A DNA stretch of 62,804 bases, the filler included. It is 5 parts of 5 records of this genome, joined end to end, with 100 filler letters (N's around TTAATTAATTAA, not from the genome) between each part and the next. Parts side by side here need not be neighbours in the genome. Positions count along the whole stretch, not along the records: positions 52,448 to 62,804 come from SRR2962707_3832; 4 more parts are not named here. The stretch is one strand, 5' to 3'. This document shows positions 1 to 62,804 of this stretch, piece after piece. The notes beneath the pieces were generated by a model. The model had not been told where the DNA came from. It saw only the letters and a list, made by a program, of their open reading frames with translations, and did no database searches. Within the stretch, counting starts at the first letter, position 1. Each line of letters starts with the position of its first letter. Made by a program: the position numbers and the translations under genes.

Positions 1-54
1 CGGCGACGTGGAGACCTTAAACAGGCTCTAGGACGGCGACAGGCGACCTGAGGG

Positions 55-471
55 TCAGGACGGGATGGGTACCATCAAGGCCTCGCCGACCGCGAACGGC
101 GTTCCCTCGGTGTCGGCCAGATCCCCCAGCTCGGCGTTCACGAACACCTGCCGTCGGCCGGCCTTGAGCACCCGGGCACGTGCCACGAAAGTCTCCGCCA
201 CCGCCGGTCTCAGGCAGCGCACGGAAAATTGTGAAGCGGTGACGTTGCCGACTTGTGACGCGGCGGCGAAGCCGCAGGCGGTATCGATCAGACCGCCAAT
301 CAGAGCGGCATGCAAAAAACCACTGTATTGGGCGAACTCGTCGCGCCATCTCAAGTGCAGCTCCGCCTCACCGGATTCGATTCGGTATACCTCGAGATTG
401 AGCCAGTTATTGAAGGGCGCCAGACGGGAAAGGTCGCGGATGCGTTCCAGTATCTCTGGGGTGTCGCTCAT
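55..471 (-). CDS. PaaI-family (hotdog-fold) thioesterase
   Basis: GFLHAALIGGLIDTACG hotdog motif; ATG at 471 overlaps the stop of the upstream thioesterase (ATGA); the longer ORF from 702 is over-extended. Confidence 0.85.
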   Translation of the reverse strand: MSDTPEILERIRDLSRLAPFNNWLNLEVYRIESGEAELHLRWRDEFAQYSGFLHAALIGGLIDTACGFAAASQVGNVTASQFSVRCLRPAVAETFVARARVLKAGRRQVFVNAELGDLADTEGTPFAVGEALMVPIPS

Positions 472-905
472 GCTGAGCTCTCCGCTGAAGGGCGCGGTGC
501 CAACGCCTTGAAGACGGCGGTGGCGCGGGCGCACAGGGTATCGTCCGCCCATACCTGGGCGGCGGCGAAGTTCAGGGAAGGTCCGGTCCGGGTGGCCTCG
601 GCGCGGATTTCCACCCACTGGCCGAGGCGGGCGCTGCCCAGGAAATCCAGCGTCATACTCACCGTGACGAGGCCGGAAATACCTCCCAGCCGGTCGGCGC
701 AACTGAGCCCCATGGCGTTGTCCGCCAGCGCTGAGATCAGGCCGCCATGAACAAAGCCCCGGCTGTTGGCATGGGGCTGGTCGGCGCGGATGGCGAGGCT
801 GAGCCCGTGATCATGATGGCGGATGAAAATCGGCTCCCAGGGCGCGGTGAGCCCGCTGGCGCGGCGGTGCCGCTGATAACCAGGGGGAACGGCGAGGTCG
901 GACAT
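468..905 (-). CDS. PaaI-family thioesterase
   Basis: HANSRGFVHGGLISALADNAMG motif; GGAG RBS upstream. Confidence 0.88.
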   Translation of the reverse strand: MSDLAVPPGYQRHRRASGLTAPWEPIFIRHHDHGLSLAIRADQPHANSRGFVHGGLISALADNAMGLSCADRLGGISGLVTVSMTLDFLGSARLGQWVEIRAEATRTGPSLNFAAAQVWADDTLCARATAVFKALAPRPSAESSA

Positions 906-929
906 GACAGGTCTCCAATTATTTTTAAT

Positions 930-947
930 TAGACCAGTCTATATAAT
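930..947 (-). promoter_or_regulatory. TetR (LmrA/YxaF-type) operator, copy 1
   Basis: Near-palindrome TAGACCAGTCTA; minus strand reads ATTATATAGACTGGTCTA; upstream of the thioesterase pair. Confidence 0.75.
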
Positions 948-990
948 TTTGAGGCAACGACAAGCCTTGCATGAACATCGAAGGGGGGCA

Positions 991-1569
991 TCAGGGGCGC
1001 AGGGCGTTGATCTGGTCCGCCAGGCTGGCGCAGGCGTCGGCGATGGCCTGGCCGTGGCATTCCACCCGGGCCTGGACCAGGGCGCCTTCCAGAGCGGAGA
1101 GGATCAACGATGCCAGGGGGCGGGCCCGGTCGGCCTGGATACCATCGTCGATCAACAGGGCTTCCCATTCCCGGCGCCAGTTTTGTATGGCTTCGCGGCC
1201 GGCGTCGGTGATCAGGCGGGAAGCCGGGGTGGTTTCCAGCAGGGTGGTGGCCAGCGGACAGCCATCAGCGAAACCGGACTGCGCCATCCAGCCGGCCAGC
1301 AGCTCACCATAGGCACGTAAAGCGTCGGCGCTATTGCCATGCTGACGGCGCAGGTCACGCAATGTATCCAGTACCCGCTCCCCGGCGTGGCGCACGGCGG
1401 CTTCGCCAAGCTGCTCCTTGCCGTTGGGAAAGTAATGGTAAAACGAGCCTTTGGGGGCGCCGGCGGCGGCCAGTATGTCGTTGATGCCGGTGGCGGCGTA
1501 ACCCTGTTTGCGGAACAGGGCCACGGCGCTGTGGATCAGGCGGTCGCGATGTTTGGGGCGGGTAGCCAT
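991..1569 (-). CDS. TetR/AcrR-family regulator (LmrA/YxaF-like C-terminus)
   Basis: HTH GYAATGINDILAAAGAPKGSFYHYFPNGKE; C-terminal GCPLATTLLE and EGAL motifs. Confidence 0.92.
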   Translation of the reverse strand: MATRPKHRDRLIHSAVALFRKQGYAATGINDILAAAGAPKGSFYHYFPNGKEQLGEAAVRHAGERVLDTLRDLRRQHGNSADALRAYGELLAGWMAQSGFADGCPLATTLLETTPASRLITDAGREAIQNWRREWEALLIDDGIQADRARPLASLILSALEGALVQARVECHGQAIADACASLADQINALRP

Positions 1570-1594
1570 GGCGTGAGTCCGTCAACGAATAATC

Positions 1595-1608
1595 TAGACC
1601 AGTCTATA
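1595..1608 (-). promoter_or_regulatory. TetR operator, copy 2 (autoregulatory)
   Basis: The same 14-mer TAGACCAGTCTATA as at 930-943, 25 bp upstream of the tetR start. Confidence 0.75.
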
Positions 1609-1632
1609 CAGTGGGCAAGGCACTGTCATGAT

Positions 1633-1968
1633 TCAGCCCAGGCCGCCCACCGCCAGGCCGCCGGCAACCAGCGGCAGCGCCCAGGCCAGATGGCGTGCCA
1701 GCGCTGGCCGGTAGGGCAACAGAAAGATCAGCGGCAGCCCCACCAGGGTCACCAGAATGGGCACCATGGACAAAGCCAGCCCCAGCGGCCAAAGCATCAG
1801 GCAGGCAGCCGTGGTGGCCAGGAGCAACAGCCAGCCGATGGCCTTGAACAACCGCAGCCGTGCTTCGGTGGGTTTGCGTCCAAGCAGTTCCTGGTGGTGA
1901 CGCTTCATGCCCAGCGCAAGACAGGTGAGACCGGTATAACCGAGAGCGAGAGCCAGCAGGACCGTCAT
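1633..1968 (-). CDS. DUF3325-like small membrane protein of iron-uptake PepSY operons
   Basis: LALGMKRHH motif, hydrophobic; coupled to the PepSY gene. Confidence 0.8.
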   Translation of the reverse strand: MTVLLALALGYTGLTCLALGMKRHHQELLGRKPTEARLRLFKAIGWLLLLATTAACLMLWPLGLALSMVPILVTLVGLPLIFLLPYRPALARHLAWALPLVAGGLAVGGLG

Positions 1969-3572
1969 GTGTTGCCCTCCGCCAGAGCCGGTTGGCGGGC
2001 ACGCGCTGGTTTCCGTTTATCCGGTTTGGGCCGCGCCACCCGCCAAAGCGTGTAGCCCCACAGGGTGCCGAGCAACAGGCAGATCAGATCGAAGCCGGCC
2101 AGAGCGCCCAGGCGCCAGGCGGCGGCACTGAACAGGTGGCTGTCGGTGGTGGCCATATCCACGAACGGCAGGGCCAGCCACAACACCGTGATGACCGCCA
2201 GTTGCTCGATCCAGCCGCGACGATGCGGGCGCAGCAGGCCATGCACCAGACTCACCAGCCAGACCAGGAAAAACACCCGGATCTCCCAGGAGGAGCGCTC
2301 AGCCAGGGCCGTCGGTAGCAGCCGGTTGGCGGCGAAGTAGGCGCCGATGGCAGCCAGAAGGCCGGTGATCGACGCCATGTTGAGACCGTTCACCAGTTTC
2401 AGCGCGGCGCCCGGCTGTTGCCGGCGCAGTTGCTGGGTGCGTTTCGATACCCAGAGCAACATGCCGGTGGCCACCATGGCCGAGCCGGCCAGCCCGGAGA
2501 AGAAGAACAACAGCCGCACCACCGGGTCGGCGAAACGCACCAGGTGAAGGTTGGTCATAACATTGTAGACCTTGCCCATCAGCGGAGCCGGCGCTTGCGA
2601 TGGCTCGATGGTTTCCAGCAGATCGCCGCTGGAGCCCTGGAATACCTGGGTGGGCGAGCCGCCGCGCCGCCGTCCGCTAATGGCCACGTCCTGCTCGACG
2701 CTGATGCGAATCCGCGCGTTTTCGCGGTTGGGGTGCTGCACCTCGATACGGCTCACCGGGCGTTCGAAGCGGGCGGCGGTGGCCTCGGCCAGCGGTCCGA
2801 TAGCAACCATGTCCGCCGGTTCGCCGGCCGGCCCGGGCGCCTCGGTGGAACGCGGAAACGCCTCATCGAAGAAGGCGCGGCGGTCGCCATCGTAGGCGGC
2901 GTCGATACCCCACGGCATCAGCATCACCATGAACAGCAGCAGCCCCGAGTAGGTGATCATGAAGTGAAACGGCAGCGCCAGAACGGCGCTGGCGTTATGG
3001 GCGTCGAGCCAGGATCGCTGTCCCTTGCCCGGGCGGAAGGTGAAGAAATCCTTGAAGATCTTCTTGTGGGTGATCACCCCGCTGATGATCGCCACCAGCA
3101 TGAACATGGTGGCGATACAAATCAGCCAGCGCGCCCATAGACGTGGCACGCCGTAAAGTTCGAAGTGGAAGCGGTAGAGGAAATGGCCGCCGCGGGTTTC
3201 TCGCGGCGTGAGCACTTCGCCGCTGCCGGCGTCCATCCACACCTGCTCGCCACGGTTACGGCCCCCGCCCTGACGCGGCTGCTCCTCTCCGGCGGGCTGC
3301 CATCGCAGTTGTACCGCCGGATTGCGGGCATCCGGCAGGGATATATCCCAGGAACGGGCATCGGCGGCGATCCGCCCCAGCGTTTGCCAGGCCAGATCCA
3401 CGGTGTCGCCGGAGCGGGCGGACTGGTGCAGTTCCGGTTCCATCCACAGGGAAATTTCCTCGCGGTAGTAGGCGCTGGTGCCGGTCACGAACACGGCCAC
3501 CAACAGCCAGCCCAGCAACAGCCCGCTCCAGGTATGCAGCCAGGCCATGGACTGCCGCAGGGACCCGTTCAT
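1965..3572 (-). CDS. PepSY-associated TM-helix protein (FoxB/PiuB-like iron-uptake membrane protein)
   Basis: RQSMAWLHTWSGL, FLYRFHFEL, RSWLDAHN, NLHL His motifs; ATG at 3572. Confidence 0.9.
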   Translation of the reverse strand: MNGSLRQSMAWLHTWSGLLLGWLLVAVFVTGTSAYYREEISLWMEPELHQSARSGDTVDLAWQTLGRIAADARSWDISLPDARNPAVQLRWQPAGEEQPRQGGGRNRGEQVWMDAGSGEVLTPRETRGGHFLYRFHFELYGVPRLWARWLICIATMFMLVAIISGVITHKKIFKDFFTFRPGKGQRSWLDAHNASAVLALPFHFMITYSGLLLFMVMLMPWGIDAAYDGDRRAFFDEAFPRSTEAPGPAGEPADMVAIGPLAEATAARFERPVSRIEVQHPNRENARIRISVEQDVAISGRRRGGSPTQVFQGSSGDLLETIEPSQAPAPLMGKVYNVMTNLHLVRFADPVVRLLFFFSGLAGSAMVATGMLLWVSKRTQQLRRQQPGAALKLVNGLNMASITGLLAAIGAYFAANRLLPTALAERSSWEIRVFFLVWLVSLVHGLLRPHRRGWIEQLAVITVLWLALPFVDMATTDSHLFSAAAWRLGALAGFDLICLLLGTLWGYTLWRVARPKPDKRKPARARQPALAEGNT

Positions 3573-3856
3573 GATGCCGGCCCCAGCAGCCAGACCAGAG
3601 CACCGCACAGCAGGGCGGGGATGGCGATGCCGGCCCAGGCGCGGGCGGTGGTGGCACAGGCGAAGGCCCAGATCACCGCCGCGCTGTAGATGAGAAACGA
3701 CAGCACCGAGGCGGTGATCACCGCATCCACACGGGGCATCGGCAGCCCCAGGCTGAGCGCGGCGGTGGCGGCGGCGCTCAGCGCGTATCCCCCCAGCACC
3801 GCGGCGATGACGCGCGACGCCACCGACAGCCGGGTGGCGTTCTTTAATTGGGACAT
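3569..3856 (-). CDS. DUF3649-like small membrane protein
   Basis: SRVIAAVLGGYA...IWAFAC...RAW pattern; first gene of the PepSY operon. Confidence 0.8.
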   Translation of the reverse strand: MSQLKNATRLSVASRVIAAVLGGYALSAAATAALSLGLPMPRVDAVITASVLSFLIYSAAVIWAFACATTARAWAGIAIPALLCGALVWLLGPAS

Positions 3857-3902
3857 GGTGTTTCTCTAGTCGGATCGGCGGAGATTGGTGCCGTTTTGGC
3901 TA

Positions 3903-3921
3903 GTGAATGATAATTGTTGCT
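3903..3921. promoter_or_regulatory. Putative Fur box (PepSY operon side)
   Basis: GTGAATGATAATTGTTGCT, 12/19 match to GATAATGATAATCATTATC. Confidence 0.5.
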
Positions 3922-4004
3922 ATCGGTAAATCAATATCGAGAATGTGTAAGAAATGTGCAGGGCAGGGCTTGCCCCTGTGAGAATCGGTCCCTAGACTTC
4001 ATTC

Positions 4005-4023
4005 GTTATTGATAATTATTACT
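4005..4023. promoter_or_regulatory. Putative Fur box upstream of the ECF sigma gene
   Basis: GTTATTGATAATTATTACT, 14/19 match to the Fur consensus. Confidence 0.7.
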
Positions 4024-4072
4024 ATCCGTTATTCGATTCTATTTGCTGCCATGTCCGGACGATGACCCGCTG

Positions 4073-4591
4073 ATGATGACGAACGCCATGCAAACCGACA
4101 TCGGTTCGCTGTATCGCGATCACGCCCATTGGTTACAGGGCTGGCTGCGCCGGCGCCTGGGTGGTGACGGCGCTGATGCCGCCGATCTGGTCCAGGATAC
4201 CTATGTCCGGTTGATGGTCTCCGGCCGCTTTCCCGCGCCAGAGCAGTCGCGAGCGTTCCTGGCCCGCATCGCCAATGGCCTGATGATCGATATGCATCGC
4301 CGGCGCCGGCTGGAGCTTGCCTACCGGGAAGCCCTGGCGGCACTGCCGGAAGAAAGCGCGCCTTCCGCCGAGCAGCGTGCCGTGACCCTGGAAACCCTGA
4401 CCCGCGTTGATCAGGCCCTGGACGGTCTGCCATCCAAGGTGCGTGAGGCGTTTCTTTGTTCCCGTTTCGAGGGGCTGACCTATAGCCGCATCGCCGAGCG
4501 GTTGGGCGTCTCCCATGGGTCCGTTCGCAAGTACATGCTGCGTGCCGCCCGGTCCTGTCTGCTGGCGCTGAACGAATTAGAACCGGTATGA
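4073..4591 (+). CDS. FecI-like iron-starvation ECF sigma factor
   Basis: LYRDHAHWLQGWLRRRLG, DAADLVQDTY, region 4 EGLTYSRIAERLGVS; exact start uncertain. Confidence 0.92.
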   Translation: MMTNAMQTDIGSLYRDHAHWLQGWLRRRLGGDGADAADLVQDTYVRLMVSGRFPAPEQSRAFLARIANGLMIDMHRRRRLELAYREALAALPEESAPSAEQRAVTLETLTRVDQALDGLPSKVREAFLCSRFEGLTYSRIAERLGVSHGSVRKYMLRAARSCLLALNELEPV

Positions 4592-5589
4592 GCGACGCTT
4601 TACCTGGTTCCCTGCGCCAGTACGCCGACCGCCATGGCCTGGACGTCGACAGCCTGCAAGCCGCTCTGGACTGGCAGGTGTTGTTCTGGTCCGGGGAGCA
4701 GCAGCCAGCGGACCAGGAGCGCTGGCACCACTGGCTCAACGCCAAAGCGGAACATCGTCACGCCTGGGACGCGGTGGCGCGAATGGCGGGCACCTTGGGG
4801 GCGCTGAGTCCGCGGGTGGCGCGCCATACTCTGAAGCAGCCCTCCTCGGCCGGCCGGCGCCGGGTGCTGGGTACCCTGGCGCTGGCGGGATTGGGCTCAA
4901 TGCTGATGTTCGCCGGGACGGGGGGCGGGCTCTGGCAAAGAGCGATGGCGGATTACCGTTGCGCCCGTGGTGAGCAGCAGCGGTTCCGGCTGGAAGATGG
5001 TTCGTCATTGATACTGAACACCGCCAGCGCCGTGTCGGTGGATTTTGGCCATGGCCGGCGGCGGATCTCCCTGGTGCCGGAAAGTGAAATAGCCCTGGAT
5101 ACGCGTCCCTCCGCCCTGCATGACACCGGCCCGTTGTCGCTGGCTTTGCCGGCGGCATTGCTGAGCTTGCAAAACGCCTGGCTGACCGCGCGTGACCTGG
5201 GGCAGGGGGCCGGCACGGTGGCTGTGCTGGCCGGCGGAGCGCAACTGGTTACCGCCTATCCGCGGCAGGGCGCCATCACTCTGAATGCCGGCCAGCAGGT
5301 TCATTTTGATCCGGGCGGGCTGTCGGTGACGCCGTTGTCCCGGCAGCGGGCGCTGGCCTGGACCCGGGGCGTATTGCAGGCGGACCGTTGGCGGCTGGCG
5401 GATTTTCTCGATGAGCTGAGCCGTTACCGCAACGGCGTGCTTTATTGCGACGATGAAGTGGCGGATCTGATCGTTTCCGGCGCTTACCCGGTCAGGGATA
5501 CCGACTATGTGCTGGAATCCCTGGCCCGGGCGCTGCCGGTGGCGATTCATTACCGCACCCCCTGGCTGGTGCGCGTGGGGGCGGTTTAG
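4588..5589 (+). CDS. FecR-like anti-sigma/signal transducer
   Basis: N-terminal W..WL....H..AW, RRRVL plus TM segment, LEDGSSLILNTAS, AWTRG...ELSRY. Confidence 0.92.
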   Translation: MSDALPGSLRQYADRHGLDVDSLQAALDWQVLFWSGEQQPADQERWHHWLNAKAEHRHAWDAVARMAGTLGALSPRVARHTLKQPSSAGRRRVLGTLALAGLGSMLMFAGTGGGLWQRAMADYRCARGEQQRFRLEDGSSLILNTASAVSVDFGHGRRRISLVPESEIALDTRPSALHDTGPLSLALPAALLSLQNAWLTARDLGQGAGTVAVLAGGAQLVTAYPRQGAITLNAGQQVHFDPGGLSVTPLSRQRALAWTRGVLQADRWRLADFLDELSRYRNGVLYCDDEVADLIVSGAYPVRDTDYVLESLARALPVAIHYRTPWLVRVGAV

Positions 5590-5707
5590 CGTTTCGGCCG
5601 CCCAATGGCGTGCACGAATCGGGATCCGAAAAAAATCCAACTCGGGGTAGCACTTTTCCGGCTCCCGTTCGGGATAACAGGTAATACACCCTGTTAAGGA
5701 TCGGAAC

Positions 5708-7951
5708 ATGACGTGTTTTTCCCGTTTTCGACACCTGCCGCTGACGCTGTCCCTGTGTGGCGTGGTGGCCGGGGCGGCCATGGTTGGTGCGCCCGCGATG
5801 GCCAAGGAAAGCGCCGGTAGCCGCCTCTACCAGGTGGCTTCCGGGCCGTTGGACGGCGCCCTGGCTGAATTCGCCGGTGCCGCCGGCCTGACCCTGGTGA
5901 TCGATGGCCGTCTTACCGAGGGCAAGCATAGCGCCGGATTGAGCGGTCAGTACTCGCCACTGGAAGGGTTGAGGGTGCTGCTGGCCGGTTCCGGGCTGGA
6001 GGCGGTGGCTCAGGGGAATGGCAGCTATCGTCTGCGGGCGCGTCCGCCGCGGTCCGGCTCTCCTCATACGCTGGAAAAAGTCACCGTCACGTCCGCCTCC
6101 GCGTCCGGGCAGGCGGTGGATGTGACCAACGCCCCGGCCAGTATTTCGGTGATTACCCGCGAGGAACTGGAAGGCAAGGCGTATCGCGACATTACCGAGG
6201 CGCTGCAGGCGGTACCCGGCGTGTACGTGGATGACGGCCCGTCCGGCAAGGGCGGCACGGAAGAAATTTCCATTCGCGGCATGGATTCCAAGTACACCCT
6301 GATCCTGGTGGACGGCAAACCACAGGGGTCGGGACAGGGCTATTACAATGGTTTCGGCGCCGGTGCCGAGTACGGCTGGCTGCCGCCGGTTTCCGCCATC
6401 GAACGTATCGAAGTGATTCGCGGGCCCATGTCCTCACTGTACGGCTCCGACGCCTTGGGGGGCGTCATCAACGTCATCACCAGAAAAACACCGGACCAGT
6501 GGAGCGGTTCGGTAACGCTGGATCGGGTCATGCAGGAAAGCCACGATGCCGGTGATTACCATCAGAACCGCTACTATCTGAGTGGGCCGCTGGTTCAGGA
6601 TCGGTTGTCGTTCACTGTGTTCGGCTCCCGCTATGTGCGGGACGAAGACGATATTCCCAGCGGATATCGCGACCTGGATCGTGACAACACCACGGTGCGG
6701 CTGGGCTGGACTCCGAGTGAGCGCCAGTCCCTGCAACTGGAGGCCGGGTATGCCACCCAGGATATTGTCGGTACGGCGGCGCGCACCGGCAGCGACAGCG
6801 AATTGAACACGGTGCGGCGCCATCAGGCGCTGTCCCACGATTTCGCCTGGGGCAACGATTTCACCACCAAGAGCTATGTGCAGCATGAGGAGATGCTGAA
6901 CCGTACTCAGAGCGCGCTGTACGAACGCACCACCGCCAATACCTCCACGGTATTGCCGTTTGATCGCCATGTAATGACGGTGGGCGCCCAGTACCGTTTA
7001 CAGAAAACCGAGAACCCGGCCCGCGCCATCAATAAAGCGAATCTGGAACGTTGGGATGCGGCGTTGTTCGCCGAGGACCAGTGGTTCATCAATGATCCGC
7101 TGTCACTCACCGGCGGCCTGCGTTGGGTCAAGGACGAGAACTACGGCAGCGAAGTGGTGCCACGGGCCTACGCTGTCCATGCGCTGTCGCCGGCCTTCAC
7201 CGTGAAAGGCGGCGTCAGCGCCGGCTATCGCACGCCGGATCTTAAGCAGGGCGATTCCAACTGGGTGGAGGGCGGCGGCGGTCCTTCCACCGATGGTGGC
7301 GACATCGGCAATTCCGATCTGAAACCGGAAAAGAGTGTCACCTATGAGCTGGCGGGGTTGTGGCAGGGCCGCAACGGCATCGAAACCAGCGTCACCGTGT
7401 TTCACACCGACTACAAGGACAAAATCGAGAAGCCGCTGATCTGTGATCGCGTCAGTGGGACGGATACCGACTGCCTCTATCAAGGCTACGATTACGAAAA
7501 ACTCTATCAGTACACCAACGTGGACGAGGCCCGGGTGCGAGGTGTGGAAGTGACGTTCGGTTTCCCGTTGCGCCATGACATGCGCGTGCACACCAACTAT
7601 ACCTTCACCGACAGCGAGCAGCTTTCCGGCGACAACAAAGGCAACCCGCTCAACGATCAGCCCCGTCATCGCGCCAATATCGCTTTCGACTGGCAAGCCA
7701 CCGACAAAGCCCGGATCTGGTCCAAGGCCCGGTTCAAGGGCCGTGCCGAACAAGTGGCCGGACGCGGCGGCCTGACCGAGCGTTACCCGAGCTATACGCT
7801 GGTGGATACGGGTATGCAGTATCAGCTTTCCGGGTTGGTGAGCGTGTACGGCGGCGTCTATAACTTGCTCGACAAGGAAGTGGACAGCGATACCTATGGC
7901 CGGGTGCTGGATGGCCGGCGTTATAACGCCGGCATCACCGTGCGGTTCTGA
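5708..7951 (+). CDS. TonB-dependent transducer (STN signalling domain plus CirA/IrgA-like plug and barrel)
   Basis: Signal peptide, STN region (GPLDGALAEFA...LLAGSGL), APASISVITREEL, IERIEVIRGPMSSLYGSDALGGVINVIT, C-terminal F. Confidence 0.93.
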   Translation: MTCFSRFRHLPLTLSLCGVVAGAAMVGAPAMAKESAGSRLYQVASGPLDGALAEFAGAAGLTLVIDGRLTEGKHSAGLSGQYSPLEGLRVLLAGSGLEAVAQGNGSYRLRARPPRSGSPHTLEKVTVTSASASGQAVDVTNAPASISVITREELEGKAYRDITEALQAVPGVYVDDGPSGKGGTEEISIRGMDSKYTLILVDGKPQGSGQGYYNGFGAGAEYGWLPPVSAIERIEVIRGPMSSLYGSDALGGVINVITRKTPDQWSGSVTLDRVMQESHDAGDYHQNRYYLSGPLVQDRLSFTVFGSRYVRDEDDIPSGYRDLDRDNTTVRLGWTPSERQSLQLEAGYATQDIVGTAARTGSDSELNTVRRHQALSHDFAWGNDFTTKSYVQHEEMLNRTQSALYERTTANTSTVLPFDRHVMTVGAQYRLQKTENPARAINKANLERWDAALFAEDQWFINDPLSLTGGLRWVKDENYGSEVVPRAYAVHALSPAFTVKGGVSAGYRTPDLKQGDSNWVEGGGGPSTDGGDIGNSDLKPEKSVTYELAGLWQGRNGIETSVTVFHTDYKDKIEKPLICDRVSGTDTDCLYQGYDYEKLYQYTNVDEARVRGVEVTFGFPLRHDMRVHTNYTFTDSEQLSGDNKGNPLNDQPRHRANIAFDWQATDKARIWSKARFKGRAEQVAGRGGLTERYPSYTLVDTGMQYQLSGLVSVYGGVYNLLDKEVDSDTYGRVLDGRRYNAGITVRF

Positions 7952-7958
7952 CGCTCGT

Positions 7959-10364
7959 TCAGCGAACCTGATCGACGTCCTTTTCCGCCGCCGCGTCATC
8001 CAGCACATAAGCGATCACGGCATCGCGGCTCGGGCCCCGGGTGCCGATGGCGCTGTGTCCGCCGGCAACCACCAGCAGGATCTGCCGGCCGGTGTCGTCC
8101 AGATAGGTCATCGGTGTGGCGTGACCGCCAATGGGCAGATGGTCTTCCCATAGCGTGCGCCCGCTGGTGAGGTCGTAGGCGCGCACCTTGTTATCCAGGC
8201 CGCCGCTCATGAACGCCACGCCGCCGGCGGTGATGATCGGTCCGCCGATATCCGGCACGCCGATGGTCACCGGCAACGCGATCGGTGACGGGTAGCCGAT
8301 GGTGCCGTTGCGATGGCGCCATACCACTTCGCCGGTACGCAGATCGGCGCCGGCCACGTAACCCCAGGGCGGTTGCTGGCAGGGCAGGCCCAGTGGCGAC
8401 AGGAACGGTTTCATCTTCACCGCATAGGGGGCGCCATAGTTTTCGTTGGCGCCGGGCCCCCGTGAGGAAACATGGCGGCTATGGTCGTCTTTTCTGGGAA
8501 CCAGAGTGGAGACGTAGGCGAGATAGGAGGGCGAGGTGAATGCCACCTGGCGGACCGGATCCACCGCCAGGGCGCCCCAATTGAATACGCCGAAGTTTCC
8601 CGGGTAAATCAGGCTTCCTTGTTCCGAAGGTGGTGTATAACGGCCCTGGTACTGAAGCTGGCGAAAGCGGATGCGGCAAAATAATTGATCCACCGGCGTG
8701 GCGCCCCACATGTCCCGCTCACGCAATGGCGGTGGATTGAAGTTGAGGGCGGAGCTGGGCTGGCTGGTGGCCACGGTCTGATAACCGAGACTGGCCGGCG
8801 CCGGTTGTTCACGTACCGGCAACACCGGATCGCCGGTGCGGCGGTCGAGCACATAGATGTCGCCCTGTTTGGTCGGTTGCACCAGCACCGGCACGCGGCC
8901 CTGGGGGGTATCCAGGTCCAGCAGGCTGGGCTGTGCCGGTACATCCATGTCCCAGAGATCGTGACGCACGGTCTGAAACACCCAGCGCACCTTGCCGGTG
9001 GCCAGATCCAGCGCCACCACCGAGGAACTGAAACGTTCGGCATCGGGGTCGCGCTGTTCCCCCCATTGATCCGGAGTGTGATTGCCCATGGGCAGATAGA
9101 CCATGCCCAGAGCTTCGTCGACGCTGGCCACCGACCAACTGTTGGGACTGCTGGCGCTGTAGGTTTCGCCCTCCGGTAGCGGTTCGGTCCGTTCCGGGTT
9201 GCCGGGGTCCCAGTTCCACACCAGCCGGCCGTCGTCCACATCGTAGGCGCGGATGACACCGGAGGGCTGGGAGACGGAAACGTTGTCGCTGATCAGGCCG
9301 CCGATGATCACCAACTGGTCAGTGACCGCCGGTGGTGAGGATGGATAGTAGAGCGGCGGCTCGGGATTGGGCATGCCGTTCCAAAGGTTTACTTCGCCGT
9401 TGTCGCCAAACCGGGCGCACCGTTCACCGGTGTCCGCGTCGAGCGCGATGAGGCGGGCGTCGGCGGTTGGCAGGAACAGCCGTTGTTCACAATGCAGATC
9501 TTCCGGATCGATCAGGCTGTCCCGTTCGCTGCCGGTGGCGGCGAGCATTTCCTCTGGCTGTGGATTGGTGCGTTCCACCGTGGCCAGCGGCGGCTGACGA
9601 TGACCGGGGAAATAAGCCACGCCGCGACAGATCTGGCGCCGGCGATTGAGCTCCGGTTCGATGTCGGGATCGAAACGCCAGCGTTCCACGCCGGTGGTGG
9701 CGTCCAGCGCGATCAGCTCATGGCGCGGCGTGCACAGGTACAGGGTGTCGCCCACTTTTAGCGGCGTGGCCTCGAACGTGGTGGTGTCGGTATCGCCGGT
9801 ATGGAATACCCAGGCCCGGCGCAACCGGGTCACGTTGTCGGGGGTGATTTGCGTCAATGGCGAATACCGCTGGCCCAAGGCGGTACGTCCGTAGGCGTGC
9901 CAGTCTCCTTTGGGTACCAACTCGGAGTGGCCGGCGTCCGGGCTGACCGGGCCGGGCAGCTCTCCGTTCAGATCATGGGGGTCCTGATAGTAGCCGACAG
10001 CGGCAACCGCCGTGCTCAGCAAGACCGCCAGCAGCAAGGGCGCGCGCCCGCCCCGGATCGGGGACGTCACGCCGGGAATCACCAGCAGCAAACCAAACAG
10101 CACCAGCAATGCGCCGCGTGGCGCCAGGGCCCACCAGTCCAGTCCTGCCTCCCACAGGCTCCAACCGAGGGTGCCGATCAACAGTAGAGCGTAAAGACCA
10201 AGGGCGCTGCGCCGCTTCATCAGCAGCAGCAAGGCGCAAAGCACCAGCACCGCGCCAGCCACCAGGTAATAGGGGCTGCCATTCAGGGATACCAGCCAGC
10301 CGCCGCCGGCGGTCATGGCCAGACCCAGCAGTAGTATCAGCAGGGCGATCACCACACGAATCAC
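7959..10364 (-). CDS. gcd: Membrane-bound PQQ-dependent dehydrogenase (glucose/quinate/shikimate family)
   Basis: N-terminal TM bundle, DWHAYGRT..GQRYSPL, HDLWDMDVPAQP, PCQQPPWG, ATPMTY. Confidence 0.93.
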   Translation of the reverse strand: MIRVVIALLILLLGLAMTAGGGWLVSLNGSPYYLVAGAVLVLCALLLLMKRRSALGLYALLLIGTLGWSLWEAGLDWWALAPRGALLVLFGLLLVIPGVTSPIRGGRAPLLLAVLLSTAVAAVGYYQDPHDLNGELPGPVSPDAGHSELVPKGDWHAYGRTALGQRYSPLTQITPDNVTRLRRAWVFHTGDTDTTTFEATPLKVGDTLYLCTPRHELIALDATTGVERWRFDPDIEPELNRRRQICRGVAYFPGHRQPPLATVERTNPQPEEMLAATGSERDSLIDPEDLHCEQRLFLPTADARLIALDADTGERCARFGDNGEVNLWNGMPNPEPPLYYPSSPPAVTDQLVIIGGLISDNVSVSQPSGVIRAYDVDDGRLVWNWDPGNPERTEPLPEGETYSASSPNSWSVASVDEALGMVYLPMGNHTPDQWGEQRDPDAERFSSSVVALDLATGKVRWVFQTVRHDLWDMDVPAQPSLLDLDTPQGRVPVLVQPTKQGDIYVLDRRTGDPVLPVREQPAPASLGYQTVATSQPSSALNFNPPPLRERDMWGATPVDQLFCRIRFRQLQYQGRYTPPSEQGSLIYPGNFGVFNWGALAVDPVRQVAFTSPSYLAYVSTLVPRKDDHSRHVSSRGPGANENYGAPYAVKMKPFLSPLGLPCQQPPWGYVAGADLRTGEVVWRHRNGTIGYPSPIALPVTIGVPDIGGPIITAGGVAFMSGGLDNKVRAYDLTSGRTLWEDHLPIGGHATPMTYLDDTGRQILLVVAGGHSAIGTRGPSRDAVIAYVLDDAAAEKDVDQVR

Positions 10365-10372
10365 GAAGCACC

Positions 10373-10482
10373 TCCTAGAGCCTGTTCACGATCTTTACGC
10401 CAGCGCAACCCGAAGGGCCGGGTCCCTCTTGTGCCCTCCGGGTATTTGCCGTCAGACCGCGATTACGCTTGTTTATGTAGAA
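10373..10482. repeat. Probable dispersed repeat/MITE end at the contig break
   Basis: TCCTAGAGCCTGTT at 10373-10386 is the exact reverse complement of positions 20-33. Confidence 0.5.
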
Positions 10483-10582
10483 NNNNNNNNNNNNNNNNNN
10501 NNNNNNNNNNNNNNNNNNNNNNNNNNTTAATTAATTAANNNNNNNNNNNNNNNNNNNNNNNNNNNNNNNNNNNNNNNNNNNN
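10483..10582. other. Assembly spacer (N44-TTAATTAATTAA-N44)
   Basis: Six-frame stop linker at 10527-10538. Confidence 0.99.
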
Positions 10583-10605
10583 GAGAGAGAGAGAGAGAGA
10601 GAGAG
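10583..10605. repeat. (GA)n microsatellite at a eukaryotic contig end
   Basis: Direct reading. Confidence 0.9.
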
Positions 10606-11127
10606 TTTGTGAGTGAGTGAGTGAGACGCAGACAGAGGGACACGGACAGAGGGACACGGACACAGATTGGCGAACTCGAACGAACGTTGAAACGCACAAT
10701 GTGCGGCTCGCTGGAGACTCACCCGCTATCGGTTTTATTAAAGACGGTGGGGTGGGGTGGGGTGGGGTGGGGGACTCTCTCGGGTTGCTGGGTTGCTGCT
10801 GGCGACGAACAACAACGAGGATCCGGGTGAGTGGAGGGGACTTCGAAGGGTGGTGGAGTGCGCTGTGGACGACACGAAGTAAAGCATGTGGTGGAGTTGT
10901 CATTCGCTTCGGATTTTGTTGCTGCGCTTGCAGTTTAGCCTTCATTCTCTCTTGTTATTTTTATTTTATTTTATTTTTATTTTTTCCGCTTTCGTGTTTC
11001 GTTTTCAGCGCAGCACTTTTGCGGGCAGCAGCTGCTGCCTTTCTCGTGGCTGGTTGATGCCGGGGATCGGTGGTTGATCTCACGCTCACTCGGCCCGTGC
11101 ACTCGCAAGTGCTTTGTTGTCTGAAGT

Positions 11128-14100
11128 ATGGACGAGCAGAACTCGGAAGCAGACAAGCAGCTCACTTCGAATGCAACCAAGGGGCGCAGCAACGAAGTTC
11201 TTGGGGTTGGAAGCGGTGGTGGTGGTGGTGGTGGTGGTGGTTCAGAAGGTGCCGTCCAGCCCCCGTTGCCACACCCCCAGAAATCGCAGGCGCAGCGATC
11301 ACAACGTTGTCCACATTGCCGCCGCAAGTTTGGATTGTTTTTGAAGCGCAAACAATGTGGACGCTGCGAGCAGAAGAACTACTGCAAAGCCTGCCTTGTC
11401 CCGACGACTTTGCTGACTCTCCCCGATGGGTCACGCTTGACGAAGCAGCGCATGTGCCGTCCCTGTAATCTGGCGGTAAAAATTCCAAGGCTTAAAAAGT
11501 TGCGAAAGCTTCTGAACAGCGCAATAAATGCCGGCGGAGCATACCCCCTTACGTTTCCGGTCGAGACCGCTGATGGATGGCACAAGCTGTACTGGATCGT
11601 TCACTCTGAGCTTCGCAAGATTCAGCGATTCAACAATGATGCAGAATCTTTGAACATTTTTGATCCCGCTGCCCCAACATGGAGTTCATGCATTGACGAA
11701 ATTTACTCGTTGTCCAACCAGTCGGCGTCCTTGTCTGTGATGCAGTTGAAAAACCAAATCTACGTTCAGAAATTGTACCTGTTGCAAACGGACTCCGTTG
11801 CGTACTTGAAGATTGCCGAATGCATCGCCAAATTTCAAAACGCTGCCCCAGGAGAACGGCGACAAGTTTTGCGGTACCTCATGCAAATCATTTTTTCGAA
11901 GATGAAGTCCCTGCTCTTGGGATTGCTTCAGCATGAGGTGGCATTTCGCATTCGACTTGCACTGCCGGGCGAAACGCGCTTGGCAGACTTCTTCCTACAA
12001 TGGTTCATTTTTGGAGACCGCAAAGTTTTGCAGTCGTTACTGCAACTGTTCCTTCATGCCAAACATGACCCGCTTGGCTTCTCTGCATGGCTACGCACTT
12101 TTGGTCGCACGCCTGCCGAGGCTGAAATTACTCTGAACGAATTGGCGACCGGGTATCACGTGTTTTCTTGCGCGAAGCGCCCCGAGCGTGAGCAGCCGCG
12201 CCCTCGCCCATCACTGTCGGCCAGATTGAAGCGGGAAATTGAGGCCAAGGTACGCAAAAGGTTGCCTTTTGTGATTTGCTTTGCCCTCGTCACTGTTTGC
12301 GGCATCTTGTGATTTTTGGGCACAATTGTCGGAATGTTGTTGGGTCCTTTGCAGACAAAAAGCATGGGCGACACGGTAAATGGACACAAAGACCTCTTGT
12401 CTGTGTTGTTTGCGCTCATGCGCGATCGTATCAGGGAAGGAAAAGCAGGCCGCCGTATCAAGAACATCTCCAACTTTATAAAAGGATTTCTCCTTGCGGC
12501 GAACGGTGCGTATGCCTGCTCTTGCCGGACAACGCATTTTGCGAAAAATCCAAACAAATCACATGCTGACTGTGCACTTTTGGATAACGACAACGTAGGT
12601 GCAGATTTGGAGGACGGAGAACGTCAGCGCGATAAAGTGCAGTTTCATGACATGAAGCAATACACCAGCCGTGCCGACTCGTCATTGTTGTTTTACACAC
12701 GATGCGCTGTCGCCGTGTACGGTCCCCTCCTTCTCAACAGCGTTTTTTATAAGCACTATCCACCGGTCCGTTTTTCTTTCTTGACTTTCCATGCGAAGCA
12801 AGCGCTCTATGGGTGTCATTGTTGCCATGTGTCGCTCACGACATGCACGATTATTGTTGCAGGCAAACATAAGTGCTGCCAAGGGTCAGGGGACACCATT
12901 CCAGTATAACCTCATATTCCAACACACTGGTATCCACCGTCACCAAATCATTCACGCTCAATGGGGAGCCTACGACTTCAATCCGCCGCATTTTGTGGCC
13001 GTGGTACCTCACAGACATGAAGTGCTTGTTGCAATCCGGGGCTCAATGAACCTCCGAGACGCCATCACCGATGTTATGGCTGCAGAGCTTCCGTTTCCAG
13101 GCTCTCCGAAGTCGTTGACTCATGCCGGATTTTTGCTTGCTGCACGTGTCAAGTTGAGCATTCTCGGGTTTGTCTCGCTGTTATTTTCCCCGTCGTGCCC
13201 GGAACTGATCTTGTGTGTTTAGTTCATTGACAAAGTGACCATGTTTCTCCGGTCTGCGCGCACTAGGCCTCTTCTTGCTGATGTGATGCGGCGAAACCTA
13301 AGCTTGCGACGAGTGGTCATAGTCGGGCACAGTTTGGGGGCAGCTATCACTACTCTCATGGCCCTTCTCCTGAAACGCAGGTACCCGCAAATTTCCGTTG
13401 CGGCGTACGCAATCGCAAGTCCACCCGTTCTCAGCATGCCGCTGGCACGTGATATTCTCGAGGAGGTAAGTTCATAATCCATCCCACGACGCTGCAGCCA
13501 CTTTGTGAATGAAAGTTGACGCCCGCGTAAGGTTGCATCGCTTGCATATCCTTGCACTTCATGCTCCATGATTCTGTATTGGTTGGCAGGTGGATGTTCG
13601 GTCGTACGTTTTTCGTCACGACCTTGTACCCAGACTGTGCCTTGCATCTTTAGACATGCTGAAGGAACGAGTGTCCAAGGCTCTTGGATCAGGAAAAGAA
13701 CTCATTGCGCAGATCCTCGACAAAAAGAAACGGGAGCGCAAGCTTGACAAGAAACGGCGAGCCGCAGACAAGCAGGTATGTGGGCATTCAATCCAGTTTG
13801 TTTGGAGGTGTCATGAAAGTTGCAGATCAGATCATATGTAAACGTACTGAGAATATCTTGTCTGGGGTTCTGTTGTGCAGCTGATGAGTAAGGAATTGAA
13901 CGAGATGGAGCAAGCTGACCGGAAACACTTCCACAGCGACGACGATGACAATGATGGTGACGATGGGAATCGTGCTGACGAAGACGATGACGACGAGGTG
14001 GAGGTTGACGAGATGGAATTTTCTGATATTGTCAACGATGATGGTATTTTCGACGGAGACAGCGTTGCAAGTGATGACGACGGCCACCACACACCGACAA

Positions 14101-17100
14101 GCGACAGGTTATCGAAGCACAGTGGTTTGAAATCCCGCAGTGATTCTTCATCGAGTGGCAGTCTTGGCAGTAAAAACGAGGACAAAGTGGAGCAGGTCCG
14201 ACTGCAAAGCTCAAGCAAGCTTGGCTCGGCTTTGCATCTGAAACTGCGCGCAAGTATGAGTGCTGATGGTGTCGCAAGTTCTACTTCTGCCAAAAAAATG
14301 CTGCGCCGCGGATCGCACAATAGCTCGTTTTCACAAAGGAATACGCCAGAATCGCGTTTGTGGATTGCCGCAGCTCGTGGTCAAGAGTGGAACGTTTCCC
14401 GTGAGTTGCGCCGCGGTGCCCACATTGTTAATCTCCCAGACCAGTTTGCAATGATGATGACAGAATCAGCTGCACAGCACGAAGACAGAGGCCGTTTGTT
14501 CGCTAGCCGCGCTGACGCGTCTCTCGAAACGAACGCCCTTCATCAGGCTATTTCGAGTACTTTGCTGTTTTCGCAAGAGCGTTGGAGTGCAAATGATGAT
14601 CGAAGCAGTGGCGTCAGCGGTCTTGAAAGCAACACGGACGGAGAGGACAGCTCTGGAGTAGACAGCCCGAGAAATAGTTTACGTCGAAGTCCATCACATT
14701 CCTTTGGCGTTGGGAAGAAGCAATTTGGATTCAAACGGCGATCGTCAATCGACCAACCAACGACTTCAGAAATCAATACTTGTTCTATTCTTGCATTGCT
14801 GCTTGATGCTTTTCCAGAGTCCATCTCCTTCTCAGATCAGAGCGGCCACCAGCCAATTCACTATGCAGCCCGACTGGGCCTCAAAGTTGTTGTACGGTTT
14901 CTTCTTGAGCGCAAGGCAGATCCCAATGCTTGTCCGCCTGCGGATACTCTCCGAGTTGGATCACGGCGTGGTGTTGGTAGCTCCAGCCTGCATACGCCAC
15001 TGCGTGCCAGCCCCAACAAGGTAGGCGGAGGCGTCGGTCACCGCCGCTATACTCCACTCCATTATGCAGTGCTCAAACAAGATTCTTTTGTAGTCGCGTT
15101 GCTGCTCGCGTACAAAGCAGACCCTGATGAAACTGATCACGACCCTCACAGGCCACAGTCTGCTCTTGCTCTTGCCAAAGTGCAGCGCGACCAAACAATG
15201 TACCACATTCTAAGCGGAGATAGTAACGACGTGCTCGATGCCGTATTGTCGCGCTCGCAGCACCGTCCAGTGATCAGCACCCGACTTCCCACGGCACATG
15301 AAGTGGATGACAGCAATATTGCGATGGAGCACGCTGGCGATAGTGCTTCCTCAGATGGCAATGATTTGCACAATCAGCTTGTGCCCTCGATTACCACCAA
15401 AACAAACGTCAAGGACCAGTCTGATGACGACAAGTCGTCAGATGTCGACGAGGAGCTAGTTTCATCCATGTTGGATCGCATTCATGTGGCTGACCCTAAA
15501 ACTGCTTCTCTTCCCAATGAACCTGACACTGGGATAGGTGCGGAAACTGCGGTTCCTCCGCACTTGACAGATGTGCTATCAAGGACTCGAATTGAATCCG
15601 GCCCCGACCGGGGCAAGGCCGTGCCTACCCCAGCCATTGGACGCATGTACAGTGATGGAACACCTGTTGATCTCATCCGCGAGATGGATGACACAGAGCG
15701 CATACTTTCGTCTGCGAGTGACAGTGAGGATGCACTCGAAGCGGCAGGCCTTTCCGGTCGACCTTCCCCACGGCGCAATCCTGATGGGCGCCGCGGTCGT
15801 CGTACAACTGCCACTGTCACTGAGAAAAAACGCGTATTTTTGTACGTTGCAGGGCGATGCTTTCGAATCGTGTCACATGAAGAGTTGCGCAAGTGGAAGT
15901 CTGATGACCAAATTGCCGCTGAGAATACACGCAGCGTTGAGCACACTGGTATTAGTACAACCTTGGTGGACAATCGGTCTGCGAACACATTCTTGAATTT
16001 GCGCACCCTTTTTGACGAACCCACTGTGCCAGCGTCTTCTATGCCAGACTTGCTCAGTTCTCTACGGTCCAACACAGATATACCTCCCCATATCAATCGG
16101 AGTAGCATGTCAGCGCCTGGGCCAGGAGTGGAGGGTGCCATTGGCACGTCTGCCAACGGTGCCTCATCGGAATCATTGACTGCATCCTCATCATCCAGGC
16201 TAGCCCCAAACTCAACCAACGCACTTGCCAATGAGGAGTCGGCCGGCGGTCCATGGGTGAGGAATCGCAATGCCAAAGGTGCGTACGTGGGGGAGGGGGC
16301 CGATCATGGTCGCAATGGGCTTAGCGCGGACTTCAATGACTCAAGTTGCGTGGCGTCCACGACTAGCCGTCGATTCTCTGCCTCGGAGCGCGCGGGCGGT
16401 CGCATTCGCAAACCGTCCGAAAAGAAAAAAAGGCGCTCAATAGGACGCTTCACAAGCCTGCATCAAAGCTCTGCTCCATCGTTCCATCATGTGGATGTCG
16501 GCCTGGGTGGTGGTTACTTAGTGGAAGTATCTCGACAACACAATCCCGAAAAAATGGTTGATGAGGATGGAAGGGAAATCGAGGAAGATTATGGATGGCT
16601 TCGAGGCATCAAATTAAGTCGTCACATGTTTTCCGACCACATGCCCAACCGATATGAAAAACGGATCCAAGACTGCTCACGCCCGCAGGTCGAGGCCAGT
16701 GGTTGGGTGCGCATGTCCACCGCATTTGGAAGCAAGGGATCGTACGGGACCAAAAAGCGTCGCTATTTGACTATGACTCACGAATATGCCATGGATTTTG
16801 ACAAAAGCAAGGACAGCCAGCGAAAGGATAGTTTTCGCCAGAAACCTTCCACAACCACGACTGACCACGAGAGGTCTGCTACATCTGCAGCAACCACGCT
16901 TTCTAAAATGCGAATCCGTCGACGCCATTCTCAAAAGCTGAAACGACGGCAGTGTGCTGTCCTCCGCGCGTACAAGACTGACCAATGGTTCCGCCGCCCA
17001 AACTTTGCAACGAAGGACTGTCTGTGTCTCTTTCTATCTGGTTTTGCTGAAAAGAAGCGGGGATACCGATCCAGTGAAAGACGCGCGTCTCAGCTCGACT

Positions 17101-18068
17101 TAATGTCAGCGGCGAGCGTTCAATTTCCTCCGACGTCCCCAACGTTGGAAACGGAAGCGGTTGCCACGAGCAGCAATGGCGCACGTCCTGGGACGAAACC
17201 CGCGAAGGAGTCATCTGCGAAGGACGCATGGAATGAGCAGGATTCGAGCGAGCTTCAGTTTGAACCTTTGGACAATGGCCTCGTACAGGTCACGCAACCA
17301 CGGCCCGGAGTACTGCGTGTTGTTCAGTCACTAGAAGCATGGTTGCTGTCTAACGAAGTAGCATATGACGGTCAAAACCGACGCTTTGCGGGTCTCTTCG
17401 AGCAAAAGAAATACACTGGGTTCGAGCTGGAGGAAGGACAATCGGGACCGAACCCGGACAGTGCAGAAAAGGACGGACCGGCAGCGGGGTTGCTGACGCC
17501 ATCAGATTCAGTGGCTGGGGATGGAAAAGAGCTTCCGTTCGAGATGGCTCGACACATTGTCCATTGCCTTGAGCTACGTACGTTGAAGGAATGGCAACGG
17601 TTCCTCTTCAGTAAAACCAGTGAAACTTGGTTTAAAATGCTTGAGTCGAAAAACAACAACCGAACCAGGACAGGGAGCTTTGTTGGATCCGAGAAAGCTG
17701 GTGGTTTTCGAAGGCCAAGCTCAGCTGGCAACGTCGATGATGATTTAACGAATGACGTGTCTAATAACTTTGACCACGAAGAAATAGACTGGGACCTTCA
17801 GGTTTCAATCTTCAAGATTCCTTGCCGGCCAGATAGAGCTTATGCTCAAACAGGTTGGAAAGGATGGGCGGACTGGCTCTGCCAGAACAAGCATGCGGAG
17901 GTGGACGTCATTACGACGGACATTGAGTTCGTTTCTCTGGAGCCACCATCTTCGTCGCACCAAAAGCGCGGCGAATTGGTCGATGCCCAAACGCCATTCG
18001 AGGACTGGTGTGCGTTCATTGCCGAGAGCATGGTTGGGAATCTCAATCCTGTTGAGGAGCATGCATGA
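11128..18068 (+). CDS. Eukaryotic 6-exon gene (~2144 aa): FYVE-like Zn finger, class-3 (DAG-lipase-like) lipase, ankyrin repeats, PH-like C-terminus
   Basis: Exons 11128-12249, 12355-12765, 12863-13147, 13223-13465, 13590-13775 and 13881-18068 join in frame across GT-AG introns. Motifs: CPHC..KFGLF..RKQCGRC, AIRGS, HAGF, VGHSLG, HDLVPR, FSDHMP, PIHYAARLG, TPLHYAV. Confidence 0.8.
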
Positions 18069-18194
18069 GCAGTGTTGGAACCAAGTATTCGAGCGAAACA
18101 TGACAAAACTGGGTGTTTTGTGTTTGTTAAATTTAATTGACGTGCTTGTGGTACCAGCACATTCCCTTCAAGTAATGAGATCCATTGAGCAAGT

Positions 18195-21100
18195 TCATTT
18201 GCGCGGAGGTTGTTTTCCTGATGGCTTTCCATCTGCGCCCTGTTGACAGTGGCAGTACAACAACAGGGAAACATATTTCAAAAACCAAGAGCAGGACATA
18301 AATAAATGGATTCGATGTCGTGAACAGCACAAATCAGCACCCTACACGTACGCACCGGCTTGGACAAGCGCTGCAACTTAACAGCAGGGTCGTCCGCGGC
18401 ACCAAGTCCGGTGTTCTCCTTGTTCTTCATTGCGCCATTATTGTCGCCGTCAGTTCGGCGCACCGTTCCTGTAACATGGCCCCCCGCCGCCGACGCTGCT
18501 CCATGAGCCGCATCGGCTTCAGCTTGGGCGGCTGACTGACGGGCAGCCTGCGCACGTGCACCCGAGTCGTCTCGCTGAGATTGCTGCGCCTGCGTGGCAA
18601 GCTGGGCGGTTGCCGCGGCGTTGGCGCGGTTTTCCATGCGGCACTGTGGAACAGGACAATTATTATTGCGGCAGTGCTTGCGGTGGAAAATGAAAACATC
18701 GTTGACAAACTTGCACCGTGCACAGCTTCGTTGTTTGTGCTGCCTGCAGTTTTTCATATGCTCAAACCACAAATGGCGCATGGACAAACACTGGGATCCA
18801 AACTTGGGGCATCGTGGGAGGCGGCAACTCATCACGTGCACGAGCAGCTCTGACTGTTTCTTGTACTGCCGGCGACGGCGCTGTTTGGAAGCCAGCGAAA
18901 TAAATGCATTCGGCGAAGGCTGACGACGCACGAGCGTGTGTCCTGGCTCGTGCGACGAGCCCTGTGTTCGGAAGCACTGCTCACAAAGATCGAACTCAGG
19001 ACACTGCTTGCATCCGTACCATGCACCTTCTAAAGTGACTTTGCACTCGTCGCAAAGTCGATTGGACGGAGGATTAAAGATGTGGTGAAGGAACATCATG
19101 GTTGAGTGCTTTGCGCGGCGAATCTGATCGAACTGGTAAGACTTTTGCTGGCAATGCAAAAGTAGCTCCTCGCGGTCGTTGAAGTAAGGGCTTGACAACT
19201 GCTCGTCGATGTCACGCGTGTCCTTGACACCGAGACGTGATTTTACAAATGTCATTCGTAGCTCGTGAACATGAGGCTTCCCGGCGGGGTGTTGCTGTTC
19301 GGTCGACAGCTGCTGGTGCGCCGTATAGCATTTCCCGCACAAGTGGAATTTGGGGTGCTTCGGCGGTTTATCCTTTTCCCTTTCACGACTGCGTTTGGAA
19401 GTTGAGCCACCCGGCGTTTGTGCAGCAGACCGCGGAGTCACGGCGGCGCTGCTGCCGTTACTCGAGCTTTGCTCTCCATTCTCACCGTCCTTGCTACCCT
19501 TCTTGGCCCCGTTGCCGTTGGGCGCACCTTCGGCAGCATCTTTCCGTTTTGAACTTGTGGCCTTGGATGTGCCGTAATGAAGGTCATTCAGGTAAGCCTT
19601 TGCTTTGGCGATGGCTTCCTCTTTCTCCTTTGTTTTCGCCTCAAGCTCGGCAGCCAACTTTGCGGAACCGCGCTTGAATGTGTGCTCAATCCAGCCTTGT
19701 TCATGCAGGTCATTGCATTCTTTACAGCTCCACTGCTCGCCATGTACAATGAAGTCTTTGCATTCAGAGCACCTTTCGTAAAAATCCAAAACAAGAAAAT
19801 TGTCTTTTGAGTCGTGGACCGTCGCGGCCAGTTTTTTCATCAAGGGGTCACGCGCCGAGCTGGACGTGGAGCCGACAAGAGGGGCATCAGATGAACGTGT
19901 AGCTCGCCGAGAGGACTTGCCCGTCGAAGAAGATGGAGTTGTTGCGGTGGATAAGGAGGTTGCATTGGCCTTGCCGCCACCGTTCCCGAGGGCCCCAGCG
20001 CTGCTGCTGGTACTTTTTTTGTTCGCCTTCATGAGGTCCTTCACGATAATCTCCGCGATCTGTGGCCAGTAGTCACCCAGAAAAAATGGGAGTTTACAAC
20101 AGTTTTCGTCCGTCTTCATGTGCGCATCGTACAAGGTCTGGCATGATGCTACCAATCTGCGGCGATGGCCTTCAATGACCATCATGCGATACCATGTTCG
20201 CAGTCGATCGTTGTTGGGCGTCTTTTGTGTCTTCGGATGACAGTAAAGGATGTAATCCTGCTCCGTGGTCTGCGGCGGGCATGACCAAATGTAGGCCCGC
20301 GTGAATCCTCGCATCTTAACCCAATCAAAATAGCTTAGCAACAACTCGTAGTAGAGCTTCGTCCGCAAGTACTCAGGGCGAAAGTACTTCACACTGTCAA
20401 GGTAGGCAATGTAGCAAGTCTTCTGGTTCGGAGCATGTGCAGTGTCTTCGTCGTACTCTTGCACATACCTGCGATGGCAACAGGCAATTTTAGTCAGCAA
20501 AGGAGGTACAACGGTGAGCAGCAGTTGTGTGCAGCCATATCAAGAATCCATGCGCGAGTCAATGTTTGATTCGGCTTCAAAACTGACATGGCGAAGAAGC
20601 ACACATCCACGCGATCGATTTCCTGAAATAGCAAGATGGCCTTTGTGCGGCCCTTGAAGTCCAGTGTGTAATTGTGCTGCGTCCGCATCCATTCAAGCAG
20701 AAGTGGATTCTTCTTCATGGCAGGAGTATCAGGCGAGTAATCCCGCTCAACATTCGACACACAGCGAACGTAAACATCTTCAAACGCGCGCGAGTCCAGG
20801 TTTTTCGGATCGTGCCCAAGGGCTTCCTTTTCAATCAACCACAAATTTTTGTGACGAGTCATGAAGGTCGAGATGCGGGTCTGTATGTATGTGGTCATTT
20901 TGGTGATTGGTAGATCTTTAGCCCCGCGGTAAGATAAATTCTGGATCGGACCTTCCGATCCCATCTGCACCCGTTCCTGATATAGGCACTGTGGACAAGT
21001 GTAATGAACGTTGCTATTGTCTTCGATGGCAGGCGGCTTCAACCCCGCCTGTGCAGCAGCTTGTGCTGCCTGTACGGCCGCTTGTGCAGCAGCTTTCTTG

Positions 21101-23013
21101 CCGCGTGCCGTGGTGGCACCCTTTCGTTTTTTGCCCGCCGTGGCAGCCTTTTTCGACTTGCGTCCTCCTTTGCCCTTGCCCTTGCCCTTGCCTTTTCCGT
21201 CACGAGCGGTTGCGTTTGTTCGTATTCCAGCTGCATTGGCTGAAACACCTGCGGCAGCAGCGTTCGCTGCAGCCTTCGCCGCAGCTGCAGCCTTTTCTTT
21301 TTCAACGCCAGTCGGGTTGAACAGACCGCATATGTGGTGATACCAACGACGGCATTTCTCGCACTCAATCCAGCCCTCTTCGGGCGTGTGGGTGTGCCTG
21401 TGCTGCACGAGGGAGTCTTTGACTGATTTGTCCTTGATTTTGGAGTAGCATGTCGTACAATAAGGGCGCGAGTCCCCCAATCGGGACGAATAATACGTGG
21501 CGTTGCGGGGAATTTTCTTGATGCACACCGTGCAGTAAAAGATGGGGGGTTGGAGCAGAACCGTCCCACCACCGCAAAGTGCGCAGTGAACGTAGTTGCC
21601 GTCGGGCCCCTTGAGGTTGCGGTTCTTTGCCTCAGCCATGTACATGTGATCAAGCAGCCCTGTGTACTCCTCTTCAAAGTCGGCCATCATTTTGGTGGCC
21701 AAGCCGTGAATCATTTGACCAGGCTTGGCGAACTTAATCGCGTTTTGGAACACCAGGCAAACATCATCGTGTAGTCGCTGCGGACGTTGCCAGGTGTAGC
21801 GACCGTTGGCAAGGCGTTTTTGAATGGTGCCCAGGTCCATAGGACGTTCGACCACTTCCTTGTACTCTGGGATGCGCCATTCCGCAGGGTCGACTGGCTT
21901 GGCAAAGACGAAGCCGAACTCGTGATCGCACATTTTCTTCAACAGGGGCAGAAAGTACATTTGAAGAGTCTTTGCAAGTGTTGCCACACAGAACGCCCGC
22001 CCACCACCGCCGCCAGACACGCCAAGAACATACCGGCAGGGCATTAGTAAAGTAAGTTTTGCTGGCCCTCGCGCGCAAGCATGCAAGAATAGCAGCAGCA
22101 CGTACCTCGGTGGTGTAAAAGGCATTGAACTCGCTGCGAATGCGTGTAAAGTGCATGCGAAGCTGGGTCTGCGTGAAAACGCTGACCAAATCACTAACGT
22201 ATTGCTTCTGGTGCGACTGATGGAAAAGTGGCCAATGCAGTCACACACATGTCGGAAGACAGACCAGGGCACGTCGCACGCCAAGTCAGCACAGGCGAAC
22301 GGAAAACAGCTGCATCGTGCCTCAACACCTTTACACAAACACGGATGCGCCCGCGGTTGAAACAAAAGTTGTGTCTGACCCGCTTACCTGTGACGAAGAT
22401 GCTCCTGATGATGCCGGTCCTTTGATGAGTTTCAGCGTCAACGAGCAGGTGGGACATTGCCGTTGGTTCGGGCACGTCCGAAAATGGTGCCACACTTGTT
22501 TGGTTGTGTGGCAGTGCTTCTCCTTACAACTGGATCCATTCTTGCATTGCTTGACATGCTTGATAAGTTTTTTGAACAGTGGGCACCACTTGTACGAGCA
22601 GGCTTTTCCGGAGTAGCGGCATGAATTGGCATGCATAATGAAAGCCAAGCGATTAGCGCGTCGCCGAACTTCCTCCGATGTCTTTTGTGCCGCTTCCGCT
22701 TGAGCAAGCTTGGCCTTCTCAAGGGCAAGTTTTCTCTCCCGTGCAACACGCTTTAGATTGGCCACGCGCATGGCCTCTTCGCTAGCCTCAGTGGCAGCAG
22801 ATTTCTTCTTCGTCTTTTTCTTTGCTTTTCCTCCCACAGCAGGCGCTCCAGCGGATGGATCGGCACTTGATTGTATTTGCGTTGATGTGTTCCCGGACAG
22901 CAATTCGTTGAGGTGGCTCATGTTCATGGGACCCGAACCACCCCACGACGCTGTGCGCCCTATCTGGGGTTGCCCTTGCAGCGATTGTTGTTGTTGTTGT
23001 TGCTGCTGCTGCT
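18195..23013 (-). CDS. p300/CBP-type (KAT11-domain) histone acetyltransferase, 5-prime truncated: TAZ-Bromo-PHD-HAT-ZZ-ZZ-TAZ
   Basis: Exons >23013-22388, 22216-22106, 21969-20588, 20468-18356 and probably 18239-18195. Motifs: TAZ HANSC..., bromodomain FAKPVDP...PMDLGTI, PHD WIECEKCRRWYHHIC, HAT FFAM/YVQEY, YLDS, IWSCPP, LRTWY, GDYWP, RRAKHST. Confidence 0.92.
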
Positions 23014-23113
23014 NNNNNNNNNNNNNNNNNNNNNNNNNNNNNNNNNNNNNNNNNNNNTTAATTAATTAANNNNNNNNNNNNNNNNNNNNNNNNNNNNNNN
23101 NNNNNNNNNNNNN
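23014..23113. other. Assembly spacer with TTAATTAATTAA
   Basis: Linker at 23058-23069; flanked by (TTG/CTG)n and (GTGC)n microsatellites. Confidence 0.99.
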
Positions 23114-23177
23114 GTGCGTGCGTGCGTGCGTGCGTGTGCGTGTATGTGTGTGCATGTGGTTGGTTCTTCTTGTCCAG

Positions 23178-26100
23178 CGCACGACCAAAGATATCTTTAC
23201 AGCGATTGATAAAAACGGAGACGGCCGAATCGATGTTCGTGGCATGGCTTCGCCTTGTGTTGCCCCATGTGAATCCTTTCGTGCATGGTTTTGGGAATGT
23301 CCTGCACGCTACAGACAGGCAGTTGTTTCTGCGCTGCTGTTCTGATCCATCGATGGTGATGGTTGATTTGCAGTTGTCGGAGCTCTTTGCGGGGTTGTCG
23401 ACTTTTCCTCACGTTGCCCAACACATCTATCATTGGATCGAAGCCCGCTCTCCAAAGGCACGAAAACGTCGGCTGCAGGATGGTGGCTCCGCCAAGTAGG
23501 TTGGCTCTGCTGTGCGGTCAGCACCGTGAGCCATGATTGGTTGTCGATGTGGTTGCCATCTTAGTGCGCTTGTCTTTACCGCTGTTGGGGGCATACATCT
23601 TGCTCTACTCTTGAATGTTCATGAATGCGCATCACTCTATTTGCGTGCATCTGTTTTGCGTTGCTGCCCTGGCCCTTGCTTCTGCTATACCAGAGGTGCA
23701 GTGAGCGAGTTGTCTGGCTTTGCGCGTCACATTTCAGCCATTGTGGACGGAAGCACTGTCTCCATCTCTGAGTTCGAGCTCGAGCAACTCATTGCAGTTG
23801 TCGACGACGACAACTCAGGCACCTTAGATTTCGAGGAGTTGGCTGAGATGTTCGACCACATCGAGGTAGCTGATCCTCACGTACGTTCTGCGGTCCATTG
23901 AAAGCAAAGCTGTGTGATATTCTCGTTTTGACACGTGTGGATCGAATGATTGTCAAACAGGGTGTAGCAAAGGCTGTAGTGTCTGCTATGGATGCTCAAG
24001 AGGACAATGAGATCGATGTTTGTGTCTGCTTTTTTGAATTCCACCTGTTTGCCGATTCCAGCCGACTGATTGCGATTGCACGGTGCTGAGACCGGAATTG
24101 GTTTGCGGTTGTGTTGGAACAGATTGGTGAGCTTTTCGAAACGCTTGTTGCGTTTCCAAAAGTAATCCAGGCTATATCAGACGCACAGCTCTTGTTCGAG
24201 GCAGATTCGGATGACGACGATGGGCTAGATTCTAGCGACGGCTCAGATATGTCCTCGCACCTTTCGAACAGCCCTAGTGCTTCGCGCTTGGTGTCACCTC
24301 GAACTTTGGAAGACATTTCCAATGGCGAACCTTTTGAGAGCAAAAGTGTTGGGGGTGGCAAGGGTCGCACGCATCAAGCGAAGGGATACCAACCTGGCAA
24401 AGGCAGTGATGACCACGCTGTGAGCTTTTTTGACGCACAGGCTCGAATTTCGCCACCACCGCAACTGTTGCAGTTCACGCGCAATCCGAAGCTTGCTCAA
24501 GTGGAGAGCAAGTGTGTCGGACTTCGCCCAGCGCAGGTTTGGACGCAGTGTGTTTGAGGGCTTTCGTAGTTTGCCAATAGCATTTCAGCTCCCAACGTGT
24601 TGATGGCCAGGAACATTGCTCGTGAGTAAAGTTCGTGTTCTCTCATTCGCGTCTTGCAGAACACGTCGCGGGCGTGGAAAGGACTAAATGCCTCTCGGCG
24701 AAAGCACAGTGCTATGAAAGCATCCATCTCAAATCCGTACTTTCCGTCCGGGAACTCTCGAAGTCCCTACGATCCTAAGTGCATCCGTCCTGTATCTGCA
24801 ACAACGACATTCAAGTCATCAGCAGCTATTGACAATGCACTGTGCGTTTGTGCCATGGGTACTGTGTGCAAGACAGATTTGGAACACCCTTAGTGCACCT
24901 CCCGTTTGTGCGAGCTCATGCCTGGCAGAAGATCGTGGTTTGTTGTGGGTTGTTGCGGTGACGTTTTGCGTTCGAATGTGCAATGGCAGGAGGAACAGTC
25001 GAAGGCGTATTCAAACGTTCCGGTTCTCAACATTGGATCGATTTGCGAAAACAAAACCTGCTTCCAAGACTGAAGTTAATCTTCCACCGAACTTTCTTGC
25101 GAAAGGCTCCAATCCAAGCAAGATTCGCGGCGCCGATTGGAGCTCCTACAAAACTGGTCCGTGCATTGCAGTCCGCGGCGTGTCGATGTGTGATGGTGTT
25201 TGCCACGTGTGGACTGCTGGGTTTCGTTGTACCTGACGTTTATGATGACTGCAATTTAACGGTCGACAGGGAGGCAAGATCCTTCAATATGGGCATCTCG
25301 TTTTGACGTTGCTGCAACGTTCGTGTGCATTGCTTTTTATTCATTCATCATTGCTGTCGTGTGCCGCATGCGTTGCAATGTCTAATGGTACCAAGCTGTT
25401 CTTTGTAGTTTTGTTGAGACAGCGATCAAAGAAGGCCTAGCGAGCACTGGAGTTGGAGAAATACCAAAGTACGCAAAATTGTATCATTTTTTTTATCTTG
25501 GATGTCAAATATGCGTGTCGATTGCCTGTTCATGGATGCCAGCAATTTTACAAGGCACCTCATTGTAACCCGTTGTTTTGTGAACTAGGCGACCGTCGAC
25601 GGCGTCGGCACGATTCCCGACTCACACGCGTGAGAAAGGGTTCAAAGATCCTCAGCACTTTTGCTATGACTTTGTTGTGCGTGGCAATGCGGATGGCCCC
25701 AATTACAACCTTTCGAAGATTCAGGATCCACTCAAAAAACCGTCTTCGAATTTTGGTGCCAGCCAAGGTCCGTACTTTTCGCACGCTTTTTAGAAAAGGG
25801 CGAACTGGCTACATTGCCCCGTGCTTATGCTCATTGTTGTATATGCCTATGTGCCCTTGTGCCGTGCCGTGCCGTTGCAGCTCCACGAATTATTTTTGGG
25901 CATGATCAACGGGCCAGCCACGTCAGCCCAGGTGGCGACTCCCCAGGTATAGTCCCGAAAGTTGCTTGGTTTTTGGGGCGGTGACTGCGCTTACTGTGCG
26001 TCGCAGTTAATAGCGATAATTGAAACCGATTTGTTTAGGGCCTCATAACATGCCGATCAACATTCCGGATGGAGCCGACTCAAAGAAGTTCTCCCCTGTG

Positions 26101-26718
26101 AATATTTCGCTTGTCAACAAGCCGACGTTCGTGACCGTTTTTTGTAGCTTGCTGAATGTAGCGTTGCCGTACGTTGCCGGCATACCCAACTCACGATCTT
26201 GAGGCGCTCAACGCCATTGGCTTGATGCATTGTCCAGGTCCCCAAAGTTTTCGTTCGCTCAGGAGGCATATACACCTAACTTTGATGGTTGTGGGAAATT
26301 TCCCAAGGCAAAATCCGGAAACCCGTTGTTCATGTCGGCCAGATTCAATTGTATGTACGACTGTTCGCCGGTCGACCCAATCACTTCAGCATGCGATGCT
26401 TTTGCGAATTGCATTCCGCAACCACTTTTTCATTGTTTCTTGCGTTCCTGCGTTCTTGTTCCCACCCATATCTGTGATATACTTCACTGCTGTAGACAAA
26501 GCCGCTCGAAGCCAAGCCCGGCCTCGAAGTGCCCGACCTCGAGTTCCTTCCAGAGCCGACCCTCGCGCCAAGGAATGAGGTGTAGCGAACGTACCGATAT
26601 TTTCGTCGTGGATTCGATTTCGTTTCTATTTTATTTTAATTTATTCTCGTCCAATACAGTGAAACAGATGCGCGTTCCAACCGAAGGCCTTGCCGGACAG
26701 AACGCACAGTTCTCATGA
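23178..26718 (+). CDS. Eukaryotic multi-exon gene, 5-prime truncated: two EF-hands, a shared uncharacterised domain and PGP (SHIPPO-like) motifs
   Basis: EF loops DKNGDGRID and DDDNSGTLDFEE; exons 25270-25318, 25409-25468 and 25589-25767 splice in frame; SPGPH motif; 3-prime exons and stop uncertain. Confidence 0.65.
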
Positions 26719-26720
26719 CA

Positions 26721-28986
26721 TTAGACCGAGTTGCCGCCAAATCGCGCTGGCACACTTGCTGTCGCCCACTGCTTTCCCTTGCACCGATGTTGCCTCGCAG
26801 CCTGCTTTGCATGTTGCGTGGCCATATCTTCAGCAGGTGTCGGATGGTGATGAAAAACAAGTCCCCCACATTTCACGTCGGGTAGCATGGAGTCGTGGCT
26901 GTGCTGGTCGTTACCGTGGCCGCTTGTTCGCCCCCTACTGCGATGAGTCGTATCGTGCTCATTTCGTCGCTGGATATGGTCGTGACTGTTTGTCGTAGCA
27001 AAACGAGAATTGCATTTTTTGCTTTTGTGCTCAGGAGATGCTGCCTGAAACAGCGCTCGACCTTTGTCAGCTTGCTGCCTCTCGTAGGTTTTCAATTCGA
27101 GCTCGCGATGTGGATGGGCATAGATGTTGTGGCCGTCGATATCGACGTGGTCCTCATCCATCTCCGCGCCCAAGTGTCCACCAACCACTATATCATTGTG
27201 AAACATGTGATTGGGATCGCTCCCAGCCTACCCCAAATATTCATTGCCGTAAAATCAGCGTGTCAACATGAAAAGCAAACTGCTTTTCGATGTGAGGTGC
27301 GAAATGCTAACCACTACACAAGGTAAAGAAATCGGAAAAGTACGCACGTGGTAGCGCGTGTGCTTGCCAAATCTGGCACCGTGGTTGACAGCCTCCGGCC
27401 TGTTGCACAACAGACAAATATATGTATTGGTCATGAGTTTTGAAAGAACATGTTCCTTTGGATGGTAGGTTGATTCCAAGAACATTGGTGAACGTACGTC
27501 GGAACGCAACCAAGATTACAATGCGCTAAAATCTCTTTTGTGCTACCGGGGACGTATCTCCTACGCAAACATGTACGCAGACACTTCCATAAGCAAAAAC
27601 CCTTCTCATGCGCAACGATTACCAAGCCTGATTCAGCGACGGTTTCGGGCATGGCATCACGGACTCTGCGTGTCCGGGGAAGTGTGCGTCCCACGCGATT
27701 GGGTCTGTTCGATCTGTAATCGTGTACAATGCGTGAATCAGAATTTCAATGCATTGGTGTTGTTGGTGGAAGGAGACACATCTTTGCACGGTGGTTGTAG
27801 TTCCGTCTATAACACGAGTGTGATCGCACAAGGTAGCAAACAGTGGGAAGGCAGAGTTGATCGAAGTCACGAACGGCTATGATCTTTGGCCCAATTGGCA
27901 CCATGGGCATGCTCTAGGTGAGTCGTGTCGAAGTCCGATGGCAGCGTGGGATCCAATTGACTGGCCTGGTGATGGCAACAAGAATTCAATGCTGAAGAAA
28001 AGAATTAAGTGCAAACTTTGGCATACAATCATTCAGCCGTGCTCTTCCTCTTTCACCTACCTCACGTGGCTTTTCAAAGCGCTGCGAATGGCTAAAACTG
28101 TGTTTCTCTACACGTCGCGGCGGCTCTACGACCGCCGGCTTAATCATTTCTGTACGCGTTGTCTCCCACATCTGAGGATGGAGCTAAATTCCATTGCATG
28201 ACACACAAACAACAACATGTGCCCGCTTCAAAGAACGCATTCACAAACGCATCCCAAATAGAAAACACATCAACTGCGGCGAAAAAGAACAGAAGTTCTC
28301 AATCAAAAGCACACCAATTTCGGGTCAAATGGGCTTCGTGAATGACCGGGAAACATGGCGTGTCCACCCAGTGGGGCAATTGCCTCGCGATTGTGCTGCC
28401 ATGCGCTCGAGGGGTCCCAGGAAAGCGACTTTACATGACGGGGACGGTGGTGGTGGTGCTTCTTGGAACCCTTTCTTGTTTCACTGCCATGCACACTATC
28501 GCCCCCGTCCTCGTCTTTAGTACCACCACCACCATCGTCGTCGTCGTCGTCTGAGTCTGTGAGTCCGAGTGTCGATCGCTCAAGTCGCATCAGCGACTTA
28601 TTCTTGGAGGTAAAGTCTGCAAATGCCGGCGGCTTTGGCATGGACGACAGCACACTTCGAAACTGCTGTCGTCCGTGAGCAGCCGTTGCAGAATTCCGCG
28701 CAGAAGCGCTTCGATCAGCCTCGTTGTTGTTTTTGTCAACACTGTCCCGACTGCCGCGGCGGCTGCTGCGGGTGGCATCAGCGTTTCGTCCTCCGCTCGC
28801 CTGGATCGACGTAAGCTGCTTGCTAGTTTCCGTCGCAGGTTGCGATTGGGATTGAGATCGGGAGTGAGCAACCGATTGAGAGCGACGAGAGTGGGGCATA
28901 TGGTCGGCCATGTCTTGGTAAAGTTGGTACGCTGCAAACGCTGCTTGCGTAGGAGGAGGATGTTGCTGCTGCTGCTGCTGCTGCTG
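26721..28986 (-). CDS. Eukaryotic gene of at least 7 exons, 5-prime truncated; paralog of the convergent EF-hand gene
   Basis: Exons >28986-28315, 28171-28061, 27965-27875, 27713-27665, 27560-27498, 27399-27348 and 27227-26721; all GT-AG and phase-consistent; polyQ at the contig end. Confidence 0.75.
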
Positions 28987-29086
28987 NNNNNNNNNNNNNN
29001 NNNNNNNNNNNNNNNNNNNNNNNNNNNNNNTTAATTAATTAANNNNNNNNNNNNNNNNNNNNNNNNNNNNNNNNNNNNNNNNNNNN
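28987..29086. other. Assembly spacer with TTAATTAATTAA
   Basis: Linker at 29031-29042. Confidence 0.99.
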
Positions 29087-29087
29087 C

Positions 29088-29108
29088 GGCATGGGCGGCA
29101 TGATGTAA
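29088..29108 (+). CDS. groEL: 3-prime end of chaperonin GroEL (fragment)
   Basis: GMGGMM-stop tail followed by an intrinsic terminator. Confidence 0.8.
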   Translation, partial: GMGGMM

Positions 29109-29133
29109 ATCACGCCATCCTTTCGGATGATTT

Positions 29134-29160
29134 GGGGTCGCCTTCGGGCGGCCCCTTTTT
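29134..29160 (+). terminator. Rho-independent terminator
   Basis: GGGGTCGCC-TTCG-GGCGGCCCC-TTTTT. Confidence 0.9.
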
Positions 29161-29236
29161 GTTTCTGCGGCCGACTGGTGCACTCTGGAACGAACAGACC
29201 TTTTCGCCGCAGGAAAAGCCGCGTATCGGTAGCGCC

Positions 29237-30088
29237 ATGAGATTATTCCTTCTGACCTCCCTGACCATGCTGGCCTTTGCCGCGAATTCCGTTCTGAACC
29301 GGCTGGCGCTGGTCGGAGGAGGAATCGATGCCGTTACGTTTGGCACAGTGCGATTGTTGGCTGGGGCCGTGATGCTGGCGGCTATCGCGGTCGCCTTGCG
29401 AAAGGGGCTGCGGCTTGGCGGCCGGGGGCGACTTGTCTCTGTCTTGTCGCTGGTGGTGTACATCTACGCGTTTTCAAGCGCTTACCTGGTACTGGACACC
29501 GGCATTGGTGCGCTGATCCTGTTCGGGGTCGTCCAGATGACGATGTTTGCAGGCGCCGTCCTTGGCCGGGAAAAAATGTCGATGCAGCGTATCATCGGCG
29601 CGGTCCTTGCCTTTTTTGGGCTGGCCTGGTTGCTCTGGCCCGGTACTGGTATCGACGTCAGCCTATTCCACGCCGCGCTGATGGCGGCGGCAGGCATCGG
29701 CTGGGGTCTTTATTCGCTGGCCGGGCGCGGGTCGGGTGATCCGCTGGTCTCTACGGCGGCCAACTTTATCCTTGCCGTGCCGATTGGTGTGGCGCTCAGT
29801 TCGGTGATGTCGATGGGTCCGTCACCCGTCCAGGCGGATGGCCAGGGCTTGATCCTCGCTGTATTGTCCGGTGCTGGAACCTCGGCTCTTGGCTATCTGC
29901 TGTGGTACGGTGTTCTGCCTCAACTTGATCGAACAGTGGCCGCCGTGGCGCAGTTGACCGTCCCGGTGATCGCACTTGTCGGCGGGCTTCTCTTTCTGGG
30001 AGAGGTGCCGTCGCTAAGCTTTGCTCTGGCCGCGGCGGTTGTGCTGGGTGGTGTCGCCCTGTCGGTGGTGCCCCTGCAGAAGCGTTGA
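29237..30088 (+). CDS. DMT/EamA-family transporter
   Basis: [15 protein letters not shown]; about 10 hydrophobic segments in two halves. Confidence 0.88.
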
Positions 30089-30099
30089 TCCCGACCGCC

Positions 30100-30879
30100 A
30101 TGCGTTTGATGCTCCTTCTTTTCTTTGGCCTGATGGTTGCCACATCGTTTTCGGGCCCTGTACGGGCCGCGCCGGGGGACTGCGTCGTGATGTTGCACGG
30201 GCTGGCGCGGACCGAATATTCTTTTGCTCTGATGTCCCGAGTGCTGACGGTGCGTGGATACAAGACGGTGGTGCCTGGATACGATTCGACCTCGGCCCGT
30301 ATTCAGACACTTGTCGATGAAACGCTACCACAGGCCGTGGTGCAGTGTGGCGACAGGCCTGTGCATTTTGTTACCCATTCCATGGGCGGTATCCTTTTAC
30401 GGGTTTGGCTGCGTGACCATCGCCCGGCGCAGATGGGGCGGGTCGTCATGCTCGCGCCACCCAATCACGGCAGTGAATTGGTGGACGAACTGGGCGGTCT
30501 GGAACTGTTCGCTTGGTTGAACGGCCCGGCAGGGCAACAACTGGGCACCGGGCCCGAAGATTTGCCCGCCCAGCTACCCTCTGTAGATTTTGAATTGGGT
30601 GTGGTCTCTGGTACGCGCTCGCTCAACCCGCTGTTTTCCGAACTGATACCGGGTCGGGATGATGGTAAGGTATCGGTCGCATCGACCGAAGTCGCGGGCA
30701 TGAAGGCACAGATCATCCTGCCAGTCACCCATACTTTTATCATGCAGGCGCCCAGCGTGATGGCGCAGGTGCTGGTGTTTCTTGAAACAGGCAAGTTCGA
30801 TCCGGAATTGGACTGGACCAAGGTGTTTTCAGCACGCGAACTGGCGTGCCTTGTTGGGATATGCCGCGATGACAATTGA
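30100..30879 (+). CDS. Exported alpha/beta-fold hydrolase
   Basis: Signal peptide, [29 protein letters not shown]. Confidence 0.85.
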
Positions 30880-32014
30880 ACTCACTCTTGAAGGTGCTCA
30901 GGTTCTGCGGCCCTCGGGTTGGGATGCGGGATCGCTTGCGATCTCGGGCGGGCGAATCCATGAAAATTCCGTCGGTCGACGGGTGGATCTGTCCGGGTAT
31001 CTGGTCCTGCCGGGGATAGTGGATGCACACGGTGACGGATTCGAACGGCACATGGCCCCCCGGCGCGGCGCGTTGCGCGAGGCGTCGCACGGCGTAGTTG
31101 CCTGCGCCGCCGAACTCGCGGCGAATGGCATCACCACGGGCGTTATGGCACAATTCTTCAGCTGGGAAGGCGGGATGCGCGGGCCGGACTTTGCCGAACA
31201 CGTTTTTAGCAGCGTCAACGACGTTGCACCCAGCCTTGCAGTGGATCTGCGCCTTCAACTGCGCCTGGAAACACACCTTTTGGATGATTATTACCGGGCC
31301 GAGGCGGCGGTTGAACGGTTTGGCATCCCTTACGTCGTCTTCAACGACCATCTGCCGCATGCCCGTCTGTTGGAGGGGCGCCGTCCACCTGGCCTGACTG
31401 GCCAGGCGCTGAAAAGCGGGCGCAACCCGGACGTTCATTTCCGCATGTTGCTGGATCTCGAAGCGCGCAGCCAAGAGGTGCCGGATGCGGCGACGTCGCT
31501 CGCGTCGCGGTTGGCGCAACGTGGCGTGCGGCTTGGCTCGCACGACGACCACGACGCTGAGACGCGACAGGTTTGGCGGGCACGTGGGGCAATGGTGTCT
31601 GAATTTCCCGAAACCCTGTCCGCCGCGGCAGGGGCGCACGGCGCCGGTGACCCCGTGGTTCTGGGCGCGCCAAATTTGGTGAGAGGGGCAAGCCACAAAG
31701 GCAATGCTTCAGCGCTGGATCTGGTGCAGGCAGGGTGCGTCGATGCGCTCGCGTCAGATTACCATTACCCGTCGCCCGCGCGAGCGGCTTGGCGTCTGAT
31801 CGAACTGGGAATTTGTGATGCGGCGGCTGCCTGGTCACTTGTGTCCGCAGGACCGGCGCGGGTGCTGGGCCTGTCTGATCGCGGCCAACTTGACGCCGGT
31901 CTGAGGGCGGACATCGTCGTGATCGACCCCGAGACGCATCGGGTCGTCGCCACGCTGGCCAACGGGCAGGTTGCATACCTTTCTGGCGATGTGGCGGTGC
32001 GATTTCTGGCCTAG
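30869..32014 (+). CDS. PhnM-like amidohydrolase (alpha-D-ribose 1-methylphosphonate 5-triphosphate diphosphatase family)
   Basis: [43 protein letters not shown]. Confidence 0.88.
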
Positions 32015-32029
32015 GTGCGCTGTTCGAAC

Positions 32030-33100
32030 TTAGCCCGCGATGACGTGATTGACATGGCCCATCTTGCGGCCCGGTTTCACCTCTGACTTGCCATAGAGAT
32101 GGAGCGCGGCATTGGTGGCCCGGGCCAGTTCGGGCAGGCGGTCAAGGTCATCGCCGATCAGGTTTTCCATCAGCACATCGGAATGTCGTGCCCCGTCCGC
32201 CAACGGCCAGCCGGTGATCGCGCGGATATGCTGTTCGAACTGGTCGACAGCGCACCCATTCTGGGTCCAGTGGCCGGAATTATGCACCCGAGGCGCGATC
32301 TCGTTTACGATCAACCCCTGTGGGGTCACAAACAATTCGACCCCCAGCACACCGACATAGTCAAGCGCGTTCAAAATCCGCGCGGCGATCAGCACGGCGT
32401 CAGATCGTTGTGATGGGCTCAGCCTTGCCGGCACTGTGGTGGTACGCAGGATCCCATCACGATGCACGTTTTCACCCGGATCGAAACAGGCGACAGATCC
32501 ATCAAGGCCGCGCGCCGCGATCACAGAAACCTCGTGGCTGAAATCTATGAACCCCTCGAGGATCAGCGCGCTGCCATCCAGATCAGTCCAGGCTTGGGCG
32601 CTGCCATCGGGGGACATGATTCGCGCCTGTCCCTTGCCATCATAGCCGAAGCGTCGGGTTTTTAAGATCGAGGGGGTGCCAATCTCTGCCAGTGCAGCGT
32701 CCAGCGCGGCCTCGCTTGGGACATCGGCAAAGGGTGCTGTCGTTAAGGACAGACCTTGCAGGAACGCCTTTTCGGTCAGCCGGTCCTGACTGATCCGCAA
32801 TGCCTCGCGTCCCGGATGGATCGGGCGCACGCCCTCCAGCAGGTCCAGCGCGTCTGTCGGGATGTTTTCGAATTCATACGTGATCACGTCGACCGATCCG
32901 GCAAACGCCCGCAGTGCGGCGTGGTCGTCATAAGGTGCAGTCGTGACCGCATGCGCGACATCGCCCGCGGGGGGCAAGGCACCGGGTTCGAAGATATGGC
33001 TGCGATACCCCAGACGCGCGGCGGTGACCGACAGCATGCGGCCCAACTGGCCACCACCGATGATGCCGATAGTCGAACCGGAGGGGAGGGGCGTGGTCAT
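32030..33100 (-). CDS. purK: N5-CAIR synthase
   Basis: GGGQLGRM, ITYEFEN, GYDGKGQ, NEIAPRVHNSGH, RKMGH. Confidence 0.97.
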   Translation of the reverse strand: MTTPLPSGSTIGIIGGGQLGRMLSVTAARLGYRSHIFEPGALPPAGDVAHAVTTAPYDDHAALRAFAGSVDVITYEFENIPTDALDLLEGVRPIHPGREALRISQDRLTEKAFLQGLSLTTAPFADVPSEAALDAALAEIGTPSILKTRRFGYDGKGQARIMSPDGSAQAWTDLDGSALILEGFIDFSHEVSVIAARGLDGSVACFDPGENVHRDGILRTTTVPARLSPSQRSDAVLIAARILNALDYVGVLGVELFVTPQGLIVNEIAPRVHNSGHWTQNGCAVDQFEQHIRAITGWPLADGARHSDVLMENLIGDDLDRLPELARATNAALHLYGKSEVKPGRKMGHVNHVIAG

Positions 33101-33151
33101 GTCAGTCTCGATCTGGTTGTGGTCCGGATGGATAAACGGCGGCCGATGGCA

Positions 33152-33655
33152 TCAGACGCCCAGGTCACGATCTGGTTCTTCGGGGATCGATGCGGAAAGA
33201 TCTGCGCGCCAGCGGTCCAACCTTTCGGCAAGTGCAGCGTCTTGCAACGCCAAGATACCGGCAGCCATCAGTCCGGCGTTCGCAGCGCCGGCAGCACCGA
33301 TTGCCATGGTGGCAACCGGAAAGCCGCGCGGCATCTGAAGGATCGAATAGAGGCTGTCCACACCCGACAGGGCCCGGGTTTGCACCGGAACGCCGATCAC
33401 GGGCACACGTGTCTTGGATGCCATCATACCGGGCAGATGCGCGGCACCGCCGGCCCCCGCGATGATCACCTGTAATCCGCGCTCAACGGCGGTTTTGCCA
33501 TAGGCCCAAAGTCGATCCGGCGTGCGGTGGGCCGAAACGATTCTGACCTCATGCACAATCCCCAAGGCATCCAGCATGTCCGCCGCGTCTTTCATAGTGG
33601 GCCAATCTGACTGGCTGCCCATGATGATACCGACCTTAGCCTCAACTTGTGTCAT
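33152..33655 (-). CDS. purE: N5-CAIR mutase
   Basis: [24 protein letters not shown]. Confidence 0.97.
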
Positions 33656-33877
33656 GCATTTTCCCCGGTGATGCAAAAACGAACTATATGCATTTGGACG
33701 TCAGGGGCAATGTCAGCCGACGAACAACTGTGCAACGCCCTGTGTTCATGCAATCCCAACGCAACCAGCCGATTCCGGGGTGGCCTCCAAGGGTAATACA
33801 CAGCGCCTCTTCTTCTTTCCTAATACGCCCCTCGAAACTAATCGAATCTTGGCCGTGTGGGGCTGAGTACATTCCGT

Positions 33878-34102
33878 TCAGGCGGTGATGTCGGGTAAAA
33901 GACGGTCTTCGATCAGGGCGATCTTATCCTTTAGGTACAATTTCTTCTTTTTCAACCGCTGCAGCGTCAGTTGGTCAGCTGTGCCGCGGTCCTGCAAGGC
34001 CCGGATGGCATCGTCGAGGTCACGATGTTCACGCCTGAACACTTCAAGTTCGACACGCAGCACGTCGTCGGTTTTCATCGAGATTTCGCCGGGTGCATTC
34101 AT
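33878..34102 (-). CDS. YdcH/DUF465 coiled-coil protein
   Basis: EHRDLDDAI...LKKKKLYLKD. Confidence 0.85.
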   Translation of the reverse strand: MNAPGEISMKTDDVLRVELEVFRREHRDLDDAIRALQDRGTADQLTLQRLKKKKLYLKDKIALIEDRLLPDITA

Positions 34103-34166
34103 GGAACTCTGGATCCTTGGTGTGACTGAAGCTCAGAATAGCGAAAGGCGGCCTAGGCGCAAAGCC

Positions 34167-34195
34167 CTTGCTTTGCTGTTGGGCAATTACCATAT
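34167..34195 (+). promoter_or_regulatory. RpoH-type promoter of the small heat shock gene
   Basis: CTTGCT-N16-ACCATAT. Confidence 0.65.
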
Positions 34196-34200
34196 TAAGG

Positions 34201-34262
34201 TTGCAGGGTTGCCATAACGGGGCTTTTGCAGACTGTCGCTTTTACAAAAGGACGTGTCTATG
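34201..34262 (+). promoter_or_regulatory. ROSE-like RNA thermometer
   Basis: 3-prime hairpin GUC(G)CUUUU-AC-AAAAGGAC (34235-34253) masks the SD with a UCGCU motif; 5-prime hairpin at 34202-34230. Confidence 0.75.
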
Positions 34263-34673
34263 ACCAAAATGTCTTTGGGGTCACACACCCATATGCTGGG
34301 CTTTGAACAGCTGGAACGCTTGCTTGAGCGTACAGCGAAAACCGGTAATGAAGGGTATCCACCCTTCAACATCGAACAGACGGCTCAGGATGCCTACCGC
34401 ATCACATTGGCCGTAGCGGGGTTTTCCGAAGGTGATCTGGCCATCACAGTCGAAGACAGGCAACTGGTGATACGGGGCCGCAGCCGCGAGGATGCGGCGG
34501 AAAGAGTTTTCCTGCATCGCGGTATCGCAGCTCGGCAGTTCCAGCGGTCCTTCGTCCTTGCCGACGGTGTCGAAGTTGGCGAGGCTATCATGGAGAACGG
34601 GCTTCTGCATGTGGATCTCACACTGTCTCGTCCCGAGACCGTTGTGCAGACAATACAGATCAGAAAGGGTTAA
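34260..34673 (+). CDS. ibpA: Small heat shock protein Hsp20 (IbpA-like)
   Basis: YPPFNIE, ITLAVAGF, FLHRGIAARQF, ENGLL. Confidence 0.93.
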   Translation: MTKMSLGSHTHMLGFEQLERLLERTAKTGNEGYPPFNIEQTAQDAYRITLAVAGFSEGDLAITVEDRQLVIRGRSREDAAERVFLHRGIAARQFQRSFVLADGVEVGEAIMENGLLHVDLTLSRPETVVQTIQIRKG

Positions 34674-34904
34674 GTGATGAATACCAAATATGTTTTTGAC
34701 GGACTTGATGAGGACCGACTGGTCTATGTCCGGCCCGTTCTGGTCACAGATCTGCCCGAGGACGTGCAGAATCAGATTGGGGATCAAGATGTTCTTTATG
34801 CGGTGCACCGCGCGGATGGAGAGCGGCTGGCGCTGGTCGCTGATCGAAGCATGGCCTTTTCGCTAGCCCGCCAAAACGATCTGGCACCGGTGACTGTGCA
34901 CTGA
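34674..34904 (+). CDS. DUF1150/HspQ-like small protein
   Basis: VYVRPV...LYAVHRADGERLAL...PVTVH; usual partner of alphaproteobacterial hsp20. Confidence 0.85.
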   Translation: MMNTKYVFDGLDEDRLVYVRPVLVTDLPEDVQNQIGDQDVLYAVHRADGERLALVADRSMAFSLARQNDLAPVTVH

Positions 34905-34931
34905 CTGATTCGGACCCAAGAGCCGAATCTG

Positions 34932-34959
34932 AAAGGCCGTCCCTTGGGCGGCCTTTTTT
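34932..34959 (+). terminator. Rho-independent terminator
   Basis: AAAGGCCGTCC-CTT-GGGCGGCCTTTTTT. Confidence 0.85.
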
Positions 34960-35207
34960 GTTAATGAAGCAAACGTATCCAGGATGTTGTTCATATTAAC
35001 CGATAGATATGACCGCTTCAAAACGTTTCCCCCTACATTGGGCGAATTTTTCCGCAGGACACAGAAAATCCAGTGCATGACTGGCATTGCCGACAGACTT
35101 GACTGCGCGGCATTGGCTGGCAGAAACCTTGCAGACACACAGCTATTCCGCAAAGCTTGCGCTAAGAGAGTCTGCGGTTTTTGTATTTTAAAAACTTCGT
35201 GTGTAAT

Positions 35208-36327
35208 ATGATAATTTATCGATCTGAGGTTTTTGGCAAAGATGGGCGCGTAAACGTTTCTTCGCGCATAGGGCTTGAAAGCGCCGGGGCAAAATTTCCC
35301 GAGACTGGAAATAAATCCGAAATACTCTGGATCGACTGGCCGGTTGAATTTTACTCACCAAAGACAATTGGTCCTGAATGCATGATCGCAATGTGCCTTG
35401 GAGAGCGTATTCAGGAAGCCTCGCCCCACTCCTTAATCAATTCACTAGAAGTTATGGCTGTTTATAAAGCCTACTTTCCGAACGCCGTTGAAGAAGTGCA
35501 GATCGATGCGAAATCCAGGGGCTGGGATGGGCGCGTCTCAACCCGTGTTGGAAGCTTTTTCTCCGGTGGCGTAGATTCGTTTTATAATATTTCTGAAATG
35601 CGTCGCCTGAACCACTCGTTTGGAACCCCATCGATCACAGACCTTATATTGGTGCAAGGTATGGATATAAAACTGACCCAAGAGGATATGTGGGCGGAAA
35701 CAAAACAGCATCTCGTTGGTGACGGCGCTTTTTCCGAATTTCTATCAGTTGTCGACGTGCGGACAATTGTACAAACCCTTCAGCAGGGCATCGTTCCTTG
35801 GGTGAATATGGGGTTTGGGCCGATCCTCGGCGGGATATCCAAGTGTTTCAGTGAGATATTGGGTCCTGTGCTTATTGGGTCGTATGGAAAATATTCCGAT
35901 ATCGTTCCCCATGCGAGTTCCCCTTGATCGATCCGATGTGGTCTTGTGATCGCCAGCACATTCGGCATTTTTCCTGCCGTGTGAATAGGCAGGAAAAAAT
36001 TGACACTATTATTTAGAACGCTCCTGAATTGCTGCGCAACCTGCGTGTACGTTATAAAAAAACACTGCTGGTTCATAAAAGTGCGGAAAATTCGAAAAAT
36101 ACCTGCGCACGAAAATGCAGTTCATGACGCGGGGTCGATTGGAATTAGGCGGTGGTTTTGTTTCTAAACCAAGTCCAGAAGATTTGATGAAGATGAAGCT
36201 TCCAAATAATGGTATGAATCATACAAATTTCGCTTTCTGGCGAGATATCCACGATTAATGCGTCGGCGCGGGCTTGGATGATTACGCCAAGGCCATCGAT
36301 ACCACGATCCGAGCAAGCCAAATTTGA
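35208..36327 (+). pseudogene. Decayed PP-loop (SGGVDS) protein with a C-terminal Cys cluster
   Basis: FFSGGVDS, VQGMDI; frameshift near 35925 into IDPMWS...H...R.EK; in-frame stops; relic CGKFEKYLRT; AT-rich relative to the flanks. Confidence 0.7.
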
Positions 36328-36399
36328 TGCAAAAAATCAAACTTGGCTTGGGCGATTTCGCAGGGCGTTTAACCCAAAGAAAACCTGACCTTTAGATTT

Positions 36400-37404
36400 T
36401 TAATGATCGGTTTTGATTGGCGCGCCATAGCCCAGCGGCTCGGCCTGGTCCTTGCCTGAATCGAGGTCTTGTTCGGATAGCCAGCGTTCGACCTCCAGTG
36501 CGGCCATGCAGCCCATCCCGGCGGATGTCACAGCCTGCCGGTATTTGTGGTCCGTTAGATCCCCCGCAGCAAAGATGCCCGGCACCGACGTTGCTGTGCT
36601 GTCTGCTTGGGTCACTACATAGCCGCCCATATGGGTTTCCAGCTTGTCCTTGACCAACTCGTTTGCCGGGGCATGGCCAATGGCGATAAAAACGCCCTTG
36701 GCAGGGATTTGGGTGATTTCGCCGGTTTCAACATGCCGCGCGCGCACGCCTTCGACGCCCAACGGGGATTCGGTGCCGATCACTTCGACAAGTTCGTGGA
36801 ACCACAGCGTTTCGATCTTGGGGTTCTTGGCCAGACGGTCCTGCAGGATCTTTTCCGCCCGCAGGGTGTCGCGGCGGTGGATCAGTGTAACCTTGGAGGC
36901 AAAGTTGGTCAGGAATAGCGCCTCTTCAACCGCTGTGTTGCCGCCGCCGATCACGACGATCTCTTGCCCGCGATAAAAGAACCCGTCGCAGGTGGCACAG
37001 GCCGAGACGCCAAAACCTTTGAATTTTTCCTCTGACGGTATGCCGAGCCATTTCGCCCGTGCGCCGGTGGCAAGGATCACTGCGTCGGCAGTATAGACCG
37101 TGCCGCTGTCGGACTGCGCCACAAACGGGCGGCTGTCCATATCAAGCGAGGTGATAATGTCGCCGATGATTTCGGTACCCATCGCTCGTGCATGTGCCTC
37201 CATCCGGATCATGAGGTCGGGGCCCTGAACCTGGGTGTCGCCGGGCCAGTTTTCCACTTCGGTTGTGGTGGTAAGCTGGCCACCCGGTTCGATGCCCTGG
37301 ACAAGAATCGGCGACAACATGGCGCGGCTGGCATAGATTCCGGCGGTGTAACCGGCCGGACCGGACCCGATGATCAGAACTTTGGTGTGGCGTGTGTCGG
37401 ACAT
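36400..37404 (-). CDS. trxB: Thioredoxin-disulfide reductase
   Basis: GSGPAG, GGQL, CATCDG, GGGNTA, FAAGD; start MSDTRHTK at 37404. Confidence 0.97.
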   Translation of the reverse strand: MSDTRHTKVLIIGSGPAGYTAGIYASRAMLSPILVQGIEPGGQLTTTTEVENWPGDTQVQGPDLMIRMEAHARAMGTEIIGDIITSLDMDSRPFVAQSDSGTVYTADAVILATGARAKWLGIPSEEKFKGFGVSACATCDGFFYRGQEIVVIGGGNTAVEEALFLTNFASKVTLIHRRDTLRAEKILQDRLAKNPKIETLWFHELVEVIGTESPLGVEGVRARHVETGEITQIPAKGVFIAIGHAPANELVKDKLETHMGGYVVTQADSTATSVPGIFAAGDLTDHKYRQAVTSAGMGCMAALEVERWLSEQDLDSGKDQAEPLGYGAPIKTDH

Positions 37405-37609
37405 CAAAGGCCCCCTTACGTGTGGTTGTGTATCTCGCTCAGGATTTGCATATACGCGCAGGCGGGTGTCGGCGCAAATCAACGACACGCTGCCGTGAAC
37501 AGGCAAAATGCAATCTTGCGATGTGATAAGAATGTTGCGCAATTGGGATATATAATTGTGCCCTCGCAGGCTTGTGTGGTAACAAACGAAAAAATCAGGG
37601 GGTAGGGGC

Positions 37610-38110
37610 GTGCCGACACACAGGCTTGATCCGATTGACCGCAAAATTCTATCCGAACTTCAGGCCGATGGCCGAATGACCAACGTGGAACTGGCTAAAC
37701 GGGTGGGCATTTCCGCGCCGCCCTGCCTGCGCCGAGTGCGAACGCTGGAAGAACAGGGATTCATTCGTGGCTATCACGCCGAGGTCGATCCGCGTGAGTT
37801 GGGTTTCGAGGTACAGGTCTTTGCCATGGTCGGACTGCAAAGTCAGGCCGAGGGGGATCTGAGTGCCTTCGAGGATCGCTGCCGCTCTTGGCCGCTTGTA
37901 CGCGAATGTCACATGCTCAACGGTGAGGTGGATTTCATCCTCAAATGCGTGGCACCGGATCTTAGCACTTTTCAGAGCTTTCTAACCGGGCAGCTGCTGA
38001 CCGCGCAGAATGTCGGCAGCGTCAAGACAAGCCTGGTCATTCGTGGCGCCAAGGATGAACCGGGTGTGCCCTTTGACATCCTTGAACAGCGGCTGAGCCG
38101 GTCTGCCTGA
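37610..38110 (+). CDS. Lrp/AsnC-family regulator
   Basis: LDPIDRKIL..LQADGR...GISAPPCLRRVR. Confidence 0.93.
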   Translation: MPTHRLDPIDRKILSELQADGRMTNVELAKRVGISAPPCLRRVRTLEEQGFIRGYHAEVDPRELGFEVQVFAMVGLQSQAEGDLSAFEDRCRSWPLVRECHMLNGEVDFILKCVAPDLSTFQSFLTGQLLTAQNVGSVKTSLVIRGAKDEPGVPFDILEQRLSRSA

Positions 38111-38122
38111 CGGCGACGGCCG

Positions 38123-38875
38123 CTACAGTCGGATCGTAGAAATAAGGCGTCCGTAGTCCGCCTCTTTCGTATGGGTGGTGCGGCGATAGGAATAGAACCG
38201 CTCGGCATCGGAATAGGTGCAGTGCCGGGTCCATTCCGCCGATACTCCGGCTAGGCGCAGACGATATAGGCCAAAGGCCGGCAGGTCGAAATGCAGCCGG
38301 TCGCCCGCGCCATTTGCAAAAAAACGGGTGTATTGCGGATCTTCGATCATAAACGTCTCAAAGAACTCTGGTCCCACTTCATAGGCGGGCTGGCTGATCG
38401 CCGGGCCGATCACGGCCCTAATGTTTTCTCGGTCAGCCCCCAGTGCCTCCATCGCTTCGACCGTTTTTTCGAGAACGCCATCCAGTGCACCGCGCCATCC
38501 GGCATGGGCGGCGCCAATCACCCCGTTTGTTGTGTCGGCAAACAGCACTGGCTGACAATCTGCGGTCAGTATCGACAGGGCAAGGCCGGGCGTAGCTGTG
38601 ACCAAGGCATCGGCCTGGGGTTTGTCCCGGGTCGGGCCGATCACTGTCACCACGTCCGTCGAATGCACCTGATGCACGCCGACAAGGTGGGTGGCGGGCA
38701 CCTGCAACGCGTCGGCGACACGGCTGCGGTTTATCGACACAATTTCGGACTGGTCGGTCGAACCTGTACCGCAGTTCAGCCCTGCGAACACACCCGAGGA
38801 CGCGCCACCCTTGCGGGTGAAGAACCCGTGGTGCAGCGGTGACAGGCTGTTGACCGTAATTATTTCAAGCGCCAT
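38123..38875 (-). CDS. pgeF: PgeF/YfiH-family protein
   Basis: HGFFTRKGG, QVHS, TADCQP, AHAGWRG, FYSYRR. Confidence 0.93.
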   Translation of the reverse strand: MALEIITVNSLSPLHHGFFTRKGGASSGVFAGLNCGTGSTDQSEIVSINRSRVADALQVPATHLVGVHQVHSTDVVTVIGPTRDKPQADALVTATPGLALSILTADCQPVLFADTTNGVIGAAHAGWRGALDGVLEKTVEAMEALGADRENIRAVIGPAISQPAYEVGPEFFETFMIEDPQYTRFFANGAGDRLHFDLPAFGLYRLRLAGVSAEWTRHCTYSDAERFYSYRRTTHTKEADYGRLISTIRL

Positions 38876-39935
38876 GCGCGAATCCTGGGGCTGTCGGTGC
38901 ACCGTGTGGGAATAAACCAAGCATCTTGAATATCGTCCCCATTTCGTCGGGGTGGGTCAACCGGCGATGTGCATTTACATGACTGTTGAGGGCGTCACCC
39001 TCCAACCGTGCTGCAAGGGTCCGCGCCCGTTCGGTGATGCCAAGCCGTTCGAGAAGTACACCCTGCGGAACCAGGCGGGTGTGCGCGCAGGGTGCGGCCT
39101 GTGCCAGTGCCTCGAAATCCACATGGGCGGTTAGATCGGCTTGACCTGGATCCTTCAGCGGGTCCGTGGTCTGATGTCGGCGGACCGCCTGAAAGGTGTC
39201 GCCAAGGCTGCGCCAGCCGCCGTAATCCGCAATCAGCGCCAAACCGCCGTGGGTTGCAATGCGTTGCCCTAGCGCTGCAGCGATCGGTTGGGCCGGGGCG
39301 CAGGTTTCGATCAGATCGCCGTCGCGCGTATCATCCAGCCGCTCTATCAGGCTTGGGTCCGGCAGGGCGTCTGTCATGCCAAAGGCAAGCTGCCCCTGAC
39401 GTAGTCCCACGACCCGTTCACGCCACAGACCTCCGTCGCGTTGGAACTGGCGCACTGGAAGGGCGTCGAAAAATTCGCTGGCCACGGCGAACAACGGCGC
39501 ATCTTTGGGCAAATCATCGACGCTGTCGTGCCAAACGGGGTTGGCGGACCGGAGCGTGGCGGCCTGACGGGCGCGAAGGGTTGGTGAAACTTCGACCAGA
39601 TGTAAACGCGACGCGGCGTGAAACCCCGGAACGCCCGCCGTCGCGCGTAGGATGTCGGCCATCAGCGTGCCACGACCGGGGCCAAGTTCGGCCAAGGTGA
39701 AGGCCGACGGCGCCCCTTGATCCAGCCAGCTCTGCGCCAACGCCAGGCCGATCAGCTCTCCGTACATCTGGCTAATCTCTGGGGCGGTGGTGAAATCGCC
39801 GTCTGTCCCAAAGGGATCTCGGGTGGTGTAATAGCCGTGTTCAGGGTGCAGCAGGCAGGCCGTCATGTACTGCGCGATGGTCAGCGGTCCCTGCGCGGCG
39901 ATCCGTACCACAAGGATATCGCGTAATGCGGTCAT
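38865..39935 (-). CDS. MidA/NDUFAF7-family SAM-dependent methyltransferase
   Basis: GYY...[34 protein letters not shown]. Confidence 0.92.
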
Positions 39936-40819
39936 TCCTTGCGACGCGCCCACAGGATAAGCCCCAGACCCAGCAGGATCATCGGCAGCGACAGGATCTG
40001 CCCCATTGTCAGACCATAGCCACCGCTGTGCCATGCCAGGCCCAGCGGATTTCCGGGTGTAACGAACTGTGCATCGGGCTGACGCACGAATTCGACGACG
40101 AAACGGGCCAGACCATAACCGACAGCGAAGATCCCGGTCAGCAATCCGGGCCGCTTCAAGGCATTGCTGCGAAAGGCGAGCCATATCAGCAGGCCGCCCA
40201 GCAGCAGCCCTTCGAGGGCGGCCTCATACAGCTGCGAGGGGTGTCGCGCGCAAATCATGCCCAAGGTTTGCCCGCAGGCCTGCGCCGCCTGACCCGGAAA
40301 GATGACACCCCAGGGCAGGTCTGTCGGACGGCCCCAAAGTTCGGCATTCACGAAATTCGCCAGTCGCCCAAGCATCAGACCCGGGGGCGTCGCCAGCGCC
40401 ATCATGTCCGCCATCGACAACAGCGGCAGCGTATGTCGCAGCCCATAGAACAGCGCCGCCAGCGTGACGCCGATCAGACCGCCGTGAAACGACATGCCGC
40501 CCTGCCAGATTTTCAGGATCTGTATCGGATGGCTCAGATAAAAGCTGGGTTCGTAAAACAGCGCGAAACCTATCCGACCGCCAAGAATCACGCCCAGAAT
40601 GATCCAGGTCAGCAGATCTTCGACCTGTGGGGGACCCATCGGCGGGGTGGCATTGGGCCAAAGCGCGGGCCGCTTGACCGCCGTCACAGCAAGCCGCCAG
40701 GCAATCAAGATGCCCGCAATATAGGCCAGCGCATACCACCGCAGGGCAAATTCCATCCCGAAAACCGAGATTGAAAACAGTTCGGGTGAAACGGGTGGAA
40801 AGGGGATGCCTGTGTTCAT
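39932..40819 (-). CDS. lgt: Prolipoprotein diacylglyceryl transferase
   Basis: [37 protein letters not shown]. Confidence 0.97.
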
Positions 40820-40868
40820 TTGCTGCTAATTGCCTCTGGCTGAGTGGGGAAGTCAACCGGCTGGCGCA

Positions 40869-40897
40869 CTTGTGACCGGGCCGATCCGAGCCCATAT
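40869..40897 (+). promoter_or_regulatory. RpoH-type promoter upstream of the ubiK-like gene
   Basis: CTTGTG-N16-CCCATAT. Confidence 0.6.
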
Positions 40898-40928
40898 ATA
40901 AAAAATAGATGTAACGGCGGAGAGTCCC

Positions 40929-41171
40929 ATGCAAACGCGCAACAAAGTTTTTGACGATATCTCGCAGCTTATGACCAACGCTATGGGCGTGGCACAAGGC
41001 GCGCGGGATGAGGCACAGACAGCAATGAAATCCATGATGGATCGCTGGCTGGCAGACCGCGATTTTGTCACCCGCGAAGAATTCGATGCGGTTCGTGCCA
41101 TGGCTCAAAAGGCCCGCGAAGAAAATATGGCGCTCAAAGCCCGTCTCGACGCGATGGAATCCGGCAAGTAG
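40929..41171 (+). CDS. ubiK: UbiK/BMFP-family accessory factor
   Basis: DFVTREEFDAVRAMAQKAREEN. Confidence 0.88.
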   Translation: MQTRNKVFDDISQLMTNAMGVAQGARDEAQTAMKSMMDRWLADRDFVTREEFDAVRAMAQKAREENMALKARLDAMESGK

Positions 41172-41306
41172 GATTCCAAAGTCGGGCAGGTGTGATAACG
41201 ATCCGGGGCGCCATTCCGCGCGTCCCGGTAGGTTTTCGACGCCGACGCATTTATTAAATCTCTTGCAACTCGCGGCTTGATTCCAGCCTAAGTTTTGGCT
41301 AGGAGG

Positions 41307-41322
41307 TGAACTGATTAGTTCA
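41307..41322. promoter_or_regulatory. Palindromic operator upstream of the RND operon
   Basis: TGAACT-GATT-AGTTCA. Confidence 0.55.
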
Positions 41323-41367
41323 GTTTACGGCAACCACCTCGGTGCTGTCGTCAAGGGGATTGCCGCA

Positions 41368-42438
41368 ATGAACCATCTTTTTCGCCTGGCGTCCGGCCTG
41401 TGCATCGCTGCCGCGCTGGGAAATAGTCCGGCATTGGCCGAAGTGCCGCTCGCGGTGGCGGTGACCAAGGCTGAAAGCACCGATACCGTGCGGATCCTGT
41501 CCCTGACGGGTGAGCTGATGGCACCTGAAACCCTGACCGCGTCATTCCCGACGGGCGGTCGTATCGCCGAGATGATGGTGGATGATGGTGCTAAGGTGTC
41601 TGCCGGCGACACCTTGGCGCGCATCGACAGCGTACAGCAGAAACAGGCCTTGCGCAGCGTCGAGGCGCAGTTGGCGGCAGCCACCGCAGAATTCACGGCG
41701 GCGCGCGACGATGACACCAGGCAGGCCGAGCTCTTTGATCGTGGCGCCACGACGCGGGCTTCGCGCGATACTGCCGCCGATCGTCTGACCGCCGCCGTGG
41801 CCCGCAAGGCCCAGGCCGACGCCGAACTGGAACAGGCCCGCGATGCCCTGGCAGATACGGTGCTGTTGGCTCCGCAGGATGCCACGGTTGTCCAGCGTCT
41901 GGCCGAACCCGGGCAGGTCGTGGGGGCCGCCCAACCGGTCTATGAACTGGCGCAGGGGCGCGGATACGAAGCGATCTTTGACATCCCCGAGGTGCTGTTA
42001 AGCGAAGGTTCCAACCCGGACCCGGTGATCACGCTTTCTCCTATCGACCGTCCTGAAATTACCGTGACCGGCCGCTTGTCCGAAATCTCACCTTTAGTGG
42101 ATCCGGCCACTGGCACCGTGGCGATCAAGGTGGTTCTGGACGATGATCTGCCAGGGCTTAGCTATGGCGACGCGGTGCGGGGAACTACGGAACGAAGGGA
42201 AGGCGCGCATATATCGCTTCCGTGGTCCGTCATTTCGGCCACAGCCGATGGTCCGGCGGTTTGGGTGGTCGATCCCGACACCAGCACCGTCAGCCTGCGC
42301 CAGGTCGAGGTTCGCCGTTATACCAGCACGGAAATTCTGCTGGATTCCGGAGTTTCACCGGGTGAAATCGTCGTGCGGCTAGGGACGCAGTTGCTGTATC
42401 CCGGCCGGGTTGTCCGCATCGTGGAGGTGTCGGAATGA
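41368..42438 (+). CDS. RND efflux periplasmic adaptor (MFP 1)
   Basis: SFPTGGRI..V..G..V..GDTLARID, LLAPQD, EPGQVV. Confidence 0.92.
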   Translation: MNHLFRLASGLCIAAALGNSPALAEVPLAVAVTKAESTDTVRILSLTGELMAPETLTASFPTGGRIAEMMVDDGAKVSAGDTLARIDSVQQKQALRSVEAQLAAATAEFTAARDDDTRQAELFDRGATTRASRDTAADRLTAAVARKAQADAELEQARDALADTVLLAPQDATVVQRLAEPGQVVGAAQPVYELAQGRGYEAIFDIPEVLLSEGSNPDPVITLSPIDRPEITVTGRLSEISPLVDPATGTVAIKVVLDDDLPGLSYGDAVRGTTERREGAHISLPWSVISATADGPAVWVVDPDTSTVSLRQVEVRRYTSTEILLDSGVSPGEIVVRLGTQLLYPGRVVRIVEVSE

Positions 42439-43532
42439 TACGTACCCTGTATCCGGCCCTTGTCGCCCTGCTGGCATTGGCACTTCCTGTCCATGCCGAG
42501 GACACAGCCCAGAAACCCGCCACCCGGCCCGTGGTGTCTGAGACCGTGACACCGCAAGCTGGTCTTGCCTCAAGCTGGGTGGGCAGCGTCTCGGCCTCGT
42601 CCGAGCTGGATCTGGGGTTTCTGAGTCTTGGCACCCTTGCAGAGCGCAGTGTGGATACCGGCGACATCGTCCAAAAGGGCGAGGTATTGGCGCGCATTGA
42701 CGCGTCCGATCTGGAATCTCAATTGCGCGCGGCGCAGGCCGGCGTGGCCATAAACGAGGCCAATCTTCAGACGGCACGCGACGCCTTTGAACGGGCCAGA
42801 CAGCTGGCGACCCGTGGCGTAGGGAGCGAGCTAACACTTGAATCTGCGCGCAACGCTCTTGCCGGTGCCGAGGCCGCGATGGAACAGGCCAGATCCGCCG
42901 AGGCCAGCGCACAAGACGCCCGTGCCTATGCCGACCTGACCGCGCCGATGGACGGCGTCATTACCAGCGTCAGCGCCGAACCGGGTGCCACCCTGTCCTC
43001 GGGCGAGGCGGTGATGCGCCTGTCTTCGACAGACCGGCTCGAAGTGATCATCTCGCTCAGCGATGAGGATGCCGCCGGCATGGCGCCCGATGCGGTGTTC
43101 GAAATCCGCCTACTGTCCAATTCCGAAATCACAGCAAAGGCCGTCTTGGCACGGATCGACCCGGTGTCAGTGCGCGCAACGCGCACGCGCGCTGCGCATC
43201 TGACGCTAGCCGATAATGCCAATGCCGGCTTCCGCCTTGGCGCACTGGTCAATGCCACGCTGGAGGCCGGTGGCGGCGCGATCACCACCTTGCCCGCCAG
43301 CGCCCTGATCACCGATGCCGAGCAGACCGCAGTCTGGCGGGTCGCCAAAGAGCCCAGGGTGGTCAACCGTATCCCCGTGGAAACCGGCACGCGTGCCGGG
43401 GGGCGTGTGATCATACTGCAAGGCGTCGGTGTCGGCGACGAAATTATCATTCGTGGCGTGAATTCCATTGTGGACGGTCAGACCGTCGGACCGCGCATTG
43501 CCGCGCGGCAGCTGCCGGGGGCCAACCAATGA
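42435..43532 (+). CDS. RND efflux periplasmic adaptor (MFP 2)
   Basis: LGF...G...VDTGDIVQKGEVLARID, LTAPMDGVI. Confidence 0.92.
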   Translation: MIRTLYPALVALLALALPVHAEDTAQKPATRPVVSETVTPQAGLASSWVGSVSASSELDLGFLSLGTLAERSVDTGDIVQKGEVLARIDASDLESQLRAAQAGVAINEANLQTARDAFERARQLATRGVGSELTLESARNALAGAEAAMEQARSAEASAQDARAYADLTAPMDGVITSVSAEPGATLSSGEAVMRLSSTDRLEVIISLSDEDAAGMAPDAVFEIRLLSNSEITAKAVLARIDPVSVRATRTRAAHLTLADNANAGFRLGALVNATLEAGGGAITTLPASALITDAEQTAVWRVAKEPRVVNRIPVETGTRAGGRVIILQGVGVGDEIIIRGVNSIVDGQTVGPRIAARQLPGANQ

Positions 43533-46500
43533 AAAGCTTCAATCTGTCTGACTGGGCGCTCAAGCACCGGTCGTTCGTGTGGTTCCTAATGATCGTTAGC
43601 CTCTTGGCCGGAGCGCTGTCCTATGTGAACATCGGCCGCGAGGAAGATCCCGATTTCGCCATCAAGACGATGATCATTTCGGCCTCTCTACCCGGTGCGT
43701 CGGTCGAAGAGACGCTGAATCAGGTCACTGACCGGATCGAGAAAAAGCTCGAGGATCTGGATTCTCTGGACAAGACGCGTTCGATTACGCGCCCGGGTGT
43801 TTCCATCGTTTATGTCGATCTGCTCGACACAACCAAGGCGAGCGACCTGCCGCGTCTGTGGCAGCAGGTGCGCAACATGATGGCTGACGTAGCACCCGAT
43901 TTCCCGGCGGAATTCGCAGGCTTTCAGTTCAACGACAACTTCGGGGATGTTTTCGGCAATATCTATGCCTTCACCTCGGATGGATACACGCCGCGCGAGG
44001 TGCGCGACTATGTCGAAGAGGCACGCCGCGCCGTACAATCGCTGGATGATACCGGCAAGGTCGAGGTTTTCGGAACCCGCGATCAGGTGGTCTATCTTGA
44101 ATATTCCACCGACCGGCTGGCGGCGCTTGGCGTCAGTCAGGCGGATGTAAGTTCAACACTCGCGGCGCAGAATGCGATCCTGCCCTCGGGTGAAATTGAC
44201 GCAGGGTCTGAACGGGTGCTGGTGCGCATCGGCGGCGGTTTTGCTACCGCGCAAAGCCTGCTGGACGTGAACCTGCGGGTGGGCGATCAGTTCTTTCGCC
44301 TGGCCGACGTGGCCACGGTGACATTGGGTTACGAAGATCCGCCCGCTGAATTGTTTCGCTATAACGGGCAAGAGGCTGTCGGCCTGTCCATTGGGATGCG
44401 CAAGGGCGCCAATATCGTGAAGTTTGGCGAAGAATTGACCGGCGTAATGACCCAGGTCGAAAACGCGCTGCCGTTGGGCATTGGCGTGCATCATGTGGCC
44501 GATCAGCCCGAAGTTGTGCAAGAAGCCGTTGGTCATTTCGTCCAGGCCCTGGTCGAAGCGGTGCTGATCGTTCTCGCGGTCAGTTTCGTGAGCCTTGGCG
44601 TGCGGGCCGGTCTGGTTGTCACGCTAACCATTCCGCTGGTGCTGGCCATCACATTCGTGGTGATGAATTACGCCGGTTTCACGCTGCAGCGGATTTCGCT
44701 TGGCGCGCTGATCATCGCACTGGGACTGCTTGTCGACGATGCGATGATCGCGATTGAGACAATGATTTCGCGGCTTGAACTCGGCGAATCGCTACCCAAG
44801 GCTGCATCTTATGCTTGGACCTCGATCGCCTTTCCGATGCTGTCCGGGACGCTTGTCACCGTGGCGGGTTTCATCCCCATCGGCCTGAACAATTCAGCGG
44901 CGGGCGAATTCACCTTTTCGCTGTTCGTGGTCATCGGGGTGGCACTGCTGGTATCCTGGGTGGTGGCGGTGTTGTTCGCGCCTCTGATTGGCGTGACGAT
45001 CCTAAAGGAAAACATCGCCCATGCGCACAAGGGACCGGGGCGTGTACGCCGGATGTTTCACGGCGTGTTGCGCGGTGCCATGCGGTTTCGCTGGCTGACG
45101 ATCGCGATCACGCTTGCCGTGTTTTCCGTATCCGTCTGGTCGATGCAGTTTGTCGAGAACCAGTTTTTTCCCTCATCAGACCGCCCCGAAATTGTCGTTG
45201 ACATAACGCTGCAGCAGAATGTGTCCATCACCGAAACCAAGGTGACGATGGACCGTTTCGAAGAGGCGCTTAAGGAGGATGAGGATGTAAAGTTCTGGAC
45301 CTCTTATGTGGGTCGGGGGGCGCCACGCTTTATCCTGTCGTTCGACGTGCCGACACCGGGGCCCAACACCGGCCAGATTGTGATCCAGACAGAAGGGATC
45401 GAGGCACGCAACCGGATTCGCCAAAAGCTGAGCCAACTAGCGGCGGACGAATTCCCGGGGGTGGACATCTTTGTAAAACTGCTGGAAATCGGGCCGCCGG
45501 TGGGCCGCCCGGTGCAGTATCGTGTGACGGGTCCGGATCTGGACAAGCTGCGAGATGTGGCTCGTGACATGGCGGCTTTGGTCGCGACGGATCCGCGTAC
45601 GGATAATATCGTGCTTGACTGGAACGAACCGTCCCGGGTGGTGCGCGTGGATATCGTGCAGGACCGGGTGCGCCTGCTGGGGTTAACCTCGAGCGATATC
45701 GCATCGGCGTTGAACGGGATCTACGAAGGCACAGTTGTGACGGAATTGCGTGACGGCATCTATCTGGTGGATCTGATCGCGCGCGGGTCCGATACGACAC
45801 GGTCCTCCATTGAAGGGCTTACCAACCTTCAATTGGGCGGACCGGATGGCGTTCCGGTGCCGCTGTCGTCGATTGCCGTGTTCAACTATGATACCGAACA
45901 GCCCGTGATCCACCAGGAAAACCGCCGCCCCACAATCACCGTCAAGGCCGCGATCATCACGGCGGACCAACCTGCGACAATCGTCGATGCGCTGGCCGAC
46001 AAGGTGGCCGCGTTCAATGCCGACCTGCCGTTGGGATATGGCGTCACGGTTGGCGGCGCTGTGGAATCAAGCGCGGAATCCCAGGCGCCGATTGCCGCAG
46101 TCGTGCCGCTTATGTTGTTAATCATGGCCTTTCTCGTGATGGCGCAGATGCAAAGTTTTCGCCGTGCGCTGGTAGTCTTTGCTGCGGCACCGCTTGGCCT
46201 GATTGGGGTTGTGGCTGCATTGCTGTCCTCGGGCGCGCCGCTGGGATTCGTGGCTATCCTTGGGGTGCTTGCGCTGATCGGGATCTTGATCCGCAACTCG
46301 ATCATTCTGGTGCACGAAATCGAAGTGCAGATTTTCACGCACGGGCTGTCGGCCTGGGACGCGGTGTTCACGGCGTCTGACAGCCGGGCACGGCCGATCC
46401 TGCTGACGGCGGCAGCGGCGAGCTTTGCTCTCATTCCGATCTCTCGGCAGATCTTTTGGGGGCCGATGGCCTATGCGATGATGGGCGGGATCATTGCGGG

Positions 46501-46582
46501 TACGGTGGTAACGCTCGTGTTCGTGCCTGCGCTGTATCTGGCAGTGTACCGGGTAAAGCGGCCTGTCACTGCAGGGACCTGA
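43529..46582 (+). CDS. RND efflux permease (TriC/MexK-like; TriABC-type two-MFP pump)
   Basis: FNLSDWAL, REEDP, GLLVDDA, RARPILLTA; 1017 aa. Confidence 0.95.
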   Translation: MKSFNLSDWALKHRSFVWFLMIVSLLAGALSYVNIGREEDPDFAIKTMIISASLPGASVEETLNQVTDRIEKKLEDLDSLDKTRSITRPGVSIVYVDLLDTTKASDLPRLWQQVRNMMADVAPDFPAEFAGFQFNDNFGDVFGNIYAFTSDGYTPREVRDYVEEARRAVQSLDDTGKVEVFGTRDQVVYLEYSTDRLAALGVSQADVSSTLAAQNAILPSGEIDAGSERVLVRIGGGFATAQSLLDVNLRVGDQFFRLADVATVTLGYEDPPAELFRYNGQEAVGLSIGMRKGANIVKFGEELTGVMTQVENALPLGIGVHHVADQPEVVQEAVGHFVQALVEAVLIVLAVSFVSLGVRAGLVVTLTIPLVLAITFVVMNYAGFTLQRISLGALIIALGLLVDDAMIAIETMISRLELGESLPKAASYAWTSIAFPMLSGTLVTVAGFIPIGLNNSAAGEFTFSLFVVIGVALLVSWVVAVLFAPLIGVTILKENIAHAHKGPGRVRRMFHGVLRGAMRFRWLTIAITLAVFSVSVWSMQFVENQFFPSSDRPEIVVDITLQQNVSITETKVTMDRFEEALKEDEDVKFWTSYVGRGAPRFILSFDVPTPGPNTGQIVIQTEGIEARNRIRQKLSQLAADEFPGVDIFVKLLEIGPPVGRPVQYRVTGPDLDKLRDVARDMAALVATDPRTDNIVLDWNEPSRVVRVDIVQDRVRLLGLTSSDIASALNGIYEGTVVTELRDGIYLVDLIARGSDTTRSSIEGLTNLQLGGPDGVPVPLSSIAVFNYDTEQPVIHQENRRPTITVKAAIITADQPATIVDALADKVAAFNADLPLGYGVTVGGAVESSAESQAPIAAVVPLMLLIMAFLVMAQMQSFRRALVVFAAAPLGLIGVVAALLSSGAPLGFVAILGVLALIGILIRNSIILVHEIEVQIFTHGLSAWDAVFTASDSRARPILLTAAAASFALIPISRQIFWGPMAYAMMGGIIAGTVVTLVFVPALYLAVYRVKRPVTAGT

Positions 46583-46646
46583 CGCACCTCGCGGCAGCGT
46601 CGTTACAACGGCCTCGCGGTAACTGCCCCATGCACTTATCCTTACG

Positions 46647-46720
46647 AAAAAACCCCGGCGCAATCTCGCGCCGGGGTTAGGGAACTCGTGATAAACAAGG
46701 AGGTAAGAGATGGTGCAAAC
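46647..46720 (-). ncRNA. Candidate anti-Shine-Dalgarno sRNA with an intrinsic terminator
   Basis: Minus strand ...UCUCUUACCUCCUUG...AACCCCGGCGC-GAGAUU-GCGCCGGGGUUUUUU. Confidence 0.45.
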
Positions 46721-46796
46721 CCAAAGGGCGCAATCTCGCGCCGGGGTTGGGGAACTCGTGATAAACAAGGTGGTAAGAGACGGTGCAAACCCAAAG
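46657..46796. repeat. 70-bp tandem duplication (67/70 identical)
   Basis: 46657-46726 compared directly with 46727-46796. Confidence 0.95.
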
Positions 46797-46824
46797 TAGG
46801 CGGGGGCGTCACCAAGGTTTTCGA

Positions 46825-46863
46825 TAACCTGGCCCGGACTCTTCCAAGATCCGGGCCAGGTTA
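46825..46863 (-). terminator. Strong hairpin downstream of degP
   Basis: TAACCTGGCCCGGA...TCCGGGCCAGGTTA, 14-bp stem. Confidence 0.7.
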
Positions 46864-46922
46864 ATCCCCCCTGCTAAAGGGGATCCACCGACACAGGGGG
46901 CTTGCGCCGGTGGAATTTCTTA

Positions 46923-48032
46923 TCATGCATCCTGCTTGGCAAGGGTGCCGACAGTGATGTCGATGGTTTGCTCGGCACCCCTGTGCAGGATCACAACAGG
47001 AGCGGTCGCCTCTGGATCGGTCGAGGCTACGGCGCGCGTCAGGTCGCGCAGTTCCGCGATGTCTGTGCCGTTAAAGGACAGGATGATATCACCCTTTTCC
47101 AGACCGGCCTTGGCGGCGGGGCTGTCGGCGGTCACCATTTCGATCATCGCACCTTTGGGCTGGTCATAACCCAGAACCTGCGCAATTTCTTCGGGCATCG
47201 GTTTGATCTGCACGCCCAGCCAACCACGGGTGATGGTGCCGTCGTCAGAAAGGTCCGCAATGACGGTCTGGATCAGATCCGAAGGCACCGCAAATCCAAT
47301 GCCCACCGATCCGCCATCAGGCGAAAAGATCGCGGTGTTCATACCGATTACATCGCCTTCGTTGTTGAACAGCGGGCCGCCCGAATTGCCCCGGTTGATC
47401 GCCGCGTCGGTCTGGATGAAATCGTCATAGGGTCCCGAGTTGATGTTGCGCGACTTGGCCGAAACGATGCCGGACGTCACCGTGCCGCCCAGACCAAAGG
47501 GGTTGCCTACGGCAACAACTTCGTCGCCCGGGCGCATTTTTTCGGAATCGCCAAATTTGATGAACGGCAGCTTCGCATCAGCAGTGATCTGGATCAGTGC
47601 CACGTCGGTCATAGGATCGCTGCCCAGCACCTTGGCGTCAAAGCTGCGGCCATCGGCCAGCTTTACGTTTACCGTTTCAGCACCGTCCACGACGTGGTTG
47701 TTGGTGACAATCTTGCCGTCCTCAGAAATGATGAAACCCGACCCGACACCATGACGCGGCTCACCGCCCTGCGGCATCATCTTTTCGAACTGGCGGCGCA
47801 GTTCTTCGGGCATGCCTTCTGGGAATTGACCGTCGAAGTCGGACGCTTCGGCCTTTGTGGTTACTTCGATAAAGACCACCGCGGGCGACACGTTTTCAAC
47901 CAGATCGCCATAGCCGCCTGCGGGCACAGCCAGCGCCGGAGTGGCGGTCGTCAGGGTTACGCCGGTCGCGCTCAGCGCTGCGATTAGTGCAGCGGACCCG
48001 GCAAGGCGTCGGTAGAGGGGGGTGGATGTCAT
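46923..48032 (-). CDS. HtrA/DegP-family periplasmic serine protease (single PDZ)
   Basis: GSGF, TNNHVV, TDAAINRGNSGGPL, RGWLGV; signal peptide. Confidence 0.93.
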   Translation of the reverse strand: MTSTPLYRRLAGSAALIAALSATGVTLTTATPALAVPAGGYGDLVENVSPAVVFIEVTTKAEASDFDGQFPEGMPEELRRQFEKMMPQGGEPRHGVGSGFIISEDGKIVTNNHVVDGAETVNVKLADGRSFDAKVLGSDPMTDVALIQITADAKLPFIKFGDSEKMRPGDEVVAVGNPFGLGGTVTSGIVSAKSRNINSGPYDDFIQTDAAINRGNSGGPLFNNEGDVIGMNTAIFSPDGGSVGIGFAVPSDLIQTVIADLSDDGTITRGWLGVQIKPMPEEIAQVLGYDQPKGAMIEMVTADSPAAKAGLEKGDIILSFNGTDIAELRDLTRAVASTDPEATAPVVILHRGAEQTIDITVGTLAKQDA

Positions 48033-48210
48033 CGTTTAACGCTCCGTTGGTGTTGTTTTGATGACCCTGATATGACGCCCCCACATCACAGAGGGGTGCG
48101 CCCCCCTATACAAATAGTTTAACAAGGTCACGACCCTTGCCCTGTGCGCCACGAAAGCTGATTTTAGGGGCACGGCCCTCGGCTGGGCCGGATTACCCTG
48201 TGAGGAAAAA

Positions 48211-48882
48211 ATGAAACTTCTTGTGGTCGAGGACGATGCGACGACGGGGGCCTATATCGCCCGCGGTCTGCGCGAAGAGGGACAGAGTGTTGATCTGGTC
48301 GCCAATGGCAAGGATGCGCTGATCCAGGCGACGGCAGGCAGTTACGATGTCCTGATCGTTGACCGGATGCTGCCCGAAATCGATGGCATGACCCTGGTCA
48401 AGACGCTGCGCGCTGCGGGCAACCGCACGCCGGTGCTGTTCCTGACCTCACTGGGCAGTGTCGAGGATCGCATCAGCGGGCTGAACGCAGGGGGTGATGA
48501 TTACCTTGTGAAACCCTTTGCCTTTGGCGAACTTTCGGCGCGGGTTGCTGCACTTGCCCGGCGCCCACAAAGTGTCGAACAGGAAACCATCCTGCGCGCC
48601 GGACCGCTGGAAATGGATCTGATCGCCCGCAAGGTCACCCGCGATGGGCAGGACATTGACCTGTTGCCACGCGAATTCGCCATTCTGGAACACCTAATGC
48701 GTCGCAAAGGCCGGGTGCAGACCCGTACGATGCTGCTCGAATCCGTCTGGGACATCTCGTTCGATCCGATGACAAACGTGGTCGAAACCCACATTTCCCG
48801 CCTGCGGGCCAAGGTCGACAAACCCTTTGACACAGAGTCGATCAAGACCGTGCGCGGCGCTGGCTACCGGATCGACGCGTGA
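48211..48882 (+). CDS. OmpR/CusR-like response regulator
   Basis: LVVEDD, DRMLP, DDYLVKPF, TVRGAGY. Confidence 0.95.
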   Translation: MKLLVVEDDATTGAYIARGLREEGQSVDLVANGKDALIQATAGSYDVLIVDRMLPEIDGMTLVKTLRAAGNRTPVLFLTSLGSVEDRISGLNAGGDDYLVKPFAFGELSARVAALARRPQSVEQETILRAGPLEMDLIARKVTRDGQDIDLLPREFAILEHLMRRKGRVQTRTMLLESVWDISFDPMTNVVETHISRLRAKVDKPFDTESIKTVRGAGYRIDA

Positions 48883-50231
48883 CCGTAGCGCGCGCATCAA
48901 TGCTCCGCTCGATGCCGCTGCGGTTGGCGGGGGGGTTGGTGCTGCTGTTTTCGGTGGTGTCGCTGCTGGGGCTGTTGGCAAGCTACATCTACACCCAGGC
49001 ATCTTTCGAACAGACCATGCGCGCCGACCTGACGCAGGACATGGCCGGTTTTAGGGCTGCACCCTCTGCCGCCGCGGTGGCCACACTGGTCGAAGCCGAA
49101 GCCGGCAGCACCGATCCTGAACGTGTCGTGCTTAGCTATTTTGCGCCCAACGGGCGGCACTACGGCAATGCCGTAGTGGCCCGCGATGCCGATGGGTATC
49201 GCATTCTGTCTGACCTGCCCGGCCAGCCCGAGATTTCGGGCCGCTATCTTGCCCTGACCGCTTCGCTGCGCGGCGGGCAGCTAACCGTGGCGCGCAGCCG
49301 CAAACAGATTGACGCGCTGCGGGGGGTTTTTCTGAACATCCTCGGGCTTAGCTTGCTGCCCACTATCCTGATTGCGCTGTCCGGCGGGTTGATTCTGGCG
49401 CGGCGCGGCGCGCGGCATGTTGCGGTGATTGGTAGGACACTGGACCAACTGACATCGGGAAACTTGGGGACGCGTGTCGGTGATGTCGGCGGCTGGTCTG
49501 ATGATCTTGCCCGGATTGGCGCAAAGGTCGATCAGATGGCGCGTTCCCAGGAAGACACGGTGGCGAGCTTGCGGCAGGTGTCTTCGGATATCGCCCATGA
49601 TCTCAAAACTCCGATCCAGCGTGTTGCGGTTCATCTGGATGAGCTGAGCCAGAGTGAGGATCTGCACGAAGACGAACGCCTTCTTGTCGACAAGGCGCTG
49701 TCAGAGCTTGATGGAATTGTATCGGTGTTTCATTCGCTGTTGCAGCTGGCCCAGATCGAAAGCGGATCGCCACGGGCGCGGTTCACGGACGTGGATATGA
49801 CGGCGCTTTGCCAGACGTTGTGCGATGTCTACGAACCGTCAGCGGCCGAAAACGGGCAAACGCTCACATGTGCTGTGCCTGACATGCCTGTGCGGCGGGT
49901 ATTGGGCGATCGCAACCTGCTGGGGCAGGTGCTGGCGAACCTGATTGAAAATGCCCTGCGCCATACGCCCTCGGGCAGCACCATTACCGTCGCCTTGTCC
50001 CAAGTCGCGACTCATGTTGATCTGTCGGTGACGGATTCCGGCCCGGGGATCCCGCCGGAGGAACGCGATCTGGTGCTGCGCCGCCTGTATCGTTTGGATC
50101 GCAGTCGGACCACCCCGGGCAACGGGCTGGGGCTATCGCTGGTGGCTAGCATCGCGCAGGTGCACGACGCCGAACTGACGCTGGCGGATGCTGGGCCGGG
50201 TCTGGGTGTGACTTTGCAGTTTCCCGGTTGA
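48879..50231 (+). CDS. HAMP-domain sensor histidine kinase
   Basis: IAHDLKTP, NLIENA, DSGPGI, GNGLGL. Confidence 0.95.
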   Translation: MTVARASMLRSMPLRLAGGLVLLFSVVSLLGLLASYIYTQASFEQTMRADLTQDMAGFRAAPSAAAVATLVEAEAGSTDPERVVLSYFAPNGRHYGNAVVARDADGYRILSDLPGQPEISGRYLALTASLRGGQLTVARSRKQIDALRGVFLNILGLSLLPTILIALSGGLILARRGARHVAVIGRTLDQLTSGNLGTRVGDVGGWSDDLARIGAKVDQMARSQEDTVASLRQVSSDIAHDLKTPIQRVAVHLDELSQSEDLHEDERLLVDKALSELDGIVSVFHSLLQLAQIESGSPRARFTDVDMTALCQTLCDVYEPSAAENGQTLTCAVPDMPVRRVLGDRNLLGQVLANLIENALRHTPSGSTITVALSQVATHVDLSVTDSGPGIPPEERDLVLRRLYRLDRSRTTPGNGLGLSLVASIAQVHDAELTLADAGPGLGVTLQFPG

Positions 50232-50241
50232 TCCATTCAAA

Positions 50242-50958
50242 TCAGGACCCGGGTTTTTGCAGCGCCTCTTTCAGGGATCGGGCTGGGGCGGCAGAACGGC
50301 GCAGATCCAGTGCGGAATGCAGATCGACCAGATGGCTGCGCATGAGGTCTTCGGCACGCTGTCCGTCGCGCACTGCCAGTGCTTCGATCAGATCGTGGTG
50401 GGCATGGCTTTCGCACAGCGCCGAATCGCGGCGCGAATACAGTGCGATGATCAGGGAAGAGCGGGCAATTAGCGCACCGATGAAGCCTGCAATAGTCGCC
50501 TGCCCGGCGATGCGGGCGATTTCTGTGTGAAACAGGCCCGACAGGTGCAGCGCCTTCCCGCGATCCCCGGCGTCCATTGCGGCATGTTCTTCTGCAATGT
50601 GGGCACGAAGGGTTTCGATTTCTGGCACGGTCGATCTGCTCGCCGCCATATGCGCTGTGCGCGGCTCCAGCAGTTCGCGCGCTTCGAAGACTTCGCGAGC
50701 TTCTTGCTGCGATGGCTGGGCGACAAATGCGCCGCGATTGCGGTGTATTTCGACCAGCTGCATATGCGCCAGGGCCTGAAGGGCGGCTCGCACGATCGTG
50801 CGTGACACGCCGTAGACCTCGCCAATCTCATCCTCGCCCAGCTTGGTGCCCGGGGCCAGCCGGTGTTCGTGAATGGCCAGTGACAACGCCTCTGCAACGC
50901 GGTCGTTGGCGGCCACACGGTTCCGTGTGATGGGCTGTACGGAATGCGGTCTGTTCAT
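50242..50958 (-). CDS. GntR (FadR/FCD) regulator
   Basis: LAPGTKL.E...GVSRTIVR...RGAFV plus FCD domain; start 50958 or 50976. Confidence 0.92.
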   Translation of the reverse strand: MNRPHSVQPITRNRVAANDRVAEALSLAIHEHRLAPGTKLGEDEIGEVYGVSRTIVRAALQALAHMQLVEIHRNRGAFVAQPSQQEAREVFEARELLEPRTAHMAASRSTVPEIETLRAHIAEEHAAMDAGDRGKALHLSGLFHTEIARIAGQATIAGFIGALIARSSLIIALYSRRDSALCESHAHHDLIEALAVRDGQRAEDLMRSHLVDLHSALDLRRSAAPARSLKEALQKPGS

Positions 50959-51038
50959 ATTCAAATCCTTGATCACGACATTTCAGAACCCTGCGCCCCG
51001 AGCAAGCGGGTTAGCACTTGAAGACAACCCGGACGGAG

Positions 51039-51050
51039 ATTGTATACAAT
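51039..51050. promoter_or_regulatory. GntR/FadR-type operator
   Basis: Perfect palindrome ATTGTATACAAT between the divergent gntR and ABC genes. Confidence 0.7.
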
Positions 51051-51192
51051 ATTGCGTCCTAATATTGAGCAGACGACTGTTGGTATGGTTTAGTTTTGGG
51101 CATTTCTGCGCACGATGGTCAGGTTGTGGGCAGCATTGTTTGCGCCCATCCCCGCTCAGCCGCTTAGGTTTCAACCATGTCATGGGGGAATC

Positions 51193-52176
51193 ATGAATCA
51201 ACCTGTCCAAGATCTTGAACTGATATCCGTCACAAAACGCTATGGCGGGACCATCGCGGTGGATGCCATCAACCACCACTTCCGGCCGGCGAGTTATACC
51301 TGCCTGCTGGGGCCCTCGGGCTGTGGAAAATCATCGACCCTGCGGATGATCGCCGGCCATGAATCGGTAAGTGACGGCGCGATCGTCCTTGCCGGGCGCG
51401 ACATTTCCCACCTTCCCCCCGCGAAACGCGGCACGGCGATGATGTTCCAAAGTTATGCGCTGTTCCCGCATCTGACAGTCACGGACAACGTTGCATTTTC
51501 GCTCAAGATGAAGGGTGTGGACGTAAAAGAGCGCCGGGCGAAGGCGTCCGAGATGCTAGAGCTGGTGGACCTTTCGGCCATGGCCGAACGGCTACCGGAT
51601 CAACTTTCGGGTGGGCAGCAGCAGCGCGTGGCGCTGGCCCGGGCACTGATCACACGGCCACAGATTCTGTTGCTTGATGAACCGTTGTCGGCGCTGGATC
51701 CATTCCTGCGCATCCGGATGCGGGGCGAGTTGCGAAAACTGCAGCGCGAATTGGGCATCAGTTTCGTGCACGTGACCCACGGTCAGGACGAGGCGCTCGC
51801 TCTGGCAGATGAAATCGTGGTGATGAACAACGCGGTGATCGAACAGGCCGGGCCCGCGCGGGATGTCTTCAACGCACCAAAGACCAAGTTCGTGGCGCAG
51901 TTCATGGGCGGGCACAATGTGATTGCCCTGCCTGCGGGGCATTTCGCCATACGCAGTGACGCCGTGACCGTCGGCGCCCCGGACAGCGGCGTAGAGGGGA
52001 ACGTGACTGGCATCGAATACCAGGGCACGCATGTGTCTGTGCTGGCCCGCATCGCCGGAGATCAGGAAATAACGGCCATGGTGTCGGAAAACGAATTCTT
52101 CGCCCACCCGCATACCCCGGGCGACCGTGTCGGTCTGAACTGGGATGCCAAGAACCTGCACAAACTGACCGCGTAA
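51193..52176 (+). CDS. ABC transporter ATPase (PotA-like)
   Basis: GPSGCGKS, LSGGQQQR, LLLDEP, TOBE tail. Confidence 0.93.
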   Translation: MNQPVQDLELISVTKRYGGTIAVDAINHHFRPASYTCLLGPSGCGKSSTLRMIAGHESVSDGAIVLAGRDISHLPPAKRGTAMMFQSYALFPHLTVTDNVAFSLKMKGVDVKERRAKASEMLELVDLSAMAERLPDQLSGGQQQRVALARALITRPQILLLDEPLSALDPFLRIRMRGELRKLQRELGISFVHVTHGQDEALALADEIVVMNNAVIEQAGPARDVFNAPKTKFVAQFMGGHNVIALPAGHFAIRSDAVTVGAPDSGVEGNVTGIEYQGTHVSVLARIAGDQEITAMVSENEFFAHPHTPGDRVGLNWDAKNLHKLTA

Positions 52177-52206
52177 GGCGGCGATACGTCTGACAAGGAG
52201 AAAGAC

Positions 52207-52347
52207 ATGACAACGACCAATATTTCCCGCCGTGGTATCCTTAAGGGGGGCGCTGCCTTTGCCGCTGGGTCAACCCTTGGCGCGCCGATGATCTGGGCAC
52301 AAAATATCAAGGATGTGACCCTGCGCCAGTTCGGCACCGGTGTGTCC
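52207..52347 (+). CDS. Tat-exported solute-binding protein, N-terminal fragment
   Basis: ISRRGILK twin-arginine signal; AAGGAG RBS; truncated by the gap. Confidence 0.75.
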
Positions 52348-52447
52348 NNNNNNNNNNNNNNNNNNNNNNNNNNNNNNNNNNNNNNNNNNNNTTAATTAAT
52401 TAANNNNNNNNNNNNNNNNNNNNNNNNNNNNNNNNNNNNNNNNNNNN
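52348..52447. other. Assembly spacer with TTAATTAATTAA
   Basis: Linker at 52392-52403. Confidence 0.99.
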
Positions 52448-53521
52448 GTGCGGGGCTTTGCTGATTTTGACGGACCGCTTTATTATGCACCTACCGGTTT
52501 CATCGACCATGCCGATGATCCCAATACACTCCCGCTGGCTGGATCGCGCCGCGGCTTTTCGGCCCTTGAAATTATTCGTCGCCGTGAAGGCGGCGGTGCC
52601 GAAAGCATGATCCTGCCACTCCTTGCCCTTGAAGGCTGGGTTCAAAATAGCGGGCGTGTTGATGAAATTAACAATGTGCTTGATCGTTTAATGACCAAGC
52701 GCGCCGATTTTGCCGGACTTGATATGGCTTCATGCCACGTCATGGGCATTGTTAATGTGACACCTGACAGCTTTTCTGATGGCGGGGATTACAACACGAC
52801 AGACCAGGCGATTGCCCGGGGTCGTGAACTGGCCGACTTTGGCGCATCAATCCTTGATATCGGCGGGGAATCCACCCGCCCGGGAGCGGATGACGTTACC
52901 GAGGCTGAGGAAATCGATCGTGTCGTGCCCGTGATCCGTGCCTTGGCCGAGAAGGGACATGTGGTTTCAATCGATACGCGCCACGCCAATGTGATGGAGG
53001 CAGCGATCAATGCTGGTGCTGCCATCATTAATGACGTCACCGGGCTCGAGGGCGATGAACGGTCGCTCGAGGTGGCGGCACGTTTGGGGGCACCTGTAAT
53101 GCTGATGCATATGCAGGGCGAACCCGGCACCATGCAGGACGATCCGCAATATGATTGTGCCGTTCTTGATGTGTACGACTATTTGCTCGATCGCATCGAA
53201 AGTTGCGAACGGGCCGGGATATCGCGCGACAAGATTTGTATTGATCCGGGTATCGGATTTGGCAAGACACTGTCACATAACCTTGAGTTACAGTCGCGGC
53301 TGGCGATTTTCCATGGTTTGGGATGCCCGGTTTTACTTGGAACGTCGCGCAAGTCGTTTATCGGGAAAATTGACCCCAAAGCGGATCCAAAACAAAGGCT
53401 CGGTGGATCAATTGCATCTGTCGTCAATGGATGGCGGCACGGGGCGCAGATAATGCGCGTTCACGATGTTCAGGAAACTGTTCAGGCCATCTCGGTCGCA
53501 AGTTCGACGTCTCTGGTATAG
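52448..53521 (+). CDS. folP: Dihydropteroate synthase (start at or beyond the contig edge)
   Basis: MGIVNVTPDSFSDGG, GGESTRPG, IDPGIGFGK, SRKSF, RVHDV. Confidence 0.97.
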   Translation: MRGFADFDGPLYYAPTGFIDHADDPNTLPLAGSRRGFSALEIIRRREGGGAESMILPLLALEGWVQNSGRVDEINNVLDRLMTKRADFAGLDMASCHVMGIVNVTPDSFSDGGDYNTTDQAIARGRELADFGASILDIGGESTRPGADDVTEAEEIDRVVPVIRALAEKGHVVSIDTRHANVMEAAINAGAAIINDVTGLEGDERSLEVAARLGAPVMLMHMQGEPGTMQDDPQYDCAVLDVYDYLLDRIESCERAGISRDKICIDPGIGFGKTLSHNLELQSRLAIFHGLGCPVLLGTSRKSFIGKIDPKADPKQRLGGSIASVVNGWRHGAQIMRVHDVQETVQAISVASSTSLV

Positions 53522-53784
53522 GAAGCTCAGCGGACCTTTGCTTCCTGTATAGGTTGTCATTTTCGCCCGATTGATTAAAAGCAAGACCATTCAACATTTT
53601 GGGGATGTATATCCTTTTGGTTGGGTCTTGCTTTTTTTATATTTAGAATCTGGCATTTTCTGACCTTTTGCGGTTGAGGCTTGCGCATTTGCAGGCCGCA
53701 CCACATACCAAAGAGTGAAATAAACAAAGTGGCGCAAAGTCACGCTTATTGGTTGAATAAACGAGCAGCTGCAAAGGTCTGTAC

Positions 53785-54579
53785 ATGAACGGAATTGTTG
53801 ACCTGACCGAGGTCGGAAACAAAAGTATGACATCAAGTCGAAGTCTGACGGCGCAATGTGTGTTTGTCGTCGAAGACAACACCGATCTTAATAAGGATCT
53901 GTGCGAGTATCTTGAGATGTGTGGCTTTGACGTGATTGGTTGCGAAACCGGTGCGAGCTTTTTTCGCGCGCTTAAAACCAAACAGCCTGATGCGGTCATC
54001 CTTGATATCATGCTGCCCGATGCTGATGGCTATGATCTTGCCAAATACGTCCGCCAGAACATTGATTGCGGCATCATGATGCTGACGTCCCTGTCAGGGA
54101 TGGATCATCATCTGACAGGCTACAAGTCAGGTGCAGACGTCTATCTGACCAAAGACAGTCCTTTGTCGGTAATCGAAGCCGCTTTGCAGCCTTTATTACG
54201 CCGTTCCTCGCGTGCAGACAGTGACGCCGATGAGGGGGCTGATTCCTCTGGTATGGAAGCGGGCTGGGTTCTTGATCTGCTCAATTGGACATTGGTTAAT
54301 CCGCTTGGAAAGTCGGCATCCTTGACCGCAACCGAACGGACAATCATCAAGTTATTGATTGACGCGAACGGGGCATGGTTGACCCGGCCGGAAATCGTTA
54401 TCGCCTTGGGTAAGGCCGATACAGCTGAAAACTGCCGCAACCTTGATACGGCAATCCGGCGTGTGCGCCAGAAGGTTCTCAAGGAAATTGGTGAAGAGCT
54501 TCCGGTACGCACAGCATATGGTCGTGGCTATGCCTTCACATCGCTTGGCGCCGTTTCCGGTGAAGCAGAAAATCTCTGA
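53785..54579 (+). CDS. OmpR-like response regulator (REC plus wHTH)
   Basis: VVEDN, ILDIMLPD, YLTK, LTATE, RNLDTAIRRVR, AYGRGY; start may be 53827. Confidence 0.9.
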   Translation: MNGIVDLTEVGNKSMTSSRSLTAQCVFVVEDNTDLNKDLCEYLEMCGFDVIGCETGASFFRALKTKQPDAVILDIMLPDADGYDLAKYVRQNIDCGIMMLTSLSGMDHHLTGYKSGADVYLTKDSPLSVIEAALQPLLRRSSRADSDADEGADSSGMEAGWVLDLLNWTLVNPLGKSASLTATERTIIKLLIDANGAWLTRPEIVIALGKADTAENCRNLDTAIRRVRQKVLKEIGEELPVRTAYGRGYAFTSLGAVSGEAENL

Positions 54580-54593
54580 CGCTTGGTGCGCCA

Positions 54594-56684
54594 TCACGCA
54601 AGTGGTGCCGCGCTGTCCTGATTGGAAGTTTCACACGGTAGCAGCACACACAGCGCAATTCCCGTCGGCCCCAGATCACGTAATTTGATCGAGCCGCCGT
54701 GCGCGTCAACAATGCGTTGTGAAATATGCAGGCCAAGCGCACTTCGCAGGGCCTTTGTTTCCATCTCGCGGCGAAACAGCGCATTTCCAATCAAGCGGAT
54801 TTCATCGCTATCAAGTCCTTCGCCCTGACAGGGTATTGATATTTCCGCCAGCCAGTTACTTTGCGCGCGCGCGGTAATATGGATTGGCTTTCCATGGGCA
54901 AAACGCCGTGACGTTTCGACCAGGTTGGTCATCGCCAGACCAATCAGTGTTTCATCGATATAGGCTTCAACACCGTTGGTTCCCGTACAGGTCACCAGAA
55001 TTTCGGCATCGTCGCGTGTCGTATTGGCGACGAAATCATTCATGAAATGATCCAGCCCGACAAGCTCACGCGCCAACGAGAATTCCTTGTCGTCAATACC
55101 ATCCTTGCTTAGGAAAATATCAACCAGACGGGCAAGTTTTCGGGCCTGAAGCTCAATGCGTTTTAGCCGGTTCTGAATATCATCGCTGTGATCTTGTAAA
55201 CGGAGCATCAGCATTTCTGACGAACGCTGAATAACCGCAAGCGGGGTTCGGAATTCATGCGACAGCATTGAAATCAACTTGCGCTGTTCACCGACAAGCG
55301 ATGTTGTTTCTTCGGCTCTGGTCGATGCAAACACCTGTTCCCTGTCCATTTGGGTCAGACGTATGGCCATCAATATGCCCATCGCGATGATGTGGAAAAT
55401 GAAGGTGAATTGATGGAGGCCGATGCGTGTCGGGGTTACCTCGATAAGTCCCGCATGGGCCAATTGCAACATGATGGCAGGGCCGCAAGGCAAGGCAAGG
55501 GCTATCAAATACGCCCAAAGCGTCTTGTTTCTGATATCTGCGGCAAGCCTTTTGACAAGAACCAAACAGGCGCAGGCCATGAAAAGTGCGACAGACGGAA
55601 CGATATAGGTGCCAAACACGGTATAGAGTTCATTGGTCGTACCAATGAGGAAACTTAAAATGACGATGCAGTAGGCACATCCGAGCCAAAACAAAATTGG
55701 TGTGCGTTGGCGAAATTCAAGAATATGTATCCATAAAAAGACAACGGCAGCCTGTGAAACGATGTTGGTGGTCCCAATGAGAAAATCATTCATCCACGGG
55801 ATTTCAGGGCGCAGCTGACTTAATCCGACACCATTTACAAGTGATATGAGCATGCCAGCACACGCAATCCCGATGCCATAGCTGACAACAACCGCATCGC
55901 GGGCGATAAGCCCAAGGCTGAAATACGTAATGCCAAGGGTTAGAAACACCCCAAAGAAGATGTTTGTTGCCAGATTGCGAAGCGTCATCGACGAAATAAG
56001 GTCCTTGGCCTGCCAAAGTGTGACAGTTAGCAAGTTCGTACTGTTACTTTGTACCCGGATAAACAGGTGATACGCACCCGCATCAAGTTTCGGCCAAGAT
56101 GCGACGTGCGTGCCGCTGGTAAAGGGACGCTTGTTTGCTGGAATGCGGTCGCCCATGCTTTCCTGCCAAATGGCATCGGAAAGCTTGGCCGTTGCGATAT
56201 CCTCAAAAAGATACAGATCTATATGATTAAGATAGCTTGGATTGGCCTCAATGTATGGGGGGGCGGTCAACATCTGATCGACGCTGAAATCGATCCTGTA
56301 CCAGATGATATCTGACGTATACCCAAATGATGGGATTGATGCGCTTTGCTGAAAGTCGTCAAACGGCAGTTGGCGAACATCATCAAGTGACATCTGCTGG
56401 CTTTGGTCGACATACCATGAAAGATAGGGTGTCAGATCAAGCTTGCCGGGAAGATCACCGTTTAAAACAATTTTATCGGTGTGCCCGGTGGTTGGTGGCG
56501 TAGTCCCATGCGCGCACACACCATTGGGCCCACCAATCATTGCGACGATCAGGGCGACGAACAAGATGAACAAAATGCGCGGTAACTTGGTGCGTATCAA
56601 GGTGGCCACGGGCGTTCGGCCCACGTTTTGACGTGCGGTTAAGACTGTCCACATATGACGGCGGAATGATGCAAAGGCGGTCAT
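54594..56684 (-). CDS. 7TM-DISM sensor with an intact H-box but a degenerate HATPase domain (probable pseudokinase)
   Basis: DISMED2-like SFGYT..IWYR and YLNHIDLY, 7 TMs, SHEFRTPL; N-box NLVETS, G1 CQGEG, G2 SALGL. Confidence 0.85.
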   Translation of the reverse strand: MTAFASFRRHMWTVLTARQNVGRTPVATLIRTKLPRILFILFVALIVAMIGGPNGVCAHGTTPPTTGHTDKIVLNGDLPGKLDLTPYLSWYVDQSQQMSLDDVRQLPFDDFQQSASIPSFGYTSDIIWYRIDFSVDQMLTAPPYIEANPSYLNHIDLYLFEDIATAKLSDAIWQESMGDRIPANKRPFTSGTHVASWPKLDAGAYHLFIRVQSNSTNLLTVTLWQAKDLISSMTLRNLATNIFFGVFLTLGITYFSLGLIARDAVVVSYGIGIACAGMLISLVNGVGLSQLRPEIPWMNDFLIGTTNIVSQAAVVFLWIHILEFRQRTPILFWLGCAYCIVILSFLIGTTNELYTVFGTYIVPSVALFMACACLVLVKRLAADIRNKTLWAYLIALALPCGPAIMLQLAHAGLIEVTPTRIGLHQFTFIFHIIAMGILMAIRLTQMDREQVFASTRAEETTSLVGEQRKLISMLSHEFRTPLAVIQRSSEMLMLRLQDHSDDIQNRLKRIELQARKLARLVDIFLSKDGIDDKEFSLARELVGLDHFMNDFVANTTRDDAEILVTCTGTNGVEAYIDETLIGLAMTNLVETSRRFAHGKPIHITARAQSNWLAEISIPCQGEGLDSDEIRLIGNALFRREMETKALRSALGLHISQRIVDAHGGSIKLRDLGPTGIALCVLLPCETSNQDSAAPLA

Positions 56685-58771
56685 GACGGCGCACCATCGT
56701 CATCTTCTGTTCGGAGCTTTTTTCGCGATACATGGGGGGCGGCCAAACCAAAGAAGTTTTGACGGGACGCTTTGACCGTTTCTTCCCGGTTATAGGGAAT
56801 TTTGATCATTACCGTTGTGCCGGATGTCTCGCCAACACTGATCGACATTGATCCGTTATGGGATTGCACAATGCGGTTGGTGATATGCAGGCCCAGACCG
56901 ACACCTTGTGTGACGCCTGCGTCGCGTCCACGGTAAAACGCGTTGGATACATTCGTCAGATCGTCAATGGGAATGCCCGGTCCGGCATCTATAACACGGA
57001 TATAGACAAATCCGTTCGACGACCGATTGCATGCGACCCAGACTGGAGCGTCGGGGGCGTATTTACGGGCATTGTCGATCAAGTTGATGATCGCGCGTTC
57101 AAACAGAATGCGGTCAATATCGACAATGGCAAAATCGATATTTTTCAAGCTGACTTTCTGGTCCGGGATTTCACGGTTCCGTCGATTGATCAAATCATGT
57201 AGCAACTGATCAATGTTGGTCGGCTGCAAGGATGTTGTGAAATTCGCACTGTCGAGCGTCTCCTTGGTCAAAAAGGCATCGACCAACCCCGAAAGCTGAC
57301 CGGCATTCCCACGAATGGTGGCAAGACGGCTGTGAACAGGGGCGGGCTCATTGCGCAAATGTAGACCGAGAATTTCTGCTGATCGCTGAATGATCGCCAG
57401 AGGTGTTCGAAATTCGTGCGACAGCATGGTTATGAAAGTCCGCTGTTCGCCAGCAAGCTGATCGGCCCGCGCATTGGTTTGATGCGCGTTAGTCCAATTG
57501 TAGGTCAGTCTCTGGGTGCGATAGGCCATCGCAATTGCAACCATCACAAGATGTATCGACGAGCTAAGCGGGTAGACCTTGGTTGTGAAGGCCGTGATCG
57601 GCAGGATACCCAGCAGTGTCAAAACATGGATGTTGGCCGCAAGGGTTGGCAAAGCAAGTGCGATGAAAAAGAAGCTGTTTGATGCCAGACGTCTTTCACG
57701 ATAGCTGACGTAAATCAGATACATCAAAAGCGTGAACAGCAAAATCACATTGGGAATAAAGAAGATCTGCGTGAAATAGATATAGGCATCCGATATCGCA
57801 GTGACCGAACCGATCATCGCCAATATGGAAAAGGCCATCATCACCCGAAACAGAACCGGGTTATAGTGATCAAGTTTGACGATATGGGTCCACATCGCGA
57901 CACTGGCGCCCAAGGCAAACGCGGTTCCTGTTCCGGTAATAAGGTCGCTGGCAAGTGGCCAAATCCCCTTTAGCAGAAGCTGGGCATATCCTGACGTACC
58001 AAGGTTGAACAGAAAGACAGATAAAACATATCCGCTGTACCACAGCACCGATTTGTCGCGTGATATGATGCCAAAGGTCAGATAGACACCAAACCCGATC
58101 AACAGGACCCCCAAAAAACTGCTTTCAACAAGGTTATGTTCCTCGGTGTCGGAAACAAGCTCCGCCTCGGGGTATAGTTTGGCATGGAAAACATGGGCGC
58201 TGTTGGTGCGCACACCGATCATCAACCAATAGTGTCCTGATGGTAAATCCGGCCATTCTGACAAATGCCGGAGGCTGATCAAACTGTCTTTCGTGTTGGG
58301 GATCCGGTCACCAACAACATTTTTCCAGATGACATTGCGCGTCTCATCGTCAATCACGGTCAGGCGGATCTCGTTGAGATAGGGCTCTCCCAATTCGATG
58401 AAGGCCCGTGAAATGTCATTGCCTTGCGGCGCGGTAAGCGAAAAGGCCAGCCGATACCAAATAACGCGTGGGGTGTAACCGGGCCCTGCGGTGCCGGCAA
58501 CGGGTTCAAATTCAGAAGACGGAATATCAATCAGTTGGGCAGGATCGGTGACGTTGCGATCAGATGTCAGGCGCTCCATAAACCGGTTTAGATCGATACT
58601 GGCTGTCGCGCCATTTGCCGGCAACACAAGGTGTGCCATGTCGGTCCGTGCCGATGCAGGCGGCGAAAACCATGTGATGGATGCGACAAGGGCAATCGTC
58701 AGGACACTTATGACGTCGCGCCAAGTCAACATCTGGCGAAAATCGCGCAAAGCGCCCCCAATTTCAGACAA
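56681..58771 (-). CDS. 7TM-DISM sensor histidine kinase
   Basis: GPGYT..IWYR, PYLNEI, 7 TMs, SHEFRTPL, NLIDNARKY, DAGPGI, FYRG, GVGLGL. Confidence 0.9.
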   Translation of the reverse strand: MSEIGGALRDFRQMLTWRDVISVLTIALVASITWFSPPASARTDMAHLVLPANGATASIDLNRFMERLTSDRNVTDPAQLIDIPSSEFEPVAGTAGPGYTPRVIWYRLAFSLTAPQGNDISRAFIELGEPYLNEIRLTVIDDETRNVIWKNVVGDRIPNTKDSLISLRHLSEWPDLPSGHYWLMIGVRTNSAHVFHAKLYPEAELVSDTEEHNLVESSFLGVLLIGFGVYLTFGIISRDKSVLWYSGYVLSVFLFNLGTSGYAQLLLKGIWPLASDLITGTGTAFALGASVAMWTHIVKLDHYNPVLFRVMMAFSILAMIGSVTAISDAYIYFTQIFFIPNVILLFTLLMYLIYVSYRERRLASNSFFFIALALPTLAANIHVLTLLGILPITAFTTKVYPLSSSIHLVMVAIAMAYRTQRLTYNWTNAHQTNARADQLAGEQRTFITMLSHEFRTPLAIIQRSAEILGLHLRNEPAPVHSRLATIRGNAGQLSGLVDAFLTKETLDSANFTTSLQPTNIDQLLHDLINRRNREIPDQKVSLKNIDFAIVDIDRILFERAIINLIDNARKYAPDAPVWVACNRSSNGFVYIRVIDAGPGIPIDDLTNVSNAFYRGRDAGVTQGVGLGLHITNRIVQSHNGSMSISVGETSGTTVMIKIPYNREETVKASRQNFFGLAAPHVSRKKLRTEDDDGAPS

Positions 58772-58982
58772 TTAAACGAGTCTATTTTTGATAGCGTTTT
58801 TTTTTGGTCAGGTCATCGGTTTTATCAGAATAGTCTGATGGGCGCGTGTTAACGGAATGGTCGCCAACGAGGCGTTAAAATGTGTCACTTGCCGGTAGCA
58901 TTGAAACGTCACTTTGATATAACCGGCAGTCAGGATTTATGGACCGGGCGTTAAAACCGGCACACAGACAGAGAACACAAGC

Positions 58983-60332
58983 ATGAGCCGCAAATATTTT
59001 GGCACCGACGGCATTCGCGGAACCGCCAATACCGCACCCATGACCGCCGAAGTCGCACTAAAGGTCGGTATGGCCGCGGGCAACTACTTCACCCGTGGTG
59101 ATCACCGCCACAAAGTTGTGATCGGCAAGGACACGCGTCTGTCTGGCTACATGCTTGAACCAGCGTTGGTGGCGGGCTTTACGTCCATGGGCATGGATGT
59201 GATGTTGGTCGGGCCTATGCCGACCCCCGCTGTTGCCATGCTGACCAAATCGATGCGTGCAGATATCGGTGTGATGATTTCAGCATCCCACAATCCGTTT
59301 CAGGATAATGGCATCAAGCTATTTGGCCCGGATGGTTTCAAACTGTCTGACGAGGTGGAACTTGAAATCGAAGCGTTGATGGACAGTGATCTGTCGCATA
59401 AGCTCGTTCCGGCGAATGCCTTGGGCCGGGCGCAGCGTATTGACGATGCCCCCGGGCGCTATATCGAAGCTGTGAAATCTTCGCTTCCGGGCAGTGTCAC
59501 TCTTGAAGGTCTTCGTATCGTTCTTGATTGTGCCAATGGTGCGGCTTATTCCGTCGCGCCAAAGGTGCTGCGTGAACTTGGTGCCGAAGTGATTGAAATC
59601 GGCACGAAACCCAACGGTCTGAACATCAATGACCAATGCGGTTCGACCCACACCAAAACCATGTGTGATCGGGTCCTGTCTGAAAAGGCCGACGTCGGGA
59701 TTGCCCTTGATGGGGATGCGGATCGTATTCAGATGTGCGATGAAAAAGGTCATCTGATCGACGGTGATCAGTTGATGGGGCTTGTGACCACCCATTGGAA
59801 ACGCACCGGTCAGCTGCGCGGCAATGCGCTGGTGGCGACCGTGATGTCCAATCTGGGGCTTGAACGCTATCTTGAAAGCAATGGCTTGCGTCTGATCCGC
59901 ACCAAGGTGGGTGACCGCTATGTGGTTGAACAGATGCGTGCACTTGATTGCAATGTCGGCGGTGAACAGTCGGGCCATATTGTTCTGTCTGATTTTGCCT
60001 CAACCGGCGATGGTCTTCTGGCCGGGCTGCAGGTCTTGGCCGTTCTGGCATCGCGCAGCGGGCCGGTGTCTGAAATGAGTCGCGTGTTTGAACCGTTGCC
60101 GCAAATCCTTAAAAACGTGCGCTATACCGCCGGGGCCGATCCATTGTCGCAAAGCCGCGTGATTGACGCCATTTCTTCGGCTGAGAAGGCCTTTAACGGT
60201 GATGGACGGGTTTTGATCCGTAAATCCGGGACAGAACCGCTGATCCGTGTCATGGCCGAGGGCGATGATGCGGTAAAAGTCGAACAGATTGTCGATGGTA
60301 TCGTGGCTGAAATCACCGCCGTTGCAGGCTGA
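58983..60332 (+). CDS. glmM: Phosphoglucosamine mutase
   Basis: [36 protein letters not shown]. Confidence 0.98.
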
Positions 60333-60390
60333 TCAACAGCGAATTCTGCAAAATACTTACTTTGGCTGCATTGCGTTGGGGAGGATGATC

Positions 60391-61188
60391 ATGAAGGGTC
60401 GTGTCTTGATTATTGCCGGATCGGACTGTTCTGGCGGGGCCGGTATTCAGGCCGATATCAAATCGGTGACGGCTCTTGGTGGTTACGCCGCAACGGCAAT
60501 TACCGCTCTGACGGTGCAAAACACCACCGGAGTCTTCGACGTTTTGGGGGTTTCGCCTGAAATGATTGTTCATCAGGCGACCGTGACTATTGATGATATC
60601 GGTGCGGACGCGATTAAAACCGGAATGCTCCATAGTGTGCCGGTGATCGAAGCTGTGGCGGAATTTATCAAATTAAAATGTTCGGGTATTCCAATCGTAA
60701 TTGACCCTGTGATGGTATCGCAAAGCGGTTCACGGTTGCTTCAGGAAGACGCGGTCGAAGCCTTGATAACCCATATGATCCCCCTTGCAACGGTCCTGAC
60801 CCCGAATATTCCCGAGGCAGAAGTGCTATCGGGCATGAATATTTACAGCGAAGGTGATATGATTGCTGCGGCGCACAAAATCGGAGAGTTGGGCGCAGAG
60901 GCGGTGTTGATCAAAGGTGGTCACGCCGAGGGCGATAAGATTGTTGATATTCTTTGGCGTCGCGACGGGGACATCGAAGGGTTTGAAGGTGATCGCATCC
61001 CGTCTGAAAATAATCATGGTACGGGCTGCTCGCTTGCAAGTTCGATTGCAACCGGGCTGGCACAGGACATGGGACTGAGTGACGCGGTGGCGCGTGCACG
61101 GGCCTATGTTCGCGAAGCCATCCGCACCGCCCCGAATTACGGCAAAGGAAACGGTCCGCTAAACCACGCGCACCCTGTCACCGGATAA
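60391..61188 (+). CDS. thiD: HMP/HMP-P kinase
   Basis: IAGSDCSGGAGIQAD, TPNIPE, KGGH, HGTGC. Confidence 0.96.
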   Translation: MKGRVLIIAGSDCSGGAGIQADIKSVTALGGYAATAITALTVQNTTGVFDVLGVSPEMIVHQATVTIDDIGADAIKTGMLHSVPVIEAVAEFIKLKCSGIPIVIDPVMVSQSGSRLLQEDAVEALITHMIPLATVLTPNIPEAEVLSGMNIYSEGDMIAAAHKIGELGAEAVLIKGGHAEGDKIVDILWRRDGDIEGFEGDRIPSENNHGTGCSLASSIATGLAQDMGLSDAVARARAYVREAIRTAPNYGKGNGPLNHAHPVTG

Positions 61189-61225
61189 AAACGCGGCAGG
61201 ACGCGCCAATCTAGGATGTCGTGGT

Positions 61226-61807
61226 ATGCCGGGAACGTCGTTTTTCCACCAGGCCCGTAACAACGCCTGGTCTAATCATCGCCTGTTGGGGGCATGTCAA
61301 AAACTCACCACCACAGAACTTCGTGCGCGCCGTGCGTCTCTCATGCCATCAATCTTGCAAACCCTTAATCACAGCCTGATTGTCGATTGGTATTATCTGG
61401 ATGCTCTGATCAAAGGTGGGCGCGGGCAGGATTGTTTTGCCAACCAGATGCCGTTTATCACCATCGAGACGTTTGGCGCGGCTCAGCGCGATGCTGATGT
61501 AAGGCTGCGGGCCTTTTGTGAAAAACTCGATGACAAGGATGTGGTGCGCGACGTAACCCTCGTCGGACCTGACGACGTTATGGTCAGTGAAAGCATTTCA
61601 GCGGTTTTGTCACATCTGTTTGTTCATCAAACCCATCATCGTGGGCAGATCCATGCGATGCTGTGCGAAACCACACAATCGCCACCACAGCTTGATGAAT
61701 ATCACCTTGAATCCGGTGCCGAATTTCGCAAAAGTGACTTCACTGCTTTGGGTTGGAATGTCGCCGGATTATCGGCTGCTATGGTCTATAAGGATAACCA
61801 TGAATAA
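61226..61807 (+). CDS. DinB-family protein
   Basis: NNAWSNHRL, SILQTLNH, HLFVHQTHHRGQIH. Confidence 0.9.
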   Translation: MPGTSFFHQARNNAWSNHRLLGACQKLTTTELRARRASLMPSILQTLNHSLIVDWYYLDALIKGGRGQDCFANQMPFITIETFGAAQRDADVRLRAFCEKLDDKDVVRDVTLVGPDDVMVSESISAVLSHLFVHQTHHRGQIHAMLCETTQSPPQLDEYHLESGAEFRKSDFTALGWNVAGLSAAMVYKDNHE

Positions 61808-62153
61808 AACAATGATCCGCCGTGCTGTCCTTGCTGGTGGAATTGCGATCTTGGCCGCGGCAACTTATGGCAACCCGGAACGCTACATTGCTGACGTGAT
61901 CTGGACCGATGATGCCGCGCCGTGGGAAAAGGTGACGGCTGTTTACGTGCCCGATACATCAAAGCCAAACAATGTCCTGGTTTCAGATGCGCAATTTGCC
62001 GATCTGGAAGCCTGTCGTGCCCATATCCACAATCTGGCTGTCGAGCACGACGACCCCGACCTTAAAAAAGGTCGCTACGATTGCGCAATCGGATTTTATG
62101 CGCAGCAAGAAGACAAGGGCGTCACGGGCGATTACCGCCTGACACTGCAATAG
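61800..62153 (+). CDS. Small exported hypothetical protein
   Basis: ATG 61800 with AAGGA RBS, overlapping the dinB stop; N-terminal hydrophobic segment; two Cys (LEAC, YDC). Confidence 0.7.
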   Translation: MNKTMIRRAVLAGGIAILAAATYGNPERYIADVIWTDDAAPWEKVTAVYVPDTSKPNNVLVSDAQFADLEACRAHIHNLAVEHDDPDLKKGRYDCAIGFYAQQEDKGVTGDYRLTLQ

Positions 62154-62158
62154 ATCCC

Positions 62159-62804
62159 TTAAAGCACATACCAAAGCAAGGCGGGCAGGGCGATGGCCGC
62201 AAGGAAGCTTGAGCTGATGACAACACCGGCGACTTCTTCGGGGTCGCGGTTATACAGCTGGGCAAACAGATAGCAAAATACTGCAACCGGCATCGAACAT
62301 TGCAAAATCACAACGCCGCGTTCGACCCCGGTCAGGCCCATCACTTCTGATAGTCCAAGACCAACCCCAAACCCCATACCAAGACGCAAGGCACTTAATG
62401 CCGTGCTACGCGCCAGGCTGACCGGGCGCAGTTTCGCAAGCGACACGCCAAGGGTAAACAGCATCAACGGAATGGTCAGCTGACCAATCAGGTTGGTGGT
62501 ATTGTAAAGCCAGTCAGGAACGGTTGTATCGGTGGCAAGAAAGCCCGTCGCAATCAGGGTTGCGGGGATAATCGGCATTTTTGCCAAAGACCGAAGCGAA
62601 AAACTGCCCGATACAAATGCCACCCCGATCGTTAACTGGATCACGACGTAAGTGGCAAAAAACGCAACCGATAACGCCAGTCCTTCGGGGCCATATGCCA
62701 GCATGCAAAGCGGCAAGCCGACATTGCCAACATTTGGCCAGGTAAGCGATTGCAAATAAGTGCGCGGGGAAAGTTTAAACATCTTAAGGATCGGCCAGCC
62801 GATC
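62159..62804 (-). CDS. AEC-family transporter, 5-prime truncated
   Basis: PNVGNVGLP, IPLMLFTLG, SMPVAV. Confidence 0.9.
   Translation of the reverse strand, partial: IGWPILKMFKLSPRTYLQSLTWPNVGNVGLPLCMLAYGPEGLALSVAFFATYVVIQLTIGVAFVSGSFSLRSLAKMPIIPATLIATGFLATDTTVPDWLYNTTNLIGQLTIPLMLFTLGVSLAKLRPVSLARSTALSALRLGMGFGVGLGLSEVMGLTGVERGVVILQCSMPVAVFCYLFAQLYNRDPEEVAGVVISSSFLAAIALPALLWYVL

Follow-up and report, generated by a model that had tools for sequence, protein, structure and literature searches.

Proteins of the SHIPPO-rpt/STPG/ODF3 group (sperm-tail PG-rich repeat, PF07004; ODF3, STPG1, STPG2) are rich in proline, aromatic residues and arginine, and are made up of short motifs. The SHIPPO/STPG signature is defined as several P-G-P-G-x-Y or P-G-P-x-Y motifs placed about 40 residues apart (PMC10105768). 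EF-hand Ca2+-binding proteins (PF00036 and its clan) are a second described system with which the present locus can be compared. A third is formed by orphan families that arise through local duplication; orphan families are common in protist genomes.

We describe a pair of genes that touches on all three. The window, the whole stretch of DNA that was analysed (62,804 nucleotides, filler included), is stitched from unrelated contigs. Its positions 23114-28986 come from SRR2962707_3812, a eukaryotic (protist) contig of 5.9 kb (5,873 bases) that ends in a CAG repeat and belongs to an assembly in which protist and bacteria are mixed. The contig carries two intron-rich genes arranged tail-to-tail, the plus gene followed by the minus gene. 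Both are real, expressed and convergent.

Transcript evidence comes from the spliced contigs of one public run (X1), which we guess to be RNA and whose contigs do not allow strand or transcript ends to be read. They contain 19 GT..AG / CT..AC joints across both genes and skip exactly the three introns that the two genes share. All 13 joints of the plus gene are listed in these contigs and agree with the gene models; for the minus gene two of six are listed and match the models, the other four being counted and consistent by length. The resulting features are the following.

23176..24017, plus strand: EF-hand part of the plus gene, exons 23176-23234, 23374-23495, 23694-23880 and 23961-24017 (X1 joints, open frame)
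24123..24536, plus strand: exon with the acidic, Ser-rich linker (joint 24536/24660 in an X1 contig, cut +4; frame open across)
24660..24841, plus strand: module exon (X1 joints, open frame), with an internal Met at 24706 that serves as the start of EukProt model P0001
24990..25156, plus strand: module exon (X1 joints), followed by a phase-1 intron common to all four genes compared below
25270..25318, plus strand: 49-nt micro-exon of the module (X1 joints, intron comparison)
25409..25468, plus strand: 60-nt exon of the module (X1 joints, intron comparison)
25589..25767, plus strand: exon with the end of the module (~25685) and the start of the plus-only PG-motif tail (X1 joints, alignment)
25881..26578, plus strand: tail, exons 25881-25946, 26039-26126, 26238-26350 and 26496-26578, stop TGA 26576-26578 (X1 joints)
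28315..28986, minus strand: first exon present of the minus gene, its 5' end cut by the contig end within a CAG/polyQ run (X1 piece 28315-28946)
28061..28183, minus strand: module exon, acceptor 28183 deduced from the contig letter count
27875..27965, minus strand: module exon (spliced model, intron comparison)
27665..27713, minus strand: 49-nt micro-exon of the module (spliced model, intron comparison)
27498..27560, minus strand: 63-nt exon of the module (joint 27399/27498 in an X1 contig, intron comparison)
27348..27399, minus strand: module exon (X1 joints at both ends)
26721..27227, minus strand: last exon, with the end of the module (~27125) and then a His/charged-rich tail, stop TAA 26721-26723 (contiguous X1 piece 26646-27226)

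The plus protein consists of at least three EF-hand loops, an acidic linker, a module shared with the minus gene and a short tail with Pro-Gly-Pro motifs. On 23695-23880 the EF-hand_1 profile (PF00036) reaches 26.1 bits (E 5e-06), its cut-off being 25.4. By eye, two additional loops look canonical as well; both have 12 residues and are interrupted by an intron. The corresponding exon of the relative introduced below scores lower, at 17.0 bits. A single frame stays open from the EF-hands through the stop in both organisms, and one X1 contig joins the EF-hand exons to the module, a connection that is not by itself proof of a single transcript. The transcript extends upstream past the contig start. 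EF-hands had been proposed for the plus gene only, and this is borne out: contig and frame tie them to the module there, and none was found within ~4.5 kb upstream of the relative's minus orthologue.

In the minus protein, a low-complexity part with polyQ, Ser/Arg-rich and acidic tracts, encoded by exon 28315..28986, precedes the module and the His/charged tail. The start of its second exon follows from letter arithmetic: in X1 record 2, the 379 letters between the two listed pieces equal the exon lengths 123+91+49+63+52+1, so that this exon most likely starts at 28183.

These models refine the initial annotation in a few places. Ten of the twelve peptides it quoted are contiguous translations where it had placed them, and the other two span minus-gene introns, their halves lying in ORFs 27986..28183 and 27867..28004, and 27255..27515 and 26721..27227. 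In the plus gene, the first intron of the region begins at 24842 instead of 24779, as the transcript retains 21 extra codons. The reported homology is real over the module region and was drawn too short: it reaches 5' to ~24420 in the plus gene, inside exon 24123..24536, and to ~28674 in the minus gene. Compared by tblastn, that plus-gene exon, which spans the linker and the module start, matches the relative's minus gene with E 3e-10.

The shared module measures ~230 residues. Aligned with each other, the two spliced products reach a Smith-Waterman score of 171, compared with 40.4 +/- 6.0 (maximum 76) in 500 shuffles (z = 21.8); BLASTP aligns 191 columns at 28.8% identity (E 5.2e-17). The two genes have three introns at matching positions and in matching phases (1, 2, 2), and each gene has its 49-nt micro-exon, as first described. 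A related marine protist, known from metagenome contigs (L001, L002), keeps the same tail-to-tail pair, and its two paralogues have five intron positions in common. Three of the shared introns occur in all four genes; two further ones are present in the minus gene of either organism and in the plus gene of the relative. The shared-intron P values are 2.7e-6 and 1.4e-11, the former being the chance that at least three of six introns fall on five given position-and-phase slots out of 759.

Identity is 53.7% and 47.5% between orthologues and 27.5-29.2% between paralogues, so that each copy resembles its orthologue more than the gene beside it. Similarity, shared introns and this closer likeness of orthologues, the marks sought for an ancient duplication, are all present. 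Since the relative keeps both the pair and five shared intron positions, the duplication is older than the divergence of the two organisms; these are ancient paralogues that originated by local inverted duplication, as the initial annotation had supposed. At the DNA level the window's contig and L002 share a single 95-base match. The relative's own contigs, L001 and L002, are near-identical and differ across both genes by only five exonic (two synonymous, three non-synonymous) and three intronic substitutions. The three loci used here came from a metagenome scan with P0002; in the corresponding P0001 scan, 88 pattern stretches matched and not one of them was confirmed.

The four-way alignment of the module (plus and minus, window and relative) has 41 invariant columns. 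The module is a succession of short conserved motifs in which aromatic residues, proline and arginine abound, and its conserved positions are scattered along it. The claim that this domain is absent from Pfam stands: hmmscan of P0001 returned no family at E <= 10. The SHIPPO-rpt profile PF07004 matched none of 18 exon translations from both genes and their orthologues (E <= 1 or E <= 10), among them 12 from the window and L002 and the four members of A5, bearing in mind that HMMER filters remove most matches above E ~0.1 and very weak ones may go unseen. Among 1.84 billion representative proteins, P0001 had four matches at E <= 0.001, all from this organism or its relative. In a word-index protein search it matched itself alone among 716 candidates, and the minus gene's last exon found no match among longer proteins. 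AlphaFold2, run on P0001 without an alignment, gave an uninformative low-confidence model (pLDDT 38.2, pTM 0.16), which does not argue against a compact fold. In the collections searched, then, the module fits no described family and the pair appears lineage-restricted, with age and range poorly bounded by the two organisms in which the family is seen.

Our overall reading, to which we assign a probability of roughly 60%, is that the locus holds real, ancient convergent paralogues, as shown above, and that their family-less module may be a motif-based binding region. The scattered short motifs, together with the neighbours found in the Atlas search described below, are weak evidence that the module may be extended and motif-like. 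It could then lie along a repetitive partner, most plausibly a cytoskeletal one (microtubule or axoneme); Ca2+ acting on the EF-hands would tune how the plus paralogue binds, and the Ca2+-independent form would be the minus paralogue. This part of the reading, the binding region included, is put forward tentatively, as a possibility well short of even odds.

An assembly-made inverted repeat, or a chance similarity of non-coding frames, could be suspected in a short contig with a CAG-repeat end inside a stitched window. Yet the copies are only ~29% identical in protein, so the pair is not a recent repeat; both are spliced in the transcript contigs, and the same pair stands in independent metagenome contigs of the relative. 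Together these observations refute an artefact, which we regard as practically dismissed. The assignment of the module to SHIPPO/ODF3 in the initial annotation deserves closer weighing. Both products would then be diverged SHIPPO/ODF3/STPG-type ciliary microtubule-binding proteins, the module a degenerate PG-repeat array, and the pair a Ca2+-responsive and a Ca2+-independent flagellar form. An Atlas feature search gives the strongest lead in this direction: 24 of 30 matches are clusters with SHIPPO-rpt as the common family, the best score being 0.91 for the whole protein (180 of 256 features shared) and 0.88, with the same clusters, for residues 1-165, in the module part. The nearest clusters carry SHIPPO-rpt in 29% and 55% of their members. 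However, shuffled sequences also reach such scores 4-10 times in 100, and the recognition value, 1746, is too low for a high score to count as more than weak evidence. P-x-F-S-F-type motifs recur in the family. In the relative's plus tail an exact P-G-P-N-Y (P-G-P-x-Y) is followed by a second P-G-P ~46 residues on, the spacing given for STPG proteins in PMC10105768. Should the EukProt prefix INCI stand for Incisomonas, which is a guess, the organism would have a single flagellum (PMC12614181). Against this, the SPGP/PGP motifs noted initially are confined to the plus-specific tail (one in the window, two in the relative): the shared module has no P-G-P in any of the four genes, nor does either minus protein. 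The window's tail has one P-G-P that lacks the closing aromatic residue and one D-G-P-N-Y, with no exact P-G-P-x-Y, and several P-G-P-(G)-x-Y motifs at ~40-residue spacing were not found in the translations read. Profile comparison of the module with the plus-only PG-motif tail by hhalign showed no resemblance (E 0.76). Searches of 177,635 PDB sequences at E <= 10, with P0001 by phmmer and with the block profiles A3, A4 and A5, returned no axonemal or STPG/ODF3 chain, the matches being chance ones (a phage baseplate adapter, a viral spike and helicase, a semaphorin). With PF07004 silent as well, neither the SHIPPO/ODF3 assignment of the shared module nor a flagellar role is supported by the Pfam and PDB searches; we judge descent from SHIPPO-type proteins unlikely.

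The low-complexity composition of the minus protein invites a different view. Both proteins would be largely disordered, their module would be a domain or set of motifs peculiar to the lineage and serving outside the cilium, in a nuclear or regulatory role for instance, and the Ca2+ input of the EF-hands would have nothing to do with motility. The polyQ, Ser/Arg-rich, acidic and His-rich tracts would suit it, as would the Lys/Arg-rich N-terminal part of the relative's minus protein, the lack of likeness to solved axonemal proteins in the PDB searches and the restriction of the family to two organisms. Nothing positive speaks for any particular non-ciliary role, however, and both the Atlas lead and the PG motifs in the tail of the plus protein point toward the cilium; we hold such a role to be improbable too. 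A more specific proposal is that MAST-type heterotrophic stramenopiles have here a hitherto unrecognised module for binding the cytoskeleton or axoneme, and that the pair is kept because its products, one Ca2+-sensing and one Ca2+-blind, act together on the single flagellum. We find this very doubtful.

Ancient paralogues whose module may be a motif-based binding region remain our preferred reading. For the very poorly studied marine heterotrophic protists, the locus contributes a protein family that is verified and expressed and whose gene structure is conserved. Corrected gene models are supplied with it, the public ones being wrong: one is truncated, beginning at the internal Met and missing the EF-hands, and others are ORF predictions extending across introns. 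Should the flagellar cytoskeleton turn out to be what the module binds, the two genes would form a simple contrast set up by nature, one version of this binding module being regulated by Ca2+ and the other not.

Set beside SHIPPO-rpt, STPG and ODF3 proteins, the family shares their richness in proline, aromatic residues and arginine and their short motifs; its plus-only tail has comparable Pro-Gly-Pro and P-x-F-S-F-type motifs, and their clusters are its nearest in the Atlas. It differs from them in having at most two motifs, whereas members of that family carry 5-12, and in matching neither PF07004 nor, by sequence or profile, the solved STPG/ODF3 chains. With EF-hand proteins, the plus product has in common one loop above cut-off and two canonical-looking ones; unlike the known members, it fuses them to an acidic linker and a ~230-residue module without a family, and no described protein with this combination was found in Pfam, PDB sequences or protein libraries of 5.8 billion and 1.84 billion entries. 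Finally, like orphan families born of local duplication, the pair is confined to this organism and one relative, its members adjacent and inverted. Unlike young orphan duplicates, it is old (~28% identity, five shared intron positions), and two species retain the two copies in the same arrangement, which argues for a maintained function rather than a young or decaying duplicate.

Two genes converging on one 5,873-base contig (GC 0.51) are real, expressed and ancient inverted paralogues; the module of about 230 residues that they share is an orphan, and EF-hands occur in one copy. Four N44-TTAATTAATTAA-N44 linkers divide the window into five unrelated contigs, three bacterial and two eukaryotic, and features are not to be read across the joins. 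The bacterial contigs carry TonB receptor, PQQ dehydrogenase, AcrB and 7TMR-DISM histidine kinase genes; the other eukaryotic contig has HAT_KAT11/ZZ/bromodomain and ankyrin genes.

Features of the window
1-10482, bacterial contig, GC 0.64
10483-10582, linker
10583-23013, eukaryotic contig, GC 0.52
13851-18068 (+), ankyrin-repeat open frame, 1,405 residues
18278-22383 (-), p300/CBP-like protein (HAT_KAT11, ZZ, bromodomain, PHD)
23014-23113, linker
23114-28986, eukaryotic contig with the paralogue pair
23176-26578 (+), plus gene
26721-28986 (-), minus gene
28987-29086, linker
29087-52347, bacterial contig, GC 0.59
52348-52447, linker
52448-62804, bacterial contig, GC 0.52

Both genes were modelled from GT..AG boundaries. 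Between the spliced products the Smith-Waterman score is 171, where 500 shuffles give 40.4 ± 6.0 (maximum 76; z 21.8), and BLASTP finds 28.8% identity in 191 aligned columns (E 5.2e-17), so the similarity proposed in the initial annotation is real. Ten of the twelve peptides quoted there are contiguous translations where it had placed them; the other two are joins over a minus-gene intron, both halves being present. Its aligned blocks stand, and its two 49-nt micro-exons (25270-25318 and 27665-27713) are exactly as claimed. Homology goes further 5' than it saw, to about 24420 in the plus gene and about 28674 in the minus gene, the upstream part alone giving E 3e-10 (tblastn); its first plus-gene donor was corrected to 24841|24842 by match to P0001, the EukProt model of the plus product.

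Transcript evidence comes from X1, one public run, guessed to be RNA and kept as contigs, which contains 0.49 of the contig's sampled words. Two X1 contigs skip introns, with GT..AG borders for the plus gene and CT..AC borders for the minus gene, and thus derive from spliced RNA, strand and transcript ends lying beyond what such contigs show. Every listed joint agrees with the models: the plus gene has its full 13, once the stated cut offsets are applied, and the minus gene two of its six (27227|27348 and 27399|27498), its other four being counted only. Between its two listed pieces the minus contig has 379 letters (123+91+49+63+52+1), a length that fits the five modelled inner exons only with the second exon starting at 28183 rather than 28171. 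The stop codons of the two genes lie 142 bases apart (26579-26720). Length arithmetic puts the end of the plus transcript contig at about 26649, and the minus contig extends to 26646; the 3' ends of the transcripts may touch or overlap, contig ends not being true transcript ends.

When the plus exons are spliced as the listed joints indicate, one frame stays open from 23176 up to the stop codon (26576-26578). The N-terminally incomplete plus protein of 607 residues has three EF-hand loops, joined by an acidic, Ser-rich linker to the shared module, which a plus-only tail follows. Pfam's cut-off of 25.4 bits is passed by one loop (26.1 bits); the other two, split by introns, were judged by eye. 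Loops 1 and 3 are each interrupted behind their ninth residue by a phase-0 intron (23176-23234/23374 and 23961-24017/24123) and are followed by a similar helix, a likeness that points to internal duplication of the EF-hand unit, intron included. P0001 (label INCI2744.2.p1) has 310 aa, all of them identical to the C-terminal end of our model; it begins at an internal Met (24706), without the EF-hand part. Public models of the family are faulty: this one is short, and the library calls P0002-P0004 are ORFs running through introns. In the minus protein (518 residues), which the contig end cuts inside a CAG run, polyQ, Ser/Arg-rich and acidic tracts precede the module, and a tail rich in His and charged residues follows it, in a single 507-base final exon covered unbroken by the X1 contig.

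A phmmer search with P0001 of 1.84 billion representatives gave four proteins at E ≤ 0.001: P0001 itself, one window ORF and two intron-reading ORF calls of a related marine protist. Three metagenome contigs were retrieved with P0002; L001 and L002, 98.6% identical, were treated as one organism. The start of L002 (1-300) is a tandem DNA repeat, open in all three forward frames. By tblastn and spliced alignments, the relative has a plus orthologue with EF-hands, module and tail and, tail to tail on the opposite strand, a minus orthologue. The four-way module alignment has 41 invariant columns, with identities of 53.7% (plus vs plus), 47.5% (minus vs minus) and 27.5-29.2% (four cross-comparisons). 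Orthologues are closer than paralogues, which on sequence grounds places the duplication before the split of the two organisms, an old inverted duplication as first supposed.

The three introns of shared position and phase (1, 2, 2) proposed for the window pair also occur in the relative's pair; in the minus gene of the window one of them is displaced by a single alignment column. Both minus genes and the plus gene of the relative have two more phase-0 positions in common, which the plus gene of the window has, by this comparison, lost. The 49-nt micro-exon is present in all four genes. If all position-and-phase slots are equally likely, chance would give the window pair at least three coincidences with P = 2.7e-6 and the relative's pair at least five with P = 1.4e-11. 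In the relative's plus gene, the phase-1 intron that precedes the micro-exon (L002 2619-2696) apparently begins with GC, not GT; no GT donor keeping frame was found for it.

The module fits no described family in the searches made. Pfam gave no family for P0001 at E ≤ 10 and none relevant to the module in the scanned exon translations; the sole hit, a MID51-like match of 15 bits, was taken as chance. Searches of PDB sequences with P0001 (phmmer) and with three block profiles (A3, A4 and A5) found no axonemal chain, and their matches at E 0.02-3 were likewise taken as chance. Module and plus-only tail showed no similarity by hhalign (E 0.76), and AlphaFold2 run without an alignment gave a low-confidence pLDDT of 38.2. 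In these searches the family has so far been seen in two related organisms only; since protists have many orphan families, its interest is moderate.

Conserved residues of the module form short aromatic/Pro/Arg motifs scattered over some 230 residues, with low-complexity sequence on both sides. These features, and the PG-motif tail of one copy, suggest as the most likely mechanism, at a probability of roughly 25-30%, that the module would be an extended region that binds through its motifs to a repetitive partner, probably a cytoskeletal one, with Ca2+ acting on the plus copy. The label prefix INCI may, at a guess, stand for Incisomonas. In the part of the source consulted, Incisomonas is described as a nanoflagellate that is grown with bacteria and has one smooth flagellum (PMC12614181); if the guess is right, a flagellar role of the pair is possible.

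The initial annotation had likened the shared module to SHIPPO/ODF3 proteins. What defines STPG and ODF3-like proteins, in the excerpt consulted, is a set of 5 to 12 microtubule-binding motifs per protein, P-G-P-G-x-Y or P-G-P-x-Y, about 40 residues apart (PMC10105768). The class is not supported for the module, which, like both minus proteins, contains no P-G-P and found no match in the Pfam and PDB searches. In the plus tail, the window's copy has a single P-G-P and one D-G-P-N-Y, and the relative's has one exact P-G-P-N-Y, followed about 46 residues later by another P-G-P. Top clusters of the Atlas, a language-model feature search, partly carry SHIPPO-rpt (0.91 for the whole protein, 0.88 for residues 1-165), scores of low recognition value and of a size also reached by shuffled sequences. 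With P-G-P confined to the plus tails and Atlas scores weak, we take the SHIPPO likeness as a lead that concerns the plus tail alone: module and minus proteins lack the P-G-P motifs in which the plus tail resembles SHIPPO/STPG/ODF3 proteins.

Follow-up and report, generated by a model that had tools for sequence, protein, structure and literature searches.

The window, the whole stretch of 62,804 nucleotides (62.8 kb) that was analysed, contains two sensor histidine kinase genes, here called HK1 and HK2, and a response regulator gene that converges on them.

53785 to 54579, plus strand: response regulator of the OmpR/PhoB type, which converges with the kinase operon (ORF call, Pfam)
54594 to 56684, minus strand: HK2, a 7TMR-DISM sensor paralogous to HK1, with intact H-box and degenerate ATP-binding boxes (ORF call, Pfam, BLASTP, alignment, AF2 model)
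56681 to 58771, minus strand: HK1, a 7TMR-DISM sensor histidine kinase with canonical boxes (ORF call, Pfam, residue check)
56681 to 56684, minus strand: ATGA in which the HK1 stop and HK2 start codons overlap, the operon junction (sequence at the junction)

The HK1 and HK2 ORFs encode 696 residues each and the regulator ORF 264, and 14 bp lie between HK2 and the convergent regulator. The junction of the two kinases reads ...gcgccgtcATGAccgcc, with the TGA stop of HK1 and the ATG of HK2 both within positions 56681-56684, and the two genes are probably translationally coupled across this ATGA. For comparison, 31 Thalassospira loci were fetched, which together with the window make up the 32 rows of the alignments. 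The ATGA junction is present in 18 of the 31 loci, and in the remaining 13 a candidate start overlaps the stop codon or lies no more than 4 nt past it. HK1 as called begins with a putative TTG start and has an ATG at codon 14, and HK2 begins with ATG; the identical length of the two proteins rests on the TTG and is a coincidence, since orthologs span 656 to 820 residues as called. Two paralogous sensors of 696 residues that overlap by ATGA and face a convergent regulator had been proposed in the original prediction, and this layout is seen in the ORF calls and the junction sequence. Similarly, every motif string quoted in that prediction was found in the HK1 and HK2 translations, and its assignment to Thalassospira agrees with the nearest loci, those of T. 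lohafexi (98%) and then T. lucentensis DSM 14000 (97%).

The three genes occur together in 31/31 loci, and glmM and folP flank them in all 30 loci whose contig reaches that far. The G+C content of the cassette region is 0.45-0.54 versus 0.55-0.64 upstream, which raised the idea of a recent island insertion; this was rejected, as the cassette lies between glmM and folP in 30/30 of the loci that are long enough. With NCBIfam, neither kinase nor the regulator scored above the cut-off of any model, and no named system could be assigned.

Pfam identified the same four domains in both kinases, namely 7TMR-DISMED2, 7TMR-DISM_7TM, HisKA and HATPase_c, and both have the 7TMR-DISM receptor architecture of a periplasmic DISMED2 domain followed by a 7TM bundle. 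The HATPase_c score is 77.6 bits in HK1 versus 37.1 bits in HK2, the HisKA scores are 35.3 and 37.9 bits and the 7TMR-DISM_7TM scores 63.1 and 41.3 bits, respectively, and the 7TMR-DISMED2 match, with 72.7 bits in HK2, is marginal in HK1 (22.4 bits at a cut-off of 22). Pfam gave no Response_reg match in HK1 or HK2, and each protein ends about 10-30 residues past its HATPase_c match. The two proteins align by BLASTP at 30% identity over 592 columns (E 6e-84), which is far above chance. The AF2 model of HK2 (mean pLDDT 81.8) displays the histidine kinase core fold, with a beta-rich domain at residues 72-224, helices at 226-410 and low confidence over residues 640-647. The best PDB sequence matches have E values of 4e-10 for HK2, queried as the whole protein, and 4e-21 for HK1, queried with the cytoplasmic part only. 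A complex prediction for the cytoplasmic regions of HK1 (425-672) and HK2 (449-690) scored 0.59, 0.57 and 0.57, with controls at 0.40, 0.38 and 0.00, and was counted neither for nor against an interaction.

The two kinases differ in their ATP-binding boxes, whose remnants in HK2 map as follows.

54732 to 54926, minus strand: former nucleotide pocket of HK2, with the remnants N587...T591, I-P-C619-Q-G and R-S-A-L-G-L (alignment and residue check)

HK1 contains the canonical H, N, G1 and G2 residues (H452, N567, D595 and G623/G625/G627) as well as a canonical F box. HK2 keeps the histidine (H476), and has T591 in place of the N-box Asn, C619 in place of the G1 Asp and R647/A649/G651 at G2, where the window reads R-S-A-L-G, with R-S-A instead of the expected G-x-G. 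The role of these N- and G-box residues in GHKL ATPases is established, with the N-box Asn contacting Mg/ATP and the G1 Asp contacting adenine. The Asn, Asp and Gly-x-Gly positions are intact in HK1 and in all 25 outgroup kinases, and the N, G1 and G2 boxes are canonical in 32/32 HK1 rows; the G1 Asp, however, is missing from 32/32 HK2 rows, in which it is replaced by Cys (23), His (6) or Tyr (3). Asn at the N box is replaced by Thr in 26 of the 32 HK2 rows (the window and L001-L025) and is still present in six deep-branching loci (L026-L031), while G-x-G-x-G at G2 is intact in a single HK2 row (L031). In the crown rows the replacements are themselves nearly fixed (Thr in 26/26, Cys in 23/26). 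The phospho-acceptor His is found in 32/32 HK2 and 31/32 HK1 rows (HK1 of locus L002 carries H452Y), and H476, E477 and T480, which form the HExxT motif, are invariant in 32/32 HK2 rows. Other parts of the domain also remain in HK2, such as a GG-S-I that resembles G3 and a large part of the N-box helix. Taken together, the box residues suggest that HK2 is unable to bind ATP, and the L026-L031 lineages may have residual nucleotide binding. Among 128 related representatives, 8 carry Asn at G1 with all other boxes intact, which suggests that G1 variation is tolerated to some degree in the wider family.

The degenerate protein is conserved as such. HK2 is one open, full-length ORF in 32/32 genomes that span 34-98% identity. 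The median Nei-Gojobori omega values over 21 pairs are 0.17 for the whole gene, 0.042 for the DHp region and 0.145 for the catalytic-like (CA) domain of HK2, and 0.16, 0.036 and 0.067 for HK1, respectively, figures that are approximate because dS is near 1 in the pairs compared. A maximum likelihood codon model (iqtree, 30 genomes) gave 0.140 for CA and 0.062 for DHp in HK2, and 0.087 and 0.067 in HK1. Thus, the catalytic-like domain of HK2 is under purifying selection, with an omega that is higher than in HK1 by a factor of about 1.6 to 2. Such strong constraint on this domain (omega 0.14) is not obviously needed by a pure DHp phosphatase. The original prediction held that HK2 had lost its boxes and kept its reading frame, phospho-His and HExxT; all of these were recovered, the last three in 32/32 copies, and the degenerate boxes proved to be conserved instead of being intact in orthologs. 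The dN/dS analysis that it had proposed likewise revealed purifying selection on the degenerate gene (whole-gene omega 0.17, CA about 0.14), and its notion of a conserved pseudokinase in a three-gene system is well founded, given the linkage in 31/31 loci, the missing G1 Asp in 32/32 copies and the selection. Strain-specific decay and sequencing error were rejected as causes of the box loss, since 32/32 copies are without the G1 Asp.

This pair goes back to a single HK1/HK2 duplication, which the tree places at the base of Thalassospira. In a tree that stems from a quick search with a single support measure, and in which long-branch joins are flagged, HK1 and HK2 each form a clade with an SH-aLRT of 99, the node that unites the two has 100 with respect to 24 outgroup rows, and the branching inside one clade mirrors that inside the other. 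On this tree, residue loss in HK2 was stepwise, with G1 first and the N and G2 boxes afterwards in the crown clade. The HK2 forms make up a natural series, from deep clades with a G1 lesion only and an intact N box to the fully degenerate crown, and one HK2 clade has an ATP-lid insert of roughly 20 residues. Outside the genus, the one Azospirillum locus looked at of 23 (L035) holds an orphan kinase beside an MgtC-family gene and nap genes; no regulator adjoins the kinase at that locus, and it gave no functional hint.

The region in which HK1 and HK2 resemble each other most is the first DHp helix, with which such kinases dock the regulator.

55206 to 55268, minus strand: DHp helix-1 block of HK2 (MLSHEFRTPLAVIQRSSEMLM), common to HK1 and unlike the outgroup past the H-box (alignment)

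Within genomes, HK1 and HK2 are 66% identical in DHp helix 1, versus 27% in the sensor, 23% in the 7TM and 29% in the CA region. The block after the His reads A-[IV]-I-Q-R-[SA]-x-E in both paralogs, whereas the outgroup has A-S-I-D-S-A-A-Q; HK1 and HK2 thus have a helix-1 docking surface in common. The generic HisKA H-box contributes part of this likeness. Among identical-residue DHp codons, those that differ synonymously number 7 of 15 in the window and from 1 to 11 across the genomes. Because such codons differ, the likeness of helix 1 is best explained by selection and not by recent gene conversion, a source that was rejected with 3-11 of 12-15 codons synonymously different in most genomes. 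One locus (L011, with 1/15 codons different) is a possible exception to this rejection. DHp helix 2 is 43% identical between HK1 and HK2, with each form conserved inside its own clade, and the loop that connects the helices is likewise diverged and fixed differently per clade. DHp helix 2 is known from the specificity-rewiring literature to contribute to regulator and dimer specificity. Since helix 2 differs and helps specificity, HK2 could prefer a partner other than the local regulator.

The regulator has Response_reg (66.0 bits) and Trans_reg_C (42.5 bits) matches in Pfam, which place it in the OmpR/PhoB type, and no NCBIfam equivalog reached its cut-off for it, the best being RpaB with 115.5 bits where 330 are needed. 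With the receiver domain starting only at residue 26, Met15 (53827) is the more likely true start. The receiver active site (E30, D31, D74, T101 and K123) is kept in 31/31 copies, helix 1 of the regulator is nearly invariant throughout the genus, and the omega of the regulator gene is 0.089. It is the only regulator at the locus, and from the 31/31 linkage and the conserved docking helices it is probably common to HK1 and HK2; an orphan regulator elsewhere in the genome, of which 62.8 kb are in view here, may also be the partner of HK2.

From these sequence comparisons, we consider it slightly better than an even chance that HK2 works on a common regulator as a conserved co-sensor of the pseudokinase kind; its mode of action would most likely be that of a phosphatase, and it may form a heterodimer with HK1. 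The HK1-HK2 operon and the convergent OmpR-type regulator would form a genus-wide three-gene signalling module, in which HK1 would be the sole ATP-using kinase, autophosphorylating on H452 and then passing the phosphate to the regulator. HK2 would have arisen from the lineage of HK1 via one tandem duplication in the Thalassospira ancestor, and nucleotide binding would then have been lost, beginning with the G1 Asp and continuing with the Asn of the N box and two glycines of G2. HK2 has kept a periplasmic DISMED2 sensor of its own as well as the 7TM bundle, a DHp helix with His and HExxT, and a folded catalytic-like domain. With these parts, HK2 could be dead as a kinase and yet serve the regulator of HK1 as a signal-gated phosphatase or phosphate drain; its phosphatase activity is probable in view of the retained HExxT, the transmitter phosphatase motif that the kinase-dead RetS is described as using (PMC5992135). 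The output of the regulator would thus reflect a push by HK1 against a pull by HK2, each with a separate periplasmic input. In addition, HK2 may pair with HK1. Heterodimerisation, uptake of phosphate from HK1 and carbohydrate ligands, which the original prediction also put forward, are inferences that go beyond these sequence data.

The foremost alternative, which we regard as unlikely although by no means negligible, is an obligate HK1/HK2 heterodimeric receptor with a mixed DHp four-helix bundle, two inputs and one active site, in which the catalytic domain of HK1 would phosphorylate either its own His (in cis) or His476 of HK2 (in trans). Stop and start overlap or abut in 31/31 loci, which would suit equimolar co-synthesis, His476 is invariant in 32/32 rows though HK2 is presumed unable to charge its own His, DHp helix 1 is 66% identical in the two proteins, and the constraint on the CA-like domain of HK2 (omega 0.14) would be expected if it packs on a partner. 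However, DHp helix 2 and the connecting loop are diverged (43% identity), with clade-specific forms fixed, and this is the DHp region in which homodimer specificity normally evolves in paralogous kinases, as reported in work from the Laub laboratory. The specific form of an asymmetric HK1:HK2 receptor, in which the live domain charges the His of the dead partner in trans under the control of two periplasmic ligands, appears somewhat less probable again; by analogy, such a pair may be a bacterial counterpart of the eukaryotic kinase/pseudokinase receptor heterodimers.

It is rather improbable that HK2 is a non-catalytic modulator of the RocA type or of RetS 'mechanism 3', which would bind HK1 via membrane or DHp regions and shift its kinase/phosphatase balance while its own His and HExxT stay idle. 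Its place in the operon of HK1 agrees with such a role, and there is a precedent in the RetS kinase core, which is described as stopping GacS autophosphorylation (PMC5992135). Nevertheless, the H-box retains its H, E and T in 32/32 HK2 rows and the DHp omega of 0.04-0.06 is as low as in the active HK1, which exceeds what a scaffold predicts, and the membrane domains of the two proteins are only 23% identical. Even less credible is an active HK2 with non-canonical nucleotide binding; the fold kept in the model, the conserved GG-S-I and N-box helix, the N-box Asn of the deep-clade copies and the 8/128 representatives with a G1 Asn and the rest intact point in its direction, but the N-box Asn, G1 Asp and two G2 Gly, which contact nucleotide and Mg, are all gone in the clade of the window, and RetS, as described, cannot autophosphorylate without G-boxes (PMC5992135). 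Finally, a decaying, functionless duplicate or unrecognised pseudogene, to which the missing catalytic residues and the 1.6- to 2-fold higher CA omega might point, can practically be dismissed given the open, full-length frame in 32/32 genomes spanning 34-98% identity, a whole-gene omega (0.17) on a par with that of HK1 and the fixation of the replacement residues themselves.

A co-sensor of the kind we favour has counterparts among known systems. RetS of Pseudomonas aeruginosa is described as a 7TMR-DISM sensor with a degenerate HATPase domain that lacks G-boxes and with no autophosphorylation; it is reported to keep HExxT, to inhibit the active kinase GacS and also to work as a transmitter phosphatase (PMC5992135). 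HK2 shares with it the 7TMR-DISM sensor, the degenerate HATPase and the retained HExxT (PMC5992135), and in a Foldseek search with the HK2 model the kinase region of RetS (6dk7_B) came up at rank 28 (E 2.2e-8, target TM 0.60). The analogy with RetS drawn in the original prediction is therefore apt, as the RetS HATPase is likewise reported to be degenerate with HExxT kept (PMC5992135). Unlike RetS, which has two C-terminal receiver domains, HK2 has none, and because of this a phosphate siphon of the RetS-REC2 type is impossible for HK2. Furthermore, HK2 is not a RetS ortholog but goes back to a duplication of its partner kinase that is specific to Thalassospira; it is the sister of HK1 (SH-aLRT 100) in a clade of Thalassospira only, in a tree from which RetS was left out. 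HK2 also differs in being co-operonic with its partner, and HK1 is a plain and not an unorthodox kinase.

RocA, CovS and CovR of group A Streptococcus are described as a three-component system of a membrane pseudokinase, an active kinase and a regulator, in which the predicted His of RocA is dispensable and its CA domain removable (PMC7028121). HK2, too, is a pseudokinase in the membrane whose CA domain is degenerate, beside one active kinase and one regulator, but its H-box and CA-like domain are strongly constrained, unlike those of RocA, which has six TM segments and no DISMED2. In the available part of PMC7028121, rocA is not described as adjoining covS, whereas HK2 adjoins HK1. HK2 resembles RetS and RocA and is of independent origin.

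DivL of Caulobacter crescentus has a Tyr instead of the phospho-His and is cytoplasmic and PAS-based, unlike HK2, a 7TMR-DISM receptor in which the His is kept. It is described as a histidine-kinase-like protein repurposed to regulate another kinase (PMC4211667), and PDB sequence searches with HK1 and with HK2 both matched the DivL chain 4q20_A. The comparison with DivL made earlier is weaker than that with RetS, as HK2 keeps its His. AbrC1/AbrC2/AbrC3 of Streptomyces coelicolor is presented as another three-component system, with two histidine kinases and one response regulator, but its family and architecture differ, and neither kinase is described as degenerate in the available part of the source (PMC3098853). 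The DHp and CA fold and the H-box of HK2 are as in the canonical solved kinases KdpD (6lgq), SrrB (6paj), CpxA (4biu), EnvZ (4kp4) and HK853 (3dge), but HK2 lacks the Asn, Asp and Gly that these align at N, G1 and G2.

To our knowledge, pseudo-histidine kinases are limited to a handful of cases (RetS, RocA, DivL and PsmA), each in a single organism and with the origin of the dead state unseen. In the case of HK1 and HK2, the live and the dead kinase are directly paralogous, lie head to tail at one regulator locus and are sampled in 31 species, and the order of residue loss in HK2 can be read from the tree, a series that records the birth of a histidine pseudokinase. If HK2 indeed serves as a signal-gated phosphatase or pairs with HK1 in a heterodimer, the locus would offer a clean minimal model of two extracellular inputs on one regulator, and could show how cross-talk between paralogs is avoided after a duplication or, as seems to be the case here, retained. 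As the genus is marine and non-model, the immediate impact is limited.

An Rfam scan of positions 52000-60500 at E up to 0.1 gave no match, and a sigma-70 promoter scan of 53400-59100 found 0 sites, with 6.7 expected in shuffles. Terminator-like sites in the scanned region number 11 versus 6.0 +/- 2.4 in shuffles, which is barely above chance and weak support for the terminator candidate at the end of HK2. Three non-coding elements were recorded around the cassette, two of them conserved blocks.

54577 to 54593, minus strand: short hairpin (6 pairs) and T-rich run right after the HK2 stop, overlapping the regulator stop codon; a weak terminator candidate
53646 to 53665, no strand assigned: conserved block of 20 nt that lies upstream of the regulator gene, at a distance of about 120 nt (alignment)
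58910 to 58933, no strand assigned: conserved block of 24 nt between the divergent glmM and HK1 genes, a putative promoter or operator (31-row intergenic alignment)

As the original prediction described, two paralogous 7TMR-DISM sensors, one a canonical kinase (HK1) and one with degenerate ATP-binding boxes (HK2), overlap and face a convergent response regulator; the regulator is of the OmpR/PhoB type, all the quoted kinase and pseudokinase motifs are present, and residues and coordinates were checked. The locus is arranged as follows.

Features of the locus and its neighbours (window positions; strand where relevant)
52448-53521, folP
53646-53665, conserved block upstream of the regulator gene
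53785-54579, plus strand, response regulator gene, 264 codons
54594-56684, minus strand, HK2, 696 codons
56681-58771, minus strand, HK1, 696 codons
58910-58933, conserved block in the divergent glmM/HK1 intergenic region
58983-60332, glmM
60289-61188, thiD

The folP, glmM and thiD products reached their NCBIfam cut-offs, and no named NCBIfam equivalog matched HK1, HK2 or the regulator. Both kinases carry 7TMR-DISMED2, 7TMR-DISM_7TM, HisKA and HATPase_c domains (Pfam) and share 30% identity over 592 columns (E 6e-84), and the regulator combines Response_reg and Trans_reg_C. The HK1 stop and HK2 start overlap at 56681-56684 in a junction that reads ...tcATGAcc, while the stop codons of HK2 and the regulator converge with 14 bp between them, and a weak hairpin lies directly 3' of the HK2 stop. 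Since the TTG start of HK1 is unconfirmed, the equal 696-residue lengths are coincidental, and Met15 (53827) is the likelier start of the regulator.

Residues of the N, G1 and G2 boxes are the Mg-ATP ligands in GHKL ATPases. In PDB alignments, T591, C619 and R647/A649 of HK2 stand where the solved kinases have the Asn, Asp and Gly of these boxes. The cytoplasmic part of HK1 matched KdpD best (6lgq_C, E 4.3e-21), with all boxes intact; whole HK2 as query found the same chains more weakly, led by SrrB (6paj_A, E 4e-10), and its HATPase_c score is 37.1 bits versus 77.6 bits for HK1. An AlphaFold2 model of HK2 built from a 46-row alignment (mean pLDDT 81.8, pTM 0.62) has a periplasmic domain rich in beta structure (72-224), then seven helices (226-410), a single long helix (418-495) continuing into the DHp and an alpha/beta catalytic-like domain; confidence is low over 640-647, the stretch of the former ATP lid and G2. 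Foldseek comparison of this model with the PDB returned histidine-kinase cores, with ZraS on top (9jfj_A, E 1.2e-9) and the RetS kinase region at rank 28 (6dk7_B, E 2.2e-8). Model and alignments together indicate that HK2 has retained the histidine-kinase fold and lost its ligand contacts.

A protein search with HK2 returned 33 relatives with 46-98% identity, of which every one with a named source is from Thalassospira, and six more at 34-36%. In the closer set, the N-box position is Thr and the central G2 position Ala in 33/33, and the G1 position is Cys in 31 and Tyr in 2. A one-genome-per-species scan yielded 54 loci, 31 of them Thalassospira-type (L001-L031), which together with the window give 32 motif rows per paralog. 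HK1 keeps the N-box Asn, the G1 Asp and the G2 G-x-G-x-G in 32/32. In HK2, the Asn is Thr in 26 rows (the window and L001-L025) and retained in six (L026-L031), the Asp is absent in 32/32 (Cys in 23, Tyr in L020-L022, His in L026-L031), and the G2 box is intact in L031 only. The phospho-His is present in 32/32 HK2 and 31/32 HK1 rows, and the Asn and Asp positions are canonical in 25/25 outgroup kinases (Azospirillum, Magnetospirillum and others). HK1, HK2 and the convergent regulator occur together in 31/31 Thalassospira-type loci, and the order thiD-glmM / HK1 HK2 / regulator / folP holds in all 30 long enough to judge, a count that omits the 3.7-kb contig L022 and includes L029, whose folP is cut at the contig end. 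With the G1 Asp gone throughout a genus-wide locus, the degenerate boxes are not strain-specific decay.

Some copies depart from this pattern. HK2 of L026-L030 (e.g. L026:6938-9064), which has His at G1 and a retained N-box Asn, carries, between its F and G2 boxes, an ATP-lid insert of approximately 20 residues in which P-x-R-F-Y-x-K-K is conserved; its lid was remodelled by another route than that of the window's clade. The sole HK1 row that lacks the phospho-acceptor His is that of T. lucentensis DSM 14000 (L002:4914-7004), otherwise 98% identical, in which codon 452 reads TAC instead of CAC (His to Tyr); the change may be a sequencing error, or else it may mark a DivL-like state or a natural knock-out of the kinase. 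In the MAG Thalassospira sp. UBA1131 (L017:4865-6935), HK1 is split into two overlapping ORFs of 299 and 480 aa, probably through a frameshift or an assembly error.

In a kinase tree of 86 rows (quick IQ-TREE search, LG+G4, SH-aLRT support only; the fragments L017_HK1, L022_HK1 and L045_o1 left out), HK1 (30 rows, support 99) and HK2 (32 rows, 99) each form a clade of their own, and the two unite with support 100 to the exclusion of 24 outgroup rows; their internal topologies mirror each other. The tree tool flagged long-branch joins, and the deepest nodes are less secure. At face value, the tree would mean that the ancestor of Thalassospira duplicated the gene once in tandem and that the copies were then inherited together. 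Motifs mapped on the tree suggest that the G1 Asp was lost first, on the HK2 stem, that the lid insert was gained, and G2 partly eroded, within the L026-L030 clade, and that the crown clade (the window and L001-L025) exchanged the N-box Asn for Thr and lost two G2 glycines. Since the crown replacements are fixed (Thr in 26/26 rows, Cys in 23/26), they point to a new structural constraint rather than drift.

Sampling also extended to the wider family: among its best 150 representatives, the H-box was recognisable and scorable in 128 and not in 22. Among the 128, 115 are canonical, eight depart from the canonical boxes only by Asn at G1, and five are degenerate. As these five, the top matches, are all HK2-type relatives, the pseudokinase state appears specific to the Thalassospira HK2 lineage among the scored relatives. 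The Asn-at-G1 set (P0127, P0133, P0156, P0191, P0196, P0217, P0220 and P0222) could represent a tolerated variant or more independent kinase-impaired sensors. Two Azospirillum loci (L039:6743-11075 and L042:139-4325) each hold two adjacent 7TMR-DISM kinases with all boxes canonical, apparently an independent tandem duplication without degeneration. At L035:5924-8890, the sole Azospirillum locus examined in this respect, the outgroup kinase lacks a neighbouring regulator and lies directly after an MgtC-family gene, with napD and a molybdopterin oxidoreductase gene alongside.

The proposed dN/dS check found purifying selection on HK2. Nei-Gojobori medians come from the 21 pairs whose dS over the whole gene lies at 0.15-1.2, and the maximum-likelihood GY+F3X4 fit from 30 genomes with both kinases full length; the values are approximate because dS is near 1.

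Omega by region (HK1, HK2)
Sensor, Nei-Gojobori: 0.18, 0.17
7TM, Nei-Gojobori: 0.19, 0.16
DHp, Nei-Gojobori: 0.036, 0.042
DHp, maximum likelihood: 0.067, 0.062
Catalytic domain, Nei-Gojobori: 0.067, 0.145
Catalytic domain, maximum likelihood: 0.087, 0.140
Whole gene, Nei-Gojobori: 0.16, 0.17

The dead catalytic domain of HK2 is somewhat relaxed, approximately 1.6- to 2-fold, yet far from neutral, and the constraint on its DHp equals that on the DHp of the live kinase. Omega of the regulator is 0.089 (73 pairs); its five receiver active-site residues are intact in 31/31 copies and its helix 1, DLN[KR]DLCEYLE[MI]CGF, is nearly invariant throughout the genus.

The helix-1 stretch that follows the phospho-His carries regulator specificity. 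Within genomes, HK1 and HK2 are 66% identical across the linker and DHp helix-1 block, compared with 27% in the sensor, 23% in the 7TM, 43% in helix 2 and 29% in the catalytic domain, and both share the post-His residues A-[IV]-I-Q-R-[SA]-x-E, where the outgroup has A-S-I-D-S-A-A-Q. Rewiring mutations of HK853 include three helix-1 positions after the His (title of PDB entry 4jas). Recent gene conversion as the source of this likeness was rejected for most genomes because codons for identical residues differ synonymously (7/15 in the window; 1 to 11 across genomes). In addition, H476, E477 and T480 of HK2 are invariant in 32/32 copies; HExxT is the transmitter-phosphatase motif, which kinase-dead RetS is reported to use against GacS (PMC5992135). 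The HK1/HK2 junction is ATGA in the window and 18/31 loci, and each of the remaining 13 has a candidate start that overlaps the stop or lies no more than 4 nt beyond it; these junctions fit co-translation in a fixed proportion. HExxT invariance, helix-1 likeness and the tight junction together favour a kinase-dead co-sensor that would still dock the regulator common to HK1, most likely as a signal-gated phosphatase. The main rival is that HK2 forms a heterodimer with HK1; third comes a role as a non-catalytic modulator. The paralogs have diverged in helix 2, which is fixed differently within each clade; this counts against a simple model in which everything is shared, and could reflect homodimer insulation or a different partner.

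Judging from published accounts, this putative co-sensor system is closest in its working to RetS/GacS and RocA/CovS/CovR and a member of neither family. Unlike RetS, it has no receiver domains, and by descent HK2 belongs with its own partner, as its sister, not with RetS; unlike RocA, in which the His is described as dispensable, HK2 conserves it. A literature search, with subscription journals largely outside its reach, found no tandem pair of paralogous 7TMR-DISM kinases with one member live and the other dead, and a search of the DISM-receptor literature found no mention of Thalassospira.

Alignments of 31 rows show conservation of the blocks at 58910-58933 and 53646-53665, which may be operators or promoters; an Rfam scan of 52000-60500 found no family and a sigma-70-like promoter search of 53400-59100 found none. 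The called folP start is an artefact, because its 5' end adjoins the N run and the DHPS match begins only at residue 98, and therefore the true start and upstream region are unreadable in the window. Judged from translation, three further ORFs upstream of folP resemble another, unrelated histidine kinase (48879-50231, plus strand, 450 aa), a GntR-type regulator (50242-50976, minus strand) and an ABC-transporter ATPase (51115-52176, plus strand). G+C of the cassette (53500-58999) is 0.45-0.54, compared with 0.55-0.64 upstream (48000-51999), despite the great age of the cassette within the genus, and this may reflect membrane-protein composition more than recent transfer.
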